From positions 263,999 through 327,998 of the forward strand of contig CBDBIB010000002.1 of NCBI GenBank assembly GCA_965205945.1: a DNA stretch of 64,000 nt, written 5' to 3'. Below the pieces are notes generated by a model. That model was not told the DNA's origin, searched no databases, and saw nothing but the letters and a program-made list of their open reading frames with translations. Shown piece by piece: positions 1 to 64,000 of this stretch; the first letter of the stretch is position 1, and each line of letters starts with the position of its first letter. The position numbers and the translations under genes were made by a program. The DNA comes from Bdellovibrionales bacterium (GTDB lineage: Bacteria > Bdellovibrionota > Bdellovibrionia > Bdellovibrionales > UBA1609).

Positions 1-366
1 GGTTACACCTTCTTGTTGATCTAAAATCCCAAGGTCTTCAGAAAGCTCTCTTTTGATATCTGCAATTAAAGGGTAGTCTAGTTCTTTAAGCTCTTGATTA
101 TGAGTTCTCCAGGCCATGTGGACGAATTCAGAATCAATACTTGCACCATAAAGCTCACAATTTCGCTCTTTAAATTCACCATAAAGATTATTAAAACCAA
201 CTAATTCTGTAGGGCAGACAAAGGTAAAATCTTTAGGATAAAAAAACATACACATCCATTTTCCTTTATAAGAATCATTTGAAATCTTGGTGAAAGCCTT
301 ATCTAGATTAGTGTCTACAGTAGCTGTAAGGTTAAATTGTGGGAATTTTCTTCCTACTCCTAACAT
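1..366 (-). CDS. ahpC: Peroxiredoxin AhpC (3' end runs off the window)
   Basis: Manual translation MLGVGRKFPQFNL...FFYPKDFTFVCPTE...; AAGGAG RBS upstream; absent from the ORF track. Confidence 0.9.
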   Translation of the reverse strand, partial: MLGVGRKFPQFNLTATVDTNLDKAFTKISNDSYKGKWMCMFFYPKDFTFVCPTELVGFNNLYGEFKERNCELYGASIDSEFVHMAWRTHNQELKELDYPLIADIKRELSEDLGILDQQEGVT

Positions 367-462
367 AATAGTCTCCTTTTTAATGTTGTTAAATCCCATG
401 TTCTACCTAGTTTAAATTAATAAAACAAGCTTGAGTTTTTTAAAAGATGCTATAAGTCGAAT

Positions 463-1263
463 TTAGATGTCTATTTTTTTAATAAAGAAAGGGTGTTTTT
501 CAGGCATAACCTTTAAAATAAAGTCTTTAAAGTGAGCGGCTTCATCGGTGATGAGTATTTGGTCTTTTAATTTTTTATTAAAAGATAAGGAGTCTTTTAA
601 AAGATTTCTTAATTGCACTGTTATTTTTTCAGAGGAATCAACAATTTTTATTACGATATTTTTTGATTTCATATGTTCTTTTAAGCGGTCTTTAAAAAAA
701 GGAAAATGAGTACATCCTAGTATTAAAGTGTCGATTTTAGGGTTTTGTAGAATATCTAAAAGGTAGTAATCAAAAGTTATATTTAAAAGAGGGTGAAGGC
801 TCCCCATTTCTTCAACAAGAGCAACTAGGGTTGGGCAGCTTACAGAGGTTAGCTTTACTTTAGGGTTTAAACTTAAAACTTCTTTGTCATATTTTTTTAA
901 AGAAACAGTAGTTCTTGTTGCCCATAGTCCAATATGATTTGTTTTAGTTTTATTAAGGGCAGCATGGGCTCCAGCTTTAATAACTCCAATAGTTTTAACA
1001 GGCAGGTCTATTTCATTTAAAACACTAGAGGCAGAGTTACAGGCCACAACAATAGCTTTAATAGGGTAGTTTAAGATTAGATATTTAATATTTCGTTTAA
1101 CATATTTTTTTATAGTGTCTTTTGATTTAGTTCCGTAAGGAAGTCTTGCCGTATCGCCTAGATAAATAAAGGATTCATTAGGAAAATCAGTTAAAAGTTT
1201 TGTAAGAATACTTAAACCACCCACCCCTGAATCAAAAACTCCGATGTAGTCTTGTTTGTTCAT
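463..1263 (-). CDS. murI: Glutamate racemase
   Basis: FDSGVGGLS, PYGTKS, VACNSAS and LGCTHFP motifs. Confidence 0.95.
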   Translation of the reverse strand: MNKQDYIGVFDSGVGGLSILTKLLTDFPNESFIYLGDTARLPYGTKSKDTIKKYVKRNIKYLILNYPIKAIVVACNSASSVLNEIDLPVKTIGVIKAGAHAALNKTKTNHIGLWATRTTVSLKKYDKEVLSLNPKVKLTSVSCPTLVALVEEMGSLHPLLNITFDYYLLDILQNPKIDTLILGCTHFPFFKDRLKEHMKSKNIVIKIVDSSEKITVQLRNLLKDSLSFNKKLKDQILITDEAAHFKDFILKVMPEKHPFFIKKIDI

Positions 1264-1279
1264 TATTAATGTTTCCTAA

Positions 1280-2329
1280 TTAAAGTAAAAGACCGTGGGC
1301 AATAGATTCTTTAATTCCTGAGGGACTCATTTTAATAAAACGAGCATTATCTTTTATATCTGAAAACTTAAGAGCATTAATATAGCTCATTCCAGAACGG
1401 ATGCCACCTGTAAGTTCAAGAATTACGCTTTCAACATGACCTTTTATATTTATCATATGAGATTCACCCTCAGCAGCCATGCCTTTAGCCACTCCACCTC
1501 TCCAAGAGTCTTGAGCTGAACGAGACGCCATACCGCGATAAAGCTTTTTACCATGGCGAATTTCACCAGGGCTCTCTAATGTGCCAGCTAATAATGAACC
1601 CACCATTACAGAATCTGCACCAGCACAAAAAGCTTTAAAAATATCTCCAGAAGTTTTTAACCCTCCATCGGCAATTATAGGAATATCGTGTTTTTCAGCC
1701 TCTAGTTTACACATTGCAATGGAGGTGAGTTGTGGAAGTCCACAACCAGTAATGATCCTAGTGGTGCACATTGAACCAGGTCCAATACCAACTTTTATAG
1801 CATCTGCGCCAGTACTAGCAAGATCCTCTACAGCTTTAGGTGTTGCAACATTTCCAGCTATAACCTGTAAACTTGGAAATTCAGCCTTAATCCAAGAGGT
1901 TAAATCCATCATAGTTGAGCTATGTCCATGGGCTATATCAATAGTTATAAGCTTAATTCCTGCGTGAAAAAGAGCTTTTGCACGTTCTTTTCCCTTATCA
2001 CCTATACCAATACTAGCTGCAAGCAAAGGTGTTTTTGATTTTTCAACGATTTTTAGTTCTTTAATTTGTTGTTTAATATCAATAAATCTATGAAGAATTC
2101 CCATGGCTCCTAAATCCGACATAGCCTTAGCCATGTTGCCTTCAGTAATAGTGTCCATATTTGAGCTTATAATAGGAATTTTTCTTTGAATTTTTTTTGT
2201 AATATATGAAGTTAAATCAGGGTTTGTTCTAGATTTAATTTCTGATTTACAAGGTACAATAAGAACATCATCAAAGGTTAATCCTTCAGGCCTATGAGCA
2301 ATGTCATGTCTAGTTAAAAATGTGCCCAT
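1280..2329 (-). CDS. guaB: IMP dehydrogenase / GMP reductase family protein, lacking CBS domains
   Basis: GLTFDDVL, SSNMDT, KVGIGPGSMCTTR, IIADGG, YRGMAS; IMPDH versus GMPR not resolvable by eye. Confidence 0.75.
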   Translation of the reverse strand: MGTFLTRHDIAHRPEGLTFDDVLIVPCKSEIKSRTNPDLTSYITKKIQRKIPIISSNMDTITEGNMAKAMSDLGAMGILHRFIDIKQQIKELKIVEKSKTPLLAASIGIGDKGKERAKALFHAGIKLITIDIAHGHSSTMMDLTSWIKAEFPSLQVIAGNVATPKAVEDLASTGADAIKVGIGPGSMCTTRIITGCGLPQLTSIAMCKLEAEKHDIPIIADGGLKTSGDIFKAFCAGADSVMVGSLLAGTLESPGEIRHGKKLYRGMASRSAQDSWRGGVAKGMAAEGESHMINIKGHVESVILELTGGIRSGMSYINALKFSDIKDNARFIKMSPSGIKESIAHGLLL

Positions 2330-2340
2330 TAAGTTTCTCC

Positions 2341-3036
2341 TTAGGCTTTAAAATCATCTTGTGTTTTTTTCCCTTTGTTGAGTAATAAATAAATGTGGAA
2401 AATATAAGCATAACTAATAATAACACTTATTGATTGAGCTAGAGTTGTTACTATGCCTAATAACATGTTTATAGGAGATTCAAAAATAATTTTTCCTTGG
2501 TTTGTAGCTAAAAATATTAATAAAGGAAAAATTAAAGTGAATATAAATAGTGGTATTAAAAAAGGACTGTTTAAAGAAAGTTTATTTCGGGATTCTTTAA
2601 TAGGATCAAAGTGAGGATCATTCATTCTAGAGTCTAAAAAAACCATGGGAATAGAGAGGCTTAATCTTAAATTTTCAAGGATACCTGGGATAATAAGAAG
2701 AAAAGTCCGTAGTATAACTCTAACTTGAAATCTAGCTTCAATGATAATCCAATTAACTAAATGAGGTTTTAAAAAATTTAAAACAGATTTTTTAGAATGA
2801 AGTTTTAACAGGTCACCAAACGTAAAAATAGAATATATTTTTATATAAGCTCCAAAAAAAAGATTTATTAAAAAAGCTATAAGTGTAAATTTAATTTGAT
2901 CTGTATCACTATAAGAATTTGTTTTGATAAGAATTTGAGCAAAATTTAAAGTAATGAGTTGAGTAAAAACTAATAAAAACACAATTGTAAAGTGCTTTGA
3001 AAAAAAAAAGAGTTTAATGAGTTTTTTAAAGTCCAT
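2341..3036 (-). CDS. Hypothetical integral membrane protein
   Basis: 231 aa ORF with several hydrophobic segments, co-oriented with guaB and murI. Confidence 0.7.
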   Translation of the reverse strand: MDFKKLIKLFFFSKHFTIVFLLVFTQLITLNFAQILIKTNSYSDTDQIKFTLIAFLINLFFGAYIKIYSIFTFGDLLKLHSKKSVLNFLKPHLVNWIIIEARFQVRVILRTFLLIIPGILENLRLSLSIPMVFLDSRMNDPHFDPIKESRNKLSLNSPFLIPLFIFTLIFPLLIFLATNQGKIIFESPINMLLGIVTTLAQSISVIISYAYIFHIYLLLNKGKKTQDDFKA

Positions 3037-3291
3037 ATTAGAAATAAAGCCTATCTGTTTTAAGCTTTAAAGGGTAGTTTATATCTAAAATATGAGGGAT
3101 AATTAAGCTTTTTCTTATAATGATAAAATTAAATTCAAGGATTTAGGCTCTAAAAGGTTATTAAAATTTAGATTATTCTCATAAAATATCTTTTTGTGAC
3201 AAATTATATGTTAGATATATAAGAACAATGCACTTTTGCAACAAAGTCAGGATTTTTTATAAAATCTTAATATTATATAGTTAAAAGAGTT

Positions 3292-3318
3292 TAATTCTTT
3301 TACAGCTTTTGCCGATAT
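3292..3318 (+). promoter_or_regulatory. Putative sigma28 (FliA)-type promoter
   Basis: TAAT-N15-GCCGATAT versus consensus TAAA-N15-GCCGATAA, 9 nt before the ATG at 3328. Confidence 0.5.
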
Positions 3319-3327
3319 GTTTTTATA

Positions 3328-5490
3328 ATGAAAATATGTATTGGAGTTTTATTATTAATATTTTTGCAAGCTGCCTATGGCGGTGATGCACCTGGTAATT
3401 ACTACCCCTATGGTGGTGTCTATGGCTATGACGGTTATGATTTTATTTACGAGGATACTGATGATACTTACGATGATCCTGGCGGTCTGTACGATGATAC
3501 TAGTGACTCCCATGAGGATACCTTTGGCGGTCATGATGTAGGTGCTGTACCTGCTCATCAGAAAGAACGTTATGGCTATTACGATGATACTGGCGGTCCG
3601 TACTATGATACTTACGATATAGGTATGGATTCTATGGGAGATAATGACTTGGCCGTAGCTTTAGAAAATTGTAGAAATACAGGCGGCACTGTGAAGGTGA
3701 CAAGTTCTTCCCCTAGAGTATTTGAATGTGTGTATCCAAAAAATCAACCACAGATTGGTGATAGTGACTCCCATGAGGAGGATACCTCTGGCGGTAACAG
3801 TATTGATTCTATGGGAGATAATGAATTGGCCGTAGCTTTTTGTAGAAATACAGGCGGCACTGCGAAGGTGACAAGTTTTTTCCCTAGAGCATTTGAATGT
3901 GTGTATCTAAAAAATCAACCACAGATTGGTGATAGTGACTCCCATGAGGAGGGTCTAGAAAATACACAAAACTGTGAATTATTTGATTATGAAGGTGATG
4001 CTGCTTTATGTACTGTTCAAAATGCCAGTCATAATAAGTTAAAATGTCCTTATCTTGCATGTTTTACTCAACAAGAGATAGAGTTAACTACTAATTTAAT
4101 AAAAAAAGAATTAGAAGAACTTTTAGACAAAGCAAAAATAAAGGAAATTCAACGTTGTCAGAGTGCTGTTAAAACTTATAAAGCTAAGTGTGTGGAGAGT
4201 CCTTCTCAAATTAATGCTAATGGTAATACAGCAAGGGCAGGATCAGCTGAACTATGTAGCCAAGTAAAACAAGTGGCTGAACAAGAACTAGAGGCTGACA
4301 CAAACTTTGTATCTAAATGTGAAGAAGCTTATGTAGAATTTTTTGGTGACAAATGTCTTTTAAGCGTTAGTAAAGAAGTTTCGAGGATTGCTGAATTTAA
4401 TGGGCAGGTTATTAAAGAAATTACAGAATCTGGAACTCGCTATATTAATGAAAATAATACCTTGAGTAATGAAGTTGATGCTTTACGTGTTCGTGTAGTA
4501 AAACGCTCTAACGAATTAGACATTAGCCGTGGAAAAATACAAGAAGCTGCGGATAAATGTCTGGCTACATTTAAAGAGCCTGATAAAGATCCAACATTTG
4601 CAGAAAAAATAAAACAAAAGAGTGAAAAGTATTTAAAAAAAGTGCCTAAACTTTTAGAAAAACATTCAGGAAAAATTGAAAAATATTCAGGAAAAATTAA
4701 AAAATGGCTAGCAAAAAAAGACTTAGATGATAAGGATAATAAGTTAGCAGGAGGGAGTGGAGTAAAAACAAACTATGACAGTGTTTATATAAAAGGGCAA
4801 TCTAACAATGCTGGCGAAACAATTAGTCTAAGTAGTGGGTTACAAGAGGATGCTCCTTCTTATGGAGGAGGATTAGATGATCAACATCTTCATGTAAAAA
4901 GTTCTAATTCTAAGCCGATTACTCCTAAACATTATAATGAGCAACAAGCCTCTAGAAACACTCCTTCTGTAGGAGTCACAGGAGCTAATCTTTTTACAGA
5001 TTCAAAAAACAGTAAGGGTAATGCCAGAAAAGTTAAAAGAAGGCGTGGCATTAAAGAACGAAAGCTTTTTAATGGATATAAAGTTAAAAACTTAAAGCCC
5101 TCCTTTCTTGGTCATCATATATCTATACCTAAAAAAACGGATTTTGCTATATATGGTAAAAAACGCTTACGTAAAAGACTAGAAGAGGCTCAAGATAAAT
5201 TCGGAAAAAATGTTCCACTTGCTTTTGTAAATGGTAAATTTGTACAAGCATTTTTAGCAGAGCAAGAAGCAAAGAGAAAATTAGCAAGAACTGCTGCTGT
5301 GGGGGCAAGAAAATGGGGTAAATCAATTCTAGTCTTTTCAAATGGAGAAATTGCTACTGATATAAATCCAAACATGATGGGAGATATTTTTCGTCAAATA
5401 AATTTTAGGTATCAGCAAGTTTTTCCTGAAGAAGCATCTAGGTTTGACCTTAAAGCTTATAAAAAAGGTACAAGTATTAGGATTGATTAG
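3328..5490 (+). CDS. Secreted hypothetical protein: D/Y/G-rich N-terminus, duplicated Cys-pair module, Cys-containing helical middle, basic C-terminus
   Basis: Signal peptide-like N-terminus; 720 aa ORF; internal repeats. Confidence 0.75.
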   Translation: MKICIGVLLLIFLQAAYGGDAPGNYYPYGGVYGYDGYDFIYEDTDDTYDDPGGLYDDTSDSHEDTFGGHDVGAVPAHQKERYGYYDDTGGPYYDTYDIGMDSMGDNDLAVALENCRNTGGTVKVTSSSPRVFECVYPKNQPQIGDSDSHEEDTSGGNSIDSMGDNELAVAFCRNTGGTAKVTSFFPRAFECVYLKNQPQIGDSDSHEEGLENTQNCELFDYEGDAALCTVQNASHNKLKCPYLACFTQQEIELTTNLIKKELEELLDKAKIKEIQRCQSAVKTYKAKCVESPSQINANGNTARAGSAELCSQVKQVAEQELEADTNFVSKCEEAYVEFFGDKCLLSVSKEVSRIAEFNGQVIKEITESGTRYINENNTLSNEVDALRVRVVKRSNELDISRGKIQEAADKCLATFKEPDKDPTFAEKIKQKSEKYLKKVPKLLEKHSGKIEKYSGKIKKWLAKKDLDDKDNKLAGGSGVKTNYDSVYIKGQSNNAGETISLSSGLQEDAPSYGGGLDDQHLHVKSSNSKPITPKHYNEQQASRNTPSVGVTGANLFTDSKNSKGNARKVKRRRGIKERKLFNGYKVKNLKPSFLGHHISIPKKTDFAIYGKKRLRKRLEEAQDKFGKNVPLAFVNGKFVQAFLAEQEAKRKLARTAAVGARKWGKSILVFSNGEIATDINPNMMGDIFRQINFRYQQVFPEEASRFDLKAYKKGTSIRID
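3628..3951 (+). repeat. Intragenic direct repeat of ~150 bp, two copies (3628-3780 and 3805-3951)
   Basis: Both copies encode DSMGDNxLAVA..CRNTGGTxKVTSxxPRxFECVYxKNQPQIGDSDSHEE. Confidence 0.9.
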
Positions 5491-5570
5491 ATATTTTATT
5501 ATTGCTTAAGTCTAGAAAAGTACTAAAAATATTTTGTAAAGTTTTTTAAAAAAGACTAGGTTTATACTAA

Positions 5571-7292
5571 ATGAAAATAGCATCGTATAACCTGATATTA
5601 GTTCTTTTTTTATTCACAGCTTCCGTAGCAAGTGCTGAATCTTGTTTAATGTCCTTTGATAAAATTAAAAATAGTGACCTTTGTAATATGAATAAAATAA
5701 AGAAGTTAAAAGATGAAAGTTTAGCTTCGTTTGCTTTGTGTAATAAAAGAAAGGTGACTAAAGCTTTAAGACTTTTTGCAAGTTGTGAGCAAATGGCACT
5801 AAAAACATCTCATGTTTGCAAACAAGAAAGTACTACGGGTGCCACACAAAAACTTATATCTTATATAAGTTTTATAAAAAATACTAAAAATCGTTTACAA
5901 AGTAAAAAATTTACTCATTGTTTTAAGACTAAAGCTTTACTTAATAAATTAAAGACTAAAGATTTATTAAAAGTGGCCTCCTTAGCCATAGATAATAAAG
6001 GAATTAAAGAGTCTTCCTTAAAAAAAGAATCTAAAATTATAAACTCTACAAAGACTAGTGATTCTTTAATTATAAAACAAACTGCTCTTAAAAAAAAGAA
6101 TATAAAAAACAAAGAAGCTTCATACAAAGTTGATCCAAAGGATTTTAAACAAACCCTTATCCAGGGTAAAACAAAAACAAAAAATGTTGTAAAAAAAATA
6201 AAAAATAAAAATATAACTAGAAGTTTAACATCTTTAATAAATAATAAAGCTCTTTTAAAAGAAGCTTTATTAGATGATAATAATAAAGATTCTATATTTT
6301 ATGGAATGACAGATCTTCAAAAAAGCTTATGTAAGAAGGTTCTTAAATCTGGAGATGAGAAGGGAATTAGGGCTGCGTGCCTTCAATCAATAAATGCTGC
6401 ATGGTTTCTGGATCGAGACAATTCTATGTCTGATGTAAATGATGATGCAAGCAAAGCACTTTATATATTATCAAGCAAAAAAGGACGAGTAGTGCTTACC
6501 CAAATTTGTCCCGGAGTTTTTGTAACTGTAGCACATGCAGCAATTTCTAATAAGGTTTTATCTTATAAAGGGGAAGCTTTAAAAAAATTTTTAGCAAGTA
6601 GGGCTGGAGAAAGAATTAGAATTTATTCTTTTCCTCACACAAAAGGCAGATATTTTAACGGAGAGTCTATAAACTTTGAGTATTTTGGAGAACGCTTAAG
6701 TAAACCTGAAGCTTTTAATAACCTTTTTGATGACTATTTAATATTAAAATTAAAACCATTAGAGGCAAAAGCCTACGCAAAATCTAAGGGGTTTAGGTAC
6801 AATCCTGAGTATTATATTACCCCAGTGTCAGCTTTTGCTGAAAAAATTAAAAGGGCTTCTGATAATAAGGAAATTGATATTTACCTTTATAGAGGAAGAA
6901 CACGGTTTAATTTTGATAACGAAGCTAAAACTCCTATTATTAATGAGGATGGTTACTTTGAGGACAGGAGTATGTCACCACTTTTAAGTAAGATTTTTGA
7001 TGTACCTCAAAGAGTTAATGTACGGTGTGAAATTGGAGATGGTAGTAGAAATTTTATGATACATTCATGTCCAACAGAAAATGGAGTGTCTTCGAGTCCT
7101 TATATTTTTAAAAAGAATAAAAAGTTTTATTTAGTTGGTATTCATCAAAGCGGAAATGGTAGGCGTGAAGAAAAATTTGATTTTAATCAAAATGGAGGTA
7201 CTACTTGCTTACTATCTAATGCTTTTTGTAAAGACTATGAAAAAGCTTGTGGTAAACCCTGCTTAACTTTAGAAAAAGTGCTTTCTATATAA
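5571..7292 (+). CDS. Secreted protein with a C-terminal trypsin-like serine peptidase domain
   Basis: Signal peptide (ASA); VTVAHA (His), DDYLILKL (Asp), NGVSSSP (Ser), LVGIHQSG. Confidence 0.7.
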   Translation: MKIASYNLILVLFLFTASVASAESCLMSFDKIKNSDLCNMNKIKKLKDESLASFALCNKRKVTKALRLFASCEQMALKTSHVCKQESTTGATQKLISYISFIKNTKNRLQSKKFTHCFKTKALLNKLKTKDLLKVASLAIDNKGIKESSLKKESKIINSTKTSDSLIIKQTALKKKNIKNKEASYKVDPKDFKQTLIQGKTKTKNVVKKIKNKNITRSLTSLINNKALLKEALLDDNNKDSIFYGMTDLQKSLCKKVLKSGDEKGIRAACLQSINAAWFLDRDNSMSDVNDDASKALYILSSKKGRVVLTQICPGVFVTVAHAAISNKVLSYKGEALKKFLASRAGERIRIYSFPHTKGRYFNGESINFEYFGERLSKPEAFNNLFDDYLILKLKPLEAKAYAKSKGFRYNPEYYITPVSAFAEKIKRASDNKEIDIYLYRGRTRFNFDNEAKTPIINEDGYFEDRSMSPLLSKIFDVPQRVNVRCEIGDGSRNFMIHSCPTENGVSSSPYIFKKNKKFYLVGIHQSGNGRREEKFDFNQNGGTTCLLSNAFCKDYEKACGKPCLTLEKVLSI

Positions 7293-7376
7293 AAACTTAA
7301 CTCTTATGTATTATTTATCTGACAATTTAAAGTTAAATTTTATTTAGTAATTGAATTTAATGGTTTTAAAATAAGC

Positions 7377-8375
7377 TTAATTTGCGTATTTTATTCTTTT
7401 TGCATCTTGGTGAAGGGCTTTTGTTTTATGTCCGTGCTTAAAGTGATGAGCACAATTTTTTGAGCAAGTTTGATATTTTTTTTCTTTATTCCAACAAATT
7501 TTACAAACTCCGTAAGATTCTAAGTTACATTGAATACAGTTAAATTCATTTTTTTTGCAGGGTTGCCCGCAATGTATACAAAGTGTGTGCGTACTTGTGG
7601 GTTTTAAATTTTGATTTATAGCAACTCTATGGTCAAAAATAAAACACTCACCAGTAAAATGAGCATTGGGATATTTAGCTAAATAGTTTAATATTCCACC
7701 TTCTAGTTGGTATATTTGCTTATATCCTTGCTCGGCCATTTCTAAAGAGCCTTTCTCACACCTAATGCCACCAGTGCAGAAGACGAGAACAGGTTTATTT
7801 TTTTTAAGATTAGATTTTTTAACTAGATCTGGAAATTGAGTAAATTCATTCATATTCCAATTTTGCGCATTAGTAAAAGTCCCCATCTCAACTTCAAAAC
7901 TATTTCTAATATCAATTAACTGTACATCAGGGTTATTCGTTAAAAACTCATGCCACTGTTTTGGTGACATATGCTTTACAGAATCTGGTTTTTTACTCTT
8001 TGGTGAGAGTTTTGTTTTACCAATAGTAACGATCTCATCTCGAAGCTTTACCTTCATTCGTCTAAATGGACTAGGTGCATAGGTAAAACTATCTTTAAAA
8101 GTAATTTTTTCTCCAGAAAGCTTATTTAAATGGTCTTTAAATAAGCTTAATGAGCCCTCTAAAGCAACTGTGCCATTAAAACCCTCAGTTGAAACTATGA
8201 TTAGGCCTTTAATATCATTGTTATGGCACCATGCTTTAAGTAAAGTTATATGTTCTTTAATAGAATGGCTTTTAGGCCAGTTAAAGAACTTATAAAAAGT
8301 CGTAACATAATATTTCTTTTGTACTTTTTCATCTTTTATCATAAAAAAGATTAATAACAATAAATAAAGGACCAT
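7377..8375 (-). CDS. trhO: Rhodanese-domain tRNA U34 hydroxylase TrhO (UPF0176); true start probably at MIKDEK
   Basis: FYKF, EGFNGT, IDIRNSFE, FCTGGIRCEK, LEGGILNY, CFIFDHR. Confidence 0.85.
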   Translation of the reverse strand: MVLYLLLLIFFMIKDEKVQKKYYVTTFYKFFNWPKSHSIKEHITLLKAWCHNNDIKGLIIVSTEGFNGTVALEGSLSLFKDHLNKLSGEKITFKDSFTYAPSPFRRMKVKLRDEIVTIGKTKLSPKSKKPDSVKHMSPKQWHEFLTNNPDVQLIDIRNSFEVEMGTFTNAQNWNMNEFTQFPDLVKKSNLKKNKPVLVFCTGGIRCEKGSLEMAEQGYKQIYQLEGGILNYLAKYPNAHFTGECFIFDHRVAINQNLKPTSTHTLCIHCGQPCKKNEFNCIQCNLESYGVCKICWNKEKKYQTCSKNCAHHFKHGHKTKALHQDAKRIKYAN

Positions 8376-8387
8376 TCAACAATTCAT

Positions 8388-9287
8388 ATGAAAAAACCTC
8401 TTGAAATAAAAAATGTAACAAAAAAGTACAATGATTTTATAGCTGTAAATAACGTGAGTTTTGATTTAGAAAGTGGAGAAATTTTTGGTCTTTTAGGACC
8501 TAATGGTGCAGGAAAAACTACTTTAATTTCTTGTATTGTAACTCTTGAGCAAATGACAAGAGGAGCTGTGAAAGTTTTAGGGAATGATATTTATCAGAAC
8601 CCTAAAACTGCTAAAACTTTTTTAGGATATGTGCCTCAAGAAGTCATTAATCATGGGTATTTTACTGTTAGAGAAATACTTCAATTTTATTCTGGCTATT
8701 TTGGTCTTTTAAAAAATAATGAAAGAATAAACTACCTATTAGAAAAACTTAGATTAACGAAGCAAAGAAATAAAAATGTAAAGCAATTAAGTGGTGGGAT
8801 GAAGAGGCGACTTATGATTGCAAAAGCCTTGGTTCATAGTCCTAAAGTTTTATTATTAGATGAGCCTACAGCTGGTGTAGATATAGAACTTAGAAATTCA
8901 TTATGGGAATTTGTATTAGAACTTAAAAAAGCGGGGACAACAGTTCTTTTAACAACCCATTACTTAGAAGAAGCTGAAAGTCTTTGTGATAGAGTGGCAG
9001 TTATAGATTATGGAGAGATAAAAAAGATTGGAAAAACAAAGGATTTAATTTCAGAACTAACTTTTAGAAAGTTAGAGATTCAAACAGCTTTAAAAGTAGA
9101 ATTAAATAAGTCGGAGTACATAAAAGAGCAAACTCAGACAAAAATCTGTGTGGAGTTTCCATCAAAATTTCAAGTAGGAGAGATATTATTAAAAATAGGA
9201 TTAGATTTTAATAAAATTGTTGATTTACAGTTAAAAGAAGGATCTTTAGAAGAAGCTTTTTTAAAAATCTTAGGAGGAAAATCATAA
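8388..9287 (+). CDS. ABC transporter ATP-binding protein (YadG-like)
   Basis: GPNGAGKTT, LSGGMKRR, LLDEPTAG. Confidence 0.92.
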   Translation: MKKPLEIKNVTKKYNDFIAVNNVSFDLESGEIFGLLGPNGAGKTTLISCIVTLEQMTRGAVKVLGNDIYQNPKTAKTFLGYVPQEVINHGYFTVREILQFYSGYFGLLKNNERINYLLEKLRLTKQRNKNVKQLSGGMKRRLMIAKALVHSPKVLLLDEPTAGVDIELRNSLWEFVLELKKAGTTVLLTTHYLEEAESLCDRVAVIDYGEIKKIGKTKDLISELTFRKLEIQTALKVELNKSEYIKEQTQTKICVEFPSKFQVGEILLKIGLDFNKIVDLQLKEGSLEEAFLKILGGKS

Positions 9288-10087
9288 TGTTTTCTAATAA
9301 ACAAGACATTCGATTTCATCCATTCTTAATGCTTTTTTGGAAAGAAATAAGAAGATTTCTAAGAGTAACTGTTCAAACAGTTATTACCCCAGTAATCAAT
9401 TCAAGTCTTTATCTTGTTATATTTGGAGTGAGTCTTGGCAGTAGTATTGATACAGGGTTTAATATTCCTTATTTAGCTTTTTTGATTTCAGGTCTTGTGA
9501 TGATGTCGTGTTTAAATAATTCGTTTCAAAACACATCGGCTTCTATTGTTAGTGGTAAATTTTCAGGAGACTTAGAAGATTTAAAAGTGGTGCCTTTAAG
9601 TCAACAACAGATTATATGGGCAATGTGTTTTGGTGGTGTGACAAGAGGTGTATTGGTTTCAGCCGTAAATTTTTTAGCAGGTCAGTGCTTTTATTATTTA
9701 CATTTTGGCCACTTTATAAATATTCATTCAATATTTGGTTTAGTTTTTTTTCTAATTTCTGGAGCTCTAGTTTATGCAAAACTTGGAATTTTTGTAGCTT
9801 TTTTATCAAAAACTTTTGATCAAATGAGTGCAGTTACAGTATTTGTACTACAACCACTTGCATTTTTAGGTGGAGTGTTTTTTAGTTTAAATAATCTAAG
9901 TCCCTTTTGGAAACAGGTCTCGTTGTTTAATCCTGTGTTATATTTAATAAATGGGGTTAGGTATAGTATTTTGGGTGTAGCAGACGTGGCAGTGGAGTCT
10001 TCAACTATTGTAATATTAGTGAGTTTAGTTGTTTCTCATGGACTTGTGGTGTTTACATTAAATCGTAGTGATTTTAAAAGATGGTGA
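9287..10087 (+). CDS. ABC-2 transporter permease (YadH-like)
   Basis: KEIRRFLRV, FLGGVFF, NPVLYLINGVR; coupled to the ATPase gene. Confidence 0.9.
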   Translation: MFSNKQDIRFHPFLMLFWKEIRRFLRVTVQTVITPVINSSLYLVIFGVSLGSSIDTGFNIPYLAFLISGLVMMSCLNNSFQNTSASIVSGKFSGDLEDLKVVPLSQQQIIWAMCFGGVTRGVLVSAVNFLAGQCFYYLHFGHFINIHSIFGLVFFLISGALVYAKLGIFVAFLSKTFDQMSAVTVFVLQPLAFLGGVFFSLNNLSPFWKQVSLFNPVLYLINGVRYSILGVADVAVESSTIVILVSLVVSHGLVVFTLNRSDFKRW

Positions 10088-10105
10088 TAAGTAAGGGAGT
10101 AAAAG

Positions 10106-11431
10106 ATGTTTGAAAATCTTTCAGATAAGGTTTTAGGGGCCATAGCAAAGCTTAGAACAACAAAAATTACACAAGCGCATTTAGATGTTGTTTTAAAAGA
10201 AATTAGAATGGCTTTATTAGAAGCTGATGTGAATTTTATCGTTGTTAAAAAGTTTATGGAACGAGTTAAAGAAAAAGCCTTAGGTCAAGTGGTTTTAAAG
10301 TCAGTAACCCCTGACCAACAGTTTACAAAAATTGTTAATGATGAGCTTATAAGAGTATTAGGTGGCGAAACGTTTTATATAGATCTTAAGAAAACACCCT
10401 CTAGAATAATGCTTGTAGGACTTCAAGGTGTGGGAAAAACCACTACGGCTGGAAAGCTTTCTTTATTTATTAGGAAAAAATTTAAAAAAAAAGTTGGACT
10501 TATCCCTCTAGATCTTCAAAGACCAGCAGCTGTTAAACAGTTAAAAATTTTGGCAAAACAAACGGATACACCATTTTATGATGCTAATATGTCACTTTCA
10601 GTAGTTCAAAATTATAAATGTGCTCAAAAGTGGGCTGAACAAAATAATATTCAAGTTTTAATATTAGATACAGCCGGAAGGCTTCAAGTTGATGAGGTGT
10701 TAATGGGAGAGCTTAAAGAGCTTAAGCATTTATGCAACCCTTCTGAAGTTTTATTAGTGTCAGATGCAATGTTAGGTCAACAGTCAGTAAATGTTGCTCA
10801 AGGCTTTCATAAAGCTTTAGGGCTTACAGGGCTTGTTCTTACAAAATTTGATGGCGATGCTAGAGGCGGTGGAGCACTTAGTATTAGAGAGGCTACAGGG
10901 GTTGGTATAAAACTAATTGGAACAGGTGAGAAACTATCTGCTTTAGAAATTTTTCATCCAGATAGGCTGGCAGGAAGGATTTTAGATAAGGGTGATATTG
11001 TTTCCTTAGTTGAGAAAGCTCAAGAAGTAGTAGATGAGAAAGAAGCTATGGAATCGGCTAAAAAAATGTCTAAGGGTCGGTTTACTGTTGAAGATTTCTT
11101 AAAGCAGCTTCATATGATGAGAAAAATGGGTGGGCTAACCTCTATTATGGGCATGCTTCCAGGGGCAGGTCAGATAATGAAACAGGTAAAAGGGATGAAT
11201 TCTCCTGAAAATGAAATAAAGAAAATTGAGGCTATTATTAATTCAATGACTAGGAATGAAAGAAAAAATCATAAGGTTCTTAATGGTTCAAGACGCCTTA
11301 GGATTGCTAAAGGTTCAGGCACAAAGGTTCAGGATATAAATAAATTTGTAAAGCAATTTGAACAAAGTCAAAAAATGATGACTCAAATGATGAAAAAAGG
11401 TGGAAATTCTATGAAAAAAATGCCTTTTTAA
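10106..11431 (+). CDS. ffh: Signal recognition particle protein
   Basis: GLQGVGKTT, DTAGR, TKFDGDARGG, Met-rich M domain. Confidence 0.97.
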   Translation: MFENLSDKVLGAIAKLRTTKITQAHLDVVLKEIRMALLEADVNFIVVKKFMERVKEKALGQVVLKSVTPDQQFTKIVNDELIRVLGGETFYIDLKKTPSRIMLVGLQGVGKTTTAGKLSLFIRKKFKKKVGLIPLDLQRPAAVKQLKILAKQTDTPFYDANMSLSVVQNYKCAQKWAEQNNIQVLILDTAGRLQVDEVLMGELKELKHLCNPSEVLLVSDAMLGQQSVNVAQGFHKALGLTGLVLTKFDGDARGGGALSIREATGVGIKLIGTGEKLSALEIFHPDRLAGRILDKGDIVSLVEKAQEVVDEKEAMESAKKMSKGRFTVEDFLKQLHMMRKMGGLTSIMGMLPGAGQIMKQVKGMNSPENEIKKIEAIINSMTRNERKNHKVLNGSRRLRIAKGSGTKVQDINKFVKQFEQSQKMMTQMMKKGGNSMKKMPF

Positions 11432-11531
11432 TAATAAAGGTTTTAAATTTAAAGAGAATTGTGCTTGTTTAGACTTGATCTTATAAGAGGAGTTTAGTAT
11501 GACTTTTGCTTTAGGTAGGAGACTATTGTAA

Positions 11532-11780
11532 ATGGTTGTTATAAGATTGTCCCGTAAGGGCTCAAAACATGATCCTAAATATAGAGTTATGGTAGCGGAT
11601 TCAAGAAGGCCTAGAGATGGCAAGTTTATTGAAATAGTGGGGAATTATAATCCTTTAGCAAGAGGAAGTGAGAGAAAAATTAACCTTAAATTAGATCGTA
11701 TTCAAGATTGGATTAGTAAAGGTGCACAACCTTCTAACACTGTTAAATCTCTTATAAAGAATGCTGAGCCGTCGGCGTAA
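11532..11780 (+). CDS. rpsP: 30S ribosomal protein S16
   Basis: [22 protein letters not shown]; conserved operon position. Confidence 0.97.
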
Positions 11781-11837
11781 AGTGCTCGAGCTTTTTTAAA
11801 ATGAAACAAAATTTTTAACGAAAAGGGGCAGGCTTAA

Positions 11838-12080
11838 ATGGCAGAAAATTTAAAAGAATTAGTCGAATTTATGGCTAAATCGCTAGTTGATGATCCTGAT
11901 AGTGTTGAAGTTAAAGAAGTTCCTGGTGAACAAACTACAGTGTATGAATTAAAAGTAGCTAAAGAAGACTTGGGAAAAGTAATTGGTAAACAAGGGCGTA
12001 CGGCTCATTCAATGAGAACAATTCTAACGGCTGCTAGCACTAAAATACAAAGGCGTACAGCTTTAGAGATTATTGAGTAA
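11838..12080 (+). CDS. khpA: KH-domain RNA-binding protein KhpA
   Basis: [13 protein letters not shown]; lies between rpsP and rimM. Confidence 0.92.
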
Positions 12081-12108
12081 AACCTATTAAATTATTTTTA
12101 GACAATTT

Positions 12109-12140
12109 AAAAGTCAGAGTTAAGCTCTGGCTTTTTTTTT
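12109..12140 (+). terminator. Intrinsic terminator after rpsP-khpA
   Basis: AGTCAGAG...CTCTGGCT stem followed by a T-run. Confidence 0.75.
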
Positions 12141-12157
12141 AATTTGGAGAAAGTATT

Positions 12158-12685
12158 TTGGAAAATAAACTTATAAAAATTGGATTTATTTTAAAAGCAC
12201 ATGGAATTAAAGGAGAGGTTTTTTTAAAAATTTTTGATAAAGACGACTCCTACATCACAGAAGAAACTAAGTTGATTCTAAATGGTGAGGCTTATAATAT
12301 TAAAAACCTTAGAAAGGTTAATGGGGGAATAATCGTTAAACTTTTAGGGGTTGACACTAGAAATGATTCAGAACTTTTAAAAGGACTTCAGGTCTTTGTA
12401 GAAGAGGATGTTTTTAAAAACTTTTTAAAAGAAGGAGAAGTGTATTTAAATCAACTAAAAGGGTTTAAAGTTTTCTTAAAAAAAGATTTAAAAGGTCTTG
12501 TTTCAGGATTTTCACAAACAGCAGCCCACGATCTTTTAGTTGTGGAGTTAATTTCTGGAGGGTTTGTTGAGATTCCATATGTTGATAGTTTTATAATTAA
12601 AATCAATAAGTTAGAGGAAATTATTAAAGTTGATTGTCCTAAAGAGCTTTTTGATCAAGATTTTTTAAATGGAGTAAAAAAATGA
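12158..12685 (+). CDS. rimM: Ribosome maturation factor RimM
   Basis: IGFILKAHGIKGEV, AHDLLVV, EIPYV; operon position. Confidence 0.92.
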   Translation: MENKLIKIGFILKAHGIKGEVFLKIFDKDDSYITEETKLILNGEAYNIKNLRKVNGGIIVKLLGVDTRNDSELLKGLQVFVEEDVFKNFLKEGEVYLNQLKGFKVFLKKDLKGLVSGFSQTAAHDLLVVELISGGFVEIPYVDSFIIKINKLEEIIKVDCPKELFDQDFLNGVKK

Positions 12686-13419
12686 AAATAGGGGTGATCA
12701 CCTTATTTCCAGAGGCTATTAAACCTTTAAAATCTAAACTGTCTTTTGGTCTAGTAGGCAAAGCCTTTGAAGATGGAAAGACTCAACTTTTTATAGAGGA
12801 CTTAAGAGAGTCTGGAGAAGGTAGACATAAAGTTGTTGATGACAGCCCTTATGGCGGTGGAGATGGAATGGTGTTAAAGCCGGAGCCTATTAAAAAGGCT
12901 TTAAAGAACCTTTTATTGAAAATGAATCTTAAAAGATCTCAGGTTGAAACCATTTATACATGTCCTTCAGGGGAACTTTGGACTCAAAAAAAAGCTGAAC
13001 TCATTATAAGAAAAAAACATAAAGGCTTAATAATACTTTGCGGTAGGTATGCAGGAGCAGATTTTCGTGTGATTAAAGAGTTTTTTGATAAAAGTGTTTG
13101 TTTAGGACCTTTTATTTTAAATGGTGGAGAACTACCAGCTTTGTGTATTATTGAAACCTTAGTAAGAATAATTCCTGATGTTTTAGGAAACATAGAGTCT
13201 ATTAAAATGGACTCTTTTTCAAAAGAGTTTTTGGCTGTGGAGGCTGAGTCTTATACAAAACCTCAGGTGTGGGAGGGGCTTAGTGTTCCAAAAATTTTAT
13301 TCTCAGGGGACCATAAAAAAATAAAGGCCTATAGAGTAAAGAGATCAACAAAAAGAACCTTTAAATGGCTTAAAAATGCCTGTGAATCCATTAAAGAGTG
13401 TTTAAAAAAAATCGAATAA
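12682..13419 (+). CDS. trmD: tRNA (guanine37-N1)-methyltransferase
   Basis: ITLFPE, VDDSPYGGGDGMV, LCGRYAG, LNGGEL. Confidence 0.95.
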   Translation: MKIGVITLFPEAIKPLKSKLSFGLVGKAFEDGKTQLFIEDLRESGEGRHKVVDDSPYGGGDGMVLKPEPIKKALKNLLLKMNLKRSQVETIYTCPSGELWTQKKAELIIRKKHKGLIILCGRYAGADFRVIKEFFDKSVCLGPFILNGGELPALCIIETLVRIIPDVLGNIESIKMDSFSKEFLAVEAESYTKPQVWEGLSVPKILFSGDHKKIKAYRVKRSTKRTFKWLKNACESIKECLKKIE

Positions 13420-13448
13420 CCCTCTTTTCTTGACCATTATTTTATTAA

Positions 13449-13859
13449 ATGATATTAACTACTCTTTTTAAAAAAGATAGGAATAAGGATTTAGACATGA
13501 ATTTTGTAGAAAAAGTTGCAAATATATTTAATAAAAAAAAAGACTTACTTAAATTTAATACTGGCGATACAATTACTGTTTACGTTAAAATTAAAGAGGG
13601 TGAGAAAGAAAGAATTCAGCTTTTTAAAGGTAACGTGATTAAAATTCAAGGTTCAGGAATTGGGAGAACATTTACTGTTAGAAAAATGTCGGGTCAATTT
13701 GGTGTGGAAAGAACTTGGCCATTAGCAAGTCCTGCTATTGATAAAATTGAGCTTTTAGCAAAAGGCAGGGTTAAACGCTCTAAGATTTTTTATTTACGTG
13801 ATTTAAAAGGAAGAGCTGCAAGAATTAAATCAGAACTTGTCGCAAGTAAAAAAAACTAA
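13449..13859 (+). CDS. rplS: 50S ribosomal protein L19 (true start probably the ATG at 13497)
   Basis: [37 protein letters not shown]. Confidence 0.95.
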
Positions 13860-13869
13860 GTAGTTCATT

Positions 13870-14460
13870 TTGAGTCTAACTGTGGGTATTGATGAAGTTG
13901 GACGAGGTTGTTTGTTTGGCCCTGTTGTTGCCTCTGCAGTAGCGTTTAATCCTAAAAATCTTATTCCCCATGGATTAACAGACTCTAAGAAACTAAGCGA
14001 AAAAAAAAGAAAAGAATTTAGCAAAATAATAAAGAAGAATCATTATTATGGAATTGGTCATTGTTCTTCTAAAGAAATAGATGAATTAAATATTCTTCAA
14101 GCCTCGCTTTTGGCTATGAAAAGAGCATATAAAAAACTCATATTACAAACAAAAGATGAAAACATAAAAGATGTTAGGATTGATGGTATTTGGAAAATAC
14201 CGGGTTTAAATCCAAAGCTTAAACAGATCACGATAATTAAAGGTGATTTAAATAATGTTACCATAGGTGCGGCTTCAATTATTGCTAAAGTATATAGGGA
14301 TGAACTTATGAAAAAAATGCAGTTGCTTTATCCTGGCTATGGGCTTTTAAAACATAAAGGTTATCCAACAAAATTACACAAAAAAGCTATTCTAGATCTA
14401 GGAGTGACTGATCAACATAGAAGAACCTTTAAAGGTGTTAAAGAGGCAATACTTTTATGA
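13870..14460 (+). CDS. rnhB: Ribonuclease HII
   Basis: GIDEVGRG, DSKKL, AASIIAKVYRD, HKGYPT, HRRTF. Confidence 0.96.
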   Translation: MSLTVGIDEVGRGCLFGPVVASAVAFNPKNLIPHGLTDSKKLSEKKRKEFSKIIKKNHYYGIGHCSSKEIDELNILQASLLAMKRAYKKLILQTKDENIKDVRIDGIWKIPGLNPKLKQITIIKGDLNNVTIGAASIIAKVYRDELMKKMQLLYPGYGLLKHKGYPTKLHKKAILDLGVTDQHRRTFKGVKEAILL

Positions 14461-14502
14461 AGAATAAGTTTGCCTCTCCTTTTTTTTTAATGATTTTTTT
14501 AA

Positions 14503-16872
14503 TTATATTTTATGTAAGGGTTTTTGGATTTGAGGTTTGGGTCCGTAATTAAACTGAAAACTAAAATCTCTACGTATTGTATCATCATTATCCAGTTTCC
14601 AAAGGCGTGCGCCAATCCCCCAACAGTTGCCAATTGGAGTATAGAAAAAATTGGCTCCCCAACCCTGTTTCCTATCTCCAATTAATGAAAACCTTGTCCA
14701 TGCTGAAAACTGTAGCGTAGGAAGTTCCCAGCCAAGTGAGATTGTAGCTGCTTTAGTTTTGTTTTTTGTTAAAAAACCTGCATTATCAACAGCAATAAAA
14801 TAAGAATAATCTAGTCCAATATATCTGCCAGGTTTGTAAATAAATTTATTAGTAGTAAAAAGCTTACTTTTTTTTGCTTTATGAAAATAAGATGCTTGAG
14901 TAAAATTAATAAAGTGCTTAGTTCTAAATTTAAGAAGACCATTAAGATTACTCCATGGGTCAGGAGAGGAGGACTCTTGTTGGTTTTTAAAATCGTAGGA
15001 TTGTCTTAAACTAAAGAAGAAAGGCTGATCGTAATAGGTTGCCATTTCTTGTTTATGTTTTTTAATAAATATATTTGTTAAACTAAATTCAATAACATTA
15101 GCTCTAAAAAAACGATCCCAATAATCAAATTGTATTGCATGATCAAAGGCATAAAAATCCTCATCGGTAATAGGCTGGTACTGCCTATGATAAGGAAGTT
15201 CAACTTTTTTATTGTTACTTTTATTTATATCGTGATTAAAAAAAATATTTTTACTCTGATTAATAAAAGATCCATAGCGAAAAGTAATTTCAGGTATTAT
15301 CTTGTGTTTAATCTGATTAAAAACGATTTTTGAAAACTCTGTACGTATAGAATTTGAAAACTCTATATATCTTAAAAAAGCAAACTGAGAGTATGGGTTT
15401 AAAGCATTATTGTTAAGGGTGGAGCTTTTAGTGGTGTTAAAATGGTAATAAGAATCTTTATATGAAAGGGTAGGAAGGACATCAAAATAATCTTTAATTT
15501 TAAAAGGAGCTGAGAGCTCAGTATTTAAACGCAACCTATGTCCTGTTCTTATAAGATCTTTGCTTGTATCAAATTGACCTGTGTTTGTAAGAGTGTTGAT
15601 ATACTTTTTAATGTTATTTGGATCACTTGAATCAATAGTGATCTCATCAAAACTTTGCAAGTTTCTTTGAAAATTAGTATACACAATATCAGTTTTAAAA
15701 AGAAAAGTATTTTTTAAAAAAGGAGTTTGGATTAAAGAATATTTTAATTCAGGAAGTTTATGGATAGAAAAATTATCACTTTCATTAGGGTCATCAACTA
15801 AGAGATTTATATAATAAGTGGCTTGAGCAGACATAAACTCATTGTTTTTAGTTTTGCTAATAGAAAAAGTATTTTTTAAAGCAGCCTCCCCACGTCCACT
15901 AACTTCTGAGTTAAAGTCATTTAAATAGCTGCGCTCCTTTACTAAGGTAAATTCAGATTTTTGTATAAACCCTCTTGGTAGGATAAAAAAGTTATTATAA
16001 GTAAAAAACCACCGAGAGCTAGGATCTAAAATATTATTTTTGTTTAAGTATGCGTCATCATACATTAAAGCAGTTTTTAAATATAACCAGCTTTTACTAC
16101 TAAGCCACTGGTTGTATTCGGCTAAAACTTTTGCCCCTGTAGTGATAAAATTTTTACTTTTTAAATATATCATAGGAGTTAGAGTTAAATCTCTATGAGG
16201 ATCAATGTTCCAAAAAAAAGGTTGTGATAATTCACTCCCACTGTTTTCAGAAGTGTTGCCTAGTCTTGGAGGGAGAAGGCCTGTTTTTCTTCTTGTGTTA
16301 AGAGGGAGAATAAGGTGGGGAAGGGGAAAGAGTATTTGATTTAAAACCTGGAATCTTCCGTTTTCAATATCAACATACTCATTAATATTGGTTTTTATTT
16401 TTTTCCCTTTAATTGTCCAGCTTGCTGGACAGGTTATACATGTTGTAAACTTAGCTTCATGGGCTTCATAAGTATTATTGGATGTTTTTTTTAAAATCTT
16501 AGCTTCTAATAAAAATTGACCTGATGAGAGTCTAACATCAAAAAGGGTGCCTTTTTGAATTTTATAATTTAACTTGGCTTTTTTAGCTTCAACGTAGGAG
16601 TTTTTTCCTTGTATTCGAACATTGCCCCACGCTTGTAAGAAGTTGTCTTTTTGAGAAATAAAAGTATTAGAAGCACTGAGTTCATATTCATCAAAAAAGA
16701 TTTTAACATTTCCTGTTAGTGTTACTGTGTTTGTTATTAAATTAGCGTTGATTATATCAGCACTATAATAAATAAGACCTTTTTCTGCCTCAAAAACGCC
16801 CGGGTTATTCTGAGTAAAACCTAGCCCAGGATAAAGAAGTAAAACACAGAAAGTTTTAAAAAGATTTAACAT
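14503..16872 (-). CDS. lptD: LPS assembly protein LptD
   Basis: OstA-like N-terminus, FTTC, RKTGLLPP, QPFFWNI, beta-barrel-like C-terminus. Confidence 0.85.
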   Translation of the reverse strand: MLNLFKTFCVLLLYPGLGFTQNNPGVFEAEKGLIYYSADIINANLITNTVTLTGNVKIFFDEYELSASNTFISQKDNFLQAWGNVRIQGKNSYVEAKKAKLNYKIQKGTLFDVRLSSGQFLLEAKILKKTSNNTYEAHEAKFTTCITCPASWTIKGKKIKTNINEYVDIENGRFQVLNQILFPLPHLILPLNTRRKTGLLPPRLGNTSENSGSELSQPFFWNIDPHRDLTLTPMIYLKSKNFITTGAKVLAEYNQWLSSKSWLYLKTALMYDDAYLNKNNILDPSSRWFFTYNNFFILPRGFIQKSEFTLVKERSYLNDFNSEVSGRGEAALKNTFSISKTKNNEFMSAQATYYINLLVDDPNESDNFSIHKLPELKYSLIQTPFLKNTFLFKTDIVYTNFQRNLQSFDEITIDSSDPNNIKKYINTLTNTGQFDTSKDLIRTGHRLRLNTELSAPFKIKDYFDVLPTLSYKDSYYHFNTTKSSTLNNNALNPYSQFAFLRYIEFSNSIRTEFSKIVFNQIKHKIIPEITFRYGSFINQSKNIFFNHDINKSNNKKVELPYHRQYQPITDEDFYAFDHAIQFDYWDRFFRANVIEFSLTNIFIKKHKQEMATYYDQPFFFSLRQSYDFKNQQESSSPDPWSNLNGLLKFRTKHFINFTQASYFHKAKKSKLFTTNKFIYKPGRYIGLDYSYFIAVDNAGFLTKNKTKAATISLGWELPTLQFSAWTRFSLIGDRKQGWGANFFYTPIGNCWGIGARLWKLDNDDTIRRDFSFQFNYGPKPQIQKPLHKI

Positions 16873-17042
16873 AATCTAACTGCCTCTTTTAAAACGTGGT
16901 TAAGAATAAAATAGGGACAGATTACCTGTCTTTAGTCTAAGTTTCAAATTTGTTTCATAAAGGAGAGCTTATTTTTAACTTATATCTGGTCTTTTGAGCC
17001 ATTGTTCTAAAAGTCTATGAGGATTATGCTTAAAAACAGGGA

Positions 17043-17456
17043 GTGTATATGGTTGCAAAATTAAGTTGGTATGGTGATATAATGATTGTTGGACTTCAGG
17101 GTCAGTTAAATTTTGAATCTGCTAATCAGTTTAAGAAAAAATCACAAAGGCATTTTGCTCAAAATAAAGTTATCTTTTCTTTAAAAAATCTTAATTTTGT
17201 TGGATCTACAGGAGTTCAAGATTTTGTAAGAGCTTTGGCTGAACTTTCAGAAAAAAACCCTTATGGATTAGGTATTGCTGAAGCCAGAACTGAATATGAA
17301 CGGTTACTTGAGCCTTATCAGGGGCATTCTTTAGTTATTTTTAAAAGTTTAGATTTAGCAAAAAGATTTTTTAGCCTTGGTCATTTAGAATTTCAAGACT
17401 CTGAGGAAGAAGAAAAATCTGCAGATCAAGATTTTATTGATCTTGAAGTAAGCTAA
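17043..17456 (+). CDS. STAS-domain (anti-sigma antagonist-like) protein
   Basis: LQGQLNFE, LKNLNFVGSTG resemble the STAS motif. Confidence 0.7.
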   Translation: MYMVAKLSWYGDIMIVGLQGQLNFESANQFKKKSQRHFAQNKVIFSLKNLNFVGSTGVQDFVRALAELSEKNPYGLGIAEARTEYERLLEPYQGHSLVIFKSLDLAKRFFSLGHLEFQDSEEEEKSADQDFIDLEVS

Positions 17457-17486
17457 GTAAGGTATTAGTTTTTTTTTAAAAAAAAA

Positions 17487-18737
17487 TTATAAATTGTAAT
17501 CAAATTCACTTAAAGGTTGAATGGCTTTTTTAAAAGCTCTTTGCATGGCTTGTGTTGCCTTAAGAGAGCTTTCATCTTGTTTTGATTTAATGTCTTCTAG
17601 TTGTGAGAAAAAGAAATTTAAACGCTGTTTAGTGTTTTTATGCATTTGATCTACAAGGTTTAATTTTTTTTCTAGCTCTTGTGTTTGACTTTTTAAACTG
17701 TCATTAAGCATTGTGATATGAGAAAACTCATTAGACTTTTCTTGCCATAGGGCTCTAAGGCTTGTGACCTCATCTGATTGAGAATTAGCATTGGTTTTAT
17801 AAGTGCGGAATTCAGATTGGGTATTTGCCCATTGTTTTTTAAGACTATGATTTTCCATTTTAAGACGATCATTGTCCTTTTTTATTTTAGAAAACTGTAG
17901 AAGAAGATCTTCTTTTTCTTCTCTAAATTGGTAGATATTAAGCTCTTTTTCTTTTTTAATCTCTTCAATGCGATTTAACAGTTCTGTTTTTTCTATTTGC
18001 TCTTTTCGTAGAGTTTTATTCCTGTCATTAAGAACTAGATTTTCACTTTGAATATCGTCAAGCTTTGCTTTTAAATCAGCTTCTGATCTTGTAGCTTGAA
18101 GTGATTTTTGTTTAATTTCTTCTTTAAACTCTTTACTAATGCTTTGAATATGATTTGAGGCTTCGCCTAGTTTTTTTAATAATGAAGTTTTATCGTTTTC
18201 AAGGTTTTGGATTAAAGTATTTTTTTCAAAAACACTTTCTTTAAGTAGATTTTTTTCCGGTAAGTACTCGGTTTCTACTAAGTTCTTAAGTTTTTTATAT
18301 TCTTTAAGAATAGGCTTTAAAGATTCAAGCTCAGTGTTTAGTGCTGTTTGCTCTTCTTCAAAAGTTTTTCTTTCTTGGGTAAGGTAGGCTTGAGAAGTTT
18401 GGATTTTTTGTTTTAAAATACTACTTTCATTTTGTAAGAACTTTTCTTTTTCTCTATGAAGACAGATCTGGTCTTTTGCAGCTTGAAATTTTGCTTCATA
18501 CTGCATATGAATTTCTTTAAATTTTACTAAAGTTTTTTCTAACTCAATATTTCTACTAATGGTGATATTTAGCCTTGAGGCAAGATCTTGATTATGAGCT
18601 ATTAGGCTTGAAACACTTGAATTTGAATTTATGTCTAGGTTGGGTGTTTCTTTAGCTTTTTTAGTAGATTCAAAGGTTCCCGGAGGAAAGTTTTTTGTAG
18701 TATTCATGAGCAGTTCTCCCACCTTTAAGTCTGGCAA
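17487..18737 (-). CDS. Long coiled-coil hypothetical protein
   Basis: E/K/Q/L-rich heptad pattern; start uncertain. Confidence 0.7.
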   Translation of the reverse strand: MPDLKVGELLMNTTKNFPPGTFESTKKAKETPNLDINSNSSVSSLIAHNQDLASRLNITISRNIELEKTLVKFKEIHMQYEAKFQAAKDQICLHREKEKFLQNESSILKQKIQTSQAYLTQERKTFEEEQTALNTELESLKPILKEYKKLKNLVETEYLPEKNLLKESVFEKNTLIQNLENDKTSLLKKLGEASNHIQSISKEFKEEIKQKSLQATRSEADLKAKLDDIQSENLVLNDRNKTLRKEQIEKTELLNRIEEIKKEKELNIYQFREEKEDLLLQFSKIKKDNDRLKMENHSLKKQWANTQSEFRTYKTNANSQSDEVTSLRALWQEKSNEFSHITMLNDSLKSQTQELEKKLNLVDQMHKNTKQRLNFFFSQLEDIKSKQDESSLKATQAMQRAFKKAIQPLSEFDYNL

Positions 18738-18815
18738 GTAAGGGGTGGAATTGTCAAACTCATACTTTAAAATATAAGCCTACTTTGATTTAGTTAAGGA
18801 TTAAATAAAATAGAG

Positions 18816-20021
18816 TTAATTTAGCTCTTCATAGGCAGCTTTTAAGACAAGGTAATCTGCACCTCCATTAAGCTTTTTAGAGTTTATATAAATAGTAGGG
18901 GTGCCGCTTACACCAGCTGTTTTTCCAAGTTTTGCAGATTCAATTAATGCCTGGTTTGTGCTGTCTTTAGACAGGCAGTTTTTCCAAGCATGAAGATCAA
19001 CTTGTTGTGTGCTGTTTACCTGTTTTAAAAAGCTTTGCATTTGTAAGATTAACCCCTCATTGTTTTCACCACCTGCGGCTAAATTCCGATAGTAGCTTTG
19101 ATTTTTAAAAATATCATAGTGGAGAGAAAGGCCAAATCCTTGTTTTTGAGCACAGTAAACTCCCGCTGCAAGAGTACAAGAAAACCCAGGGCCTTTAACT
19201 TTAGGTTCAAAGTTTTTATTGCAGTTCGGGTCTAAGGGATAAGCATAAAAAGAAAACTCAATATTAGTGTGAGTGGCTAAGAATTTCTCTAAAATAGCTG
19301 CTGCTGTTGAGCAATGAGAGCATAAAAAGTCTGCAAATTCAGCAATTTTAACCTTTCCTCCTTGGTTTAAGACAAAAAGAGGAGCGGCCCCTTTTAGGGT
19401 TATAGGAGGTTTGTTTTTCCAGTTTTTAATAGAAGCTTTAATCTCTTTTTCTTGGGCCGCAGGGCTATAATCATTTTTTATAATTTTATGGCTTAAAATA
19501 GAAAAGGCTGGAATAGATAAAAGCAAGAATAAAAAAGTATTTGATTTTAAAATCCTTAGAATTTGAGAAAAGCTAGGTTTATATTTAAACATATATAAAA
19601 ACCCTGCAAAAATAACCGCCGATAAAAAATATAAGAAAATACAAAAAAGACAATAAACACTCATAGCAAAAACAGTTATAAGCCCCATTCCTATTGAAGC
19701 TAAAAGGTTAATGAAAGATAAAGATCCGAAAAAAAACTCCCACGTCTTATCTTTGCTGTCTGACGTTATTAAAATACCAAACAAGCTTATAAGCATCACA
19801 AAGTTTAACATAAAGCCTAAGAGTGCATTAGGAATATTCCCAAAAAGACTAGAGTACTTACTTGCTGCGACAGCCTCACAGTTAAAAGTAGCGTTAATAG
19901 AACAAATACTGTTTCCAGAAGCTGTGCCATACTCAACAGCATAAAACTCAGAAGTAAGGTAGATATAGAGAATTAAAGATAGGATAATGAGTGTAGCTAG
20001 TATATATATTTTTTTTGTCAT
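18816..20021 (-). CDS. VKOR-DsbA/thioredoxin fusion
   Basis: CSINATFNCEAV and YCLFC (VKOR); FADFLCSHC and GVSGTPT (DsbA-like). Confidence 0.88.
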   Translation of the reverse strand: MTKKIYILATLIILSLILYIYLTSEFYAVEYGTASGNSICSINATFNCEAVAASKYSSLFGNIPNALLGFMLNFVMLISLFGILITSDSKDKTWEFFFGSLSFINLLASIGMGLITVFAMSVYCLFCIFLYFLSAVIFAGFLYMFKYKPSFSQILRILKSNTFLFLLLSIPAFSILSHKIIKNDYSPAAQEKEIKASIKNWKNKPPITLKGAAPLFVLNQGGKVKIAEFADFLCSHCSTAAAILEKFLATHTNIEFSFYAYPLDPNCNKNFEPKVKGPGFSCTLAAGVYCAQKQGFGLSLHYDIFKNQSYYRNLAAGGENNEGLILQMQSFLKQVNSTQQVDLHAWKNCLSKDSTNQALIESAKLGKTAGVSGTPTIYINSKKLNGGADYLVLKAAYEELN

Positions 20022-20048
20022 GGATAAAGGTTAAATTTAATTGAATAA

Positions 20049-21647
20049 ATGATCAATAGCCTTGAGCTTTTTATAAAAAAAAAAGATGCTAAAGGTGTGA
20101 CAAAAAAATGGTTAGATAGAAGACGTTCTTATTTACAAAAACTTAAGTTCCAAGCAGGACTTATTGCTGGTTATGAAAGTTCTGAAATTCTAGACTATGC
20201 CATGAGTAATGTAAATTTGTATAAAAAAGTTTGGTTTAAAGACTCAGAGGCTGAGTTTTTTAAATATTGTGCTAATAAAAAAGTCATACTATGTGGAGAT
20301 TTTCATAGTTCTCCTTCAATTAAGAGATTTTACATAAGATTGTTTAAGAGTCGCTCTAAATCTTTAGCTTTATCTTCAATTATAGCTTTAGAGTGCTTTG
20401 AAAAAAGTAAGGACTCACTCCTTCAAGAATGGTTAAACGGAAATTTAAGTGATGATAAACTTTTAAAAGATTGTGCATGGGATAAAAATTGGGGTTTTAG
20501 TTGGAAGTCTTATAAAAACTTTATTTTACAACTTAAAAATTTAGGTTTTGAACTTAGGGGGATTAACTCATTAAATAAGGACTTTAAGCAAAGAGATTGT
20601 GAGTTGGCGCAAAACCTTGCAGAATTGTCCGAAAAAGGAAAAAAGATTTTTTGCTTTATGGGGCAGTATCACTTAGGTCCAGAGAATTTACCTAAAAACA
20701 TAGAGCAAGTTTTAGGTGCGGATCAAATAGCTTGCTTACATGTAGACCCTGAAGAGATTTATTTTATATTAGAAGAATATAATTTATTAAAAGATATTCA
20801 GGTTTTAAGTTTAAACAATCATTTTTGCTTTTTAAGCACTCCCCCATGGGTACATTGGCAGAATCATTTACATCATCTTGATAACTTATATAAAGAGGGC
20901 GATGATGAAGAAAATCAAGATAAACTTAGAGGAGAGGATTACAACGCAGTCGTTTTTGACTATGTTCAGCTTTTAAGAAAAGATTTAAATATTACAGAAG
21001 AATTAAAACAAATTGATATAGCTTTTATTGATGAATACCTTATTAAAGGTAGAATTAAGGGGAAAAAAATATACGAGATTATGCAACCTCTTTTAGACTC
21101 AGAAACATCTTTTTATTGGCCGGAGCATGTTGAAGGGATAATGGTTGAAAGCTCTTTAAATCAGGCGGCTTGTGTTGCTGGTAAGTACTTGCATGTAAGT
21201 TTAATGAAAACAGATAAACTTCCATGGGGGGAGACGGACAGTTTTGAGGCATGGTGTTGGCTTGAAGCTATTGGTCATATGTTAAGCAAACTAATCAACC
21301 CTAAAAGAGCAGTAGCTGCTAGGAGTAGTTTAAGCGCATTTTTAAGTGCTCGTTTTGGAAAAAAGCAAGGAGCTAAGCTTTTAAAAACCCTGGTTCACGA
21401 GAATGTATTAGAGCTAGATCAAGGGAGAAAAAAGATCGACCTAAAAGCATTAACATGGCCTGAGATTGTTTATGCATCTCGTTTAAAAGGGTCGTTAGTA
21501 GGAGAAAGCCTTTTTAAATTGTATTTAAAAGGTAAAATCTCCTCAGAAACTTTGCGAACCTATTTAAGTGTACCTATTGATAATAAGAAAAGGTTTAGCG
21601 AGTTTTATAATTTGGTTTTACAACGATTAGATATGAGACAAGATTAA
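20049..21647 (+). CDS. Hypothetical protein with a ChaN-like N-terminal domain
   Basis: VILCGDFH, IALECF, WDKNWGFSW, MGQYHL. Confidence 0.55.
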   Translation: MINSLELFIKKKDAKGVTKKWLDRRRSYLQKLKFQAGLIAGYESSEILDYAMSNVNLYKKVWFKDSEAEFFKYCANKKVILCGDFHSSPSIKRFYIRLFKSRSKSLALSSIIALECFEKSKDSLLQEWLNGNLSDDKLLKDCAWDKNWGFSWKSYKNFILQLKNLGFELRGINSLNKDFKQRDCELAQNLAELSEKGKKIFCFMGQYHLGPENLPKNIEQVLGADQIACLHVDPEEIYFILEEYNLLKDIQVLSLNNHFCFLSTPPWVHWQNHLHHLDNLYKEGDDEENQDKLRGEDYNAVVFDYVQLLRKDLNITEELKQIDIAFIDEYLIKGRIKGKKIYEIMQPLLDSETSFYWPEHVEGIMVESSLNQAACVAGKYLHVSLMKTDKLPWGETDSFEAWCWLEAIGHMLSKLINPKRAVAARSSLSAFLSARFGKKQGAKLLKTLVHENVLELDQGRKKIDLKALTWPEIVYASRLKGSLVGESLFKLYLKGKISSETLRTYLSVPIDNKKRFSEFYNLVLQRLDMRQD

Positions 21648-21658
21648 AGGGGAGGGGT

Positions 21659-22738
21659 ATGAACAGTAGTATAAATAATAAGTGGTATGTTTCTATTCAA
21701 AATAAAGCTAAAGGCCCTTATTCAGACCTTCAAATGAGAGAAAAGATACAAAGTGGAGAGTTTAAAAGGGATATGCTTGTTTATAAAGAAGGGGAGACGG
21801 ATTGGTTATCGTTAGAAAAGCAAGATATTTGGACTCCAGGTTTTATCCCTAAGCATCCTTTAGAAACTAAAGACTCAAGAGATTGGGTTTTATTAGTGGA
21901 AAGTCCAATTAAGCAAGGAGACTATGAACAGCAAGGACCTTTTACTCGATTTGAAGTCGAAGAAAAAGTTAAAATAGGAGAGGTACATTTAAAAGATTTT
22001 TGTTGGAGACAGGGAATGCAAAATTGGCAGCCTTTAGTGAAAACTCATGAGTTAGGATTTCCAAGAAAAGAAAAGATTACTTTTAAAGAAAATAAAAATT
22101 CGGCGGTAAGTTTTACTGCTGATTTTTTAAAAGAGAGTAAAAAAGATGATACAAAAAAAATAGCCTTAGACTTTTATGATCAAATCCCTGAGTTTGTTCC
22201 TCCAGAAGAACTTGAACAAAAAAAAACAAAAACAGATTTAGTTAAAGTTTTTAAAACAAAGTTGTTGCCTCCTATTATAGATAAAGAGGGAGAACAAAGA
22301 GAGATTGTGTCATACTTGGTTTTAGTTGCAGTTTGTTTTTTTACGGCTTTTTACATAGGCTCTTATAACAGTGTAAATATCTTAAAAGGAATTGAGTTTG
22401 TAGGAAAGGGAGCTGCAAGTTTTGCACAAAAAATTCTACCAACAACTCCTAAAATTAGTTATATTTTTTTAAGAGAACTTGCATTAACAAGAGGAACAAT
22501 TTTAGTTAAAACAGATGGTAAACCTGGAATTAATATAATAGCGAAAATTAAAGATGAGAATGGGACAATTATAAGAACTTTAGATGGTAAAAAATCATTA
22601 ACTCTTAAAGCCAATGAAAACGGAGAGGCTTTTTTAGGTATGTCGCAGTTTAAGGTTGAGGTAGGAAAAGCCTATCTTTTAACAACTAAGGTTGGTCAAC
22701 TTACAGCTAAAAAAACTTATTTTCATTCAAAAAAATAA
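21659..22738 (+). CDS. Membrane protein with two GYF_2 (DUF4339) domains
   Basis: WY...GPY...LVYKEGETDW and QGPF...CWRQGMQNW; one transmembrane segment. Confidence 0.75.
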   Translation: MNSSINNKWYVSIQNKAKGPYSDLQMREKIQSGEFKRDMLVYKEGETDWLSLEKQDIWTPGFIPKHPLETKDSRDWVLLVESPIKQGDYEQQGPFTRFEVEEKVKIGEVHLKDFCWRQGMQNWQPLVKTHELGFPRKEKITFKENKNSAVSFTADFLKESKKDDTKKIALDFYDQIPEFVPPEELEQKKTKTDLVKVFKTKLLPPIIDKEGEQREIVSYLVLVAVCFFTAFYIGSYNSVNILKGIEFVGKGAASFAQKILPTTPKISYIFLRELALTRGTILVKTDGKPGINIIAKIKDENGTIIRTLDGKKSLTLKANENGEAFLGMSQFKVEVGKAYLLTTKVGQLTAKKTYFHSKK

Positions 22739-22752
22739 ATAGTAAGGTTTTT

Positions 22753-24456
22753 ATGATTGAAAAAAAAAAATTAAGACTTGCAAAAGATATACAAGAATTT
22801 TTTCTGGAATTATGGACTACTAACGAAATTTATAGGTTTTTAGAAAAACCTAAACAAAAAAAAATGGGACATATTTGCTTACCTGTTTTTAGGCTATCTA
22901 AAGAACTTAAAAAAACTCCAGTATTAATAGCATCACAAGTAGCAAAAAGTATTTCTCTTAAGAACCTTTTGTATATTCAAAAAGTAGACTCTGTTTCTGG
23001 GTATATTAATTTTTTTTGGAAAAGTGATTTTTTAAAAACTACATTAGTAGAATTTTGTAAAAATGATCAGCTTGGTTTTTCTTCTTTAGGTCATGGGAAA
23101 AAAATTATTATTGATTACTCAAGCCCTAATGTTGCTAAACCTATGCACGTAGGTCATTTAAGAGCAACTATTATTGGACAAGCTTTAAGGAATTTGGCTG
23201 AAACACAAGGATTTAAAGTTATAGGACTAAATCACTTAGGAGACTGGGGGGTTCAGTTTGGTAAGCTTGCTTGGGCCTATAAAAAATGGGGGTCTGAGTA
23301 TGATTTTAAAAATAAACCCTTTGAATCCTTATATGATCTTTATGTGCTCTTTCATAGTGAAACTAAAGAACACCCTGAATATGAAGTAAAAGGTGCTAAA
23401 ACTTTTAAAGCTTTAGAAGATGGTGATGAAGGACTTTTAAAGCTTTGGAAAATGTTTATTGATATTTCAATGAAAGAGTATAAAAAAACGTGGAAAAGAT
23501 TAGGTGTTTTTCATGATCTTGTTTGTGGAGAGAGCTTTTATTCAGATAAACTTGATCATATTGTAGGTCTTTTAAAGAGAAAAAATCTTTTAGTTCAAAG
23601 TAAAGGAGCATGGGTTGTTAAACTTGATGAAAAAAGGCCTCCTTGTTTAATTACTAAAAGTGATGGCGCCTCTTTGTATGCCACAAGAGATCTTGCAAGT
23701 GCTCTTTATAGAATGCAAGAGCTTAAATGTGATATTAATTTATATGTCACAGGCCATGAGCAAAAACTTCATTTTTCTCAAATTTTTTCTGTTTTAAAGA
23801 AAATGGGTTATCAGTGGGTAAAAGATTGCCATCATATTTCTTTTGGAATGTATCGCTTTAAAAATGTAGGTAAAATGTCTTCAAGAAAAGGTCAGGTTAT
23901 TAAACTTAATGATGTTTTAAATAAAGCGGTTGAAATAGTGATGAAAAGAATTATAGAAAAAAATCCAAATCTTGAGAATAAAGATAAGACTGCTGAAATT
24001 GTTGGTGTTGGAGCTGTAGTTTTTAATGATCTTTTAAATGATAGAGTTAAAGATGTTGAATTTGATTGGAATAAGGTTACCGATTTTGAAGGTGATAGTG
24101 GGCCTTATGTTCAATACAGTGTTGTTAGATGTAAAAGTATTTTAAGAAAAGCAAAGGGGATTGTTCCTGAGTCTGTAGTGAGTCTTAACCATGAGACTGA
24201 AATAAGTTTAATGAATCTTTTACTAGAGTATGAAGGGGTTTTAAAACTTTCTTTTCAAACTTTTAAACCTAATTATCTTGCAACTTATTTATTAGATGTT
24301 TCAAAAGCCTTCTCCTCTTTTTACAACAATTGTCCGATTATATTAATAAAAGAAGAGGGTTTAAAAAAGACAAGGCTTTTTTTAGTAAATTCAGTTTTAA
24401 AAGTTTTAGTAGCAGGTTTAAAAGTCTTAAACATTAAAGCTCCTGATAAGATGTAG
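22753..24456 (+). CDS. argS: Arginine--tRNA ligase
   Basis: DYSSPNVAKPMHVGHLR, GDWGVQFG, KMSSRKG. Confidence 0.97.
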   Translation: MIEKKKLRLAKDIQEFFLELWTTNEIYRFLEKPKQKKMGHICLPVFRLSKELKKTPVLIASQVAKSISLKNLLYIQKVDSVSGYINFFWKSDFLKTTLVEFCKNDQLGFSSLGHGKKIIIDYSSPNVAKPMHVGHLRATIIGQALRNLAETQGFKVIGLNHLGDWGVQFGKLAWAYKKWGSEYDFKNKPFESLYDLYVLFHSETKEHPEYEVKGAKTFKALEDGDEGLLKLWKMFIDISMKEYKKTWKRLGVFHDLVCGESFYSDKLDHIVGLLKRKNLLVQSKGAWVVKLDEKRPPCLITKSDGASLYATRDLASALYRMQELKCDINLYVTGHEQKLHFSQIFSVLKKMGYQWVKDCHHISFGMYRFKNVGKMSSRKGQVIKLNDVLNKAVEIVMKRIIEKNPNLENKDKTAEIVGVGAVVFNDLLNDRVKDVEFDWNKVTDFEGDSGPYVQYSVVRCKSILRKAKGIVPESVVSLNHETEISLMNLLLEYEGVLKLSFQTFKPNYLATYLLDVSKAFSSFYNNCPIILIKEEGLKKTRLFLVNSVLKVLVAGLKVLNIKAPDKM

Positions 24457-24644
24457 AATGGAGATTTATTCCTAAAAAAAATATTTTAATAGTTCTTATC
24501 ATTTAATGTTGACTTTTTAATCCCTGTAAAGAGATCTAAATAGGAGGATGGAAGTAAGTAAAAAAATAAGAAATCGTTCTACCATTTTTTTAAAAAAATT
24601 GTATCATAAAGCTTAACCACTAAATTTTAAATTAAGGAGGTTTT

Positions 24645-26315
24645 ATGAGCGTACGTAGTCCAATTTTTAGTTTACCAACCCATGAAGTAACTAATATGCC
24701 TCCTCCAATTGGAGATCAGGATTTATATAAAAATGACCTAGCATTAAAAGAAGGCGTTGCACGTAATGGAGCCGATTGGGCATCTCAACTTTTATTAGAT
24801 TTTGGAAAAAAAGTGGGGTCTGAAGTCACAGTAGAGCTTGCTAATCAAGCAAATCAAAACCCACCAAAACTTCGTTCATTTGATGGCAATGGTATGCGTA
24901 TTAATCAAGTAGATTTTCATCCAGCCTATCATAATCTCATGGAGCTTGCTATTAGCAATGATTTACCAACATTTGCTTGGAATAATATAAGAAAAGGCAA
25001 TCATGTGGCCCATGGGGCCCTTAACTACTTGTTAAACCAGGTGGAAGGGGGTGTTCTTTGCCCCATTTCTATGACTTATTCGGTTATTCCTGCCTTAAAA
25101 GTAACAGCCAGTATTGAAAAAGAATGGTTGCCCCGGGTTTTAGGTCGAGAATACGATAAACGAGATATTCCGGCTAAAGAAAAAAACAGTGTGACCATTG
25201 GAATGTTTATGACGGAAAAGCAAGGAGGATCTGATGTGCGAGCAAATTCCACTCAAGCGCGTCCTAAGGGATCTAAACAGGGAGCAGGTGCTCCTTATAT
25301 ATTGTCTGGTCACAAGTTTTTTTGTTCTGCACCCATGTCAGATGCCTTTTTAACCCTTGCTTATACTAAGAATGGGTTGAGTTGTTTTATTATGCCTCGA
25401 TGGCGACCTGATGGCCATCGAAATGGCCTTTATATTCAAAGATTAAAAGATAAAATGGGGAATAAATCTAATGCTTCTAGTGAGATAGAACTGGTGGAAG
25501 CTTATGGGATGATGTTGGGTGAAGAAGGTAAAGGGGTTCAAACGATAATTCAGATGGTTAATGGCAATAGGTATTATTGTAGTATTGGGTCTGCGGGCTT
25601 GATGAGGCAAGCACTTGTGCAAGCTTTGCATTACACAAGTAATCGTATGGCTTTTAAGAAGAAACTTATTGAGCAATCGCTAATGCGTAATGTCTTATCA
25701 GATATGGCAATTGAATCAGAGGCAGCAACGGCCTTATTTTTACGTTTGGGGCGTAGCATTGGTGAGGCAGAGTATGATCCAAAGGAGGCTGCTCTTATGC
25801 GAATAGGAACGGCAATTGGAAAATACTGGATCTGTAAACGCGCATCAGGATTAGTGGGCGAGGCCTTAGAGTGTTTAGGAGGATCGGGTTATGTTGAAGA
25901 AAAAATTCTGTCACGTCTTTATCGAGAAGCTCCTTTAAACAGTATCTGGGAAGGTTCGAGCAATGTTATTTGCTTAGATGTTTTAAGAGCTATGCACCGT
26001 GATTCAAAGGCAATGCCAGCCTTTATGACAGAAATTAATCAGGCTAAAGGCCAGAATCTGTATCTGGATGCCTTTATTATAAATTTAAAGTCAGAAGTTA
26101 AAAATTTAGAATATACAGAGACTCGAGCTAGGCGTATTACAGAAATGATGGCTTTGGCTTGGCAAGCATCCCTTTTGATTCAATTTAGTACCAACGCTAT
26201 TTCTGATGCATTTTGTGCGTCACGGCTTGGAAATCACTGGTCTGGTGCTTATGGCTGTTTATCTAGCGAAACAGATTTTAAAGCCATCCTTAATCGCGCT
26301 CAAGGTATTATTTAA
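24645..26315 (+). CDS. aidB: AidB-family acyl-CoA dehydrogenase
   Basis: THEVTNMPPP, MTEKQGGSDVRAN, GHKFFCSAP, REAPLNSIWEG; AGGAGG RBS. Confidence 0.88.
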   Translation: MSVRSPIFSLPTHEVTNMPPPIGDQDLYKNDLALKEGVARNGADWASQLLLDFGKKVGSEVTVELANQANQNPPKLRSFDGNGMRINQVDFHPAYHNLMELAISNDLPTFAWNNIRKGNHVAHGALNYLLNQVEGGVLCPISMTYSVIPALKVTASIEKEWLPRVLGREYDKRDIPAKEKNSVTIGMFMTEKQGGSDVRANSTQARPKGSKQGAGAPYILSGHKFFCSAPMSDAFLTLAYTKNGLSCFIMPRWRPDGHRNGLYIQRLKDKMGNKSNASSEIELVEAYGMMLGEEGKGVQTIIQMVNGNRYYCSIGSAGLMRQALVQALHYTSNRMAFKKKLIEQSLMRNVLSDMAIESEAATALFLRLGRSIGEAEYDPKEAALMRIGTAIGKYWICKRASGLVGEALECLGGSGYVEEKILSRLYREAPLNSIWEGSSNVICLDVLRAMHRDSKAMPAFMTEINQAKGQNLYLDAFIINLKSEVKNLEYTETRARRITEMMALAWQASLLIQFSTNAISDAFCASRLGNHWSGAYGCLSSETDFKAILNRAQGII

Positions 26316-26366
26316 AGGGGCTATCTCATATTTAATATAATTTTTTTTTAAAACGAGGTTTTAGAA

Positions 26367-26401
26367 AAAAAAGAGAGCTTTTAAAAAAGACTCTCTTTTT
26401 T
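26367..26401. terminator. Bidirectional terminator between converging aidB and lipoprotein copy 1
   Basis: AAAAAAGAGAG...CTCTCTTTTTT inverted repeat. Confidence 0.6.
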
Positions 26402-26424
26402 ATTAATAAAATATTTCTTATTTA

Positions 26425-26931
26425 TTAATTAGCAAGAAGTAAGAACGTACCAAGTATTCCAAGTCCAATTAAGGCCTCTTTAGCACTAAGATGATGATAA
26501 TGTTGACGTTGATAAGTCCATGTACTGTATAGTCTTGGTTGATCTACATAGTAGTATGAACCTGTCCAAATAATATAATCAAGACGGTTATCACCTTGGT
26601 TTAAACACACTTCTTCATAACCATTAGGTGAACTGTGATAGTTAGAGTTTACATAGCGGTTACGATAATTGTTATAATTACTATCTATCCTAACTTTAAT
26701 TTGATTTGAATTACAAAAAGCTGTTGTAGTGGGAACAAGAAGGTTACAAGCTCTTGTATCAGTTTGAGAGTACTGCCAAGTTTGACCATTGTTTATTGTG
26801 TGTGGTTTGTTAGAGCAGGGAAGTGTTGTTACAGTAGTATTTTTATTACCGCTATCACTGTCTCCACATCCTATAAGTAAGCTTAAAGCTATACCTATTA
26901 TAATAATATTTGTTTTAATTAGTTTTTTCAT
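26425..26931 (-). CDS. Putative lipoprotein, copy 1
   Basis: Lipobox LIGC; hydrophobic C-terminal tail. Confidence 0.8.
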   Translation of the reverse strand: MKKLIKTNIIIIGIALSLLIGCGDSDSGNKNTTVTTLPCSNKPHTINNGQTWQYSQTDTRACNLLVPTTTAFCNSNQIKVRIDSNYNNYRNRYVNSNYHSSPNGYEEVCLNQGDNRLDYIIWTGSYYYVDQPRLYSTWTYQRQHYHHLSAKEALIGLGILGTFLLLAN

Positions 26932-26953
26932 ATTTATACCTCATAAACATTAG

Positions 26954-26969
26954 AGCAAGGCTTATGCCA
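26954..26969 (-). promoter_or_regulatory. Sigma54 -24/-12 promoter, lipoprotein copy 1
   Basis: TGGCATAAGCCTTGCT matches TGGCAC-N5-TTGCW spacing, just upstream of the GAGG RBS. Confidence 0.7.
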
Positions 26970-27191
26970 GGTTTAATATGGCAATATTTTCATTTTAAAA
27001 CACTTTGACTGCTTAAAATTGTTACCTCTAAAAACTAAGTAACAGTTTATGACCCCTCTGCGTCCTTTTCCATAAAAGATCAGGGATTAAGCACACTGTA
27101 AAAAAGATGTCTAGTATCAATATTAACCGAGTTTAAGAAACCGCAATTATATTATAAAGTTGAATATATGCCAGGAATACAGGAATTTTGC

Positions 27192-27410
27192 TTAATAAAG
27201 AATTAAGCTTAAAAAGCTCTTTGTAATTAGTTTTATGACTTAAGAGATTTTATGTTATTCTCTTTAATATTTTTTGTTAAAAGTTCTTCACATTTTTTTT
27301 TCAAGTTATATCTTGTGCTGCAAAAGCACCTACGCTTACTCCTAGAAATTTAGTATCATGTCGATTAATTTTGTGAAGGTGCATATTGCACCTTTTTATA
27401 TTATTTAAAT
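27192..27410 (-). pseudogene. Decayed remnant of an ankyrin-array unit (N-cap coding part, upstream block, hairpin)
   Basis: Matches array DNA: aaaaagctctttg, aagagattttatgttattctc, gttaaaagttcttcaca, tgtgctgcaaaagcacctac, tgtcgattaattttgtgaaggtgcatattgcacc. Confidence 0.9.
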
Positions 27411-27465
27411 TAATATGGATATGGTAACATTTTTATTTTAAAACACATAAAATATTTCTTATTTA

Positions 27466-27972
27466 TTAATTAGCAAGAAGTAAGAACGTACCAAGTATTC
27501 CAAGTCCAATTAAGGCCTCGTTAGCACTAAGATGATGATAATGTTGACGTTGATAAGTCCATGTACTGTATAGTCTTGGTTGATCTACATAGTAGTATGA
27601 ACCTGTCCAAATAATATAATCAAGACGGTTATCACCTTGGTTTAAACACACTTCTTCATAACCATTAGGTGAACTGTGATAGTTAGAGTTTACATAGCGG
27701 TTACGATAATTGTTATAATTACTATCTATCCTAACTTTAATTTGATTTGAATTACAAAAAGCCGTTGTAGTGGGAACAAGAAGGTTACAAGCTCTTGTAT
27801 CAGTTTGAGAGTACTGCCAAGTTTGACCATTGTTTATTGTGTGTGGTTTGTTAGAGCAGGGAAGTGTTGTTACAGTAGTATTTTTATTACCGCTATCACT
27901 GTCTCCACATCCTATAAGTAAGCTTAAAGCTATACCTATTATAATAATATTTGTTTTAATTAGTTTTTTCAT
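27466..27972 (-). CDS. Putative lipoprotein, copy 2 (one residue, K/N, differs from copy 1)
   Basis: Same 168 aa protein as 26425-26931 except SAKE versus SANE. Confidence 0.8.
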   Translation of the reverse strand: MKKLIKTNIIIIGIALSLLIGCGDSDSGNKNTTVTTLPCSNKPHTINNGQTWQYSQTDTRACNLLVPTTTAFCNSNQIKVRIDSNYNNYRNRYVNSNYHSSPNGYEEVCLNQGDNRLDYIIWTGSYYYVDQPRLYSTWTYQRQHYHHLSANEALIGLGILGTFLLLAN

Positions 27973-27994
27973 ATTTATACCTCATAAACATTAG

Positions 27995-28010
27995 AGCAAG
28001 GCTTATGCCA
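27995..28010 (-). promoter_or_regulatory. Sigma54 -24/-12 promoter, lipoprotein copy 2
   Basis: TGGCATAAGCCTTGCT. Confidence 0.7.
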
Positions 28011-28139
28011 GGTTTAATATGGCAATATTTTCATTTTAAAACACCTTGATTGCTTAAAATTGTTATCTCTAAAAACTAAGTAACAATTTACGGCTGTAAA
28101 AACTTTTAACACTGAGCTTGAATATGCAAGTAATAGAGG

Positions 28140-28155
28140 TGGTAAAGCTTTTGCA
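28140..28155 (+). promoter_or_regulatory. Putative sigma54 promoter for the divergent lipoprotein gene
   Basis: TGGTAAAGCTTTTGCA with GG-N10-GC spacing. Confidence 0.5.
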
Positions 28156-28181
28156 GTGTAGTTAGAGTATATAATTTTCAT

Positions 28182-28961
28182 TTGGGGGATATAATGAAAG
28201 TATTAAGACTATTAATGATTTTATTAGCCAGTTTGTGTTTAATCAGTTGTGGAGATAATAATAAGAGTGTTAATAAGGCTCAATCTACAAATGGATTAGA
28301 ATTAAGGGGTAAGCCTGTTGTTCAAGCTCAAGGTATTAAAGAAATAAATGCAGTAAGTCCAAATAAGGTTACTTGGGGTAGAATTTTTACAAGCTTAGAA
28401 TGGACGCAAGAAACTCATATGGATTTTAAAAGGCACTTAAAAAGCTTTTTAAGCCCTCAAATATTAGAATCAGAAGTTGGTCAAGTTAGTGGAGATGAAA
28501 CAAACTCTGAAACAGGTATTGCTTTTTGGGGTCAGGGTATTAAATATAATAAGGGTTTAATTACCCCTGGGGTAGGCTTTGTTCTAGAAGAACATGTTTT
28601 TAATGCTGATACGGCAGAATTAAGAATTTCTATATATCAAAAGAAAAATGGGGTTGTTCAAGAAATCCCTATACATTTTAATGATGCTTTAAATGGTAAA
28701 AAATCTGGGCAATTAGTAGATTCAATAGTAGAAGGAAACTATGTTCAGTTAGTTTTTGCTGATTCTTTCGGAAAAGTGAGTTTAAGTGGTTTTATAAATC
28801 CTAAAGGTGAAAATGGTAACGCCTTTTACGAAGGTCAGATTATTTTTAAAAACAATCTGAAAAAGAATGCTGATGGAAGCTTTTTAAATGTTAACCATGA
28901 GCCTGAAGTTTTAGGTGAGTTTAGGGTTTTAGCTTGTGGATTCTTTGAATGTTCTAAATAG
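28182..28961 (+). CDS. Putative lipoprotein (likely start MKVLRLL at 28194)
   Basis: Lipobox LISC; C-terminal CGFFEC. Confidence 0.75.
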   Translation: MGDIMKVLRLLMILLASLCLISCGDNNKSVNKAQSTNGLELRGKPVVQAQGIKEINAVSPNKVTWGRIFTSLEWTQETHMDFKRHLKSFLSPQILESEVGQVSGDETNSETGIAFWGQGIKYNKGLITPGVGFVLEEHVFNADTAELRISIYQKKNGVVQEIPIHFNDALNGKKSGQLVDSIVEGNYVQLVFADSFGKVSLSGFINPKGENGNAFYEGQIIFKNNLKKNADGSFLNVNHEPEVLGEFRVLACGFFECSK

Positions 28962-29025
28962 TTTAATTCCTAGAAAATAGGCAAAACATTTGATAAGCTT
29001 AAGTTTGTAGCTTAGCCTTGATTTT

Positions 29026-30120
29026 ATGAGTTTTATTAATTTAAACCCGAATATTTTAAATATTATATTAGGCTCTAAGTCTATAATAGATATTCCAAAG
29101 CTGTCTATTCACTCAAGAGATGAAGCGATCCAATTTATTTTTACTTATGGTTATGATATTAATAACTATAAAGATGCAAAAATTTTATGGGAAATTCATA
29201 GAAAAGCTATTGAAATTTTAGAAGAAGAAATTCTTGATCTTACAGAAGAGCTTCCCTCAAAAGTAAGAAATAGAGAAGAACTAAAAGATATAACAGATCT
29301 TTTATTAATAGCAAGTTATGCAGATGGATCATTATTACAAAAGTATGGATGTGCAATTTTAAGAGTAATGCATTTAATAATTCATTTAGAGAATGATTTA
29401 TTTACATCTTTTACGGATGACATTCAATATCAGATTTTAAGACCTATAACTGAGCATATTGTGTATAATGAAAGAGGTGCTCAATTTTTAGGTGAAGCTA
29501 AAAAAATAGAGTTAAAGGAATTTTTAGTAAAACCTTTTAAACAGACAAAATCAGGGGTAATAAAGCTTCTTGCCAAAGATGATGTTTTAGCAATGACTTT
29601 GTTAGACAGAGTTGGAGTAAGATTTATTACAAAATCTATTCATGATATTTTTAGAGTGATTCAATACTTTATAGATTATCATTTAATAAGTTTCCCACAA
29701 ACCATAGTAGGTCAGTCAAAAAATATGATTTGTCCTATTGAGATTTTTTTTGAAGCACAAGAGGCTTTTGTGGGTGTTAAGAACGAGGAAGAAGATTTTG
29801 AAAATTTTTCTAAAATATTACATAAAAAATTAGAGAAATGGGCGGTAAAAGGTAATAAGCTTGAAACAAAAAATGAATTTACTGCTGAAAATTTTAAATT
29901 TGTTAAATTTATTAGTCAAAGATTTTTAAATATTGATAGAGGACCTGAAAAAAGTTCATTAAAGTTTTTTTATCCATTTGAGGTTCAAATTATGGATGAG
30001 AAAACTTTTAAAAAAAATGAAGAAACCAATGCTAGTCATTATGCGTATAAAGAAAGGCAAAGAAGAGCTGCAAGGCGTCGTGTTTTGGGCTTTAAAAATG
30101 AAGAAAGTAAATTAAAATGA
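29026..30120 (+). CDS. RelA/SpoT-like nucleotidyltransferase-fold protein (resembles TIGR04552/TIGR04562 families)
   Basis: DRVGVRFIT, FEVQIMD, SHYAYK motifs; family name recalled, not searched. Confidence 0.65.
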   Translation: MSFINLNPNILNIILGSKSIIDIPKLSIHSRDEAIQFIFTYGYDINNYKDAKILWEIHRKAIEILEEEILDLTEELPSKVRNREELKDITDLLLIASYADGSLLQKYGCAILRVMHLIIHLENDLFTSFTDDIQYQILRPITEHIVYNERGAQFLGEAKKIELKEFLVKPFKQTKSGVIKLLAKDDVLAMTLLDRVGVRFITKSIHDIFRVIQYFIDYHLISFPQTIVGQSKNMICPIEIFFEAQEAFVGVKNEEEDFENFSKILHKKLEKWAVKGNKLETKNEFTAENFKFVKFISQRFLNIDRGPEKSSLKFFYPFEVQIMDEKTFKKNEETNASHYAYKERQRRAARRRVLGFKNEESKLK

Positions 30121-30869
30121 GAAATTTAAAGTTATTTTTATCAATTTTTCGAGGTCTTTTTATTGCTTTAAATATGTTGATTTTAGGAGGATTATTTTCA
30201 TTTTTATATTTTATTTTAGGTTATAATATCACATCAAAACTTGGAATTTCTTGGCTTTGGGGGAAACTTTTTATTTGGATTGTCACCTCAAAGCTTATAA
30301 TAATAGGAAAAAAAAATATTCCCCAAAAAGATGGAGCTATTTTTTTATTTTCACATTCAAGCTATTTAGATATTCCAATTCTTTGTGCAACAAAGAATTG
30401 GAAAATTAACTTTGTGGCAAAATCATACTTACTAGATTACCCAGTATTAGGATTTATTATGAAATTAGTTAAAATGATAATTATTTATCCTGATCGAAGA
30501 GAATCAATTAAACAGTATAAGCTAGCTGAGGAAAGACTTAAACAAGGTGAATCTTTTATGATTGCTCCTGAAGGAAGTAGAAGTAGTGGAGAAGAACTTT
30601 TGCCTTTTAAGTCAGGTCCATTTATATTTGCAATGAATGCTAGAGCAGATCTAGTTCCTGTTTTAATTTATGGTTCACATAAGATCTGGCCTAAAAAAGA
30701 TAAATTACCGAATATGAGAAATCTTTTTGGAACAATCTATATTGAATACCTTCCTAAAGTAAGCATCATTGATTTTAAAGAGGAGAATAGAAAAGAAAAA
30801 GCTGAAGAGGTAAGACAAATGATGTTAAAAAAACTTGTTAAATATCAAAAATTAAAATCTATATTTTGA
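30117..30869 (+). CDS. plsC: 1-acyl-sn-glycerol-3-phosphate acyltransferase
   Basis: SHSSYLD, FVAK, APEGSRS, PFKSG. Confidence 0.9.
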   Translation: MRNLKLFLSIFRGLFIALNMLILGGLFSFLYFILGYNITSKLGISWLWGKLFIWIVTSKLIIIGKKNIPQKDGAIFLFSHSSYLDIPILCATKNWKINFVAKSYLLDYPVLGFIMKLVKMIIIYPDRRESIKQYKLAEERLKQGESFMIAPEGSRSSGEELLPFKSGPFIFAMNARADLVPVLIYGSHKIWPKKDKLPNMRNLFGTIYIEYLPKVSIIDFKEENRKEKAEEVRQMMLKKLVKYQKLKSIF

Positions 30870-30898
30870 TTGATATAAATTATAGTAGTGTCATTACA

Positions 30899-30923
30899 AA
30901 AAAGGTGCATATTGCACCTTTTT
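30899..30923. terminator. Bidirectional terminator between plsC and A1
   Basis: AAAAAGGTGCA-tat-TGCACCTTTTT. Confidence 0.85.
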
Positions 30924-30982
30924 ATTATTTAAATCTAATCTAACTGAGTTTAAGTAATCATAAAAAAGCGATTATGTGTTTT

Positions 30983-31573
30983 TTATTCGTTAGCTCCAGC
31001 TTTAATTAATAACTCTACGACTTTAGTGTGACCTTTGATTGTAGCGATTGCAAGAGCTGTATAACCGTTGTTATCTTGAATATTTACATCAGCTTGAGCT
31101 TTAATTAACAACTCTGCTATCTCAGTGTTACCATTAAATGCAGTCCACATAAGAGCTGTTATACCTTGGTAAGTTTTAGCGTTTACATCAGCTTGAGCTT
31201 TAATTAATAAGTCTACGATTTTAGTGTGACCATTGAGTACAGCAATTATAAGAGCTGCGTAACCGTTGTTATCTTCAACATTTACATCAGCTTGAGCTTT
31301 AATTAATAAGTCTACCATTTTAGTGTGACCTTTAAATACCGCAAACATAAGAGCTGTGCCTTCAATTTGATCTTTATTTATAATATAAGAATTAAGGCTA
31401 AAAAGCTCTTTGCAATTAGTTTTATGATTTAAAAATGACTTAAGAGATTTTATGTTATTCTCGTCAATACTTTTTGTTAAAAGTTCTTCACATTTTTTTG
31501 AAGTCATATTTTGTGCTGCAAAAGCACCTACACTTAAAAGTGTTGATACTGTTAAGATGATTAATTTTTTCAT
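30983..31573 (-). CDS. Secreted ankyrin-repeat protein A1 (4 repeats)
   Basis: Signal peptide ending AFA, constant N-cap, GxTALxxA..G....LLIKAQADVN repeats. Confidence 0.95.
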   Translation of the reverse strand: MKKLIILTVSTLLSVGAFAAQNMTSKKCEELLTKSIDENNIKSLKSFLNHKTNCKELFSLNSYIINKDQIEGTALMFAVFKGHTKMVDLLIKAQADVNVEDNNGYAALIIAVLNGHTKIVDLLIKAQADVNAKTYQGITALMWTAFNGNTEIAELLIKAQADVNIQDNNGYTALAIATIKGHTKVVELLIKAGANE

Positions 31574-31730
31574 TGTTTTACTCTCCTTGCTATTGGTTTA
31601 TTTAGTGTCGTTTTTATAACATATTTTTAGTGTTATGTGGGTTAATTTTGTGAAGGTGTGTAAAATTTATAGATCACGGTGTTAAGAAATTAGATAATGT
31701 CTTATGATTTTACAAAACAATATACAATAT

Positions 31731-31759
31731 AAAAAAAGGTGCAATATGCACCTTTTTTT
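31731..31759 (-). terminator. Array-unit terminator after A2
   Basis: GGTGCA-ata-TGCACC flanked by A and T runs. Confidence 0.8.
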
Positions 31760-31816
31760 TATTTAAATCTAATCTAACTGAGTTTAAGTAATCATAAAAA
31801 AGCGATTATGTGTTTT

Positions 31817-32746
31817 TTATTCGTTAGCTTGAGCTTGAATTAATAAATCTATGATTTTAGTGTAGGCGTCGTCTGCAGCGTATGTAGGAGTTTTTTTTCT
31901 AATATTATTTTGAACAGCTACTATAAGAGCTGTTTCTCTAAAATTATTTTTGATATGTAAATTAGCCAAAGCTTTAATTAATAATTCTACGACTTTAGGG
32001 TGACCTTGGCCTGCAGCCATAATAAGAGCTGTGTCTCCAGAAATATTTTGAAGATTTACATCAGCCTGAGCTTTAATTAATAATTCTACGACTTTAGGGT
32101 GACCTTGGCCTGCAGCCATAATAAGAGCTGTGTTATCTTCGTAATTTTGAAGATTTACATCAGCCTGAGCTTTAATTAATAATTCTACGACTTTAGGGTG
32201 ACCAGATTTTGCAGCGTATAAAAGAGCTGTATTACCTTCGTAACTTTGAAAATTTACATTAGCTTGAGCTTTAATTAACAACTCTAGAATTTCAATGTGA
32301 TTAAACCATGCAGCCATAATAAGAGCTGTACTGCCATCATATTTATTTTGGACATTCACATTAGCTTGAGCTTTAATCAACAACTCTACTATTTTAGTGC
32401 GACCATAAAGTGCCCCAATTATAAGAGCTGTTTCACCACGTTTATCTTGAATATTTACATCAGCTTGAGCTTTAATTAATAAGTCTACGATTTTAGTGTG
32501 ACCATTGAATACCGCTAACATAAGAGCTGTGCTTTCTTTTTCATATTTAGTTTTAACATAAGAATTAAGGCTAAAAAGCTCTTTGCAATTAGTTTTATGA
32601 CTTAAAAATGACTTAAGAGATTTTATGTTATTCTCGTCAATACTTTTTGTTAAAAGTTCTTCACATTTTTTTGAAGTCATACCTTGTGCTGCAAAAGCAC
32701 CTACACTTAAAAATGTTAATACTGTTAAGATGATTAATTTTTTCAT
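31817..32746 (-). CDS. Secreted ankyrin-repeat protein A2 (7 repeats; 13 aa insertion in the last)
   Basis: Same architecture as A1. Confidence 0.95.
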   Translation of the reverse strand: MKKLIILTVLTFLSVGAFAAQGMTSKKCEELLTKSIDENNIKSLKSFLSHKTNCKELFSLNSYVKTKYEKESTALMLAVFNGHTKIVDLLIKAQADVNIQDKRGETALIIGALYGRTKIVELLIKAQANVNVQNKYDGSTALIMAAWFNHIEILELLIKAQANVNFQSYEGNTALLYAAKSGHPKVVELLIKAQADVNLQNYEDNTALIMAAGQGHPKVVELLIKAQADVNLQNISGDTALIMAAGQGHPKVVELLIKALANLHIKNNFRETALIVAVQNNIRKKTPTYAADDAYTKIIDLLIQAQANE

Positions 32747-32898
32747 TGTTTTAACTCTCCTTGTTACTGGATTACTTAAGTTGTTTTTTAATAGGCCCTT
32801 AGTATTATGTCGATTACTTTTGTGAAAGTGTGTAAAATTTATAGATCACGGCGTTAAGGAATTAGATAGTGCCTTATGATTTTAGAAAACAATATAAA

Positions 32899-32923
32899 AA
32901 AAAGGTGCATATTACACCTTTTT
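32899..32923 (-). terminator. Array-unit terminator after A3
   Basis: Hairpin variant that retains a G-U pair on the minus-strand RNA. Confidence 0.75.
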
Positions 32924-32981
32924 ATTATTTAAATTTAACCTAACTTACTTAAGTAACCATAAAAAAGCGATTATGTATTTT

Positions 32982-34370
32982 TTATTCTTTAGCTTGAGCT
33001 TTAATTAATAAGTCTACGATTTCAGTGTTACCGAGGCTTGTAGCGATTATAAGAGCTGTGTCACCAACTTCATCTTGAACATTTACATCAGCATGAGCTT
33101 TAATTAATAAGTCTACGACTTCAGTGTGACCGTGGCTTACAGCCCACATAAGAGCTGTGTCACCAAATTTATTTTGAATATTTACATCAGCTTGAGCTTT
33201 AATTAATAATTCTACGACTTTAGGGTGACCTTGGCCTGCAGCCATAATAAGAGCTGTGTCTCCAGAAATATTTTGAAGATTTACATCAGCCTGAGCTTTA
33301 ATTAACAACTCTACGATTTCAGTGTGACCGCGGTCTGCAGCCATAATAAGAGCTGTACTGCCATCATATTTATGTTGGACATCTACATCAGCTTGAGCTT
33401 TAATTAATAATTCTACGACTTTAGGGTGACCTTGGCCTGCAGCCATAATAAGAGCTGTGTCTCCAGAAATATTTTGAAGATTTACATCAGCCTGAGCTTT
33501 AATTAACAACTCTACGATTTCAGTGTGACCGTGGCTTACAGCCCACATAAGAGCTGTGTCACCAAATTTATTTTGAATATTTACATCAGCTTGAGCTTTA
33601 ATTAATAATTCTACGACTTTAGGGTGACCTTGGCCTGCAGCCATAATAAGAGCTGTGTCTCCAGAAATATTTTGAAGATTTACATCAGCCTGAGCTTTAA
33701 TTAACAACTCTACGATTTCAGTGTGACCGCGGTCTGCAGCCATAATAAGAGCTGTACTGCCATCATATTTATGTTGGACATCTACATCAGCTTGAGCTTT
33801 AATTAATAACTCTACGACTTTAGTGTGACCTTCGATTGTAGCGATTATAAGAGCTGTGTTATCAAATGCATTTTGAATATTTACATCAGCTTGAGCTTTA
33901 ATTAATAAGTCTACCATTTTAGTGTTACCATTGAATGCAGCCCATATAAGAGCTGTATCTCCGGGAAGATTTTGAACATTTACATCAGCATGAGCTTTAA
34001 TTAATAAGTCTACGACTTCAGTGTGACCGTGGCTTACAGCCCACATAAGAGCTGTGTCACCATATTTATTTTGAACATCTACATCAGCATGAGCTTTAAT
34101 TAATAACTCTACGACTTCAGTGTTACCGAGGCTTGTAGCCCACATAAGAGCTGTGTCTTCATTTTCATCTTCGGTTTTAATATAAGAATTAAGGTTAAAA
34201 AGCTCTTTGCAATTAGTTTTATGATTTAAAAATGACTCAAGAGATTTTATGTTATTCTCGTCAATACTTTTTGTTAAAAGTTCTTCACATTTTTTTGAAG
34301 TCATATTTTGTGCTGCAAAAGCACCTACACTTAAAAGTGTTGATACTGTTAAGATGATTAATTTTTTCAT
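32982..34370 (-). CDS. Secreted ankyrin-repeat protein A3 (12 repeats)
   Basis: Same architecture as A1; internal duplication at 399 bp offset. Confidence 0.95.
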   Translation of the reverse strand: MKKLIILTVSTLLSVGAFAAQNMTSKKCEELLTKSIDENNIKSLESFLNHKTNCKELFNLNSYIKTEDENEDTALMWATSLGNTEVVELLIKAHADVDVQNKYGDTALMWAVSHGHTEVVDLLIKAHADVNVQNLPGDTALIWAAFNGNTKMVDLLIKAQADVNIQNAFDNTALIIATIEGHTKVVELLIKAQADVDVQHKYDGSTALIMAADRGHTEIVELLIKAQADVNLQNISGDTALIMAAGQGHPKVVELLIKAQADVNIQNKFGDTALMWAVSHGHTEIVELLIKAQADVNLQNISGDTALIMAAGQGHPKVVELLIKAQADVDVQHKYDGSTALIMAADRGHTEIVELLIKAQADVNLQNISGDTALIMAAGQGHPKVVELLIKAQADVNIQNKFGDTALMWAVSHGHTEVVDLLIKAHADVNVQDEVGDTALIIATSLGNTEIVDLLIKAQAKE

Positions 34371-34520
34371 TGTTTTGTTCTCCTTGTTATTGGATTACTT
34401 AGTGCCGTTTTTATAACATATTTTTAGTGTTATGTGGGTTAATTTTGTGAAAGTATGTAAAATTTATAGATTACGGCGTTAAGGAATTAGATAGTGTCTT
34501 ATGATTTTACAAAACAATAT

Positions 34521-34549
34521 AAAAAAAGGTGCATGTTGCACCTTTTTTT
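34521..34549 (-). terminator. Array-unit terminator after A4
   Basis: GGTGCA-tgt-TGCACC flanked by A and T runs. Confidence 0.8.
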
Positions 34550-34604
34550 ATTTAAATTTAACCTAACTTACCTAAGTAACCATAAAAAAGCGATTATGTA
34601 TTTT

Positions 34605-34997
34605 TTATTCTTTAGCTTGAGCTTTAATTAATAAGTCTACGATTTTAGTGTGACCATTGAATGCAGCCCACATAAGAGCTGTGTCACCATATTTATTTTG
34701 AACATCTACATCAGCATGAGCTTTAATTAATAAGTCTACGATTTTAGTGTGACCATTGAGTACAGCAATTATAAGAGCTGCGCTTTCAGTTTTATCTTCG
34801 ATTTTAATATAAGAATTAAGGTTAAAAAGCTCTTTGCAATTAGTTTTATGATTTAAAAATGACTCAAGAGATTTTATGTTATTCTCTTTGACACTTTTTG
34901 TTAAAAGTTCTTCACATTTTTTTGAAGTCATACCTTGTGCTGCAAAAGCACCTACACTTAAAAATGTTAATACTGTTAAGATGATTAATTTTTTCAT
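34605..34997 (-). CDS. Secreted ankyrin-repeat protein A4 (2 repeats)
   Basis: Same architecture as A1. Confidence 0.92.
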   Translation of the reverse strand: MKKLIILTVLTFLSVGAFAAQGMTSKKCEELLTKSVKENNIKSLESFLNHKTNCKELFNLNSYIKIEDKTESAALIIAVLNGHTKIVDLLIKAHADVDVQNKYGDTALMWAAFNGHTKIVDLLIKAQAKE

Positions 34998-35148
34998 TGT
35001 TTTGTTCTCCTTGTTATTGGATTACTTAGTGCCGTTTTTATAACATATTTTTAGTGTTATGTGGGTTAATTTTGTGAAAGTGTGTAAAATTTATAGATTA
35101 CGGCATTAAGGAAGTTAGATAGTGTCTTATGATTTTACAAAACAATAT

Positions 35149-35175
35149 AAAAAAAGTGCAGTTGCACCTTTTTTT
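35149..35175 (-). terminator. Array-unit terminator after A5 (shortened hairpin)
   Basis: GTGCA-gt-TGCAC flanked by A and T runs. Confidence 0.65.
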
Positions 35176-35232
35176 ATTTAAATCTAATCTAAAATTAGTT
35201 TAAGTAACCATAAAAAAGCGATTATGTATTTT

Positions 35233-36024
35233 TTATTCTTTAGCTTGAGCTTTAATTAATAAGTCTACGACTTTAGTGTGACCTTCGATTGTAGCGATTA
35301 TAAGAGCTGTGTCACCAAATTCATTTTGAATATTTACATCAGCTTGAGCTTTAATTAATAAGTCTACGATTTCAGTGTTACCGAGGCTTGTAGCCCATAT
35401 AAGAGCTGTATCTCCGGGAATATTTTGAACATTTACATCAGCATGAGCTTTAATTAATAAGTCTACGACTTCAGTGTTACCGTGGCTTACAGCCCACATA
35501 AGAGCTGTGCCACCAAATTCATTTTGAATATTTACATCAGCTTGAGCTTTAATTAATAAGTCTACGATTTCAGTGTTACCATTGTATGCAGCCCACATAA
35601 GAGCTATTACACCTTGGTAAGCTTTAGCATTTACATCAGCATGAGCTTTAATTAACAACTCTACGATTTCAGTGTGACCGCGGTCTGCAGCCATAATAAG
35701 AGCTGTACTGCCATCATATTTATGTTGGACATCTACATCAGCTTGAGCTTTAATTAATAATTCTACCATTTTAGTGTTACCATTAAGTGCAGCCCACATA
35801 AGAGCTGTGTCTTCATTTTCATCTTCGATTTTAATATAAGAATTAAGGTTAAAAAGCTCTTTGCAATTAGTTTTATGATTTAAAAATGACTCAAGAGATT
35901 TTATGTTATTCTCTTTGACACTTTTTGTTAAAAGTTCTTCACATTTTTTTGAAGTCATATTTTGTGCTGCAAAAGCACCTACACTTAAAAGTGTTAATAC
36001 TGTTAAGATGATTAATTTTTTCAT
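35233..36024 (-). CDS. Secreted ankyrin-repeat protein A5 (6 repeats)
   Basis: Same architecture as A1. Confidence 0.95.
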   Translation of the reverse strand: MKKLIILTVLTLLSVGAFAAQNMTSKKCEELLTKSVKENNIKSLESFLNHKTNCKELFNLNSYIKIEDENEDTALMWAALNGNTKMVELLIKAQADVDVQHKYDGSTALIMAADRGHTEIVELLIKAHADVNAKAYQGVIALMWAAYNGNTEIVDLLIKAQADVNIQNEFGGTALMWAVSHGNTEVVDLLIKAHADVNVQNIPGDTALIWATSLGNTEIVDLLIKAQADVNIQNEFGDTALIIATIEGHTKVVDLLIKAQAKE

Positions 36025-36175
36025 TGTTTTGTTCTCCTTGTTATTGGATTACTTAGTGTCGTTTTTATAACATATTTTTAGTGTTATGTGGGTTAATTTT
36101 GTGAAAGTGTGTAAAATTTATAGATTACGGCATTAAGGAAGTTAGATAGTGTCTTATGATTTTACAAAACAATAT

Positions 36176-36202
36176 AAAAAAAGTGCAGTTGCACCTTTTT
36201 TT
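36176..36202 (-). terminator. Array-unit terminator after A6 (shortened hairpin)
   Basis: Same sequence as 35149-35175. Confidence 0.65.
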
Positions 36203-36259
36203 ATTTAAATCTAATCTAAAATTAGTTTAAGTAACCATAAAAAAGCGATTATGTATTTT

Positions 36260-36949
36260 TTATTCTTTAGCTTGAGCTTTAATTAATAAGTCTACGACTT
36301 TAGTGTGACCTTCGATTGTAGCGATTGCAAGAGCTGTATAACCGGCGTTATCTTGAATATTTACATCAGCTTGAGCTTTAATTAACAATTCTACTATCTT
36401 AGTGTTACCATTAAGTGCAGCCCACATAAGAGTTGTGACACCATATTTATTTTGAAAATTTACATCAGCTTGAGCTTTAATCAATAACCTTACCATTTTA
36501 GTGTTACCGTGGCTTGCAGCCCACATAAGAGCTGTGTCACCAAATTTATTTTGAAAATTTACATCAGCTTGAGCTTTAATTAATAATTCTACGATTTCAG
36601 TGGTACCATTGAATGCAGCCCACATAAGAGCTGTGTTACCATATTTATTTTGAACATTTACATCAGCTTGAGCTTTAATTAATAATTCTACCATTTTAGT
36701 GTTACCATTAAGTGCAGCCCACATAAGAGCTGCGCTTTCAATTTTATCTTCGATTTTAATATAAGAATTAAGGTTAAAAAGCTCTTTGCAATTAGTTTTA
36801 TGATTTAAAAATGACTTAAGAGATTTTATGTTATTCTCTTTGACACTTTTTGTTAAAAGTTCTTCACATTTTTTTGAAGTCATACCTTGTGCTGCAAAAG
36901 CACCTACACTTAAAAATGTTAATACTGTTAAGATGATTAATTTTTTCAT
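36260..36949 (-). CDS. Secreted ankyrin-repeat protein A6 (5 repeats)
   Basis: Same architecture as A1. Confidence 0.95.
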   Translation of the reverse strand: MKKLIILTVLTFLSVGAFAAQGMTSKKCEELLTKSVKENNIKSLKSFLNHKTNCKELFNLNSYIKIEDKIESAALMWAALNGNTKMVELLIKAQADVNVQNKYGNTALMWAAFNGTTEIVELLIKAQADVNFQNKFGDTALMWAASHGNTKMVRLLIKAQADVNFQNKYGVTTLMWAALNGNTKIVELLIKAQADVNIQDNAGYTALAIATIEGHTKVVDLLIKAQAKE

Positions 36950-37098
36950 TGTTTTATTCCTTTTTATTGGATTATTTAGTGTCGTTTTTTAATAGACTCT
37001 TAAGTACTATGTCGATTACTTTTGTGAAAGTGTGTAAAATTTATAGATTACGGCATTAAGGAAGTTAGATAGTGTCTTATGATTTTACAAAACAATAT

Positions 37099-37125
37099 AA
37101 AAAAAGTGCAGTTGCACCTTTTTTT
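37099..37125 (-). terminator. Array-unit terminator after A7 (shortened hairpin)
   Basis: Same sequence as 35149-35175. Confidence 0.65.
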
Positions 37126-37182
37126 ATTTAAATCTAATCTAAAATTAGTTTAAGTAACCATAAAAAAGCGATTATGTATTTT

Positions 37183-37872
37183 TTATTCTTTAGCTCCAGC
37201 TTTAATTAATAATTTTACGATTGTATCGTAGCCGTTATTTTTAGCAATTGCAAGGGTTGTGTAACCGTAGTAATCTCGAACATTTACATCAGCTTGAGCT
37301 TTAATTAATAAGTCTATCATTTCAGTGTTACCATTGGATGCAGCCCACATAAGAGCTATTTCACCTAAGTAAGTTTTAGTATTTACATCAGCTTGAGCTT
37401 TAATCAATAACCTTACCATTTTAGTGTTATCGCGGAGTACAGCAACTATAAGAGGTGTATAACCGGCGCTATCTTGAATATTTACATCAGCTTGAGCTTT
37501 AATTAACAAATTTGCGATTTCAGTATTACCATAGTATGCAGTCCACATAAGAGCTGTGTCACCAAATTCATTTTGAAAATTTATATCGGCTTGAGCTTTA
37601 ATTAATAAGTCTACCATTTTAGTTCGACTGAGTTTTGTAGCCCATATAAGAGCTGTGCTTTCAATTTTATCTTCGGTTTTAATATAAGAATTAAGGTTAA
37701 AAAGCTCTTTGCAATTAGTTTTATGATTTAAAAATGACTCAAGAGATTTTATGTTATTCTCTTTGACACTTTTTGTTAAAAGTTCTTCACATTTTTTTGA
37801 AGTCATATTTTGTGCTGCAAAAGCACCTACACTTAAAAATGTTGATACTGTTAAGATGATTAATTTTTTCAT
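37183..37872 (-). CDS. Secreted ankyrin-repeat protein A7 (5 repeats)
   Basis: Same architecture as A1. Confidence 0.95.
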   Translation of the reverse strand: MKKLIILTVSTFLSVGAFAAQNMTSKKCEELLTKSVKENNIKSLESFLNHKTNCKELFNLNSYIKTEDKIESTALIWATKLSRTKMVDLLIKAQADINFQNEFGDTALMWTAYYGNTEIANLLIKAQADVNIQDSAGYTPLIVAVLRDNTKMVRLLIKAQADVNTKTYLGEIALMWAASNGNTEMIDLLIKAQADVNVRDYYGYTTLAIAKNNGYDTIVKLLIKAGAKE

Positions 37873-38020
37873 TGTTTTACTCTCCTTGTTACTGGATTAC
37901 TTAAGTTGTTTTTTAATAGGTCCTTAGTATTATGTCGATTAATTTTGTGAAGGTGTGTAAAATTTATAGATCACGGCGTTAAGGAATTAGATAATGTCTT
38001 ATAATTTTACAAAACAATAT

Positions 38021-38051
38021 AAAAAAAAGGTGCAACATGCACCTTTTTTTT
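38021..38051 (-). terminator. Array-unit terminator after A8
   Basis: GGTGCA-aca-TGCACC flanked by A and T runs. Confidence 0.8.
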
Positions 38052-38109
38052 TATTTAAATCTAATCTAAAATTAGTTTAAGTAACCATAAAAAAGCGATT
38101 ATGTATTTT

Positions 38110-38601
38110 TTATTCTTTAGCTTGAGCTTTAATTAATAAGTCTACGACTTCAGTGTTACCAAGGCTTATAGCCCACATAAGAGCTGTATCTCCGGAAATA
38201 TTTTGAACATTTACATCAGCATGAGCTTTAATTAATAATTCTACGATTTCAGTGGTACCATTGAATGCAGCCCACATAAGAGCTGTGTTACCATATTTAT
38301 TTTGAACATTTACATCAGCTTGAGCTTTAATTAATAATTCTACCATTTTAGTGTTACCATTAAGTGCAGCCCACATAAGAGCTGCGCTTTCAATTTTATC
38401 TTCGATTTTAATATAAGAATTAAGGTTAAAAAGCTCTTTGCAATTAGTTTTATGATTTAAAAATGACTCAAGAGATTTTATGTTATTCTCTTTGACACTT
38501 TTTGTTAAAAGTTCTTCACATTTTTTTGAAGTCATACCTTGTGCTGCAAAAGCACCTACACTTAAAAATGTTAATACTGTTAAGATGATTAATTTTTTCA
38601 T
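38110..38601 (-). CDS. Secreted ankyrin-repeat protein A8 (3 repeats)
   Basis: Same architecture as A1; 5' part near-identical to A6. Confidence 0.95.
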   Translation of the reverse strand: MKKLIILTVLTFLSVGAFAAQGMTSKKCEELLTKSVKENNIKSLESFLNHKTNCKELFNLNSYIKIEDKIESAALMWAALNGNTKMVELLIKAQADVNVQNKYGNTALMWAAFNGTTEIVELLIKAHADVNVQNISGDTALMWAISLGNTEVVDLLIKAQAKE

Positions 38602-38751
38602 TGTTTTATTCCTTGTTACTGGATTACTTAAGTTGTTTTTTAATAGGCCCTTAGTATTATGTCGATTACTTTTGTGAAAGTGTGTAAAATTTATAGATTA
38701 CGGCGTTAAGGAATTAGATAGTGCCTTATAATTTTAGAAAACAATATAAAA

Positions 38752-38776
38752 AAAAAGGTGCATATTACACCTTTTT
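38752..38776 (-). terminator. Array-unit terminator after A9
   Basis: GGTGCATATTACACC variant (G-U pair on the minus strand). Confidence 0.75.
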
Positions 38777-38835
38777 ATTATTTAAATTTAACCTAACTTA
38801 CCTAAGTAACCATAAAAAAAGCGATTATGTATTTT

Positions 38836-39528
38836 TTATTCTTTAGCTCCAGCTTTAATTAATAATTTTACGATTGTATCGTAGCCGCCATTTATAGCAA
38901 TTATAAGAGCTGTATAACCATGGTAGTGATCTTGAATATTTACATCAGCTTGAGCTTTAATTAATAAGTCTACGATTTCAGTGTTACCATTGAATGCAGC
39001 CCACATAAGAGCTGTATCTCCGGGAATATTTTGAACATTTACATCAGCTTGAGCTTTAATTAATAAGTCTACCATTTTAGTATAATCTTGGAGTGCAGCG
39101 ATTGTAAGAGCTGTGTTACCATATTTAGTTTCAACATTTAAATCAGCTTGAGCTTTAATTAATAAGTCTAGAATTTCAATGTGATTAAACCATACAGCCA
39201 TAATAAGAGCTGTGTTACCATATTTATTTTGAAGATTTACATCAGCTTGAGCTTTAATTAATAACTCTACCATTTTAGTTCGACCGAGTTTTGTAGCCCA
39301 CATAAGAGCTGTGTCTTCATTTTCATCTTCGTTTTTAATATAAGAATTAAGGTTAAAAAGCTCTTTGCAATTAGTTTTATGATTTAAAAATGACTCAAGA
39401 GATTTTATGTTATTCTCGTCAATACTTTTTGTTAAAAGTTCTTCACATTTTTTTGAAGTCATATTTTGTGCTGCAAAAGCACCTACACTTAAAAGTGTTG
39501 ATACTGTTAAGATGATTAATTTTTTCAT
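38836..39528 (-). CDS. Secreted ankyrin-repeat protein A9 (5 repeats)
   Basis: Same architecture as A1. Confidence 0.95.
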   Translation of the reverse strand: MKKLIILTVSTLLSVGAFAAQNMTSKKCEELLTKSIDENNIKSLESFLNHKTNCKELFNLNSYIKNEDENEDTALMWATKLGRTKMVELLIKAQADVNLQNKYGNTALIMAVWFNHIEILDLLIKAQADLNVETKYGNTALTIAALQDYTKMVDLLIKAQADVNVQNIPGDTALMWAAFNGNTEIVDLLIKAQADVNIQDHYHGYTALIIAINGGYDTIVKLLIKAGAKE

Positions 39529-39678
39529 TGTTTTACTCTCCTTGTTGTTGAGTTACTTAGTGTCGTTTTTATAACATATTTTTAGTGTTGTGTGGGTTAA
39601 TTTTGTGAAAGTATGTAAAATTTATAGATTACGGCGTTAAGGAATTAGATAGTGTCTTATAATTTTAAAAAACAATAT

Positions 39679-39704
39679 AAAAAAAGTGCATATTGCACCT
39701 TTTT
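39679..39704 (-). terminator. Array-unit terminator after A10
   Basis: GTGCA-tat-TGCAC flanked by A and T runs. Confidence 0.7.
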
Positions 39705-39763
39705 ATTATTTAAATTTAACCTAACTTACCTAAGTAACCATAAAAAAAGCGATTATGTATTTT

Positions 39764-40122
39764 TTATTCTTTAGCTCCAGCTTTAATTAATAATTTTACG
39801 ATTGTATCGTAGCCGCCATTTATAGCAATTATAAGAGCTGTATAACCATGGTAGTGATCTTGAATATTTACATCAGCTTGAGCTTTAATTAATAAGTCTA
39901 GAATTTCAATGTGATTAAACCATACAGCCATAATAAGAGCTGTGTCACCATATTTATTTTGAACATTTACATCAGCTTGAGCTTTAATCAATAATCTTAC
40001 CATTTTAGTGTTATCGCGGAGTACAGCAGCTATAAAAGGTGTATAACCGGGGCTATCTTGAATATTTACATCAGCTTGAGCCTTAATTAACAATTCTACC
40101 ATTTTAGCATTACCATTGAGTG
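39764..40122 (-). pseudogene. 5'-truncated ankyrin gene A10 (~3.5 repeats, no signal peptide or N-cap)
   Basis: Homology starts mid-repeat (LNGNAKMVELL) shortly after an in-frame TAA at 40130-40132; no array RBS. Confidence 0.85.
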
Positions 40123-40253
40123 TATAATCTTAAAAAAACTTATCTTTAAGTCTCTTTTTATTTGTTTAATATTCGTAATAACTACTTACTGACGTGACCA
40201 AGCCTATGAATTAAGTTAAAATTTTCTTTAAAAAATTTAGATACGAGGTTTAT

Positions 40254-41105
40254 ATGAAAATTCAAAGTGTTGGTGTTGTTGGATCTGGTCAGATGGGAAA
40301 TGGTATTGCACAAGTTTGTGCAGCTCATGGTAATTCAGTTGTAATGTATGATATATCCTTAGAGGCTTTACAAAAAGCTATGGTGACGATTTTAAAATCA
40401 TGTAATAAGATTATTCAAAAAGAAAGAATGACTGATGTTGAAAAAAATGATCTTCTTTTAAATATCAAGACTTCTCAAAATATCAAAGATTTAAAAGATT
40501 GTGATATTATTATTGAAGCAGTTACCGAAAATATAGATTTAAAACTTAAAATTTTTAAAAATTTAGACGAGATTGTAAAAAAAGATGCTTATTTATGTTC
40601 AAACACATCTTCTATATCAATTACAAAAATTGCAGCAATTACAAAAAGGCCAGATCTTGTTTGTGGTTTACACTTTATGAATCCTGTTCCCTTAATGAAA
40701 TTAGTTGAAGGCATTAAAGGTCTTCAAACAAGTGAGGAGACATTTAAAATAGTAAGATCTTTTGTAGAATCTTTAGGAAAAACCTTTGTTCATGCAAATG
40801 ATTACCCTGGATTTATTGTAAATAGAATTTTAATGCCTATGATTAATGAGGCTATTTATACTTTATACGAAGGTGTTGGGAAAGTTAAAGATATTGATAC
40901 CTCTATGAAATTAGGAACAAATCAACCAATGGGTCCTTTAAGCTTAGCAGATTTTATTGGTTTAGACACATGCCTTGCTATTATGAATGTTCTTCACAAA
41001 GATTTAGGGGATTCTAAGTATAGGCCTTGTCCATTATTAAAGAACTATGTTCAGGCAGGTTGGTTAGGCAGAAAAACAAAAAAAGGATTTTATAGTTATG
41101 AATAA
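40254..41105 (+). CDS. hbd: 3-hydroxybutyryl-CoA dehydrogenase
   Basis: [37 protein letters not shown]. Confidence 0.9.
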
Positions 41106-41868
41106 TTTAGTAAATTTTGAAATTAAAAATAGTACGGCTTGGATAACAATTAATAAAGAAGAGTCTTTAAATACTTTAAATTCTGAAGTTTTAAGTGGAT
41201 TAAAAGATTCAATAAAGGAAGCAGACAAAAAACATACCAGAACTATAGTTATCACAGGAGCTGGTGGAAAGGCTTTTGTTGCAGGTGCTGATATTAAAGA
41301 AATGAAGGAATTTACATCTATTCAGGCTACTAAATTTTCAGAAAAAGGGCACGCAGTATTTCAAAGTCTTGAAAAATCTAAAGCAGTAACTATTGCTATG
41401 GTGGATGGATTTGCTTTAGGTGGAGGTTTTGAGTTAGCCCTTTCATGTGATGTTATTTTTGCAACAAATAACTCAAAATTTGGTTTACCAGAGGTAGGTT
41501 TAGGGTTGATACCAGGATTTGGAGGAACACAAAGATTGTCAAGATCATTAGGTCTTCATATAGCAAAAGCTTTAATATTGTCTGGCGATATAGTTGATGC
41601 AAGGTTTTTAGAGTCTCAAGGTATAGTTTTTAAAATAAGTGAGAATAAAGAAGAACTTCTTTTACAAGTTAAGGCTTATATAAAAAGAATTCTTCAAAAA
41701 AGTCCACAAGCCGTTTCTACTGCAAAAATGACTATTCAAAAAGGGTATAGCTTAGAATTTATGGATGCTTTAAAGTTAGAACAGCAAGATTTTGCGTTGT
41801 TATTTGGTACTAAACAGACTCAAGAAGGAATGATTGCTTTTTTAGAAAAAAGAAAACCAAATTTTTAA
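41098..41868 (+). CDS. crt: Enoyl-CoA hydratase / crotonase
   Basis: [35 protein letters not shown]. Confidence 0.88.
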
Positions 41869-41883
41869 AAAAGTATTTAAGGA

Positions 41884-44800
41884 ATGTCAATGAGCAAAAA
41901 AATATACTACAAACCTAAGAATCCAGTTCGTATTGTCACCGCAACATCATTGTTTGATGGTCATGATGCTGCAATTAATATTATGAGAAGAATCTTACAG
42001 GATATGGGAACTGAGGTTATTCATCTTGGGCACAATAGATCTGTTGCTGATGTTGTTAAGGCTGTTTTACAAGAAGGAGCTCAAGGTATAGCTGTAAGCT
42101 CATATCAAGGTGGTCATATTGAGTATTTTAAATACATGAAAGATCTTTTAGATGCTCATGGGGCCTCCTATGTGAAAATCTTTGGAGGCGGTGGTGGTGT
42201 GATTATCCATGAGGAGAAAAAACTTTTAGAAGACTATGGTATTGTTAAAATTTTTCATCCTGAGGATGGACGAAAGTTAGGCCTTGAAGGAATGATTGAA
42301 ATAATCATTAAAGAGTCTGACTTTAATATTTCAGATGTAGCTAAAGTAGCCTTAAGTCCTAAGGAGGAGATTTATAATCTAGGTTTATTGCCCCATAGAG
42401 ATATAGGTCTACTTATTAATGATAAAGAGCTTAAAAAAAATAGTGTAGATAAATGGGCTAAGCAAGTTAAATCTAAATTATATAGAAATAAAATAAGAAA
42501 ACCTTTAGTTTTAGGACTAACAGGAACCGGTGGAGCTGGAAAATCAAGTTTGATTGATGAGCTTCTTCAAAGGTTTTTAAATTTCTATGAAGACAAAAAA
42601 ATTGCAGTAGTTTGTGTTGATCCTTCAAAAAGAAAAACAGGTGGAAGTCTTTTAGGTGATAGAATTAGAATGAATTCGCTATCTAGAGATAGGGTTTATA
42701 TGAGATCTTTAGCCTCTCGTGGTTCTGGCACTGAAATATCTGGAAAACTTCCACAAGTCTTAGAAGAATTAAAAAAACAATCCTTTGATTTAATTATAGC
42801 AGAAAGCTCAGGAATTGGTCAGGCAAATACGGCTATAACTAAGGTAAGTGATTTAAGCTTATATGTAATGACATCAGAATTTGGTGCACAGAGCCAGCTT
42901 GAGAAAATTGATATGATAGATTTTGCAGATTTTATTGCTATTAATAAAGCAGATAGGCGTGGTTCTGAAGATGCGTTAAGAGATGTTAAGAGACAATATA
43001 TTAGATCTAGAAAACTTTTTTATAAAAATCAAGACGATCTTCCTGTTCATTTAACACAAGCTTCAAACTTTAATGATCAAGGGGTAAATAATCTTTTTAA
43101 AAACATTATAGAATTATTAATAAAAAAAGATACCTTTAAAAGATGGAAGCCTTTAAAGGAAATATCTAAAGGTGAAATTAAAAAAAATATTATTCCATCT
43201 CATCGACAAAATTATTTAACTGAAATTTCAAATACAATAAACACTTATCATAAAAATACAAAAATTGATAAAAAAAGCTTTTCTAATTTAGGGGCTGTGA
43301 AACTCTTAAAAAAAAACGGTGTTAAAAACCTAGATAATTTTGAAAAAGAGCTTTTAATTAAGAATAAAAAAAATGAACTCTTTAATAAAGTTGAAGAATG
43401 GGAGTCTTTAATAAACAAATATAAACAAGATGAATTTTCATATATTGTTAGAGGTAAAGAAATAAAGCAACCTTTAACTTCTAAAACCTTAAGTGGAATA
43501 TCTATTCCAAGAGTGGTGCCTCCTAATATTACGGATTGGGGGGATAGATATGAATTTTTAAGAAAAGAGAGTTTTTCAGGAGAATTTCCTTATACTGCAG
43601 GAGTTTTTCCTCTTAAGAGAAAGAGTGAGGATCCTGGGCGTCAATTTGCTGGGGAAGGTTCACCTGAAAGAACAAATAAGAGATTTCATTATTTATCTAA
43701 AAATGAAAAGGCTAAAAGATTATCTACGGCTTTTGATTCTGTAACCCTTTACGGGCAAGCCCCTCATTTAAGACCAGATATTTACGGAAAAGTAGGGGAA
43801 TCAGGTGTTAGTATTGCAAGTTTAGAAGACATGAAACGTTTATATAAAGGTTTTGATCTTTGTGATCCATCAACTTCCGTAAGTATGACTATTAATGGAC
43901 CAGCACCAATTCTTTTAGCTTATTTTATGAACACAGCTATTGATCAGTATATTGAAAAAAAAGAAATAAAGCTTGGGCGAAAGCTTTGCATAGAAGAATT
44001 TACAAACGCAAGACTTAGGGCCATGCAACTAGTACGTGGTACTGTTCAAGCTGATATTTTAAAAGAAGATCAAGGGCAGAATACATGTATTTTTTCAACA
44101 GACTTTGCTTTAAAAATGATGGGAGATATTCAACAGTATTTTATTAATAATAGTATTAAAAATTTTTATTCTGTAAGTATTTCAGGTTATCATATTGCTG
44201 AAGCTGGAGCAAATCCAATTACACAACTATCATTAACTTTAAGCAATGCATTTACATATGTTGAATACTATTTATCTAGAGGAATGAAGATTGACGAGTT
44301 TGCACCAAGCTTATCATTTTTCTTTAGTAATGGATTAGACACAGAGTATTCTGTTATTGGTAGAGTTGCTAGAAGAATTTGGGCCATAGCAATGAAGGAT
44401 CTGTATAATGCTAACTCAAGGTCTCAAAAACTAAAATATCATATTCAAACCAGTGGAAGGTCTCTTCATGCTCAAGAAATTCAGTTTAATGATATAAGAA
44501 CAACGTTGCAGGCTTTGATTGCTATTAATGACAATTGTAATTCTTTACATACAAATGCATATGATGAAGCGATTACAACTCCTACAGAGGAATCTGTAAG
44601 ACGTGCACAAGCAATACAGCTTATTATTAACAAAGAGCTTGGAAGCACTAAAAACGAGAATACTATTCAGGGCTCATATTTTTACGAATGGCTTACAGAC
44701 AATGTAGAAGAGCAAGTTCTAAAAGAATTTACTCGTATTTCAGACCGTGGTGGTGTGTTAGGGGCTATGGAAACTCAATATCAAAGAGGCAAGATTCAAG

Positions 44801-45144
44801 AAGAATCTATGTATTATGAAATGCAAAAGCATGATGGAACTTTACCGATTGTTGGGGTAAATTTTTTTATTGATAAAAAAACTTTAAATAAGGACTATGT
44901 TCCTAAAAAAATTGCTCTTGCAAGAGCTTTAAAAGAAGAAAAAGAACTTCAACTTAAAAGAACAAATGAATTTAGCATTAAAAATAAAAAATTAGCCGAA
45001 AAAAATCTAAAAAAACTTAAAGAAACAGCACTTTTAGGAGGTAATATTTTTGAAGCTCTTATGGAAGTATCTAGAACATCTACACTTGCACAGATTACAA
45101 ATGCATTGTTTGAAGTTGGTGGCGAGTACCGTCGTAATTTGTAG
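41884..45144 (+). CDS. icmF: Fused isobutyryl-CoA mutase / MeaB-like GTPase IcmF
   Basis: B12-binding DGHD, GTPase GTGGAGKSS and C-terminal mutase domain, in IcmF order. Confidence 0.92.
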   Translation: MSMSKKIYYKPKNPVRIVTATSLFDGHDAAINIMRRILQDMGTEVIHLGHNRSVADVVKAVLQEGAQGIAVSSYQGGHIEYFKYMKDLLDAHGASYVKIFGGGGGVIIHEEKKLLEDYGIVKIFHPEDGRKLGLEGMIEIIIKESDFNISDVAKVALSPKEEIYNLGLLPHRDIGLLINDKELKKNSVDKWAKQVKSKLYRNKIRKPLVLGLTGTGGAGKSSLIDELLQRFLNFYEDKKIAVVCVDPSKRKTGGSLLGDRIRMNSLSRDRVYMRSLASRGSGTEISGKLPQVLEELKKQSFDLIIAESSGIGQANTAITKVSDLSLYVMTSEFGAQSQLEKIDMIDFADFIAINKADRRGSEDALRDVKRQYIRSRKLFYKNQDDLPVHLTQASNFNDQGVNNLFKNIIELLIKKDTFKRWKPLKEISKGEIKKNIIPSHRQNYLTEISNTINTYHKNTKIDKKSFSNLGAVKLLKKNGVKNLDNFEKELLIKNKKNELFNKVEEWESLINKYKQDEFSYIVRGKEIKQPLTSKTLSGISIPRVVPPNITDWGDRYEFLRKESFSGEFPYTAGVFPLKRKSEDPGRQFAGEGSPERTNKRFHYLSKNEKAKRLSTAFDSVTLYGQAPHLRPDIYGKVGESGVSIASLEDMKRLYKGFDLCDPSTSVSMTINGPAPILLAYFMNTAIDQYIEKKEIKLGRKLCIEEFTNARLRAMQLVRGTVQADILKEDQGQNTCIFSTDFALKMMGDIQQYFINNSIKNFYSVSISGYHIAEAGANPITQLSLTLSNAFTYVEYYLSRGMKIDEFAPSLSFFFSNGLDTEYSVIGRVARRIWAIAMKDLYNANSRSQKLKYHIQTSGRSLHAQEIQFNDIRTTLQALIAINDNCNSLHTNAYDEAITTPTEESVRRAQAIQLIINKELGSTKNENTIQGSYFYEWLTDNVEEQVLKEFTRISDRGGVLGAMETQYQRGKIQEESMYYEMQKHDGTLPIVGVNFFIDKKTLNKDYVPKKIALARALKEEKELQLKRTNEFSIKNKKLAEKNLKKLKETALLGGNIFEALMEVSRTSTLAQITNALFEVGGEYRRNL

Positions 45145-46297
45145 TGGTATAAATACGTTTGCTAAGGAATCTAAGAATTTAAAAATAGGGGTGTCTACAG
45201 ATTTATTATCTTTTAACCCATTTTCATTCCAATCTTTAGGAGAACGAGATATTATAGATCTAATCTATGGTAGATTATTTGAAATTACTTTAGAAGGTTT
45301 TAAATCAGATTATCTTATGAATATAAAAATTAAAAGCAATAAACTTATATTTGATGAGATGAGTGATGAATTATTTAAAAAGACTTTAAAAGTTTTTAAA
45401 AAAGGAGAGGCCTCTATTTTATGGCAGGATATTTTTTCGCAATTTATAATCACTAAAAAAAGCATTAAATACAAAAGGAAAAATGATTTTATAGCACAAT
45501 TAAAAACCCTTGCTCCTTTAATTGCTTTTAAAGACGAAGGGATATATAGAATAATTAAACATGTAAAAGGACAAAGTCTAATTCTTTTTACAGAGAATAA
45601 AAACTTAATAAGTAAACTTTTCATTCAAAGAATTAAGAGTAATAAAGTAGGGCTTGATCTTCTTACGGCAAAAAAACTTGATTTGTATTTTCCAGGAAAG
45701 CTGGTTTCAAAAGGAGTTTTTAATATCTATAAAGATCTTTTGTTTGTAGAATCTTTTAATTTTTTTTTAAAGCTTCGTTTGTATAATAAGTATAAAGAAT
45801 CAAGTAAACTTTTAAGTGTTTATTGTAATAATAAGGAAAGTATTCAAAAAATTATTGGAAAAGCTTGGGTTTTAGAAAAAGACAGTTGTTCTAAGAATAA
45901 ATTTTATAAAAAGGATATAAATATTATTTATTCAGACTCTTATAGCCTTAAGCTCCTAGATTTTTTAAATGATAAATATAGTAAGAAGATAGGAGGAAAT
46001 TTTAATTATCAAAAGCTTGAATCTATTAAACTAACAAATGCTCTTAAAACAGGGCAATTTGATCACTATTTAAGTCTAGAAGTCTTATTTGTTCATGGTG
46101 AAGTTTTAAAAGATTCATTTCATTCAAAAGGTCGGTATAACACGTATAGAATAAAAGATATTGAATTAGATAAACTTCTTGTTGAATCTTCTAAAAGCCA
46201 GAGTTTAAAAGAATTTAAGAGAATTAATATAAAAGCTAGGAAAAGACTTTTTAAAAATTTTACCAGTAGTTTTTTCCTATACAAGACCATTAATTAA
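45101..46297 (+). CDS. Divergent peptide-ABC (family 5) substrate-binding-like protein; start uncertain, C-terminus possibly frameshifted
   Basis: LKIGVSTDLLSFNPF...LIYGRL, GQFD, FHSKGRYN..IKDIELDKLL. Confidence 0.5.
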   Translation: MHCLKLVASTVVICSGINTFAKESKNLKIGVSTDLLSFNPFSFQSLGERDIIDLIYGRLFEITLEGFKSDYLMNIKIKSNKLIFDEMSDELFKKTLKVFKKGEASILWQDIFSQFIITKKSIKYKRKNDFIAQLKTLAPLIAFKDEGIYRIIKHVKGQSLILFTENKNLISKLFIQRIKSNKVGLDLLTAKKLDLYFPGKLVSKGVFNIYKDLLFVESFNFFLKLRLYNKYKESSKLLSVYCNNKESIQKIIGKAWVLEKDSCSKNKFYKKDINIIYSDSYSLKLLDFLNDKYSKKIGGNFNYQKLESIKLTNALKTGQFDHYLSLEVLFVHGEVLKDSFHSKGRYNTYRIKDIELDKLLVESSKSQSLKEFKRINIKARKRLFKNFTSSFFLYKTIN

Positions 46298-46385
46298 ATA
46301 TGTGAAAAGAAGAGAAAAAGCTATTTTTTCATCTAAATTTTCAAAAAAACTAATTTTTTTCAAAAAACAACCGAAATAATTAAGT

Positions 46386-47348
46386 ATGGATTTTTACTTT
46401 AAATCTTTTTTTTTCGTATTAGAATGTTTTTCTACAGGGTTTTTAAAAATTAGTTTTGTAGCACAGACAAGTTTAAGTCCTATTGGATCAGTGTTAAAAT
46501 ACCCACTTCTTAATATCAATGGACAAGAAGTTACTTTTGGAAAAATCTTAGTTAGTCTAATATTTTTAACTGCAGGAATTATTTTATCTAAGACTATTAT
46601 AAAAATAATTAGTCAAAAGTTACTTTATAAGGTTATAGATAATGAGTCAGCAGTTTATGCTATTGAAAATTTAACATTTTATGTTTTAGTTATATTTTTC
46701 TTTTTGGTTGCACTTCAAGTTGCAAATATACCAATTACAGTTTTTACATATGCAGCAGGTGCTGCAGCTATAGCAATCGGCTTAGGTTCACAAAAAATAG
46801 TCTATAATTTTATTAGTGGGATTATAATTCTTATCGAACAGCCTATAAAAAAAGGTGATTATGTAAGAGTAGGAGATGTATTCGGTAAAATTGAAGAGGT
46901 GGGAACAAGGGCAACAAAAATAAATTCTGCGAATAATAAACATTTAATTCTTCCTAATAGTAGAATGATAGAAGAAAATATTGAAAATCTTACTCATCAC
47001 AATAGAAAAATTAAAGCTCAGGTGAAAGTTGGTGTACAGTATGGAAGTGATATAAATTTGGTTAAAAGGCTTTTAATAGAGTCTTCAAAAGAAAATATTG
47101 CAACATTAAAATCTAGTGAACCAATAGTGCTTTTTGAAAAATTTGGAGAAAATTCTTTAGATTTTACATTGTTATTTGATGTAACACTTAATAATTTTTT
47201 AGATGAAAGGCGTATTACTTCAAAAGTAAGAGAAGCAATTGATGCTAAATTTAAAAAACATGAAGTAGTTATAGCGTACCCTCAAAGAGATGTTCATGTT
47301 CATCTACCTAAAGAAATTAAAGAAAGCTTTAAGAAGAAATTAGCTTAA
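46386..47348 (+). CDS. Small-conductance mechanosensitive channel (MscS family)
   Basis: IGLGSQKIVYNFISGIIILIEQPIKKGD, LPNS, VGVQYGSD, YPQRD. Confidence 0.92.
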   Translation: MDFYFKSFFFVLECFSTGFLKISFVAQTSLSPIGSVLKYPLLNINGQEVTFGKILVSLIFLTAGIILSKTIIKIISQKLLYKVIDNESAVYAIENLTFYVLVIFFFLVALQVANIPITVFTYAAGAAAIAIGLGSQKIVYNFISGIIILIEQPIKKGDYVRVGDVFGKIEEVGTRATKINSANNKHLILPNSRMIEENIENLTHHNRKIKAQVKVGVQYGSDINLVKRLLIESSKENIATLKSSEPIVLFEKFGENSLDFTLLFDVTLNNFLDERRITSKVREAIDAKFKKHEVVIAYPQRDVHVHLPKEIKESFKKKLA

Positions 47349-47464
47349 ATAGATTTATTACATTAACCTTTAAAAAATTTAAAATTGTAGAGATATAAAT
47401 ATGAGTTTAGAAGGGTTTTTAAAAAAAAATTCTAGATTAAAAAGCAAAAGTGTGTTCAGAGACT

Positions 47465-48370
47465 CTACTCTTCAGATATTAAAAAAGCTTCAAGGAAATT
47501 AAAAAATAGATAAAGATTGTCTTCATAATAAGTAATGTGTAAATTACTTTCTTTGTTTTGAAGCTCTAGAGCAGTATTTTTAATAAGATCTATATATTTC
47601 TTAAACTCTTTATTTTTTAAAATTTTCTTACCTTTAAGAGAAAGGTTTAGACTTTTTTCTTTAAGAGTTAAAACAGTGTGAAAATTATCATTGTTTTTCT
47701 TATTTTTTTTAGTAAAAAGATTATTAATATTAATTATAAAAGTTAAGACTAAGTTTTTTTTATTTGGAGTTATAGTTAGAGAGGAGAATAGATTTTTAAG
47801 GTCACTATTTTTTTTTGAATCATTTACATAAACACGTTTTCCATAGGCTGCAGCCTTTTTAAAACCGTCTTGTAACTTAGTAACAGAGTTTGAATTGTTT
47901 ATACCCTCTTGAATATAACAAATAATATTTTGAATATGTACACGGTCTAAAGTTTCATCATTAATAGGCTCTTGCTCACATACGCCTGAAACTAAAGAGA
48001 TGTGTTTTAGAACAGCTAATGTATTGCTTTGTATATTAATATTAGCATTAAAATTAAAAGATTTTTCTTCATCATTAATAGTGCTAGCATTAGTTGAAAA
48101 ATTTAGTGCGAATAATAAGTTGTCATTTAAATTACTTGCTAAAGGAATAGTTTGAGTAGTTAAATTAGCCTTAACATATCCAAGGTTAAAATCAGTATAG
48201 TCTTTATCAATTTTAATCCTAGATACCATAGTATCATCTTCTAAAAACTCATAAAATTTAAGAGTATTTAAGAATGTATCATTAAGAGAAGTTCCTAATA
48301 AACTTGTATCTAATTGAGCTATGCAGAGAAGAGAATAAGTTAATCCTAATGTAGCTAATAAAAATTTCAT
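47465..48370 (-). CDS. Secreted hypothetical protein
   Basis: Signal peptide-like N-terminus; AGGAG RBS. Confidence 0.7.
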   Translation of the reverse strand: MKFLLATLGLTYSLLCIAQLDTSLLGTSLNDTFLNTLKFYEFLEDDTMVSRIKIDKDYTDFNLGYVKANLTTQTIPLASNLNDNLLFALNFSTNASTINDEEKSFNFNANINIQSNTLAVLKHISLVSGVCEQEPINDETLDRVHIQNIICYIQEGINNSNSVTKLQDGFKKAAAYGKRVYVNDSKKNSDLKNLFSSLTITPNKKNLVLTFIININNLFTKKNKKNNDNFHTVLTLKEKSLNLSLKGKKILKNKEFKKYIDLIKNTALELQNKESNLHITYYEDNLYLFFNFLEAFLISEE

Positions 48371-48542
48371 TTGTTCTCCTTTAAAAATTAATATTGATTA
48401 TAGAATCATAAGGCATTTTAGAGCTAATTAATAGGGAAATAGTAATTTTTACATTAAATTTCAATGAAATTTAATAAATTAATGTAAAGTTTAGTTGAAA
48501 TTAGTTCGATAGAAAAAAAGAAAAAGTTTTAGAGGGGATCTA

Positions 48543-49259
48543 ATGATATTACAATTAAGCCCGGTTGAATTAGAGGCAGTGAGCAGCTACTGGTATTTAA
48601 AGTTTGCTACACACTGGGGAGGACCTTTTTCTTATATAGAAGTTCTTCAAATGCTTAAATCTAGAAAAATCAACAGAAATATGAAAATTCGAGCAGGCAA
48701 TAGTTCAAGTCAGAGTAGTGATAATTGGTATTTAATTTCAGATTTAATTGAATTTTCAGTAGATTTTATCGCTGCTTTTTTAAAATACTATGTTCCTAAT
48801 GGACGTACTATTTATGAAATAAGAAAATTTATTCGTATAAATTATAATTCTAATGTTTTAGTAGTTTCTCAGGATAAAAGAGTTCAAACCTGTTTATGCA
48901 CAGAGCTTTCTGCAGGTGGTGCAAATATTAAAGTTCCTGCAGAGTTTATAAAAGAGGAGCAGAAATTAACAATTCAATTTTTTTATAATAGTAATATTAA
49001 GTTAAAGTCATTTAATGCAAAAGCTAAGGTTTTAAGGCTTAATGAAATTAATTTTAACCCTGAAAAAGAAATTAGTGAAGTTTATTCTTTAGAATTTAAT
49101 GACTTAAAAGCTAAACATAAAAAAATGCTCTTAAACTCTACACAATTTAAAATAAAAAATCTTGCAAAATATATTAAAGAAGAAGGGAAAAAAGTTGTCG
49201 GTGTTTTGGATTTAAATAATTTTTTTAAAAAATATCCATATCTTATGTTAAACCCTTAG
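48543..49259 (+). CDS. PilZ-domain protein with a GYF-like N-terminus
   Basis: WY...GPFS; RKFIR and ELSAGG match the PilZ RxxxR and D/NxSxxG motifs approximately. Confidence 0.7.
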   Translation: MILQLSPVELEAVSSYWYLKFATHWGGPFSYIEVLQMLKSRKINRNMKIRAGNSSSQSSDNWYLISDLIEFSVDFIAAFLKYYVPNGRTIYEIRKFIRINYNSNVLVVSQDKRVQTCLCTELSAGGANIKVPAEFIKEEQKLTIQFFYNSNIKLKSFNAKAKVLRLNEINFNPEKEISEVYSLEFNDLKAKHKKMLLNSTQFKIKNLAKYIKEEGKKVVGVLDLNNFFKKYPYLMLNP

Positions 49260-49287
49260 AATTTATACCTTTTTTTAAAAATATGAA

Positions 49288-49783
49288 TTAAAATTGAATG
49301 TATTTTTCAGGATTTACGGTTTTCTTATTTTTCATAAATTCAAAATGTAGATGAACTCCTGTAGTTCGCCCAGTACTACCCATTGTTCCTATTAATTGCC
49401 CTCTTTTTATATTTTGACCTGATTTTACAAAAATCTTATTAAGGTGTGAATAAATTGTACTAATACTTTTATCATGTTGGATTAAAATCATTTTCCCATA
49501 GCCACTAAATCTGTGTCCTTGATAAACAACTTTTCCAGAGGCAATAGAAAATATTGGGGATCCTTTTTTTCCCGCAAGATCTATACCGTTATGTTTATGG
49601 TTTTTTTTTAGAGCGAAATCTTTGAGTGACTGTGTATTTTGTTGTTAATGGTTTTAAAAACTCAAGGCTGTTTGGTATAGATTTTTTTGTTGTAATTATT
49701 GAAATAAAGGAACAAGAAAAAAGTGTGGAAGAAAAAATTATAGGTATAATAAGTTTTAATTGTAAATAGGGAAATCTTTGCAA
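49288..49783 (-). pseudogene. M23 family metallopeptidase split by a frameshift in an A9 run (49601-49609)
   Basis: Removing one A joins a signal/lipobox-like N-terminus (LFSC) to HNGIDL...GYGKMILIQH...YSHL...TGVHLHFE. Confidence 0.8.
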
Positions 49784-50997
49784 AGCGTAATTACCTTTTC
49801 ATGGATTGTGTTTAAGGTATAATCATTAGATTGATTTTTAATAACTTCACTAATAAAACCTGCAATAGTTACCATTTCACATTCATTCATACCTCTAGTT
49901 GTAAGAGCAGGGGTTCCAAGTCTTATGCCACTGGTTACAAAAGGACTTCTTTGCTCATTTGGAATAGTGTTCTTATTCACAGTTATTCCAGCACTTTGTA
50001 AAGCTTTTTCAGCCTCTTTTCCAGTTATATTATTATTTACTAGATCTATTAGTATAAGGTGATTGTCAGTGCCACCAGATACAAGTGATAAACCATTTTT
50101 TACAAGTTCTTTACTAAGAGTTTTAGCGTTTTTGATAACTTGTTTTTGATAGATTTTAAATTCTGGGCTTAAGGCTTCTTTAAAAGCTATAGCTTTTGCT
50201 AAAATAGAATGTTCTAGCGGGCCACCTTGAATTCCTGGGAAAATTTGAGAATCTAAATTTTTAGCATACTTTTCTTTACAAAGAATCATACCACCTCTAG
50301 GCCCTCTTAAAGTTTTATGTGTAGTAGTAGTTACAAAATCAGCATAAGGGGTTGGATTTTCATGGACTCCTGCAGCAACAAGGCCTGCAAAGTGAGCCAT
50401 ATCTACATGAAGGAGAGCATTAACTTTATTAGCAATTTCCCTAAATTTTTTAAAATCTAAACTTCTTGGGTAAGCACTGTAGCCAGCAATAATTAATTTA
50501 GGTTTACATTTTTTAGCAATCTTTAAAATTTCATCATAGTCAATTAAGTGAGTTTTTGGATTGATACCATATGAAGTAAAATTATAAAGCTTTCCTGAAA
50601 AATTAACTTTAGAACCATGAGTTAAATGTCCACCCTGTAAAAGATCCATTCCTAAAATCACTTCTCCAGGCTTAACGCATGCCATATATACAGCCATATT
50701 TGCCTGTGATCCTGAGTGTGGTTGAACATTTACATGTTCAGCTTTAAACAGTTCTTTTGCTCTATTAATAGCTAAATTTTCAGCTTCATCAATATGCTTA
50801 CATCCACCATAATATCTTTTTCCAGGATAACCTTCAGCATATTTATTGGTGAAAATACTTCCTTGGGCTTGCATTACGGCAAGAGAGGCATAATTTTCAG
50901 AAGCAATCATTTCAAGTCCATAAGTTTGTCTATGAAGTTCTTGTATTAAGAATTGATGTGCTTTAGGATCTGCTGCTTTTATAAGATTATATTTCAT
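49756..50997 (-). CDS. glyA: Serine hydroxymethyltransferase
   Basis: [34 protein letters not shown]. Confidence 0.97.
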
Positions 50998-51011
50998 TTT
51001 AATTCCTTTTT

Positions 51012-51455
51012 TTATAGTTTTAGAGTAGGTAAAGAAATTTTCTTAACTCTTTGTTGATGGCGGCCTTTGTGAAAAGAAGTTGATAAAAAAGAATCTATAA
51101 TTTTAAATATAATGTCTTCTTTAATAAGCCTTGAACTAAGGCAAAGAACGTTAGCATTGTTGTGTTGCCTTGAAAGTATAGAGGTTTCTTCATTCCAGCA
51201 AAGAGCGCCCCTAATATAAGAATATTTGTTTGCTCTCATAGCCATTCCTTGTCCAGATCCACAGATTAAAATTCCAATATCTGTAGAGCTAAATTTTAAA
51301 GATTTACAGACTTTATCTGAGAAATCTGGATAATCAACATGATCTTTATTCATGGGACCTAGATCAATAATCTTATTTGAATTTGTTTTTAAATAGTTTA
51401 TAACCTTTGTTTTTAGCTTAAATCCAGCATGATCTGAAGCTATAAAGATTTTCAC
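51012..51455 (-). CDS. rpiB: Ribose-5-phosphate isomerase B
   Basis: SDHAG, DYPD, ICGSGQG, HNNAN, GRHQQR. Confidence 0.95.
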
Positions 51456-51457
51456 GG

Positions 51458-52717
51458 TTATAAGGCTCCAAAGATTAAGGTGGCATTAGTTCCACCAAAG
51501 CCAAAACTATTATTCATTACAAAGCGAACTTTTTTTTCTCTTGCTGTACCAGGAACATAATCTAAGTCACAGCCCTCAGAAGGATTATCTAAATTAATAG
51601 TAGGAGGAACAATATTTTTTTGAATTGCCATTAATGAAAAAACACTTTCAATGGCACCAGCTGCTCCTAAAGTATGACCTGTCATACTTTTTGTAGAGCT
51701 TATCCAAAGTTTAGAAGAATGATTTTGAAAAACTTTTTTAATGGCCTCAGTTTCTATGAGGTCACCAATGGGAGTACTTGTACCATGAGCATTTATATAA
51801 TCTATTTGATTGTGGTTAATTTTAGCATCTTGTATTGCAAATTCCATAGATAAAGCTGCTCCTTGTCCACCAGGTTCTGGAGAGGTCATATGATAAGCAT
51901 CGCAAGATAAACCATACCCTAAGACTTCACCATAAATTTTAGCACCTCTTTTATAAGCGAGCTCATAATCTTCTAAAACTAAAGAAGCGGCTCCTTCAGA
52001 CATAACAAAACCATCACGATCAATATCAAAAGGCCTAGATGCTGTAGTAGGGGAGTGGTTTCTTGTTGATAAGGCTTTCATTGAAGAAAATCCAGCAACA
52101 GACATAGGGCCTATTGCAGATTCAGATCCACCTGCGATCATCACATCACATTGACCAGATTGGATGTATTTTGCAGCTTCTCCAATTGAGTGTGCTCCGG
52201 AAGAACATGCACTGGTGACAACATAATTTGGTCCTTGCATTCCGTATTTAATAGCAATTTGCCCACTAGCTAAATTAGAAATTGTGGCAGGAATAAAAAA
52301 AGGGCTCACTCGCCCCGGTCCTTTATTTAATAAGGTTTCATGCTGTTTTTCAATATATGGTAACCCACCAAGGCCAACACCTAAAATACAACCTACACGT
52401 TGTGAGTTTATTTCATTGATTAAAATATTAGAATCAAGCAAAGCTTCCTCTGTACAAGCAATTGAAAGGTGGATAAACCTATCCATTTTTTTTTGATCTT
52501 TTTTTATAACATACTCATTAATATCAAAATTTTTAACCTCTCCAATAATAGAAGTTCCAAATTTTTCTGTATCAAAGGACTGGGTCTGTGCAATTCCAGA
52601 TTTACCGTTTATACACGAGTCCCAATTTGTTTTTAAATTTTTACCTATAGGGGATACAATACCAATTCCTGTTACTACGACTCTACGATTTTCTTTTGCT
52701 GGTCTTGTAAAAGTCAT
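51458..52717 (-). CDS. fabF: 3-oxoacyl-ACP synthase II
   Basis: RRVVVTG, SACSSG, AHGTST, GHTLGAAG, NSFGFGG. Confidence 0.96.
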   Translation of the reverse strand: MTFTRPAKENRRVVVTGIGIVSPIGKNLKTNWDSCINGKSGIAQTQSFDTEKFGTSIIGEVKNFDINEYVIKKDQKKMDRFIHLSIACTEEALLDSNILINEINSQRVGCILGVGLGGLPYIEKQHETLLNKGPGRVSPFFIPATISNLASGQIAIKYGMQGPNYVVTSACSSGAHSIGEAAKYIQSGQCDVMIAGGSESAIGPMSVAGFSSMKALSTRNHSPTTASRPFDIDRDGFVMSEGAASLVLEDYELAYKRGAKIYGEVLGYGLSCDAYHMTSPEPGGQGAALSMEFAIQDAKINHNQIDYINAHGTSTPIGDLIETEAIKKVFQNHSSKLWISSTKSMTGHTLGAAGAIESVFSLMAIQKNIVPPTINLDNPSEGCDLDYVPGTAREKKVRFVMNNSFGFGGTNATLIFGAL

Positions 52718-52754
52718 TTTAAATTTCCTCTATAAGGTTTAAAAAATTAAACGC

Positions 52755-52982
52755 CTATTTATCTTTAAGATAGGTTACAACGTCACCAACAGTCTTAAGT
52801 TTTTCAGCATCTTCGTCAGGAATTTCAATATTATATTCTTCCTCCATAGCCATAACTAATTCAACAATATCTAAGCTATCTGCTCCAAGATCATCAATAA
52901 AAGAAGCGTCTTCTTTTATTTTGTGACCCTCAATACCGAGTTGTTCTTCGATGATTTTTTTTATTTTATCGTCTAATGCCAT
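52755..52982 (-). CDS. acpP: Acyl carrier protein
   Basis: [14 protein letters not shown]. Confidence 0.97.
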
Positions 52983-53059
52983 TTTGACCCTCCATAATTA
53001 GATCGTTTTGTTAAAATTTATAAAACTCATTAGATACTATTTAAATAAAAAAAAATAAA

Positions 53060-53818
53060 CTAATTTAAATACATTCCACCATTAACATGGATTGTTTGGC
53101 CAGTAATATATGACGAAGCGTCACTGATTAAAAAAGCAACTGCTTGAGCAATATCATCTGTTGTTCCTAGGCGTGCTAGTGGGAGCTGATTGATTAGAGA
53201 TTCTTTTTGCTTATCTTCTAGGATGTCAGTCATTTCAGTTTGAATAAAACCAGGAGCAACACAATTAATTCGTATTTTTCTTGATCCTAATTCTTTTGCA
53301 ATAGATTTTGAAAAAGCTTCAGTTCCACCTTTTGATGCTGCATAGTTGGATTGTCCAGGATTACCTGTAGATCCAATAACTGAAGAAATGTTAACAATTG
53401 AACCTATTTTTTTTTTCATCATAATTTTTACAACTGCTTTTGTACAAAGAAAAGTTCCTTTTAAATTTGTTTCATAAACGGCATCAAAGTCAGAAGGTTT
53501 CATTCTTAATAAAAGTTGATCTTTAGTGATTCCAGCATTGTTAACAAGACCTTCTATGGAAGACCATTTAGCTAAAACATTAGTGAAAAAAGTTTTAATA
53601 GACTCTTCATTAGATGTATCTAAGAAGAGTAAAAGGTGCCCTTCGCCTTTAAGTGAAGAGAAAACTTTTTTGGCTTTATCTTTACTGTGTGCATAAGTGA
53701 CACAAACCTGTGCTCCTAAAGAAGCTAGTAATTTTACAATTCCAGCACCAATTCCACGGCTTGAACCAGTTACAATAATTTTTTTATTCTTAAGATTTAA
53801 CAAAATAGATCCCCTCAT
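53060..53818 (-). CDS. fabG: 3-oxoacyl-ACP reductase
   Basis: TGSSRGIG, NNAGIT, YAASK. Confidence 0.95.
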   Translation of the reverse strand: MRGSILLNLKNKKIIVTGSSRGIGAGIVKLLASLGAQVCVTYAHSKDKAKKVFSSLKGEGHLLLFLDTSNEESIKTFFTNVLAKWSSIEGLVNNAGITKDQLLLRMKPSDFDAVYETNLKGTFLCTKAVVKIMMKKKIGSIVNISSVIGSTGNPGQSNYAASKGGTEAFSKSIAKELGSRKIRINCVAPGFIQTEMTDILEDKQKESLINQLPLARLGTTDDIAQAVAFLISDASSYITGQTIHVNGGMYLN

Positions 53819-53833
53819 TTTTATTTTTTAAAA

Positions 53834-54805
53834 TTATGTTAAAAAAGCACCAATATTTTTAATATCTTTTAACCCTGATGTATTTAAAAGAGGTAAGTTT
53901 AAGTTGTCTATTTTTTTAATCAATCCAAGCAGAGTATTTCCTGATCCAACTTCAATATAAGAGTCTATTTTATTACTTTTTATTTCTAATATAGTTTTAC
54001 TCCAAAGAACTGAACTGCTTATTTGTTTTACTAAGTTAGTTCTTATTTCTTTAGGGTCACTTGTTAAACAGGCATTTATATTTTGAATAAGTAAATAATT
54101 AGGAGAAGAGAATTTAATTTTTTTTAAAAATTCATCCATGATTTTTTCAGCTGGAAGCATTAGTTTACAATGAAATGGGGCTGAGACTTTTAAAGGAAAA
54201 AGTCTTATTTTTTTTGGTTTTGGTTTAAATGTGTACGTAGAAATATTTTCTTTTAACCATGCTAAAGCCTCAGCTGTGCCACTTACAACAACTTGTCCTG
54301 GACAGTTAAAGTTTGCAGCTTCAAATACCCAGTCTGAATTTTGAGACTCAACCCATTTACAAAGTTGAATAGCTTGATCATCTAAGGGACCTAACAAAGC
54401 TGCCATAGCGCCTTTGTTAATAGGAACAGCTTCTTGCATAGATCGGCCTCTAAGTTTGACTGCTTTAATTGCATCAGAAAAAGAAATGACATTTGCAGCA
54501 ACCAGTGCAGAGTATTCACCTACTGAATGCCCAGCAACTATTAAAGGAGTAAAGTTAAACTCTGATTGTAAAACCCTGAATGCACCAATTGAACAAGCTA
54601 GAATTGCAGGCTGTGTATTTTGAGTTAACATCAATTCTTTATCAGAACTATTAAAATATAATTTTATAAAGTCCAGCCCCGCTGAATCCGAAGCCTCAAT
54701 TAAAGTCTCTTTATAAATTTTAAAATTATCAAAAAGTTCTTTACCCATTCCTATAAACTGACTACCTTGACCAGGAAAAACTGCCGCTATTTTTTTTAAT
54801 ACCAT
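53834..54805 (-). CDS. fabD: Malonyl-CoA:ACP transacylase
   Basis: FPGQGSQ, GHSVGEY, VSAPFH. Confidence 0.95.
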   Translation of the reverse strand: MVLKKIAAVFPGQGSQFIGMGKELFDNFKIYKETLIEASDSAGLDFIKLYFNSSDKELMLTQNTQPAILACSIGAFRVLQSEFNFTPLIVAGHSVGEYSALVAANVISFSDAIKAVKLRGRSMQEAVPINKGAMAALLGPLDDQAIQLCKWVESQNSDWVFEAANFNCPGQVVVSGTAEALAWLKENISTYTFKPKPKKIRLFPLKVSAPFHCKLMLPAEKIMDEFLKKIKFSSPNYLLIQNINACLTSDPKEIRTNLVKQISSSVLWSKTILEIKSNKIDSYIEVGSGNTLLGLIKKIDNLNLPLLNTSGLKDIKNIGAFLT

Positions 54806-54806
54806 A

Positions 54807-55790
54807 TTAATACCTTAATAAAAGACTTCCACTAGTAAGTCCTCCACCAAAAGCGGTTAACAAAAGGTTATGACCACGAGTTATACGTTTATCTCGAATA
54901 GCTTTGTCTAAACATATAGGTATTGTTGCAGAAGAGTTGTTGCCCATTTTTTTAATTTCAACAAGAACTTTCTCCATGGGAAAGTTAAATTTCTTAGCTA
55001 CAAGTTCAATTATTCTTAAATTTGCTTGATGGGGAATAAGCCAATCAACTTGATTAGCCGATAAACCTGCTTTTTTTAAAACTTCAGATGAAGTTTTTGT
55101 CATAGTTCTAATTGCTAACTTAAAAATTTCTTGTCCTTCCATTTTAATAAAATGAAGTTTTTTCTCAATAGTTTTTAAGCTGGCAGGATTTTGACTCCCT
55201 CCTCCTTCAAGAGTAAGAAGGCCACTATGCTCCCCATTAGAACAAAGCTTGTGGCTATAAACCTTAGATTTTTTACTATCTGAGGGACTAAGGATAACAG
55301 CCCCAGCACCGTCACTAAAAAGAATACATGTTCTACGATCTGTATAATCTGTATAACGAGATAAAATTTCAGCACCGACAACAAGTATATTTTTGTAAGC
55401 TCCAGATTGAATCATTTGATCTGCTAAAGAGTAGCCATATAAAAAACCTGCACAAGCAGCATAAACATCCAAAGCTGCACAATTTTTGGCTCCAATTTTA
55501 GTTTGGAGTATAGAAGCTGCATTTGGCATTGTTTTGTCTGGTGAAGTTGTTGCAAATAATATAAAATCAATATCACAGGGCTGGATACCAGAAGTTTTAA
55601 TTGCTTGAAGAGCTGCTTTAGCAGCTAGGTCCGTAGTATTTTCTTGTGGAGAGGCTATACGGCGCTCAGAAATTCCAGTTCTTTCAATAATCCATTCATT
55701 ATTGGTGTCCACCATTTTTTCAAGATCTGCATTTGAAAGGATTTTTTCTGGTAAGTAGGAGCCGGTTCCTATTATTTTTGAAGTCAACAT
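54807..55790 (-). CDS. fabH: 3-oxoacyl-ACP synthase III
   Basis: AACAGF, PHQAN, GNNSSA, FGGG. Confidence 0.95.
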   Translation of the reverse strand: MLTSKIIGTGSYLPEKILSNADLEKMVDTNNEWIIERTGISERRIASPQENTTDLAAKAALQAIKTSGIQPCDIDFILFATTSPDKTMPNAASILQTKIGAKNCAALDVYAACAGFLYGYSLADQMIQSGAYKNILVVGAEILSRYTDYTDRRTCILFSDGAGAVILSPSDSKKSKVYSHKLCSNGEHSGLLTLEGGGSQNPASLKTIEKKLHFIKMEGQEIFKLAIRTMTKTSSEVLKKAGLSANQVDWLIPHQANLRIIELVAKKFNFPMEKVLVEIKKMGNNSSATIPICLDKAIRDKRITRGHNLLLTAFGGGLTSGSLLLRY

Positions 55791-55810
55791 AACTCTCCAG
55801 GATTCTTTAT

Positions 55811-55990
55811 TTAAACTCGAGCTGTAATAACTTCTTTATTACCATAATAACCGCAGCTTAAACATACAATATGTGGTTTTATAATAGATCCACAGTTTTT
55901 ACAGTTATGAATTGTTGGTTTAGTTAAAGCATTATGAGCTCTTCTCATTCCTCTTCTAGCTCTTGAAATTTTACTTTTTGGACTTGCCAT
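55811..55990 (-). CDS. rpmF: 50S ribosomal protein L32 (zinc-binding form)
   Basis: Manual translation [19 protein letters not shown]...CKNCG...[17 protein letters not shown]; below the ORF-track cutoff. Confidence 0.95.
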
Positions 55991-56253
55991 TTAAAACCTC
56001 TATTAAAAATTAAAAAGCAAATATATCTACAATATAGATATGTTAGCAAGTCTAAAATAAGCATTTAAAATAAAGTTTAGCCTAATTAAGTCTGTTTTTA
56101 AGCTTTTTTTGGGCCTATATTATCTATCTTTAATATTCAACCATTTTTCACTATAATTTATAATTGATGTTATGCACTTTTTATAAAGCTTGATAATTAG
56201 TACATAACTCTTTGTCCTTTACTATGAACTTAAGTTAAACCTGTTTTGATAGA

Positions 56254-56286
56254 TTTATAAGCAAATCATAAAGATTTGCTTATAAA
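56254..56286. repeat. Perfect 14 bp inverted repeat in a long intergenic region
   Basis: TTTATAAGCAAATC-ataaa-GATTTGCTTATAAA. Confidence 0.8.
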
Positions 56287-56741
56287 GGAGGGTTTTTTTT
56301 AATGCTTTCTTTAAAGCAATTTTTAAAAGCTTAACTATATTTTAAAAAGTTCAGAGATATTCTAATGTTAAGAACCTTTCTTAATTTTAAAATAGGGCCT
56401 CTGCCCATAGAAGTTACTTTAATTAAAACTAAGCTATTCTTAAGAAAATATATACAATACTCTTAAAAGATTTAATTAAAATAATATCATAAGCGTTAAA
56501 ATCAAAAACTTCACTGCTTTTTAGAAAGTAAATTTAAGCTGATTTCAGTTTTTTTTATTAATATTAGAATAATGCAAAGTTACAACTTAAAAGGTCTTTT
56601 ATTAAGTAAGTGAATAAAGAAGTTAGAATTTTAGTAATTTTATATTAATAAGTTTGACTAAAAAGTTTTAAAAACATAATTTTTTTATACAAAGAATTTA
56701 AAAAATTAAAGAATAAAACATAAACTACGTTAAGGAGAAGT

Positions 56742-58199
56742 ATGAATAAGATCTATCTTATTACTTTAGGTGTTTTAGTTTCCTTAACCTTATTTGCACA
56801 AGATAATAAAAACTTATTAAATATTCCAATCAGCACTGTTTTAGATCAATCTGTACAATATACAGACAAAAAGGCCTCATTAGAACTTTTCTCTTACGAA
56901 GAATATCTTTATTCTAAATCGCGTAAGACAGAAATTGGAGATAAATTAAAACTAAATACACGATTTAGATATCAAGTTAACAATAGCACTTGGATGTCTT
57001 TAGGATTTAAAACTAATCCTAATAAAGATAGGTTTGATAATAAAACATCTGATTTTGAATTAAGAACTGGTTATAATTATGAAAATTTTATCGCTCAAGT
57101 TGATTTTTCTTTAAACACAGATGATGAAAATGGAAGCATATCATTTGGTTTAGATCTAGATTCTAAAAATACTTTTTTAAGGTATGAGTTTAATAAAAAT
57201 TTCCAATTTACTTTTTTTCCATTTAACTTTGATGGAGAAGTTGGAGTTGAATTTAAAACTTATGATGTAACAAGAGTCTACTACATTCAAGGAACTCCTG
57301 CTTTAATACCCCTTACTCCAGATCCAAATAATCCAAATGAAAAAATTGCTAATAAGACTATTCCTGGTTTTGTTCTCAGATACAATAAGATCACCGATAG
57401 AAAAAACTTATTTAGTGCTTATGTTGGTTTAGGTATTACTGCATATGAATATCCTAATGATTCTTTATTTGATGTAAGAAGTCTAACTGGAAGCACCTCA
57501 TGGTCAAGAAATGAAACATTTGGTTATAAATTTGGTGGGCTTTTAAGAAAAACAAATGCGTTTACAAGTTTTCAGTTTGTAGGACAAACTCAAGATCAGG
57601 AGACGGGTGTTTTAGTAAAATCCGCAGCATCTTTATATAATCTATCTTATATAAGAAACAAATTTGTTTTTGAATCTGAAATTACAGCTTCAAAAGGGGG
57701 GAGAAAACCTTACAGAATTGATTTTAGTGAAGACTGGTTTGATACAAGTGATACTTTATATCAATCTGTTCAACAGCGTATTTATAGCAACATTGCTGGA
57801 GATAAGATTCAAGATTGGGCTGGAAAATGGGGCTATGCCGGAAGTTTTAAATTAGGATTAAGAAAACAAGAATATACACCATACTTTTCTTATAAATATC
57901 AAAATAAATACTTTATATTTTCAGGGCGTGAGTCAGCACAAGAACTTAGAACAAATAACTTAGAAGAATCTCATGGAGGTTTACACAGAATTGGCGTTGG
58001 AGCTTACTTTTATAAAGAAAACTTTATTATTAATCCACGTTTTGAGTATTTAATTTCTAAAAATAATGTTTTTTCTAAGAGCGCAATTATCACCGATTTG
58101 AGTACTTTAAAAGAACTTACTAATACAGATTTTGTGTTTTTTATTAATATTTCATACTTTTATAATAAAAAAAATGGTCCGCGAACATTTAGACTTTAA
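56742..58199 (+). CDS. Putative outer-membrane beta-barrel protein
   Basis: Signal peptide (LFA); aromatic-rich alternating strands; FVFFINISYFY near the C-terminus; AAGGAG RBS. Confidence 0.6.
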   Translation: MNKIYLITLGVLVSLTLFAQDNKNLLNIPISTVLDQSVQYTDKKASLELFSYEEYLYSKSRKTEIGDKLKLNTRFRYQVNNSTWMSLGFKTNPNKDRFDNKTSDFELRTGYNYENFIAQVDFSLNTDDENGSISFGLDLDSKNTFLRYEFNKNFQFTFFPFNFDGEVGVEFKTYDVTRVYYIQGTPALIPLTPDPNNPNEKIANKTIPGFVLRYNKITDRKNLFSAYVGLGITAYEYPNDSLFDVRSLTGSTSWSRNETFGYKFGGLLRKTNAFTSFQFVGQTQDQETGVLVKSAASLYNLSYIRNKFVFESEITASKGGRKPYRIDFSEDWFDTSDTLYQSVQQRIYSNIAGDKIQDWAGKWGYAGSFKLGLRKQEYTPYFSYKYQNKYFIFSGRESAQELRTNNLEESHGGLHRIGVGAYFYKENFIINPRFEYLISKNNVFSKSAIITDLSTLKELTNTDFVFFINISYFYNKKNGPRTFRL

Positions 58200-58213
58200 G
58201 AAAGGATTTAATA

Positions 58214-60211
58214 ATGGTGCTATTACTTAAGCTTATATTTATTGGATTATTAATCTTACAGGTTTCTTGTAATAATGACAAAAAAGATCAAAATATTTTA
58301 ATTAATTCTTTAAACTTTGAGAATGAGAATTTTAGTGAGCTCATTAAAGATTTAAATGACTTAGAACAAGCCATAGCTTTAAATCAAGTTTTAAATGCAA
58401 ATCCAAAAAGAAGAATCAATCAAATACTTGCTGCATTAGATAATGCTAGAACAGGCGCCTTAACATTAGCAAAGTTTGGAGAAACAGATTTGCAAAGATT
58501 GCAAGACGTGTATGATACTTTTTCAACATCCATAGGACAGTATGATTCTTTTGGAATTTTAGACTTTGAGCAGTCTAGATTTGATAAAATTTTTAATCGT
58601 GTAAAAGCGTTACGGTTTTTAGTCGCAACAAAACTTGGTATAGCTGATAGTTATACGTGGGTGCTTTACAATCATAATTTTGCCGACGGTATAGAGCCTT
58701 ATTTTAACATGTTTTCAGGTAGAGACTTTAATAGGAATTTAGTTAATTGGGTGACAAATTTTCAAACAGATATTCCAAAAGCTAAAGTTCAAGGCAGAAG
58801 TTCGTTTTCATGGATGGTTTCAAAACCATTTTCTTTAAAAGGTATAAAAAACCCGTCTTTTAGATATTTTACTCAATTCACTGTTGTTGCTCCAAATCCA
58901 AAAAACTCATTAAATGATATTGTAAATAAAGTTTTTCAAACTTATATTATATTAGATCAACTCCCCGGTGAGAGCCCTGAAAGGATTAAACCCTCTAGAA
59001 AAATTAGAGTGCATTACAATATAGATGACCTTCCTCTAGCTAGAAATTTTCATGATGCTTGGGTTCCTAAAGTTTCTTTAGAAAAATATCGAGACCATAA
59101 AGTATCAATAGCCTTTTTGTTTGATACAAGACAGATAAAAGAAACTCAGTATTATATCTGGGATATTTTTGATGTAGAAATTCATGGCGCAGGTATTTTA
59201 AAAGATCCAGCTTCAATATATACAGCTAATTTTAATGAAAACTTAGGTGGGTTTAAATCATTATCATTAAATTTTAGTGGGGAAAGGTGGGGAAATGTTA
59301 AAAGTGATCTTTTTATTGAATCAAATTTGGTTACTACAGATGCTTTAATATTGTCTCCTCAGTACTTTGTATCTTTTAATACAGATAGTCTAAGATTAGT
59401 ATTAACAGAAACATTGATTGGAAGAGATTTTACTAAAGCTGAAATAGTTATTTCTACTAATTACAATGGTGCTGTTAACCCAACTTCAGAAGGAATTTTA
59501 TGGGAAACTTTAAGTTCGCATAATGAACCTTTTAATAATAAACAAAGTGTTTTTAATCTATCTAAATATAAAGGTAAGAACATAGTTATTGGTTTTAGAT
59601 TAAGATCTGATGAAGGTGATAATATTTCTTGGAATATTCATTCCTTTTATTTAGAAACAGAGGGAACGGATCTAACTAAAATTAAATATACAGTTCCAGA
59701 TTTAGATAAAAAATATATAATAGCTTCCTATGATTTACTTAGTGATTCATATAAAAAATTTAAAAAAGTATATGATGATCCTAATCTTTCTCCTAAATGG
59801 GTTATTAGAAAAAATTCGGCATCTATTAGCGGTTTTGTTAAGGGGAAGGCCCCATTGTTAGGGGCTTCAAGAATGATATTTCCTGAACTAGATTTATCTG
59901 TTGCAACTAATATTAAAATTAGGGTTACTCATGCTATAAGTCATTTAAAAAATCCGAATGCTATAAAAATTCAAATTAGACTCTCTTGTATTCAAATAAA
60001 GGGTTCGTGTGAAAATTCTTGGGAAGAGGTTGTGTTTTCAGAGAAAATATTTAAAAATACACCTAAAGATTTAAAAATGTCTTCATGGGTTAATATTCCT
60101 AATAAATTTTTAAATCAAAAAGTAGAATTTTCTATGTTTTATAAGGGTGTAAGAAACAATCTCCCAGAGTGGAGTGTTAGGTCTATTGATGTTGGAGGCT
60201 TTAAGAAGTGA
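58214..60211 (+). CDS. Lipoprotein with three repeated beta-sandwich (cleaved-adhesin / DUF5017-like) domains
   Basis: Lipobox QVSC; VSLEKYRDHKVSIAF, ISTNYNG..P....W..L, FNLSKYKGKNIVIGF, and W-x-[IV]-x-x-[VFI] domain ends. Confidence 0.55.
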   Translation: MVLLLKLIFIGLLILQVSCNNDKKDQNILINSLNFENENFSELIKDLNDLEQAIALNQVLNANPKRRINQILAALDNARTGALTLAKFGETDLQRLQDVYDTFSTSIGQYDSFGILDFEQSRFDKIFNRVKALRFLVATKLGIADSYTWVLYNHNFADGIEPYFNMFSGRDFNRNLVNWVTNFQTDIPKAKVQGRSSFSWMVSKPFSLKGIKNPSFRYFTQFTVVAPNPKNSLNDIVNKVFQTYIILDQLPGESPERIKPSRKIRVHYNIDDLPLARNFHDAWVPKVSLEKYRDHKVSIAFLFDTRQIKETQYYIWDIFDVEIHGAGILKDPASIYTANFNENLGGFKSLSLNFSGERWGNVKSDLFIESNLVTTDALILSPQYFVSFNTDSLRLVLTETLIGRDFTKAEIVISTNYNGAVNPTSEGILWETLSSHNEPFNNKQSVFNLSKYKGKNIVIGFRLRSDEGDNISWNIHSFYLETEGTDLTKIKYTVPDLDKKYIIASYDLLSDSYKKFKKVYDDPNLSPKWVIRKNSASISGFVKGKAPLLGASRMIFPELDLSVATNIKIRVTHAISHLKNPNAIKIQIRLSCIQIKGSCENSWEEVVFSEKIFKNTPKDLKMSSWVNIPNKFLNQKVEFSMFYKGVRNNLPEWSVRSIDVGGFKK

Positions 60212-62766
60212 TGAATTTTATATCACTTTTAGGATTTTTATTTTTTCTTCTTTCTTGTTCAGATAGTAAGGAAAAACCTATTAAAAACAATTTATTAAAT
60301 CCTATTATACTTTCTGTTGATAACTCTAAAAAAGTTTCATCAGAAATTGGAAATTTGGTAACAACAGCTATTCAAAAAACATATAATTTAGACTTTGTAC
60401 TTTTACCGGCTGCGTACTTTCATAATATAAATGCCGTGGTTGAAATAAAGGCAGGAATGTCTGATATTGAAATAAATCGTATATTAAAGCACTTTCCAAG
60501 AGGCCCTCAAAATCAATTATTATTTGGAACAATAAAGGGTAAGGTTTTAAAAGAGTTTATTTTAAATAGATGTAGAGAAACTTATGACAAAGAATTAGAG
60601 ACTGCTGGCCTTTGGTACTCTTTAAATTTTAGAGGTGGGTTTTTAACAGCTTCTAATTTTTCAATTGATGGTAGATACCCAATAAATGATGATGAGTATT
60701 ATAGAATAGCTGTTAGCGACGATTTTTATTTTGGTTCTGCTTTTCCAGGGTATAAATATAGAAATTCTTTTGGGTTTACTTTTAAAAAAGAGCGTTATCA
60801 AGGATATATTAATATTGCAATTAAAGCGTATTTGAAATCACTAAATTTTAAAAATACAAGGACACCTTACTGGTCTGCAAAAAGAGCTAGTGTTACTAAC
60901 TCTATAGATGGTTATTTAGGCTTTAAAAAGATTGCAAGTATTCAAGGGACTGGACACACGTCTGCTTTAATAGCAAATACTGTAACTACAAAAGGTATTG
61001 TTACGGCTGTAGGTACTGCAGAGTGGTACCCTAGATATTTGGATGTTTATATACAATCTAAAGAGTCAGACTTAGACCCTCGAACATCTGATGGAATTCA
61101 TTTAGTTATTACAACAAACAATGTTTTGTTAAAGCTTGGTGATGAAATTCAAGTTTCAGGCCTTATTATAGAAGATTTAAGGCTTAATGGTATGGGTGAG
61201 ACTGTAATTAGAGTTTTTAAAGAGCCTAAAATTTTAAATCGTGGAAATGCTCTTCCTAAAGCTGTGGTTTTAGGCCCTGGGGGAAGAAAAATCCCTAATG
61301 ATCGTATTTCTACTTATTCTGGGGTGTTAATGCGTAAAAAAGTTTTAAACTTAAAAGATGGAATAGACTTTTGGGAAAGTTTAGAAGGTATGCGTATTGA
61401 AATGAGGGATTTAAAAATTGTGGGATTTCGTGGTGGTGGAGAAGATCTTATTGAAATTTCTAATAGGCTTTATTTAAACCTTCAAGTTGTTTCTAAAAAT
61501 ACAGTTACTTCAGGCTTAGAGACTGTAAATAATGGGCTTTTAATTGATTATGATAACTGGGACTTTAACCCAGAAATTATAACTATTACAACCAATCATC
61601 TTTCAAAGGGAATTCAAGTTAAAAAAAATAAAAAAGATTATAATGCTTATAATGTTGGTGATGAAATTTTAGGTAAAATAAAAGGTGTTTTAACTTATCA
61701 GAAAAATATTTTTGGTATTGGAGAATATTCAATAATTCTTCCAGAGCCTCAAGAAAGCATTAAATATAAAAATCTTAAAACAAAAGGTTTTGTTCCTCTT
61801 AAGGAACGTGGAATAACAAAGCTTATTTCAAAAGAAAATGAAATTTCTATTGCAACATTCAATCTTGAAAACCTTCCTGGAAATAGGCCCGGTAGAATTA
61901 AAGTTATTGGTAATGTCATAGCTATTAATTTGGGTTGCCCAGATATTATGAACTTAGTTGAAATACAGGATAATAACGGAAGATCTTTTAGAGGCACTGC
62001 TGATGCTACAAAAACAATAAGAAAGCTTTTAGGAATAGTCCAGTCTCAGTGTCCAGATAAACTCTATAGTTTCGTTAATATTGATCCATTTTTACAGGCT
62101 GAAGGGGGTCAACCAGGTGGCAATATTCGTGTAGCAATGTTTTTTAATACTAAGAAGCTATCATATACAGAAAGAAGAGATGGTTTAATAGGGAGTAGAG
62201 CGCTTGTTTATAAAGGTGGTTTATTAAGCTCAAATCCTGGAAGAATTTTCCCAACAGATTTAGTTTTTAAAAATACTAGAAGATCTATTGTTGTTGAATT
62301 TAATGTTTTATCTAAAAAGGGTGAAAAGCTTTATATTATTGGCAATCATTTAAATTCAAAGCTTGGAGATATTGATTTTTGGGGTAATCAACAGCCGGCA
62401 ATACCAAACTCTGATTTTAAAAGATCTCGGCGCACAAATAGAATTAATGAATTTATTAGATGGATAGAACAAGAAAATCCAAAAGCTAATATAGTTGTTT
62501 TAGGTGATTTTAATGCTTTAGTTGAAGAAGAGTCCATGTCTGTTTTAACAGGAAATGGGAAACAACTTAAAAATATGATTTTTACGTTGCCAAAAAATGA
62601 GAGATACACTATTAATTACAATGGGAATTCTCAACCTTTAGATTATATTTTTGTAAATCATGTTTTATTTAATAAATGCTCTGAGTCTGAAATTTTACAT
62701 ATTAATTCTGATTTTATGGGTAGAGTTTCAGATCATGATCCTGTGATTTTAAAAACGTGTTTTTAA
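60208..62766 (+). CDS. Lipoprotein nuclease: 5'-nucleotidase-C-like, OB-fold and EEP domains
   Basis: Lipobox LLSC; IASIQG, YIQS..D.DPRTSDGI, ESLEGMR, ATFNLEN, EIQD, NHLNSK, LGDFN, LDYI, SDHDPV. Confidence 0.85.
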   Translation: MMNFISLLGFLFFLLSCSDSKEKPIKNNLLNPIILSVDNSKKVSSEIGNLVTTAIQKTYNLDFVLLPAAYFHNINAVVEIKAGMSDIEINRILKHFPRGPQNQLLFGTIKGKVLKEFILNRCRETYDKELETAGLWYSLNFRGGFLTASNFSIDGRYPINDDEYYRIAVSDDFYFGSAFPGYKYRNSFGFTFKKERYQGYINIAIKAYLKSLNFKNTRTPYWSAKRASVTNSIDGYLGFKKIASIQGTGHTSALIANTVTTKGIVTAVGTAEWYPRYLDVYIQSKESDLDPRTSDGIHLVITTNNVLLKLGDEIQVSGLIIEDLRLNGMGETVIRVFKEPKILNRGNALPKAVVLGPGGRKIPNDRISTYSGVLMRKKVLNLKDGIDFWESLEGMRIEMRDLKIVGFRGGGEDLIEISNRLYLNLQVVSKNTVTSGLETVNNGLLIDYDNWDFNPEIITITTNHLSKGIQVKKNKKDYNAYNVGDEILGKIKGVLTYQKNIFGIGEYSIILPEPQESIKYKNLKTKGFVPLKERGITKLISKENEISIATFNLENLPGNRPGRIKVIGNVIAINLGCPDIMNLVEIQDNNGRSFRGTADATKTIRKLLGIVQSQCPDKLYSFVNIDPFLQAEGGQPGGNIRVAMFFNTKKLSYTERRDGLIGSRALVYKGGLLSSNPGRIFPTDLVFKNTRRSIVVEFNVLSKKGEKLYIIGNHLNSKLGDIDFWGNQQPAIPNSDFKRSRRTNRINEFIRWIEQENPKANIVVLGDFNALVEEESMSVLTGNGKQLKNMIFTLPKNERYTINYNGNSQPLDYIFVNHVLFNKCSESEILHINSDFMGRVSDHDPVILKTCF

Positions 62767-63121
62767 AATATAGGTTGTAAGAATAGATATAAAAAGTATT
62801 AATGACTTAGATTTAATAAATTATTTATGAAAAAACAAATTTGAAGCTCTCGGTTTTTTTAATTGTTATCTTTATTAAATCAACCATAATAAGTTAAACG
62901 GTGTAAGTATTTTACTAATGAATATATTGAATTTGAAAAGCAATAGTCTCTCTATTTAAGAGACCGCTTAAGAGTTCAAATATTTAACTTTTTAAAATAT
63001 TTTTAGAAATATTAAAGCGTAAATTATTGTTAAGCCGATACCCTATTTTTAAATTATAAAGAGAAACTTTTAGTGATTTACTTGTAAAATACACCGTTTA
63101 TTTCATATTATTTTATAATTA

Positions 63122-64000
63122 ACCCGAGTTCAGACTTTTTAAATCTGGTTTAATACTCTATTTTCATGGGTTTAAGCACGTATTGCTGGTTTAAAAGGAC
63201 GCAGACAATATGTAGTTAATGCTGATAAAAGATTCACTATAAAGTTTTTTAAGACTTTGATGTTAAGAGTGTTCAATATGAAACTCTTCCTTTAAAATTC
63301 CTAAAATAGTCTTAACAATATGGCATTCTAAAGATTATGAAAGGCTGGCAGAATCAAGTGAAACTATGATTTATATTTCTATGATTCATCCCATGGTCAG
63401 GAGAATTTAGACTTTTCAAACAGCTTCTTAAACACCTTTAGCCATAAGTTTTTTAAAGAGGTTCTTTTAAGATATGCCCCTTATCTCCAAAAAGCTTTCC
63501 AAACAAACCATCTGTAAGATTCTCTAAAGGTTTTGTATCATGGACGTTTCCTGGGGTCATAGTGAAGTTTAGGAGCTCTCCTTTATGAGAAATAATGATA
63601 TGAGCTTTAAAACCAAAGAGAACCAGCCCATTGTTGATTTTTTTACGTTTTCAAAGCCCCTTAAAGGTTTTATGGCGACTGATTCTTTTGTTGTTACAAA
63701 CACTCACGGGGCTTGAGTCTAGAATAGATATTCCTGTAATTTGATTCCATGAGTGAGTTTAGGAAAATAAAGAGTTAAGGTGCTCAATATTTTTTAAGTT
63801 CCACAAACCTATTGTAGAACAAGAGTTTTGGGAAATAAGGTTTTAGAAAACTGGAACAACAAACAGATTGTGATAACTTCAGATTCAGATAACGCAGGGG
63901 GAAAACCCTTTCTTCCTTTTTCCGGGTGTGAGTTTGCGCTGTTCGTAATTTAGTCCTAAAATAAAGTCGTCAACAAGAGTAAAACCTCTATAATTTGGTT
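63122..64000 (-). mobile_element. Decayed IS982-family element (frameshifts and stops); the other end is outside the window
   Basis: Fragments LSESEVITI, YNRFVEL, ILDSSPVSVCNNKR, STMGW, FGFKAH, TPGNVHD, FGDKG, IEHS..NFIVNLLS; terminal ACCCGAGTTCAG at 63122. Confidence 0.85.
63327..63430 (+). mobile_element. Right-end fragment of an IS5-family (IS1031-like) element nested in the IS982
   Basis: SKDYERLAESSETMIYISMIHPMVRRI* followed by TTTTCAAACAGCTTC and TTA. Confidence 0.7.

Follow-up and report, generated by a model that had tools for sequence, protein, structure and literature searches.

A tandem array of ankyrin-repeat genes with constant leaders and hypervariable predicted binding surfaces in a Bdellovibrionales bacterium

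Results

Organization of the ankyrin-repeat array

The window analyzed here, a 64,000-nucleotide stretch of DNA from a Bdellovibrionales bacterium, carries on its minus strand a tandem array (30983-40129) of nine complete ankyrin-repeat genes and one 5'-truncated gene. The complete genes, A1-A9, follow a common plan in which a Sec-type leader precedes a 45-aa N-cap with two invariant cysteines and a run of ankyrin repeats. When repeats were counted by anchoring on LLI[KQ]A, A1-A9 were found to contain 4, 7, 12, 2, 6, 5, 5, 3, and 5 repeats, respectively, and the whole array 53 repeat units, with the headless A10 contributing three whole repeats and a 13-aa piece. The features of the locus are as follows:

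18816-20021, minus strand: VKOR-DsbA fusion, within the window and outside the array
30117-30869, plus strand: left border gene, acyltransferase (PF01553)
30899-30923, minus strand (listed on the plus strand): array-closing terminator-like hairpin downstream of A1; 11 pairs, flanked by A and T runs
30983-31573, minus strand: A1, 196 aa, signal, N-cap, and 4 repeats
31817-32746, minus strand: A2, 309 aa, 7 repeats, with a 12-aa insertion in the last; the most diverged copy
32982-34370, minus strand: A3, 462 aa, 12 repeats, including an internal duplication of four repeats (399 bp)
34605-34997, minus strand: A4, 130 aa, 2 repeats
35233-36024, minus strand: A5, 263 aa, 6 repeats
36260-36949, minus strand: A6, 229 aa, 5 repeats
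37183-37872, minus strand: A7, 229 aa, 5 repeats
38110-38601, minus strand: A8, 163 aa, 3 repeats
38836-39528, minus strand: A9, 230 aa, 5 repeats; the copy chosen for folding
39764-40129, minus strand: A10 remnant (ORF 39764-40102, 112 aa), 5'-truncated, about 3.5 repeats
31574-31816, 32747-32981, 34371-34604, 34998-35232, 36025-36259, 36950-37182, 37873-38109, 38602-38835, and 39529-39763, minus strand: spacers between array genes
40254-41105, plus strand: right border gene, 3-hydroxyacyl-CoA dehydrogenase; upstream sequence conserved in the sister species from about 40160 on

The initial annotation of this DNA had described nine complete genes and one headless gene arranged head to tail, which the open reading frames bear out almost to the base, and its repeat counts, including about 3.5 for A10, agree exactly with ours. 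It had placed the limits of the array at 30899 and 40122; the first holds and coincides with the hairpin of the last gene, but the second must be moved, because an in-frame stop followed by DYTLNGNAK lies ahead of the first ATG of A10, so that homology starts at about 40129. A10 lacks a leader, N-cap, ribosome-binding site, and conserved upstream spacer, and the last repeats of A10 and A9 have the same DNA sequence.

In all 10 array proteins, ankyrin-type families alone exceed the curated Pfam cut-offs, the remaining listed families being either below cut-off or underlying the ankyrin matches. In each of the nine conserved spacers (233-243 bp), the terminator-like hairpin and T-run of the preceding gene are accompanied by a conserved region and by AAGGAG, a ribosome-binding site found ahead of the ATG of every full gene. 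The hairpin at 30899-30923 is of the same sequence type. No sigma-70-like promoter within the spacers passed the promoter scan; the hairpins and ribosome-binding sites nonetheless suggest that each full gene forms its own transcription unit. The array is far above chance expectation, as Tandem Repeats Finder reports 99-bp periods in all array genes and there are 15 terminator-like sites compared with 3.6 ± 1.8 in shuffles.

A constant leader and a two-cysteine cap

The nine complete genes begin MKKLIILTV(S/L)T(L/F)LSVGAFA-AQ. Read by eye, this leader resembles a Sec/SPase I signal in its n-region, h-region, and AxA motif and lacks a lipobox cysteine, and residues 1-19 have a pLDDT below 50 in the AlphaFold model. 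These features, together with the ankyrin-only Pfam matches, point to Sec-exported, noncatalytic ankyrin scaffolds, as the initial annotation had proposed. The leaders are 94-100% identical and mosaic (pS 0.014), and all four allele combinations occur at codons 10 and 12.

C28 and C54 are invariant in all 17 N-caps aligned from two genomes. The VKOR-DsbA fusion in the window indicates periplasmic machinery for disulfide formation, a point relevant to the two-cysteine cap; a C28-C54 disulfide would probably form in an oxidizing periplasm. A cluster encoding GspC, D, E, F, G, J, and K lies on the same contig as the array.

Repeats as shuffled cassettes

Mean pairwise identity among the repeats is 58% for protein and 76% for nucleotide sequence. 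When cassette types are defined at ≥92% nucleotide identity, 11 types of two to four copies each take in 31 of the 51 repeats, leaving 20 singletons. Copies of a type mostly occur in different genes, positions, and orders, although one type has both copies in a single gene. With letters for types and dots for other repeats, A3 reads. B C H D A B A D A B. and A5 reads F D. B C H. This pattern suggests that repeat diversity arises largely through shuffling, with the repeats behaving as cassettes moved between genes.

Predicted structure and the location of variable residues

The AlphaFold model of A9 (pLDDT 88.6, pTM 0.84) was compared with the PDB, and all matches listed in the top 50 ranks are designed ankyrin-repeat proteins, nearly all of them DARPins. 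Among those listed, the DARPin-sized matches show 38-44% identity with an rmsd of 1.2-2.0 Å. DARPin-equivalent columns were mapped by alignment to DARPin D12, whose internal repeats differ at six positions that we take to be the library positions 2, 3, 5, 13, 14, and 33.

Across 51 aligned repeats, entropy peaks at columns 5 (3.25 bits), 16 (3.10), 17 (3.05), and 4 (2.65), followed by columns 8 (2.44), 1 (2.36), and 13 (2.04), whereas L25, L26, I27, K28, A29, and A31 are invariant. The top five entropy columns account for five of the six DARPin-equivalent columns, in the β-turn and at the end of helix 1, so the variation is concentrated at the predicted binding surface as had been claimed. This match is partly built in, because the DARPin positions were chosen as unconserved and exposed in natural repeats, and only the ω test described below goes further. 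In ankyrin families generally, high variability is expected at the DARPin-equivalent positions.

Selection on the repeats

Estimates of ω were obtained with a custom fixed-sites script on 99-nt sequences, using a fixed FastTree topology and one shared synonymous rate. A one-ratio codon model gave ω = 1.00, and a two-class model fit far better (LRT 201.9). At the DARPin-equivalent columns, specified a priori, ω was 3.95 versus 0.66 elsewhere (LRT 70.3, p ≈ 5e-17), in line with the elevated dN at paratope sites that the initial annotation had anticipated, and a column set derived from the sister species gave ω = 3.63 (LRT 62.7). The LLIKA and A31 codons have ω = 0 despite synonymous changes, and the LLIKA core is never altered. 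The 18 closest repeat pairs differ by 12 synonymous versus 68 nonsynonymous changes. When parsimony was applied with synonymous counts taken at the hypervariable codons themselves, dN/dS was 0.75. Clear recombination, a fixed topology, a shared synonymous rate, and the 99-nt length can each inflate ω tests. Strong AT codon bias restricts synonymous diversity in the array.

A lineage-specific locus in a reduced genome

In all four congeners the orthologs of the two genes that flank the array, the acyltransferase gene and the hbd gene, are adjacent and the array is absent, which marks it as a lineage-specific insertion of apparently recent origin. The initial annotation had held that an array identical in distant strains would speak against diversification; what we see at this locus is absence. 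A leader/N-cap profile found 5 representatives among 1.84 billion proteins, and a word search of 5.8 billion proteins matched only the window's own proteins, suggesting that the leader/cap module is all but confined to the genus.

The genome is 1.87 Mb in 5 contigs (97% complete), with no match to flagellin. Among genomes of the family, at least 12 Ank_2 matches occur in 11 of the 17 that are ≤2.0 Mb versus 2 of the 47 larger ones; the rank correlation of genome size with Ank_2 is ρ = -0.23 (p = 0.065), where matches rather than genes are counted and kin are nonindependent. One family member carries, within 20 kb, 17 ankyrin genes with a constant leader and similar hypervariable positions, and comparable arrays recur among the reduced genomes of this family. 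Several array-gene copies in the sister species are interrupted by IS elements or stop codons.

Discussion

A putative repertoire of exported binders

We favor, with a probability of roughly one half, the interpretation of the array as a rapidly evolving set of genes for exported binders whose targets are host or prey proteins. Each product would consist of a cleavable signal peptide, a constant N-cap probably stapled by its disulfide, and 2-12 near-consensus repeats with no enzymatic domain. New specificities would arise by two routes, namely in-register recombination between repeats or genes, which would shuffle cassettes and alter repeat number, and positive selection on residues of the concave β-turn/helix-1 face, while gene conversion would hold the leader, cap, and spacers near-identical. 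The proteins would have an extracytoplasmic role, in the periplasm or after release through the type II secretion system of the genome. There they would bind proteins of a second organism living together with this reduced-genome bacterium, presumably a eukaryotic host or a prey cell, and thereby block or hijack them.

The main rival, which we consider possible but unlikely, holds that the array supplies a set of inhibitors or immunity proteins that remain in the periplasm and neutralize envelope-targeting enzymes, whether the cell's own secreted lytic enzymes, as for Bd3460 of Bdellovibrio bacteriovorus, or the toxins of competitors; with toxins as targets, it would amount to a homogeneous polyimmunity locus based on an Imm-ank-like fold. 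Bd3460 is described as having exactly this architecture, a signal peptide then ankyrin repeats (PMC4686830), and both ankyrin immunity proteins and strain-variable tandem polyimmunity loci have been described (PMC3482391). The array is also uninterrupted, in a single orientation, and the sole such locus in the genome, and changing toxins would likewise select for diversification. However, none of the 44 other ORFs in the window encodes a toxin or lytic enzyme by Pfam. The Bd3460 analogy drawn in the initial annotation fails on gene linkage, as there is no S13 endopeptidase gene near the array; the single S13 gene of the genome is on a different contig and is of the PBP4/DacC type, as are its six PDB matches, among which Bd3459 does not appear. 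Polyimmunity loci are typically polycistronic with short spacers, whereas the array has 233-243-bp spacers with terminator-like hairpins, and no recombinase gene adjoins it. Finally, self-protection should be conserved, but all four congeners lack the array at this locus.

Neutral amplification under relaxed constraint, yielding a drifting gene family without a specific binding function, would account for the overall ω near 1, the truncation of A10, and the disrupted copies in the sister species. We give it little credence, because across 9.2 kb none of the nine full copies is disrupted and each has a ribosome-binding site, leader, cysteine pair, and terminator, the two-class model is strongly preferred, and core codons show ω = 0 with surface sites well above, rather than near, 1.

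Similarly improbable is programmed or contingency variation, in which recombination using the array as its substrate would frequently alter the repertoire that a population expresses, with the promoterless A10 serving as a silent donor cassette, as in pilS or vls. The mosaic leaders and spacers, the cassettes common to several genes, and this truncated edge copy fit such a scheme, and metagenome contigs contain unit junctions absent from the assembly; these contigs, however, are short, of low depth, from one study, and may derive from a related strain. All nine full genes retain their own upstream region, leaving no single expression site, and no reverse transcriptase, invertase, or recombinase is present among the window ORFs. 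The likeness to lamprey VLRs raised in the initial annotation is conceptual only; we found no sign of either somatic or programmed assembly.

A mis-joined or wrongly expanded assembly is very improbable: the region is repetitive and the public contigs compared are short, none spanning the array interior, but the units are placeable (76% mean nucleotide identity between repeats, distinct spacer haplotypes), independent short contigs bridge both borders without mismatch (30566-30954, 30566-31100, and 39999-40563), every reading frame is intact, the genome is in only 5 contigs, and single-contig relatives have similar arrays.

Comparison with known systems

Like the array proteins, Bd3460 is reported to carry about six ankyrin repeats behind a signal peptide, without further domains, and it acts in the periplasm by steric occlusion of its target enzyme (PMC4686830). 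It is, however, described as a single conserved gene adjoining its target gene, bd3459, whereas the array comprises ten rapidly evolving paralogs with no linked peptidase gene and is missing from the locus in congeners.

Polyimmunity loci, as outlined by Zhang et al. 2012 (PMC3482391), resemble the array in being tandem, same-strand, and uninterrupted runs of binder paralogs that are equivalent in function and vary from one close relative to another, and they include an ankyrin immunity family. The array differs in its long, terminator-bearing spacers, in the signal peptide on every complete copy, and in having neither an adjacent recombinase gene nor a toxin gene among the window ORFs.

DARPins share the near-consensus 33-residue repeats and the layout of a cap plus internal repeats; among the matches listed, they are the best structural matches of the A9 model, and of the six positions at which the internal repeats of D12 differ from one another, five are sites of variation in the array. 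DARPins, though, are synthetic and cytoplasmic. The array proteins have no separate C-cap, as they stop after helix 2 of the last repeat; their LLIKAQADVN has Gln for the usual Gly, their N-cap has two cysteines, and they vary additionally at helix-1 position 13 and at columns 19, 22, and 24.

The close parallels are already in print, in the signal-peptide ankyrin expansions of host-associated bacteria and in the ANK repeats of fungal NOD-like receptors. The former, described for sponge symbionts, including reduced Bdellovibrionota MAGs, and for Dependentiae such as Chromulinavorax destructans, likewise involve many small Sec-signal ankyrin-only proteins in reduced, low-GC, nonflagellated genomes, with presumed secretion and action on a eukaryotic host (PMC6561590, PMC9944714). 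Within their community, the sponge Bdellovibrionota are reported to lead in number of Ank domains (PMC9944714), and signal peptides are reported on 78% of the 98 ANK proteins of Chromulinavorax (PMC6561590). Those reports tally domains or genes; neither shuffled cassettes nor positive selection at particular sites is described in them, nor is a single tandem array whose genes share a constant leader and two-Cys cap. The leader/cap module of the array, moreover, seems confined to its genus, and for this bacterium association with a host is a supposition.

The fungal ANK repeats (and likewise TPR and WD repeats) are described as mutually similar, varying in number through recombination within and between loci, and under positive selection at a few concave inner-helix/β-hairpin positions (Dyrka et al. 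2014, PMC4986451). They differ in being C-terminal sensor domains of intracellular NACHT/NB-ARC proteins, whereas the array proteins are stand-alone, bacterial, and predicted to be exported, and the array, at a mean of 58% protein and 76% nucleotide identity, falls below the ≥85% internal identity used for the fungal repeats. By analogy, the array and the fungal repeats nevertheless appear to be under the same evolutionary regime.

The ankyrin array and its units

Ten ankyrin genes, A1 to A10 from left to right, stand head to tail on one strand between two border genes. The features of the region are as follows.

30117 to 30869, acyltransferase, left border gene
30899 to about 40129, minus strand, ankyrin array of ten head-to-tail genes, from open reading frames
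40254 to 41105, 3-hydroxyacyl-CoA dehydrogenase, right border gene

The complete genes, A1 to A9, encode proteins of 196, 309, 462, 130, 263, 229, 229, 163, and 230 residues, and the 5′-truncated A10 encodes 112 residues counted from its first ATG. Counted by their LLI[KQ]A motif, the repeats of A1 to A9 number 4, 7, 12, 2, 6, 5, 5, 3, and 5, exactly the numbers reported in the initial annotation, and A10 contributes three whole repeats and one fragment. All ten proteins match Ank, Ank_2, Ank_3, Ank_4, and Ank_5 above the curated Pfam cut-offs, with an Ank score of 354 bits over 12 stretches in A3, and no non-ankyrin family exceeds those cut-offs in any of them. Every complete protein begins with the same Sec-type leader (MKKLIILTV.T.LSVGAFA/AQ, its features judged by eye), followed by a 45-residue N-terminal cap that carries Cys28 and Cys54, both invariant in all 17 caps aligned from this genome and one congener. 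A10, a remnant lying at one end of the array, retains upstream of its ATG nine further homologous codons before an in-frame stop; comparison with the other units reveals in it no ribosome-binding site, leader, or conserved upstream spacer.

The nine spacers are 233 to 243 bp long and about 90% conserved. Each has a hairpin and T-run immediately after the preceding stop codon and an AAGGAG ribosome-binding site ahead of the next ATG, and the region holds 15 terminator-like sites compared with 3.6 ± 1.8 in shuffles. On account of these elements, we take each array gene to be transcribed on its own and not as part of an operon. A scan for sigma-70 promoters found none that was convincing in the spacers (37 hits versus 48 in shuffles). 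We also considered a FliA-type promoter around the conserved GCCGTAAT and dropped it because the genome, which is 97% complete, has no match to flagellin.

Fold and likeness to DARPins

We modeled A9 with AlphaFold2 from an alignment of nine paralogs and relatives, obtaining a pLDDT of 88.6 and a pTM of 0.84. Residues 1 to 19 are disordered in the model, as expected of a leader; the cap forms two main helices and a short third, and each repeat contributes a helix pair. The model and its Foldseek matches have the stacked helix-turn-helix and β-hairpin solenoid of the ankyrin superfamily. The best PDB matches are ankyrin-repeat proteins, with target-normalised TM-scores up to 0.92, and the matches listed among the top 50 ranks are without exception designed ankyrin-repeat proteins, almost all DARPins; those of DARPin size align at 38 to 44% identity with an rmsd of 1.2 to 2.0 Å. 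In the sense of these matches, the label "DARPin-like" initially given to the scaffold is fair. Array proteins differ from DARPins in having no separate C-cap, stopping after helix 2 of the last repeat, and in a framework, LLIKAQADVN, with Gln in place of the usual Gly.

In the alignment with A9, the internal repeats of DARPin D12 differ from one another at positions matching columns 2, 4, 5, 8, 16, and 17 of our 33-residue repeat alignment, and five of these six DARPin-equivalent columns are the five most variable columns of the array. The variable positions of D12 are, we assume, library positions 2, 3, 5, 13, 14, and 33. The paratope of DARPins is described as formed by defined surface positions (PMC8683736). 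By itself, this overlap is weak evidence because the positions were chosen as unconserved in natural repeats.

Variation and selection in the repeats

Across the 51 aligned repeats, variability is highest at columns 5, 16, 17, 4, and 8 (3.25 to 2.44 bits), then at columns 1 and 13, and residues L25, L26, I27, K28, A29, and A31 do not change at all. Pairwise per-codon pN/pS is uninformative at the variable codons because of multiple hits, and we replaced it with parsimony, counts in closest pairs, and a likelihood model. Parsimony on a FastTree topology of the 47 distinct repeats yields 77.6 synonymous and 326.4 nonsynonymous changes, a global dN/dS of 1.12, and a dN of 0 in the LLIKAxA core despite 16 synonymous changes there. 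In the 18 closest repeat pairs, which differ by 1 to 8 changes, 12 changes are synonymous versus 68 that are not.

For the likelihood analysis, we used a self-written fixed-sites codon model with a single shared synonymous rate. Its one-ratio ω is 1.00, and ω is 3.27 at the six most variable columns versus 0.46 at the remainder. Refitting with the DARPin-equivalent columns, a set not chosen after seeing the data, gave 3.95 versus 0.66 elsewhere (LRT 70.3, p about 5e-17), and a set taken from the sister species, its six columns of highest variability, gave 3.63 (LRT 62.7). Taken site by site, ω exceeds 1 at columns 16, 5, 8, 17, and 4 (2ΔlnL 14–53). Values of 3.6 to 3.95 at these concave-face sets bear out the earlier expectation that dN would be raised at paratope sites. 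The ω tests are qualified by short sequences, a fixed topology, evident recombination, and AT-biased codon usage, and the parsimony dN/dS is 0.75 when synonymous counts are taken at the hypervariable codons themselves; diversifying selection on the repeats is supported but not proven.

Cassette shuffling and homogenisation

Of the 51 repeats, 31 fall into 11 cassette types with 2 to 4 copies each (at least 92% nucleotide identity), and 20 are singletons. Most types recur in different genes, positions, and orders (A3:. B C H D A B A D A B.; A5: F D. B C H; A8: F E C), and A3 contains an internal duplication of four repeats spanning 399 bp. The 5′-most 195 nt of the nine complete genes, by comparison, are 94 to 100% identical (pS 0.014). 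Variable codons are few in this stretch; each has two alleles, combined in a mosaic fashion, such that all four allele combinations of leader codons 10 and 12 are present, and the spacers have the same mosaic pattern. These patterns point to frequent recombination or gene conversion between units, a process that homogenises the leader, cap, and regulatory parts and leaves diversity in the repeats. The first and last repeats seem to be position-specific and exempt from shuffling, since the first repeat has Glu instead of Gly at column 7, in the β-turn, in all nine genes, and six of the ten last repeats (A1, A5, A6, A7, A9, and A10) share an I/V-x-D/N...TALxIA signature. Among the 44 other open reading frames (ORFs) of the window, we detected no reverse transcriptase, invertase, or recombinase (Pfam E ≤ 1e-5), and by the content of the window the array does not qualify as a diversity-generating retroelement or other programmed diversifier.

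Contigs from three DNA sequencing runs (one study, two samples), which probably include the sample behind the window assembly, are short and of low depth; they agree with both array borders and are uninformative on its interior. Some contig junctions and loose ends mismatch the assembly, strain variants and graph artefacts being indistinguishable among them. Contigs of two runs, X1 and X3, continue past a unit terminator with the same 30 letters, absent from the window (30925, 39706), and the joints 31536>37924 and 39491>37924 share the same 11 extra letters. Such odd joints may point to unit variants beyond those assembled, carried either in the population or by a related strain.

Origin and distribution

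All four congeners compared have the orthologues of the flanking genes 160 to 270 bp from each other, and no ankyrin gene intervenes; on this synteny, the array was inserted among housekeeping genes specifically in this lineage. From about 40160 onward, the sequence is again homologous to that of the sister species, G003. That species has related genes at other loci, encoding a signal peptide, the same two-Cys cap, and repeats, with at most 48% identity and a different framework (KALIDAGADVN). Several of its ankyrin genes are cut by IS elements or bear stops, and its repeats vary at the same columns as those of the array. Three ankyrin loci of G003 (L009, L010, and L012) are full of mobile elements and contain an identical 327-aa transposase-like ORF (4508–5491, 8007–8990, and 4162–5145, respectively).

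A profile of the leader and cap found five representatives in 1.84 billion proteins; this genome and G003 supply two each, and the fifth is an 83-aa fragment. A word-based search of 5.8 billion proteins returned nothing beyond the window's own proteins. Within the genome, 25 of 27 Ank_2 matches fall in the array; the remaining two are one weak hit and a putative cytoplasmic glutaminase–ankyrin fusion. The latter, the sole strong ankyrin match outside the array, is a 519-aa ORF at 553 kb on contig 1 (C1; L015:2033-3592, minus strand), with a glutaminase-like body by eye, C-terminal ankyrin repeats, and no signal peptide. Elsewhere on contig 1 (C1:209088-209657; L014:589-1158), two tandem ORFs of 81 and 98 aa have no ankyrin repeats and carry a homologous signal peptide and two-Cys N-cap, 51 to 55% identical to those of the array; these may be what is left of a second array, or else a subfamily consisting of caps alone.

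To the right of the array, positions 41884 to 45144 (plus strand) encode a 1086-aa protein in which a B12-binding domain is fused with a MeaB-type GTPase and a methylmalonyl-CoA-mutase domain. Its layout is IcmF-like, and its gene is downstream of hbd and crotonase genes. Pfam assigns no family (E ≤ 1e-5) to 12 of the 44 ORFs outside the array (in stretches 3328–5490, 5571–7292, 17487–18737, 26425–30120, 45050–46297, 47465–48370, and 56742–60211). They include proteins of 720 and 573 aa, and three conserved Pfam-less genes lie directly left of the array's border gene.

Arrays across the family

We scanned 81 same-family genomes for Ank_2, removing 17 that were under 90% complete and keeping 64. 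At least 12 matches occur in 11 of 17 genomes of 2.0 Mb or less, compared with 2 of 47 larger ones; the rank correlation with genome size is weak (ρ −0.23, p 0.065), and the counts are of matches rather than genes among nonindependent kin. The genome studied here measures 1.87 Mb versus 2.0 to 4.5 Mb in most relatives. Two relatives with reduced genomes have arrays built alike. In G073, a 20-kb stretch holds 17 tandem ankyrin genes that share a leader (MKIFLISIFF...), encode 188 to 588 aa, and are most variable at positions matching the DARPin-variable ones; G052 has eight leader-bearing ankyrin genes within 13 kb. Leader and framework differ from lineage to lineage, and across the family the occurrence of such arrays goes with genome reduction. 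The G073 array lies at C1:1277000-1296999 (L040) of a 1.6-Mb genome, in which Ank_2 matches extend to about 1316219, over about 40 kb.

To the boldest reading of these arrays, we assign a probability of roughly 0.35. Reduced-genome members of the family would carry germline "binder libraries," tandem arrays of exported ankyrin genes with a constant leader, where cassettes exchanged in register, along with positive selection acting on the concave face, would go on producing new specificities for host or prey proteins. The present lineage, G003, and G073 (three genomes, two genera), as well as G052 by its ORF layout only, would each have built an array from its own leader and framework, with the two-Cys N-cap a natural adaptation to oxidising compartments.

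Function of the array proteins

The array proteins would be exported, their caps disulfide-bonded, and their repeats would bind proteins of another organism. The window encodes a fusion of VKOR with a DsbA-like thioredoxin domain (18816–20021, minus strand), probably a periplasmic disulfide-forming enzyme, and the genome has a type II secretion cluster (GspC, D, E, F, G, J, and K). Small, low-GC, nonflagellated sponge-associated Bdellovibrionota are described as having the most Ank domains in their community (PMC9944714), and signal peptides are reported on 78% of 98 ANK proteins of Chromulinavorax (PMC6561590). The present genome resembles such host-associated secreted-ankyrin cases in having nine signal-bearing ankyrin-only genes within 1.87 Mb. 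A search for an ATP/ADP translocase gave no match, and since its controls gave none either, this blank carries no weight.

Alternatively, the array could be a bank of inhibitors conferring self-immunity, and this explanation remains serious because Bd3460 is described with the same architecture as the array proteins (PMC4686830) and both ankyrin immunity proteins and polyimmunity loci are documented (PMC3482391). However, the genome's only S13 peptidase match (C1:197628-198812) is unlinked to the array, has PDB matches of the PBP4/DacC type, and has no ankyrin match alongside, and the long, terminator-bearing spacers fit the polyimmunity pattern poorly. We prefer a foreign target because the array is young, absent from congeners, fast-evolving, and unlinked to genes for lytic enzymes or toxins.

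Should this reading prove right, the array would offer a compact natural experiment on the making of new binding specificities from a repeat scaffold, combining a fixed core, a handful of sites evolving at three to four times the synonymous rate, and modular shuffling. It would also mark this small-genome lineage as likely living in close contact with another organism and the array proteins as candidate molecules for that contact. Protein engineers seeking DARPin-type binders able to fold in the periplasm or extracellularly might be interested in such presumably exported, consensus-like ankyrins with a probable disulfide-stapled cap.

Comparison with known systems

Secreted ankyrin expansions are already known from host-associated bacteria. 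What appears new is that tandem arrays with a constant leader are combined with a two-Cys cap, cassette shuffling, and positive selection measurable on the concave face; the occurrence of such a design in bacteria and its recurrence across a family of reduced genomes appear new as well. The literature that we searched contains no description of such arrays in this lineage or family, although supplementary tables of the sponge papers may list such genes.

Like Bd3460, the array proteins consist of a signal peptide followed by ankyrin repeats only. They differ from that type in linkage, as the window has no S13 gene for a bd3459-type DD-endopeptidase, and in synteny, which is conserved for Bd3460 while the array is missing from its locus in four of four congeners. 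With homogeneous polyimmunity loci (Zhang et al. 2012), the array shares same-orientation tandem paralogs without intervening toxin genes; an Imm-ank family exists, but the window ORFs include no toxin partner, and in place of short polycistronic gaps there are spacers of 233 to 243 bp with terminator-like hairpins.

The closest evolutionary regime is that described for the ANK repeats of fungal NLRs (PMC4986451). Array proteins contain ankyrin families only and are not fused to NACHT or NB-ARC, and their repeats, at mean pairwise identities of 58% (protein) and 76% (nucleotide), fall short of the internal repeat identity of at least 85% over 100 aa that marks highly conserved fungal repeats. 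They share with the fungal proteins variation in repeat number, here from 2 to 12, and selection on the concave face (ω 3.6–3.95). If the boldest reading is true, binder libraries would parallel this fungal NLR repeat regime in bacteria and outside the cell.

Follow-up and report, generated by a model that had tools for sequence, protein, structure and literature searches.

In Wolbachia, the number of repeats in ankyrin (ANK) genes varies by duplication and deletion (Siozios et al. 2013, PMC3563639). The same report describes intragenic recombination, both homologous and illegitimate, and a correlation between short direct repeats and polymorphism (PMC3563639). In fungal NLR proteins, the WD40, ANK, and TPR repeats termed high-internal-conservation (HIC) repeats are nearly identical, and vary at few hypervariable positions on the binding face. 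For ANK repeats, this face is formed by the beta-hairpin and inner helix. HIC repeats are gained and lost, and are exchanged inside paralogues as well as among them, with unequal crossover and ectopic conversion as proposed causes. The class is defined by repeat identity of 80-100%, or a T-REKS Psim of at least 0.7 (Dyrka et al. 2014, PMC4986451; PMC13449251). A third point of reference is the ANK-N5C library, where binding-surface positions 2, 3, 5, 10, and 13 were randomised (PMC4308713).

Here, we describe an array of ankyrin genes found within a 64,000 nucleotide stretch of bacterial DNA, hereafter the window. As in Wolbachia, these are bacterial ANK genes with variable repeat number and recombination between repeats. 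However, the Wolbachia genes are dispersed, often prophage-linked, and were compared between strains. The present genes are Sec-signal paralogues, sharing an N-terminal part, in one chromosomal tandem array of one genome. Their repeats are also far more alike than those of Wolbachia. The likeness to fungal HIC repeats lies in the range of repeat number (2 to 12), in patches common to several genes (between paralogues only), and in few hypervariable columns that map to randomised ANK-N5C positions. Against the HIC range of identity, the 38 non-terminal 99-nt units of the array differ, on average, at 22.0 of 99 nt (~78% identity), and matches between tandem periods (TRF) are 69-88%. Unlike the fungal NLRs, the array proteins are small (130-462 aa), bacterial, and predicted to be exported. 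They have no effector domain and RIP is inapplicable. In the manner of DARPins and ANK-N5C, they appear to combine a consensus-like framework with diversity at beta-turn and helix 1 positions (PMC4308713). Unlike designed DARPins, the array is natural and its repeats also vary at columns 1, 12, 13, 19, and 21-24. By analogy, the underlying process looks like that of Wolbachia ANK genes and fungal HIC repeats, rather than a new mechanism of diversification. The array as a whole is probably a tandem family of exported ankyrin proteins in concerted evolution, through unequal crossover and short-tract gene conversion, with substitutions at surface codons.

Layout of the ankyrin array

The array is encoded on the minus strand (30983-40120) and comprises nine complete genes and one 5'-truncated gene, giving ten ORFs (Table 1). 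The encoded proteins have a signal peptide and two conserved Cys in an N-terminal part of 66 aa, ahead of 2 to 12 ankyrin repeats spaced by 33 or 34 aa. Periods of 99 bp were detected, using TRF, in every gene. Scores for Pfam Ank (PF00023/PF12796) were 354 bits for A3, 145 for A6, and 110 for A1, where the gathering cut-off is 21.1; the best E value in the array was 3e-110. Sequence matches in the PDB were ankyrin and DARPin chains, headed by DARPin construct 5leb (E=1.7e-94). Given the Pfam cut-off, and the 33-residue helix-turn-helix-loop units, the array products are ankyrin repeat proteins. Judging by sequence, they are likely to be exported, and the N-terminal part may contain a disulfide between Cys28 and Cys54. 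The central ATPase that defines an NLR, NACHT or NB-ARC, had no match in A1, A3, or A6 (the three genes scanned), where essentially only ankyrin-family matches were returned. The predicted proteins would not, on this basis, be classed as NLRs.

Table 1. Array genes, spacers, and related sequences (positions in the window)
Feature	Position	Strand	Description
A1	30983..31573	-	196 aa; signal peptide, N-terminal part, 4 ankyrin repeats
A2	31817..32746	-	309 aa; 7 repeats; 13-aa insertion in last repeat
A3	32982..34370	-	462 aa; 12 repeats
A4	34605..34997	-	130 aa; 2 repeats
A5	35233..36024	-	263 aa; 6 repeats
A6	36260..36949	-	229 aa; 5 repeats
A7	37183..37872	-	229 aa; 5 repeats
A8	38110..38601	-	163 aa; 3 repeats
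A9	38836..39528	-	230 aa; 5 repeats
A10	39764..40120	-	5'-truncated copy: partial first repeat and three repeats
Spacer 1	31574..31816	-	one of nine, each 233-243 bp
Spacer 2	32747..32981	-	
Spacer 3	34371..34604	-	
Spacer 4	34998..35232	-	
Spacer 5	36025..36259	-	
Spacer 6	36950..37182	-	
Spacer 7	37873..38109	-	
Spacer 8	38602..38835	-	
Spacer 9	39529..39763	-	
Conserved 3' tail of array unit and terminator hairpin after A1	30888..30982	-	alignment; array homology ends at about this interval, boundary placed by eye
Degenerate remnant of N-terminal part	27193..27342	-	46% identity, 3 stop codons; outside array

Each spacer contains, in order, a terminator hairpin, an upstream region, and a ribosome-binding site. 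There are ten hairpins for the ten genes, and the terminator scan returned 15 sites compared with 3.9 +/- 2.2 in shuffles. A sigma-70 promoter scan was uninformative (38 sites versus 49.5 in shuffles). An ATG and a signal peptide are present in nine of the ten copies, each of which also has its own terminator and, upstream, a conserved spacer with a ribosome-binding site. A10 has neither a start codon region nor a signal peptide or N-terminal part upstream of it; this copy abuts a divergent 3-hydroxyacyl-CoA dehydrogenase gene.

Exchange between repeats and the position of junctions

Exchange between repeats has happened, as read from the paralogues of one genome. Repeat A2.3 equals A3.5 except at nt 46-67; over that stretch its sequence is that of A9.2/A10.3 (11 sites). 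In A9.4, 7 sites at nt 36-51 are those of A6.2, and the rest is as in A5.5. Unit 1 of A4 is identical to unit 2 of A1 over nt 24-89. A PHI-type test, with a 20-nt window, gave p=0.0035. The spacers are mosaic as well: at each of two separate places they carry one of two haplotypes, and all four block combinations occur. When the whole array was painted using a copying model, 83 segments resulted, with near-identical long tracts spanning gene borders. For example, the 3' end of A6, running into the 5' end of A5, matches the 3' end of A5 running into A4 (499 nt, 4 mismatches). A6 and A8 share ~380 nt, covering upstream spacer, N-terminal part, and units 1-2, at 1-3 mismatches. The 3' end common to A9 and A10 is 223 nt with 3 mismatches. 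Within A3, a 399-bp block of four repeats has recently been duplicated (292 nt with 1 mismatch; 283 nt with none). A7 is among the most divergent copies, with 2-11 mismatches in matched segments.

We suggest that general RecA-type homologous recombination acts among the very similar 99-bp repeats, and also between the ~450 bp of spacer and 5' coding sequence. Unequal crossover would alter the number of repeats (2 to 12) and of genes, and gene conversion would carry short patches, about 16-70 nt in length, from one repeat to another. Recombination would also hold the framework and 5' ends nearly identical; pS is 0.024 in the 66-codon N-terminal part, compared with 0.21 in the repeats. The genome encodes RecA and MutS. 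We infer RecA dependence, as we do selection for binding diversity and the identity of targets.

The preliminary description of this locus went further. It held that two DNA anchors, encoding TAL and LLIKAQADVN, are preferred recombination points, between which discrete loop and helix half-repeat modules are recombined. We consider this unlikely, and the interpretation is only partly supported overall. The anchors themselves are real. ACAGCTCTT occurs 42 times against 0.72 expected, always on the minus strand and within the array. The 30-mer anchor occurs 41 times, with up to 2 mismatches, against 0 expected (15 exact, 17 with one mismatch, and 9 with two). Their conservation at synonymous sites is equally real: the anchor Leu codon is CTT in 50/50 units, while CTT makes up 0.30 of Leu codons genome-wide, and other anchor codons are ACA (45/45), GCT (47/47), ATT (51/51), and GTA (38/39). 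Even so, the anchors are not special in this respect, because near-total codon identity extends across the whole repeat. Outside of the anchors, we found CAC in 24/24 cases (genome share 0.23), ACT in 39/39, GTA in 45/45, GCA in 26/26, and GGT in 41/44. Within the repeat, the anchors are probably no more than the stretch under the strongest constraint (helix 2 and the turn after it), and would serve as a source of homology rather than as favoured cut points.

The module pairings gave a similarly mixed outcome. All five quoted pairings, involving loops such as NISGD, NIPGD, and KYDGS, were found at the protein level, including NISGD with a different partner in A8. At the DNA level, this last example is accounted for by point mutation. 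Over its 21 nt, the A8.3 loop has 3 differences from the NISGD loop of A2/A3, of which two fall at third-codon positions, and 1 from the NIPGD loop of A5.5. A8.3 is therefore related to A5.5 by point mutation.

Because 21-24 nt cannot carry a tree, loop and helix were compared by Mantel tests, site incompatibility, and mutual information. Treating loop, helix, and anchor haplotypes as alleles gave an uninformative haplotype-bound test, as there are too many of them, including 39 loop types and 32 helix-1 types. Coupling between loop and helix was very slight (Mantel r=0.15 over all 47 distinct units, 0.11 over the 31 that are internal), while the two halves of the helix part, H1 and H2, stay coupled (r=0.42). 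Associations between columns also fall across TAL, with z=0.7-2.1 compared with 4-6 for pairs 4-5 codons apart within blocks. The fall exceeds what distance would predict; exchange near TAL is one possible cause, and co-variation inside structural elements is another. These results favour the anchor model, as do the chimeric repeats of Wolbachia, in which helix 1 and helix 2 derive from different repeats and the join is between the helices (PMC3563639). However, incompatibility inside the loop (1.49) was at essentially the same level as that of loop with helix (1.36); the equivalent values in an anchor-only simulation were 0.5-1.0 and 1.3-2.0. Within the loop, 86% of site pairs are incompatible. 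We conclude that, although exchange between repeats is genuine, the loop is not a coherent module.

The positions of junctions also argue against the anchor model. At base level, three patch ends can fall within or beside TAL (A4.1, nt 24-35; A5.1, nt 26-43; A9.4, nt 25-35), but some well-resolved ends are inside helix 1 or helix 2 (nt 44-46, 51-64, 62-66, and 68-71). The first and last of these intervals delimit the A2.3 patch. Over the array, 32/53 junction intervals touch neither anchor, and the intervals fit a uniform spread in three stringency sets (chi-square p=0.85, 0.59, and 0.83). The preliminary description had itself set randomly placed breakpoints against its model, and an even spread along the repeat is what we found. 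Across four jump penalties, the share of junctions in the 9-bp TAL anchor was 0-0.87x its share of length. Anchor-only shuffling, simulated and passed through the same pipeline, gave 2.1-3.4x, so the pipeline would detect such shuffling. RecA exchange usually needs identity over much more than 9 bp, which also counts against TAL as a recombination point. Of the 10 in-repeat junctions that remain at the highest stringency, 7 touch an anchor, namely the 30-bp anchor in 5 cases and TAL in 2. The 30-bp anchor may thus be mildly preferred, and with the highest jump penalty it reaches 1.3x its share of length.

Alternatives to exchange

Mosaics might arise with no exchange at all, if whole units or genes were duplicated and recurrent point mutation, at few selected codons, then produced convergent look-alike modules. 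The high incompatibility within the loop, the point-mutated A8.3, and single-base toggles at columns 15, 21, 22, and 24, are all compatible with this. Nevertheless, we regard it as very improbable. Patches of 7-11 differing bases match a second unit while their flanks match a third, and the spacers show every haplotype combination. For 99-nt units, loop-helix coupling (r=0.07) was below all 40 no-recombination simulations, in which divergence was matched to the real units and the tree shape was the analyst's choice. Helix-by-helix incompatibility was 0.73, compared with 1.5-1.9 when simulated without recombination.

Mis-joined reads in a repetitive region could, in principle, also generate a mosaic. 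Long-range array order rests on one assembly, from the single genome of this species examined. No contig from three public runs spans the array, where Logan contigs are 100-200 nt long. Two joints in such contigs, as candidates for new junctions, have 21 letters on the shorter side and a depth of 2-2.5, below the reliability guide, so they say nothing about population variants; parts without cover carry no meaning either. However, none of the nine genes is interrupted and their 33/34-aa spacing stays in frame, and the junctions analysed span less than 150 nt. In run X1, 111/113 contigs reach 99% identity or more, and each of the 30 bins is covered. The equivalent count for run X2 is 48/49, and a second sample, X3, matches at 26/29. 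Note that X1 and X2 may be the source sample. We therefore think an assembly artefact scarcely credible.

The chance of a dedicated diversifier, be it a diversity-generating retroelement or silent-cassette antigenic variation, is close to nil: although variability is focused on few codons, and A10 has no promoter region or start, RVT_1 (reverse transcriptase, required with a template repeat for a retroelement) had no match in the own genome (97.3% complete) while control genomes were matched, the changes have no adenine-specific pattern (by reading of the alignment, not a formal test), and only A10 of the ten copies is truncated, where silent cassettes would mostly be without start or promoter and the other nine copies here each come with a start codon and signal peptide, as well as an upstream spacer and a terminator of their own. 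A dedicated mutator is not needed, as no reverse transcriptase was found in a genome that is 97% complete, and on this point the preliminary description was correct. Its statement that the window encodes no recombinase or reverse transcriptase also agrees with our Pfam scan, which found no recombinase, transposase, or reverse-transcriptase families among 43 window ORFs (5 scanned at E<=0.01 and 38 at E<=1e-5; 12/43 are without any Pfam match).

The variable surface and relatives of the array

The five repeat columns with highest entropy are 16, 5, 17, 8, and 4. Aligned to a DARPin, these correspond to scaffold positions 13, 3, 14, 5, and 2. Positions 2, 3, 5, 13, 14, and 33 are those of the original DARPin design. 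Hypervariable columns are thus few and lie on the predicted binding surface. In concerted evolution of the kind favoured here, substitutions would build up at few beta-turn and helix 1 codons, which form the partner-binding surface of ankyrin domains. Paralogues would therefore present different binding faces on one scaffold. Rates of substitution do not establish diversifying selection on this surface. Overall, pN/pS was 1.17-1.20 (1.17 on a minimum spanning tree, binomial p=0.12). When each was normalised by its own sites, values were ~0.9-1.0 in surface and framework columns alike, with pN=0.245 and pS=0.282 at the surface. Note that all of these estimates are unreliable because of saturation and conversion.

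The array is a compact bacterial case where a near-identical scaffold is kept and the predicted binding face is varied. It is a possible natural model of recombination and selection on repeat binders, and a possible source of stable ankyrin scaffolds. More speculatively, it might be a germline repertoire of natural DARPin-like binders, with faces continually re-assorted by short-tract conversion among paralogues and A10 as an extra donor. We judge this quite unlikely. If true, the array could track variable surface molecules of host, prey, or competitor. It would then play, in a bacterium with a small genome, the part that HIC-repeat recognition has in fungi, but with secreted proteins that are not NLRs.

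In the collections searched, this N-terminal part was not found with the ankyrin family outside one genus. A search of genome contigs for relatives returned distant ANK proteins only (29-40% identity). In a search of 5.8 billion proteins, identity was at most 58%, outside of the window's own proteins, among the best 120 of 422 matches. The architecture recurs in a second genome of the same genus, again with two Cys separated by 25 residues. Its repeats, read by eye, have been homogenised to a different framework.

Exchange among the ankyrin repeats

Nine of the ten ORFs in the array (A1 to A10, by rising coordinate) share a 20-residue signal-peptide-like start (MKKLIILTV...GAFA/AQ). Behind the signal segment, these nine genes have an N-terminal part of 66 codons with two invariant cysteines, C28 and C54, and 25 residues between them. 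Complete genes have 2, 3, 4, 5, 5, 5, 6, 7 or 12 ankyrin repeats, each of 33 or 34 residues, and the array proteins scanned score 110-354 bits against Pfam Ank. Intergenic spacers are 233-243 bp long, with 80% mean column identity in an alignment that also takes in sequence downstream of A1. Every spacer has a terminator hairpin right behind the stop codon. Hence, each gene looks like its own transcription unit. Terminator-like sites number 15, compared with 3.9 +/- 2.2 in shuffles. Note that the unusual terminal repeat of A2 (see table) was excluded from the 51-unit alignment.

Coordinates of the array and of features near or related to it
Feature	Position	Strand	Description
Ankyrin array	window 30983-40120	minus	ten ORFs
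A10	window 39764-40120	minus	5'-truncated copy: incomplete first repeat and three repeats, lacking the start region
A2 terminal repeat	window 31817-31960		13 residues inserted between helices 1 and 2; diverged framework LLIQAQANE
VKOR-DsbA fusion	window 18816-20021	minus	Pfam VKOR and DSBA; periplasmic disulfide-forming enzyme
Lipoprotein-like ORF	window 26425-26931	minus	168 aa
Lipoprotein-like ORF	window 27466-27972	minus	168 aa
Remnant	window 27193-27342		degenerate N-terminal part of the ankyrin family
1086-aa ORF	window 41884-45144	plus	directly after 3-hydroxyacyl-CoA dehydrogenase (Pfam) and a 256-aa ORF
L019 ORF	L019 1589-1834		81 aa; G000 contig C1, ~209.1-209.6 kb
L019 ORF	L019 1862-2158		98 aa; adjacent to the preceding ORF

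Repeat unit 3 of A2 (A2.3) matches A3.5 with a single difference across nt 1-45 and with two across nt 68-102. In nt 46-67, 11 bases are unlike A3.5 and identical to A9.2/A10.3. Similarly, A9.4 departs from A5.5 only at 7 bases within nt 36-51, and there it is identical to A6.2; A4.1 equals A1.2 over nt 24-89, with the loop of A8.1. These base-level patches are not explicable by recurrent mutation; we conclude that exchange between repeats is real. Painting the whole array with a copying model gave 83 segments, with border-crossing tracts of 499 nt (4 mismatches) and 376-380 nt (1-3 mismatches). A recent internal duplication in A3 spans 399 bp. Two haplotype blocks occur along the spacers, in all four combinations. 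Hence, exchange also takes place outside the repeats. In a PHI-type permutation test, 47 distinct units gave p=0.025, 0.0035 and 0.12 for 10-, 20- and 30-nt windows. Note that pS is 0.024 for the N-terminal 66 codons and 0.21 for the repeats. Such N-terminal likeness would be expected from homogenisation of 5' ends, not from whole-gene duplication alone.

Anchors, modules and junctions

The preliminary description proposed that loop and helix half-repeats are shuffled by recombination or gene conversion at two near-invariant DNA anchors, the 9-bp TAL and the 30-bp LLIKAQADVN. Both exist, far above chance: TAL has 42 exact copies (0.72 expected) and the 30-mer has 41 at two or fewer mismatches (0 expected), 15 of them exact. 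Synonymous conservation of the anchors also holds, the anchor leucine codon being CTT in 50/50 units (genome share among leucine codons 0.30), but is not specific to them. Outside the anchors we find CAC in 24/24 cases (genome share 0.23), ACT in 39/39, GTA in 45/45, GCA in 26/26 and GGT in 41/44. Since every amino-acid-conserved repeat codon is equally fixed, synonymous identity does not single out the anchors. It belongs to the whole repeat, and fits repeats that are young or homogenised. The five quoted loop-helix pairings were all found at the protein level. However, for NISGD in A8 the DNA tells otherwise. Repeat A8.3 (NISGD with MWAISLG) has only 5 base differences from A5.5 (NIPGD with IWATSLG) before the terminal codons. 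Between its loop and the NISGD loop of A2/A3 there are 3 base differences, two at third-codon positions.

Junctions do not gather at the anchors. For each donor switch, one unit of junction mass was spread over the interval where both donors are identical. Across 53 in-repeat switches, mass relative to length was 0.99 for the loop, 0.60 for TAL, 1.20 for helix 1, 1.09 for helix 2 and 0.93 for the 30-bp anchor, which is evenly spread (chi-square p=0.85; p=0.59 and 0.83 in stricter subsets of 32 and 11 events). Neither anchor was touched by 32 of the 53 intervals. As the jump penalty rose from 2.5 to 7, the TAL share was 0.87, 0.60, 0.34 and 0.0, with 0.84 to 1.32 for the 30-bp anchor, and no penalty gave a significant departure from uniform. 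By contrast, six simulated arrays, with loops and helices joined only at anchors and put through the same pipeline, gave 2.1-3.4x for TAL, with 19-36% of intervals touching neither anchor. Hence, the test has power. Very strict two-sided support left 14 junctions, 10 in repeats: four within the 30-bp anchor, one overlapping it, two including TAL and three at nt 36, 51-64 and 62-66. This hints at somewhat more frequent use of the 30-bp anchor, the longest identical stretch; preferred use would mean exchange of whole repeats, not half-repeats.

Site incompatibility is 1.49 within the loop and 1.36 between loop and helix (0.5-1.0 and 1.3-2.0 in the anchor-only simulation). With these values equal, the loop is not a coherent module. 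Other results favour the proposal. Loop-helix coupling is low (Mantel r=0.15, p=0.026, in all 47 distinct units; 0.11, p=0.12, in 31 internal units), as is that between a helix and the following loop, across the 30-bp anchor (r=0.05). Coupling does hold between helix 1 and helix 2 (r=0.42, p=0.0002). In 40 no-exchange simulations (duplication and site-heterogeneous mutation at matched divergence, on a tree shape of our own choosing), loop-helix r was 0.089-0.458; 99-nt units of the real array gave 0.072, lower than any of the 40. Between amino-acid columns, z-scores of mutual information fall into blocks corresponding to loop, helix 1 and helix 2, with 0.7-2.1 across TAL and 4-6 for within-block pairs 4-5 codons apart. 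This fits some exchange near TAL, and also co-variation within structural elements. The proposal is therefore partly supported: loops and helices re-assort, but not in the form of discrete modules with cuts at the two anchors. The observation on which it was based is confirmed.

A probable process and its counterparts

The highest-entropy columns among 31 distinct internal repeats are 16, 5, 17, 8 and 4, then 1 and 13. Aligned with HMMER to the DARPin construct 5leb (E=1.7e-94), the first five correspond to scaffold positions 13, 3, 14, 5 and 2. The original DARPin design reportedly randomised positions 2, 3, 5, 13, 14 and 33. In the ANK-N5C library (PMC4308713), the binding-surface residues randomised are positions 2, 3, 5, 10 and 13. 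Selection is not proven by the rates: comparing all pairs gives a pN/pS of 1.20, and a minimum spanning tree gives 1.17 (p=0.12). Normalised by the sites of each class, pN and pS are 0.245 and 0.282 for surface columns and 0.036 and 0.035 for framework, both ratios being ~1. All of these figures are distorted by multi-step codon changes and conversion.

We consider ordinary homologous recombination, together with binding-surface substitution in an exported ankyrin family, the most probable process. Unequal crossover and short-tract conversion would act among the array's repeats, and substitutions at binding-surface codons would add to them. A bolder reading, in which the array would be kept as a repertoire of natural binders against variable targets, seems unlikely. 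The mechanism first proposed is not new in kind. According to Siozios et al. 2013 (PMC3563639), Wolbachia ANK genes vary in repeat number, recombine intragenically and contain chimeras whose two helices come from different repeats; polymorphism is linked to short direct repeats. PMC4986451 and PMC13449251 describe WD40, ANK and TPR repeats of fungal NLRs that are highly conserved internally, hypervariable at a few binding-face positions, polymorphic in number and exchanged between paralogues; unequal crossover and ectopic conversion are given as the causes. Bacterial examples of such repeats are noted in the 2026 paper (PMC13449251). The array works like both systems. Unlike NLRs, the array proteins scanned lack the defining ATPase. 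Nor is the array a silent-cassette system, since nine of the ten copies have starts, upstream spacers and terminators. Unlike reverse transcriptase-based diversifiers, its genome (1.87 Mb, 5 contigs, 97% complete) has no RVT_1 match. RecA and two MutS-family genes were found. As first described, no recombinase or reverse transcriptase, nor any transposase family, was matched among the 43 window ORFs scanned with Pfam.

Relatives and neighbours

Nearly all of the genome's matches to array protein lie inside the array. Another genome of the genus, G003, read by eye, carries genes of like build, in which a signal peptide and a Cys-25-residues-Cys N-terminal part precede ankyrin repeats. By the same reading, the 18 repeats extracted there are built on a common framework that differs from the array's. 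Concerted evolution predicts such species-specific frameworks. The G003 loci, L017 and L018, are interrupted and flanked by transposase-like ORFs, including one 327-aa ORF identical in both, and several ankyrin copies are truncated. Beyond the genus, the matches listed from the collections searched were only generic ankyrin proteins. Locus L019 has two short ORFs whose signal peptide is of the array's type and whose Cys-25-residues-Cys part follows the same plan (59% identity to A6 residues 2-59), with no ankyrin repeats; it is a second locus of the head domain. Public runs gave array contigs of just 100-200 nt, too short for order or variants; for one run, X1, 111/113 were at least 99% alike to the assembly, a local agreement.

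The array is flanked by acyltransferase and 3-hydroxyacyl-CoA dehydrogenase genes, amid housekeeping genes (ffh, rimM, trmD, rplS, rnhB, lptD, argS, fab genes, glyA). The two lipoprotein-like ORFs, 1041 bp apart with the remnant between them, differ by 1 residue, have an LIGC lipobox-like motif and no Pfam match, and look like a second recent tandem duplication adjoining the array. The VKOR-DsbA fusion may have a bearing on the conserved cysteine pair of the predicted exported ankyrin proteins. The 256-aa ORF looks like an enoyl-CoA hydratase, and the 1086-aa ORF resembles, from its sequence, a B12-dependent acyl-CoA mutase fused to a G-protein chaperone domain.
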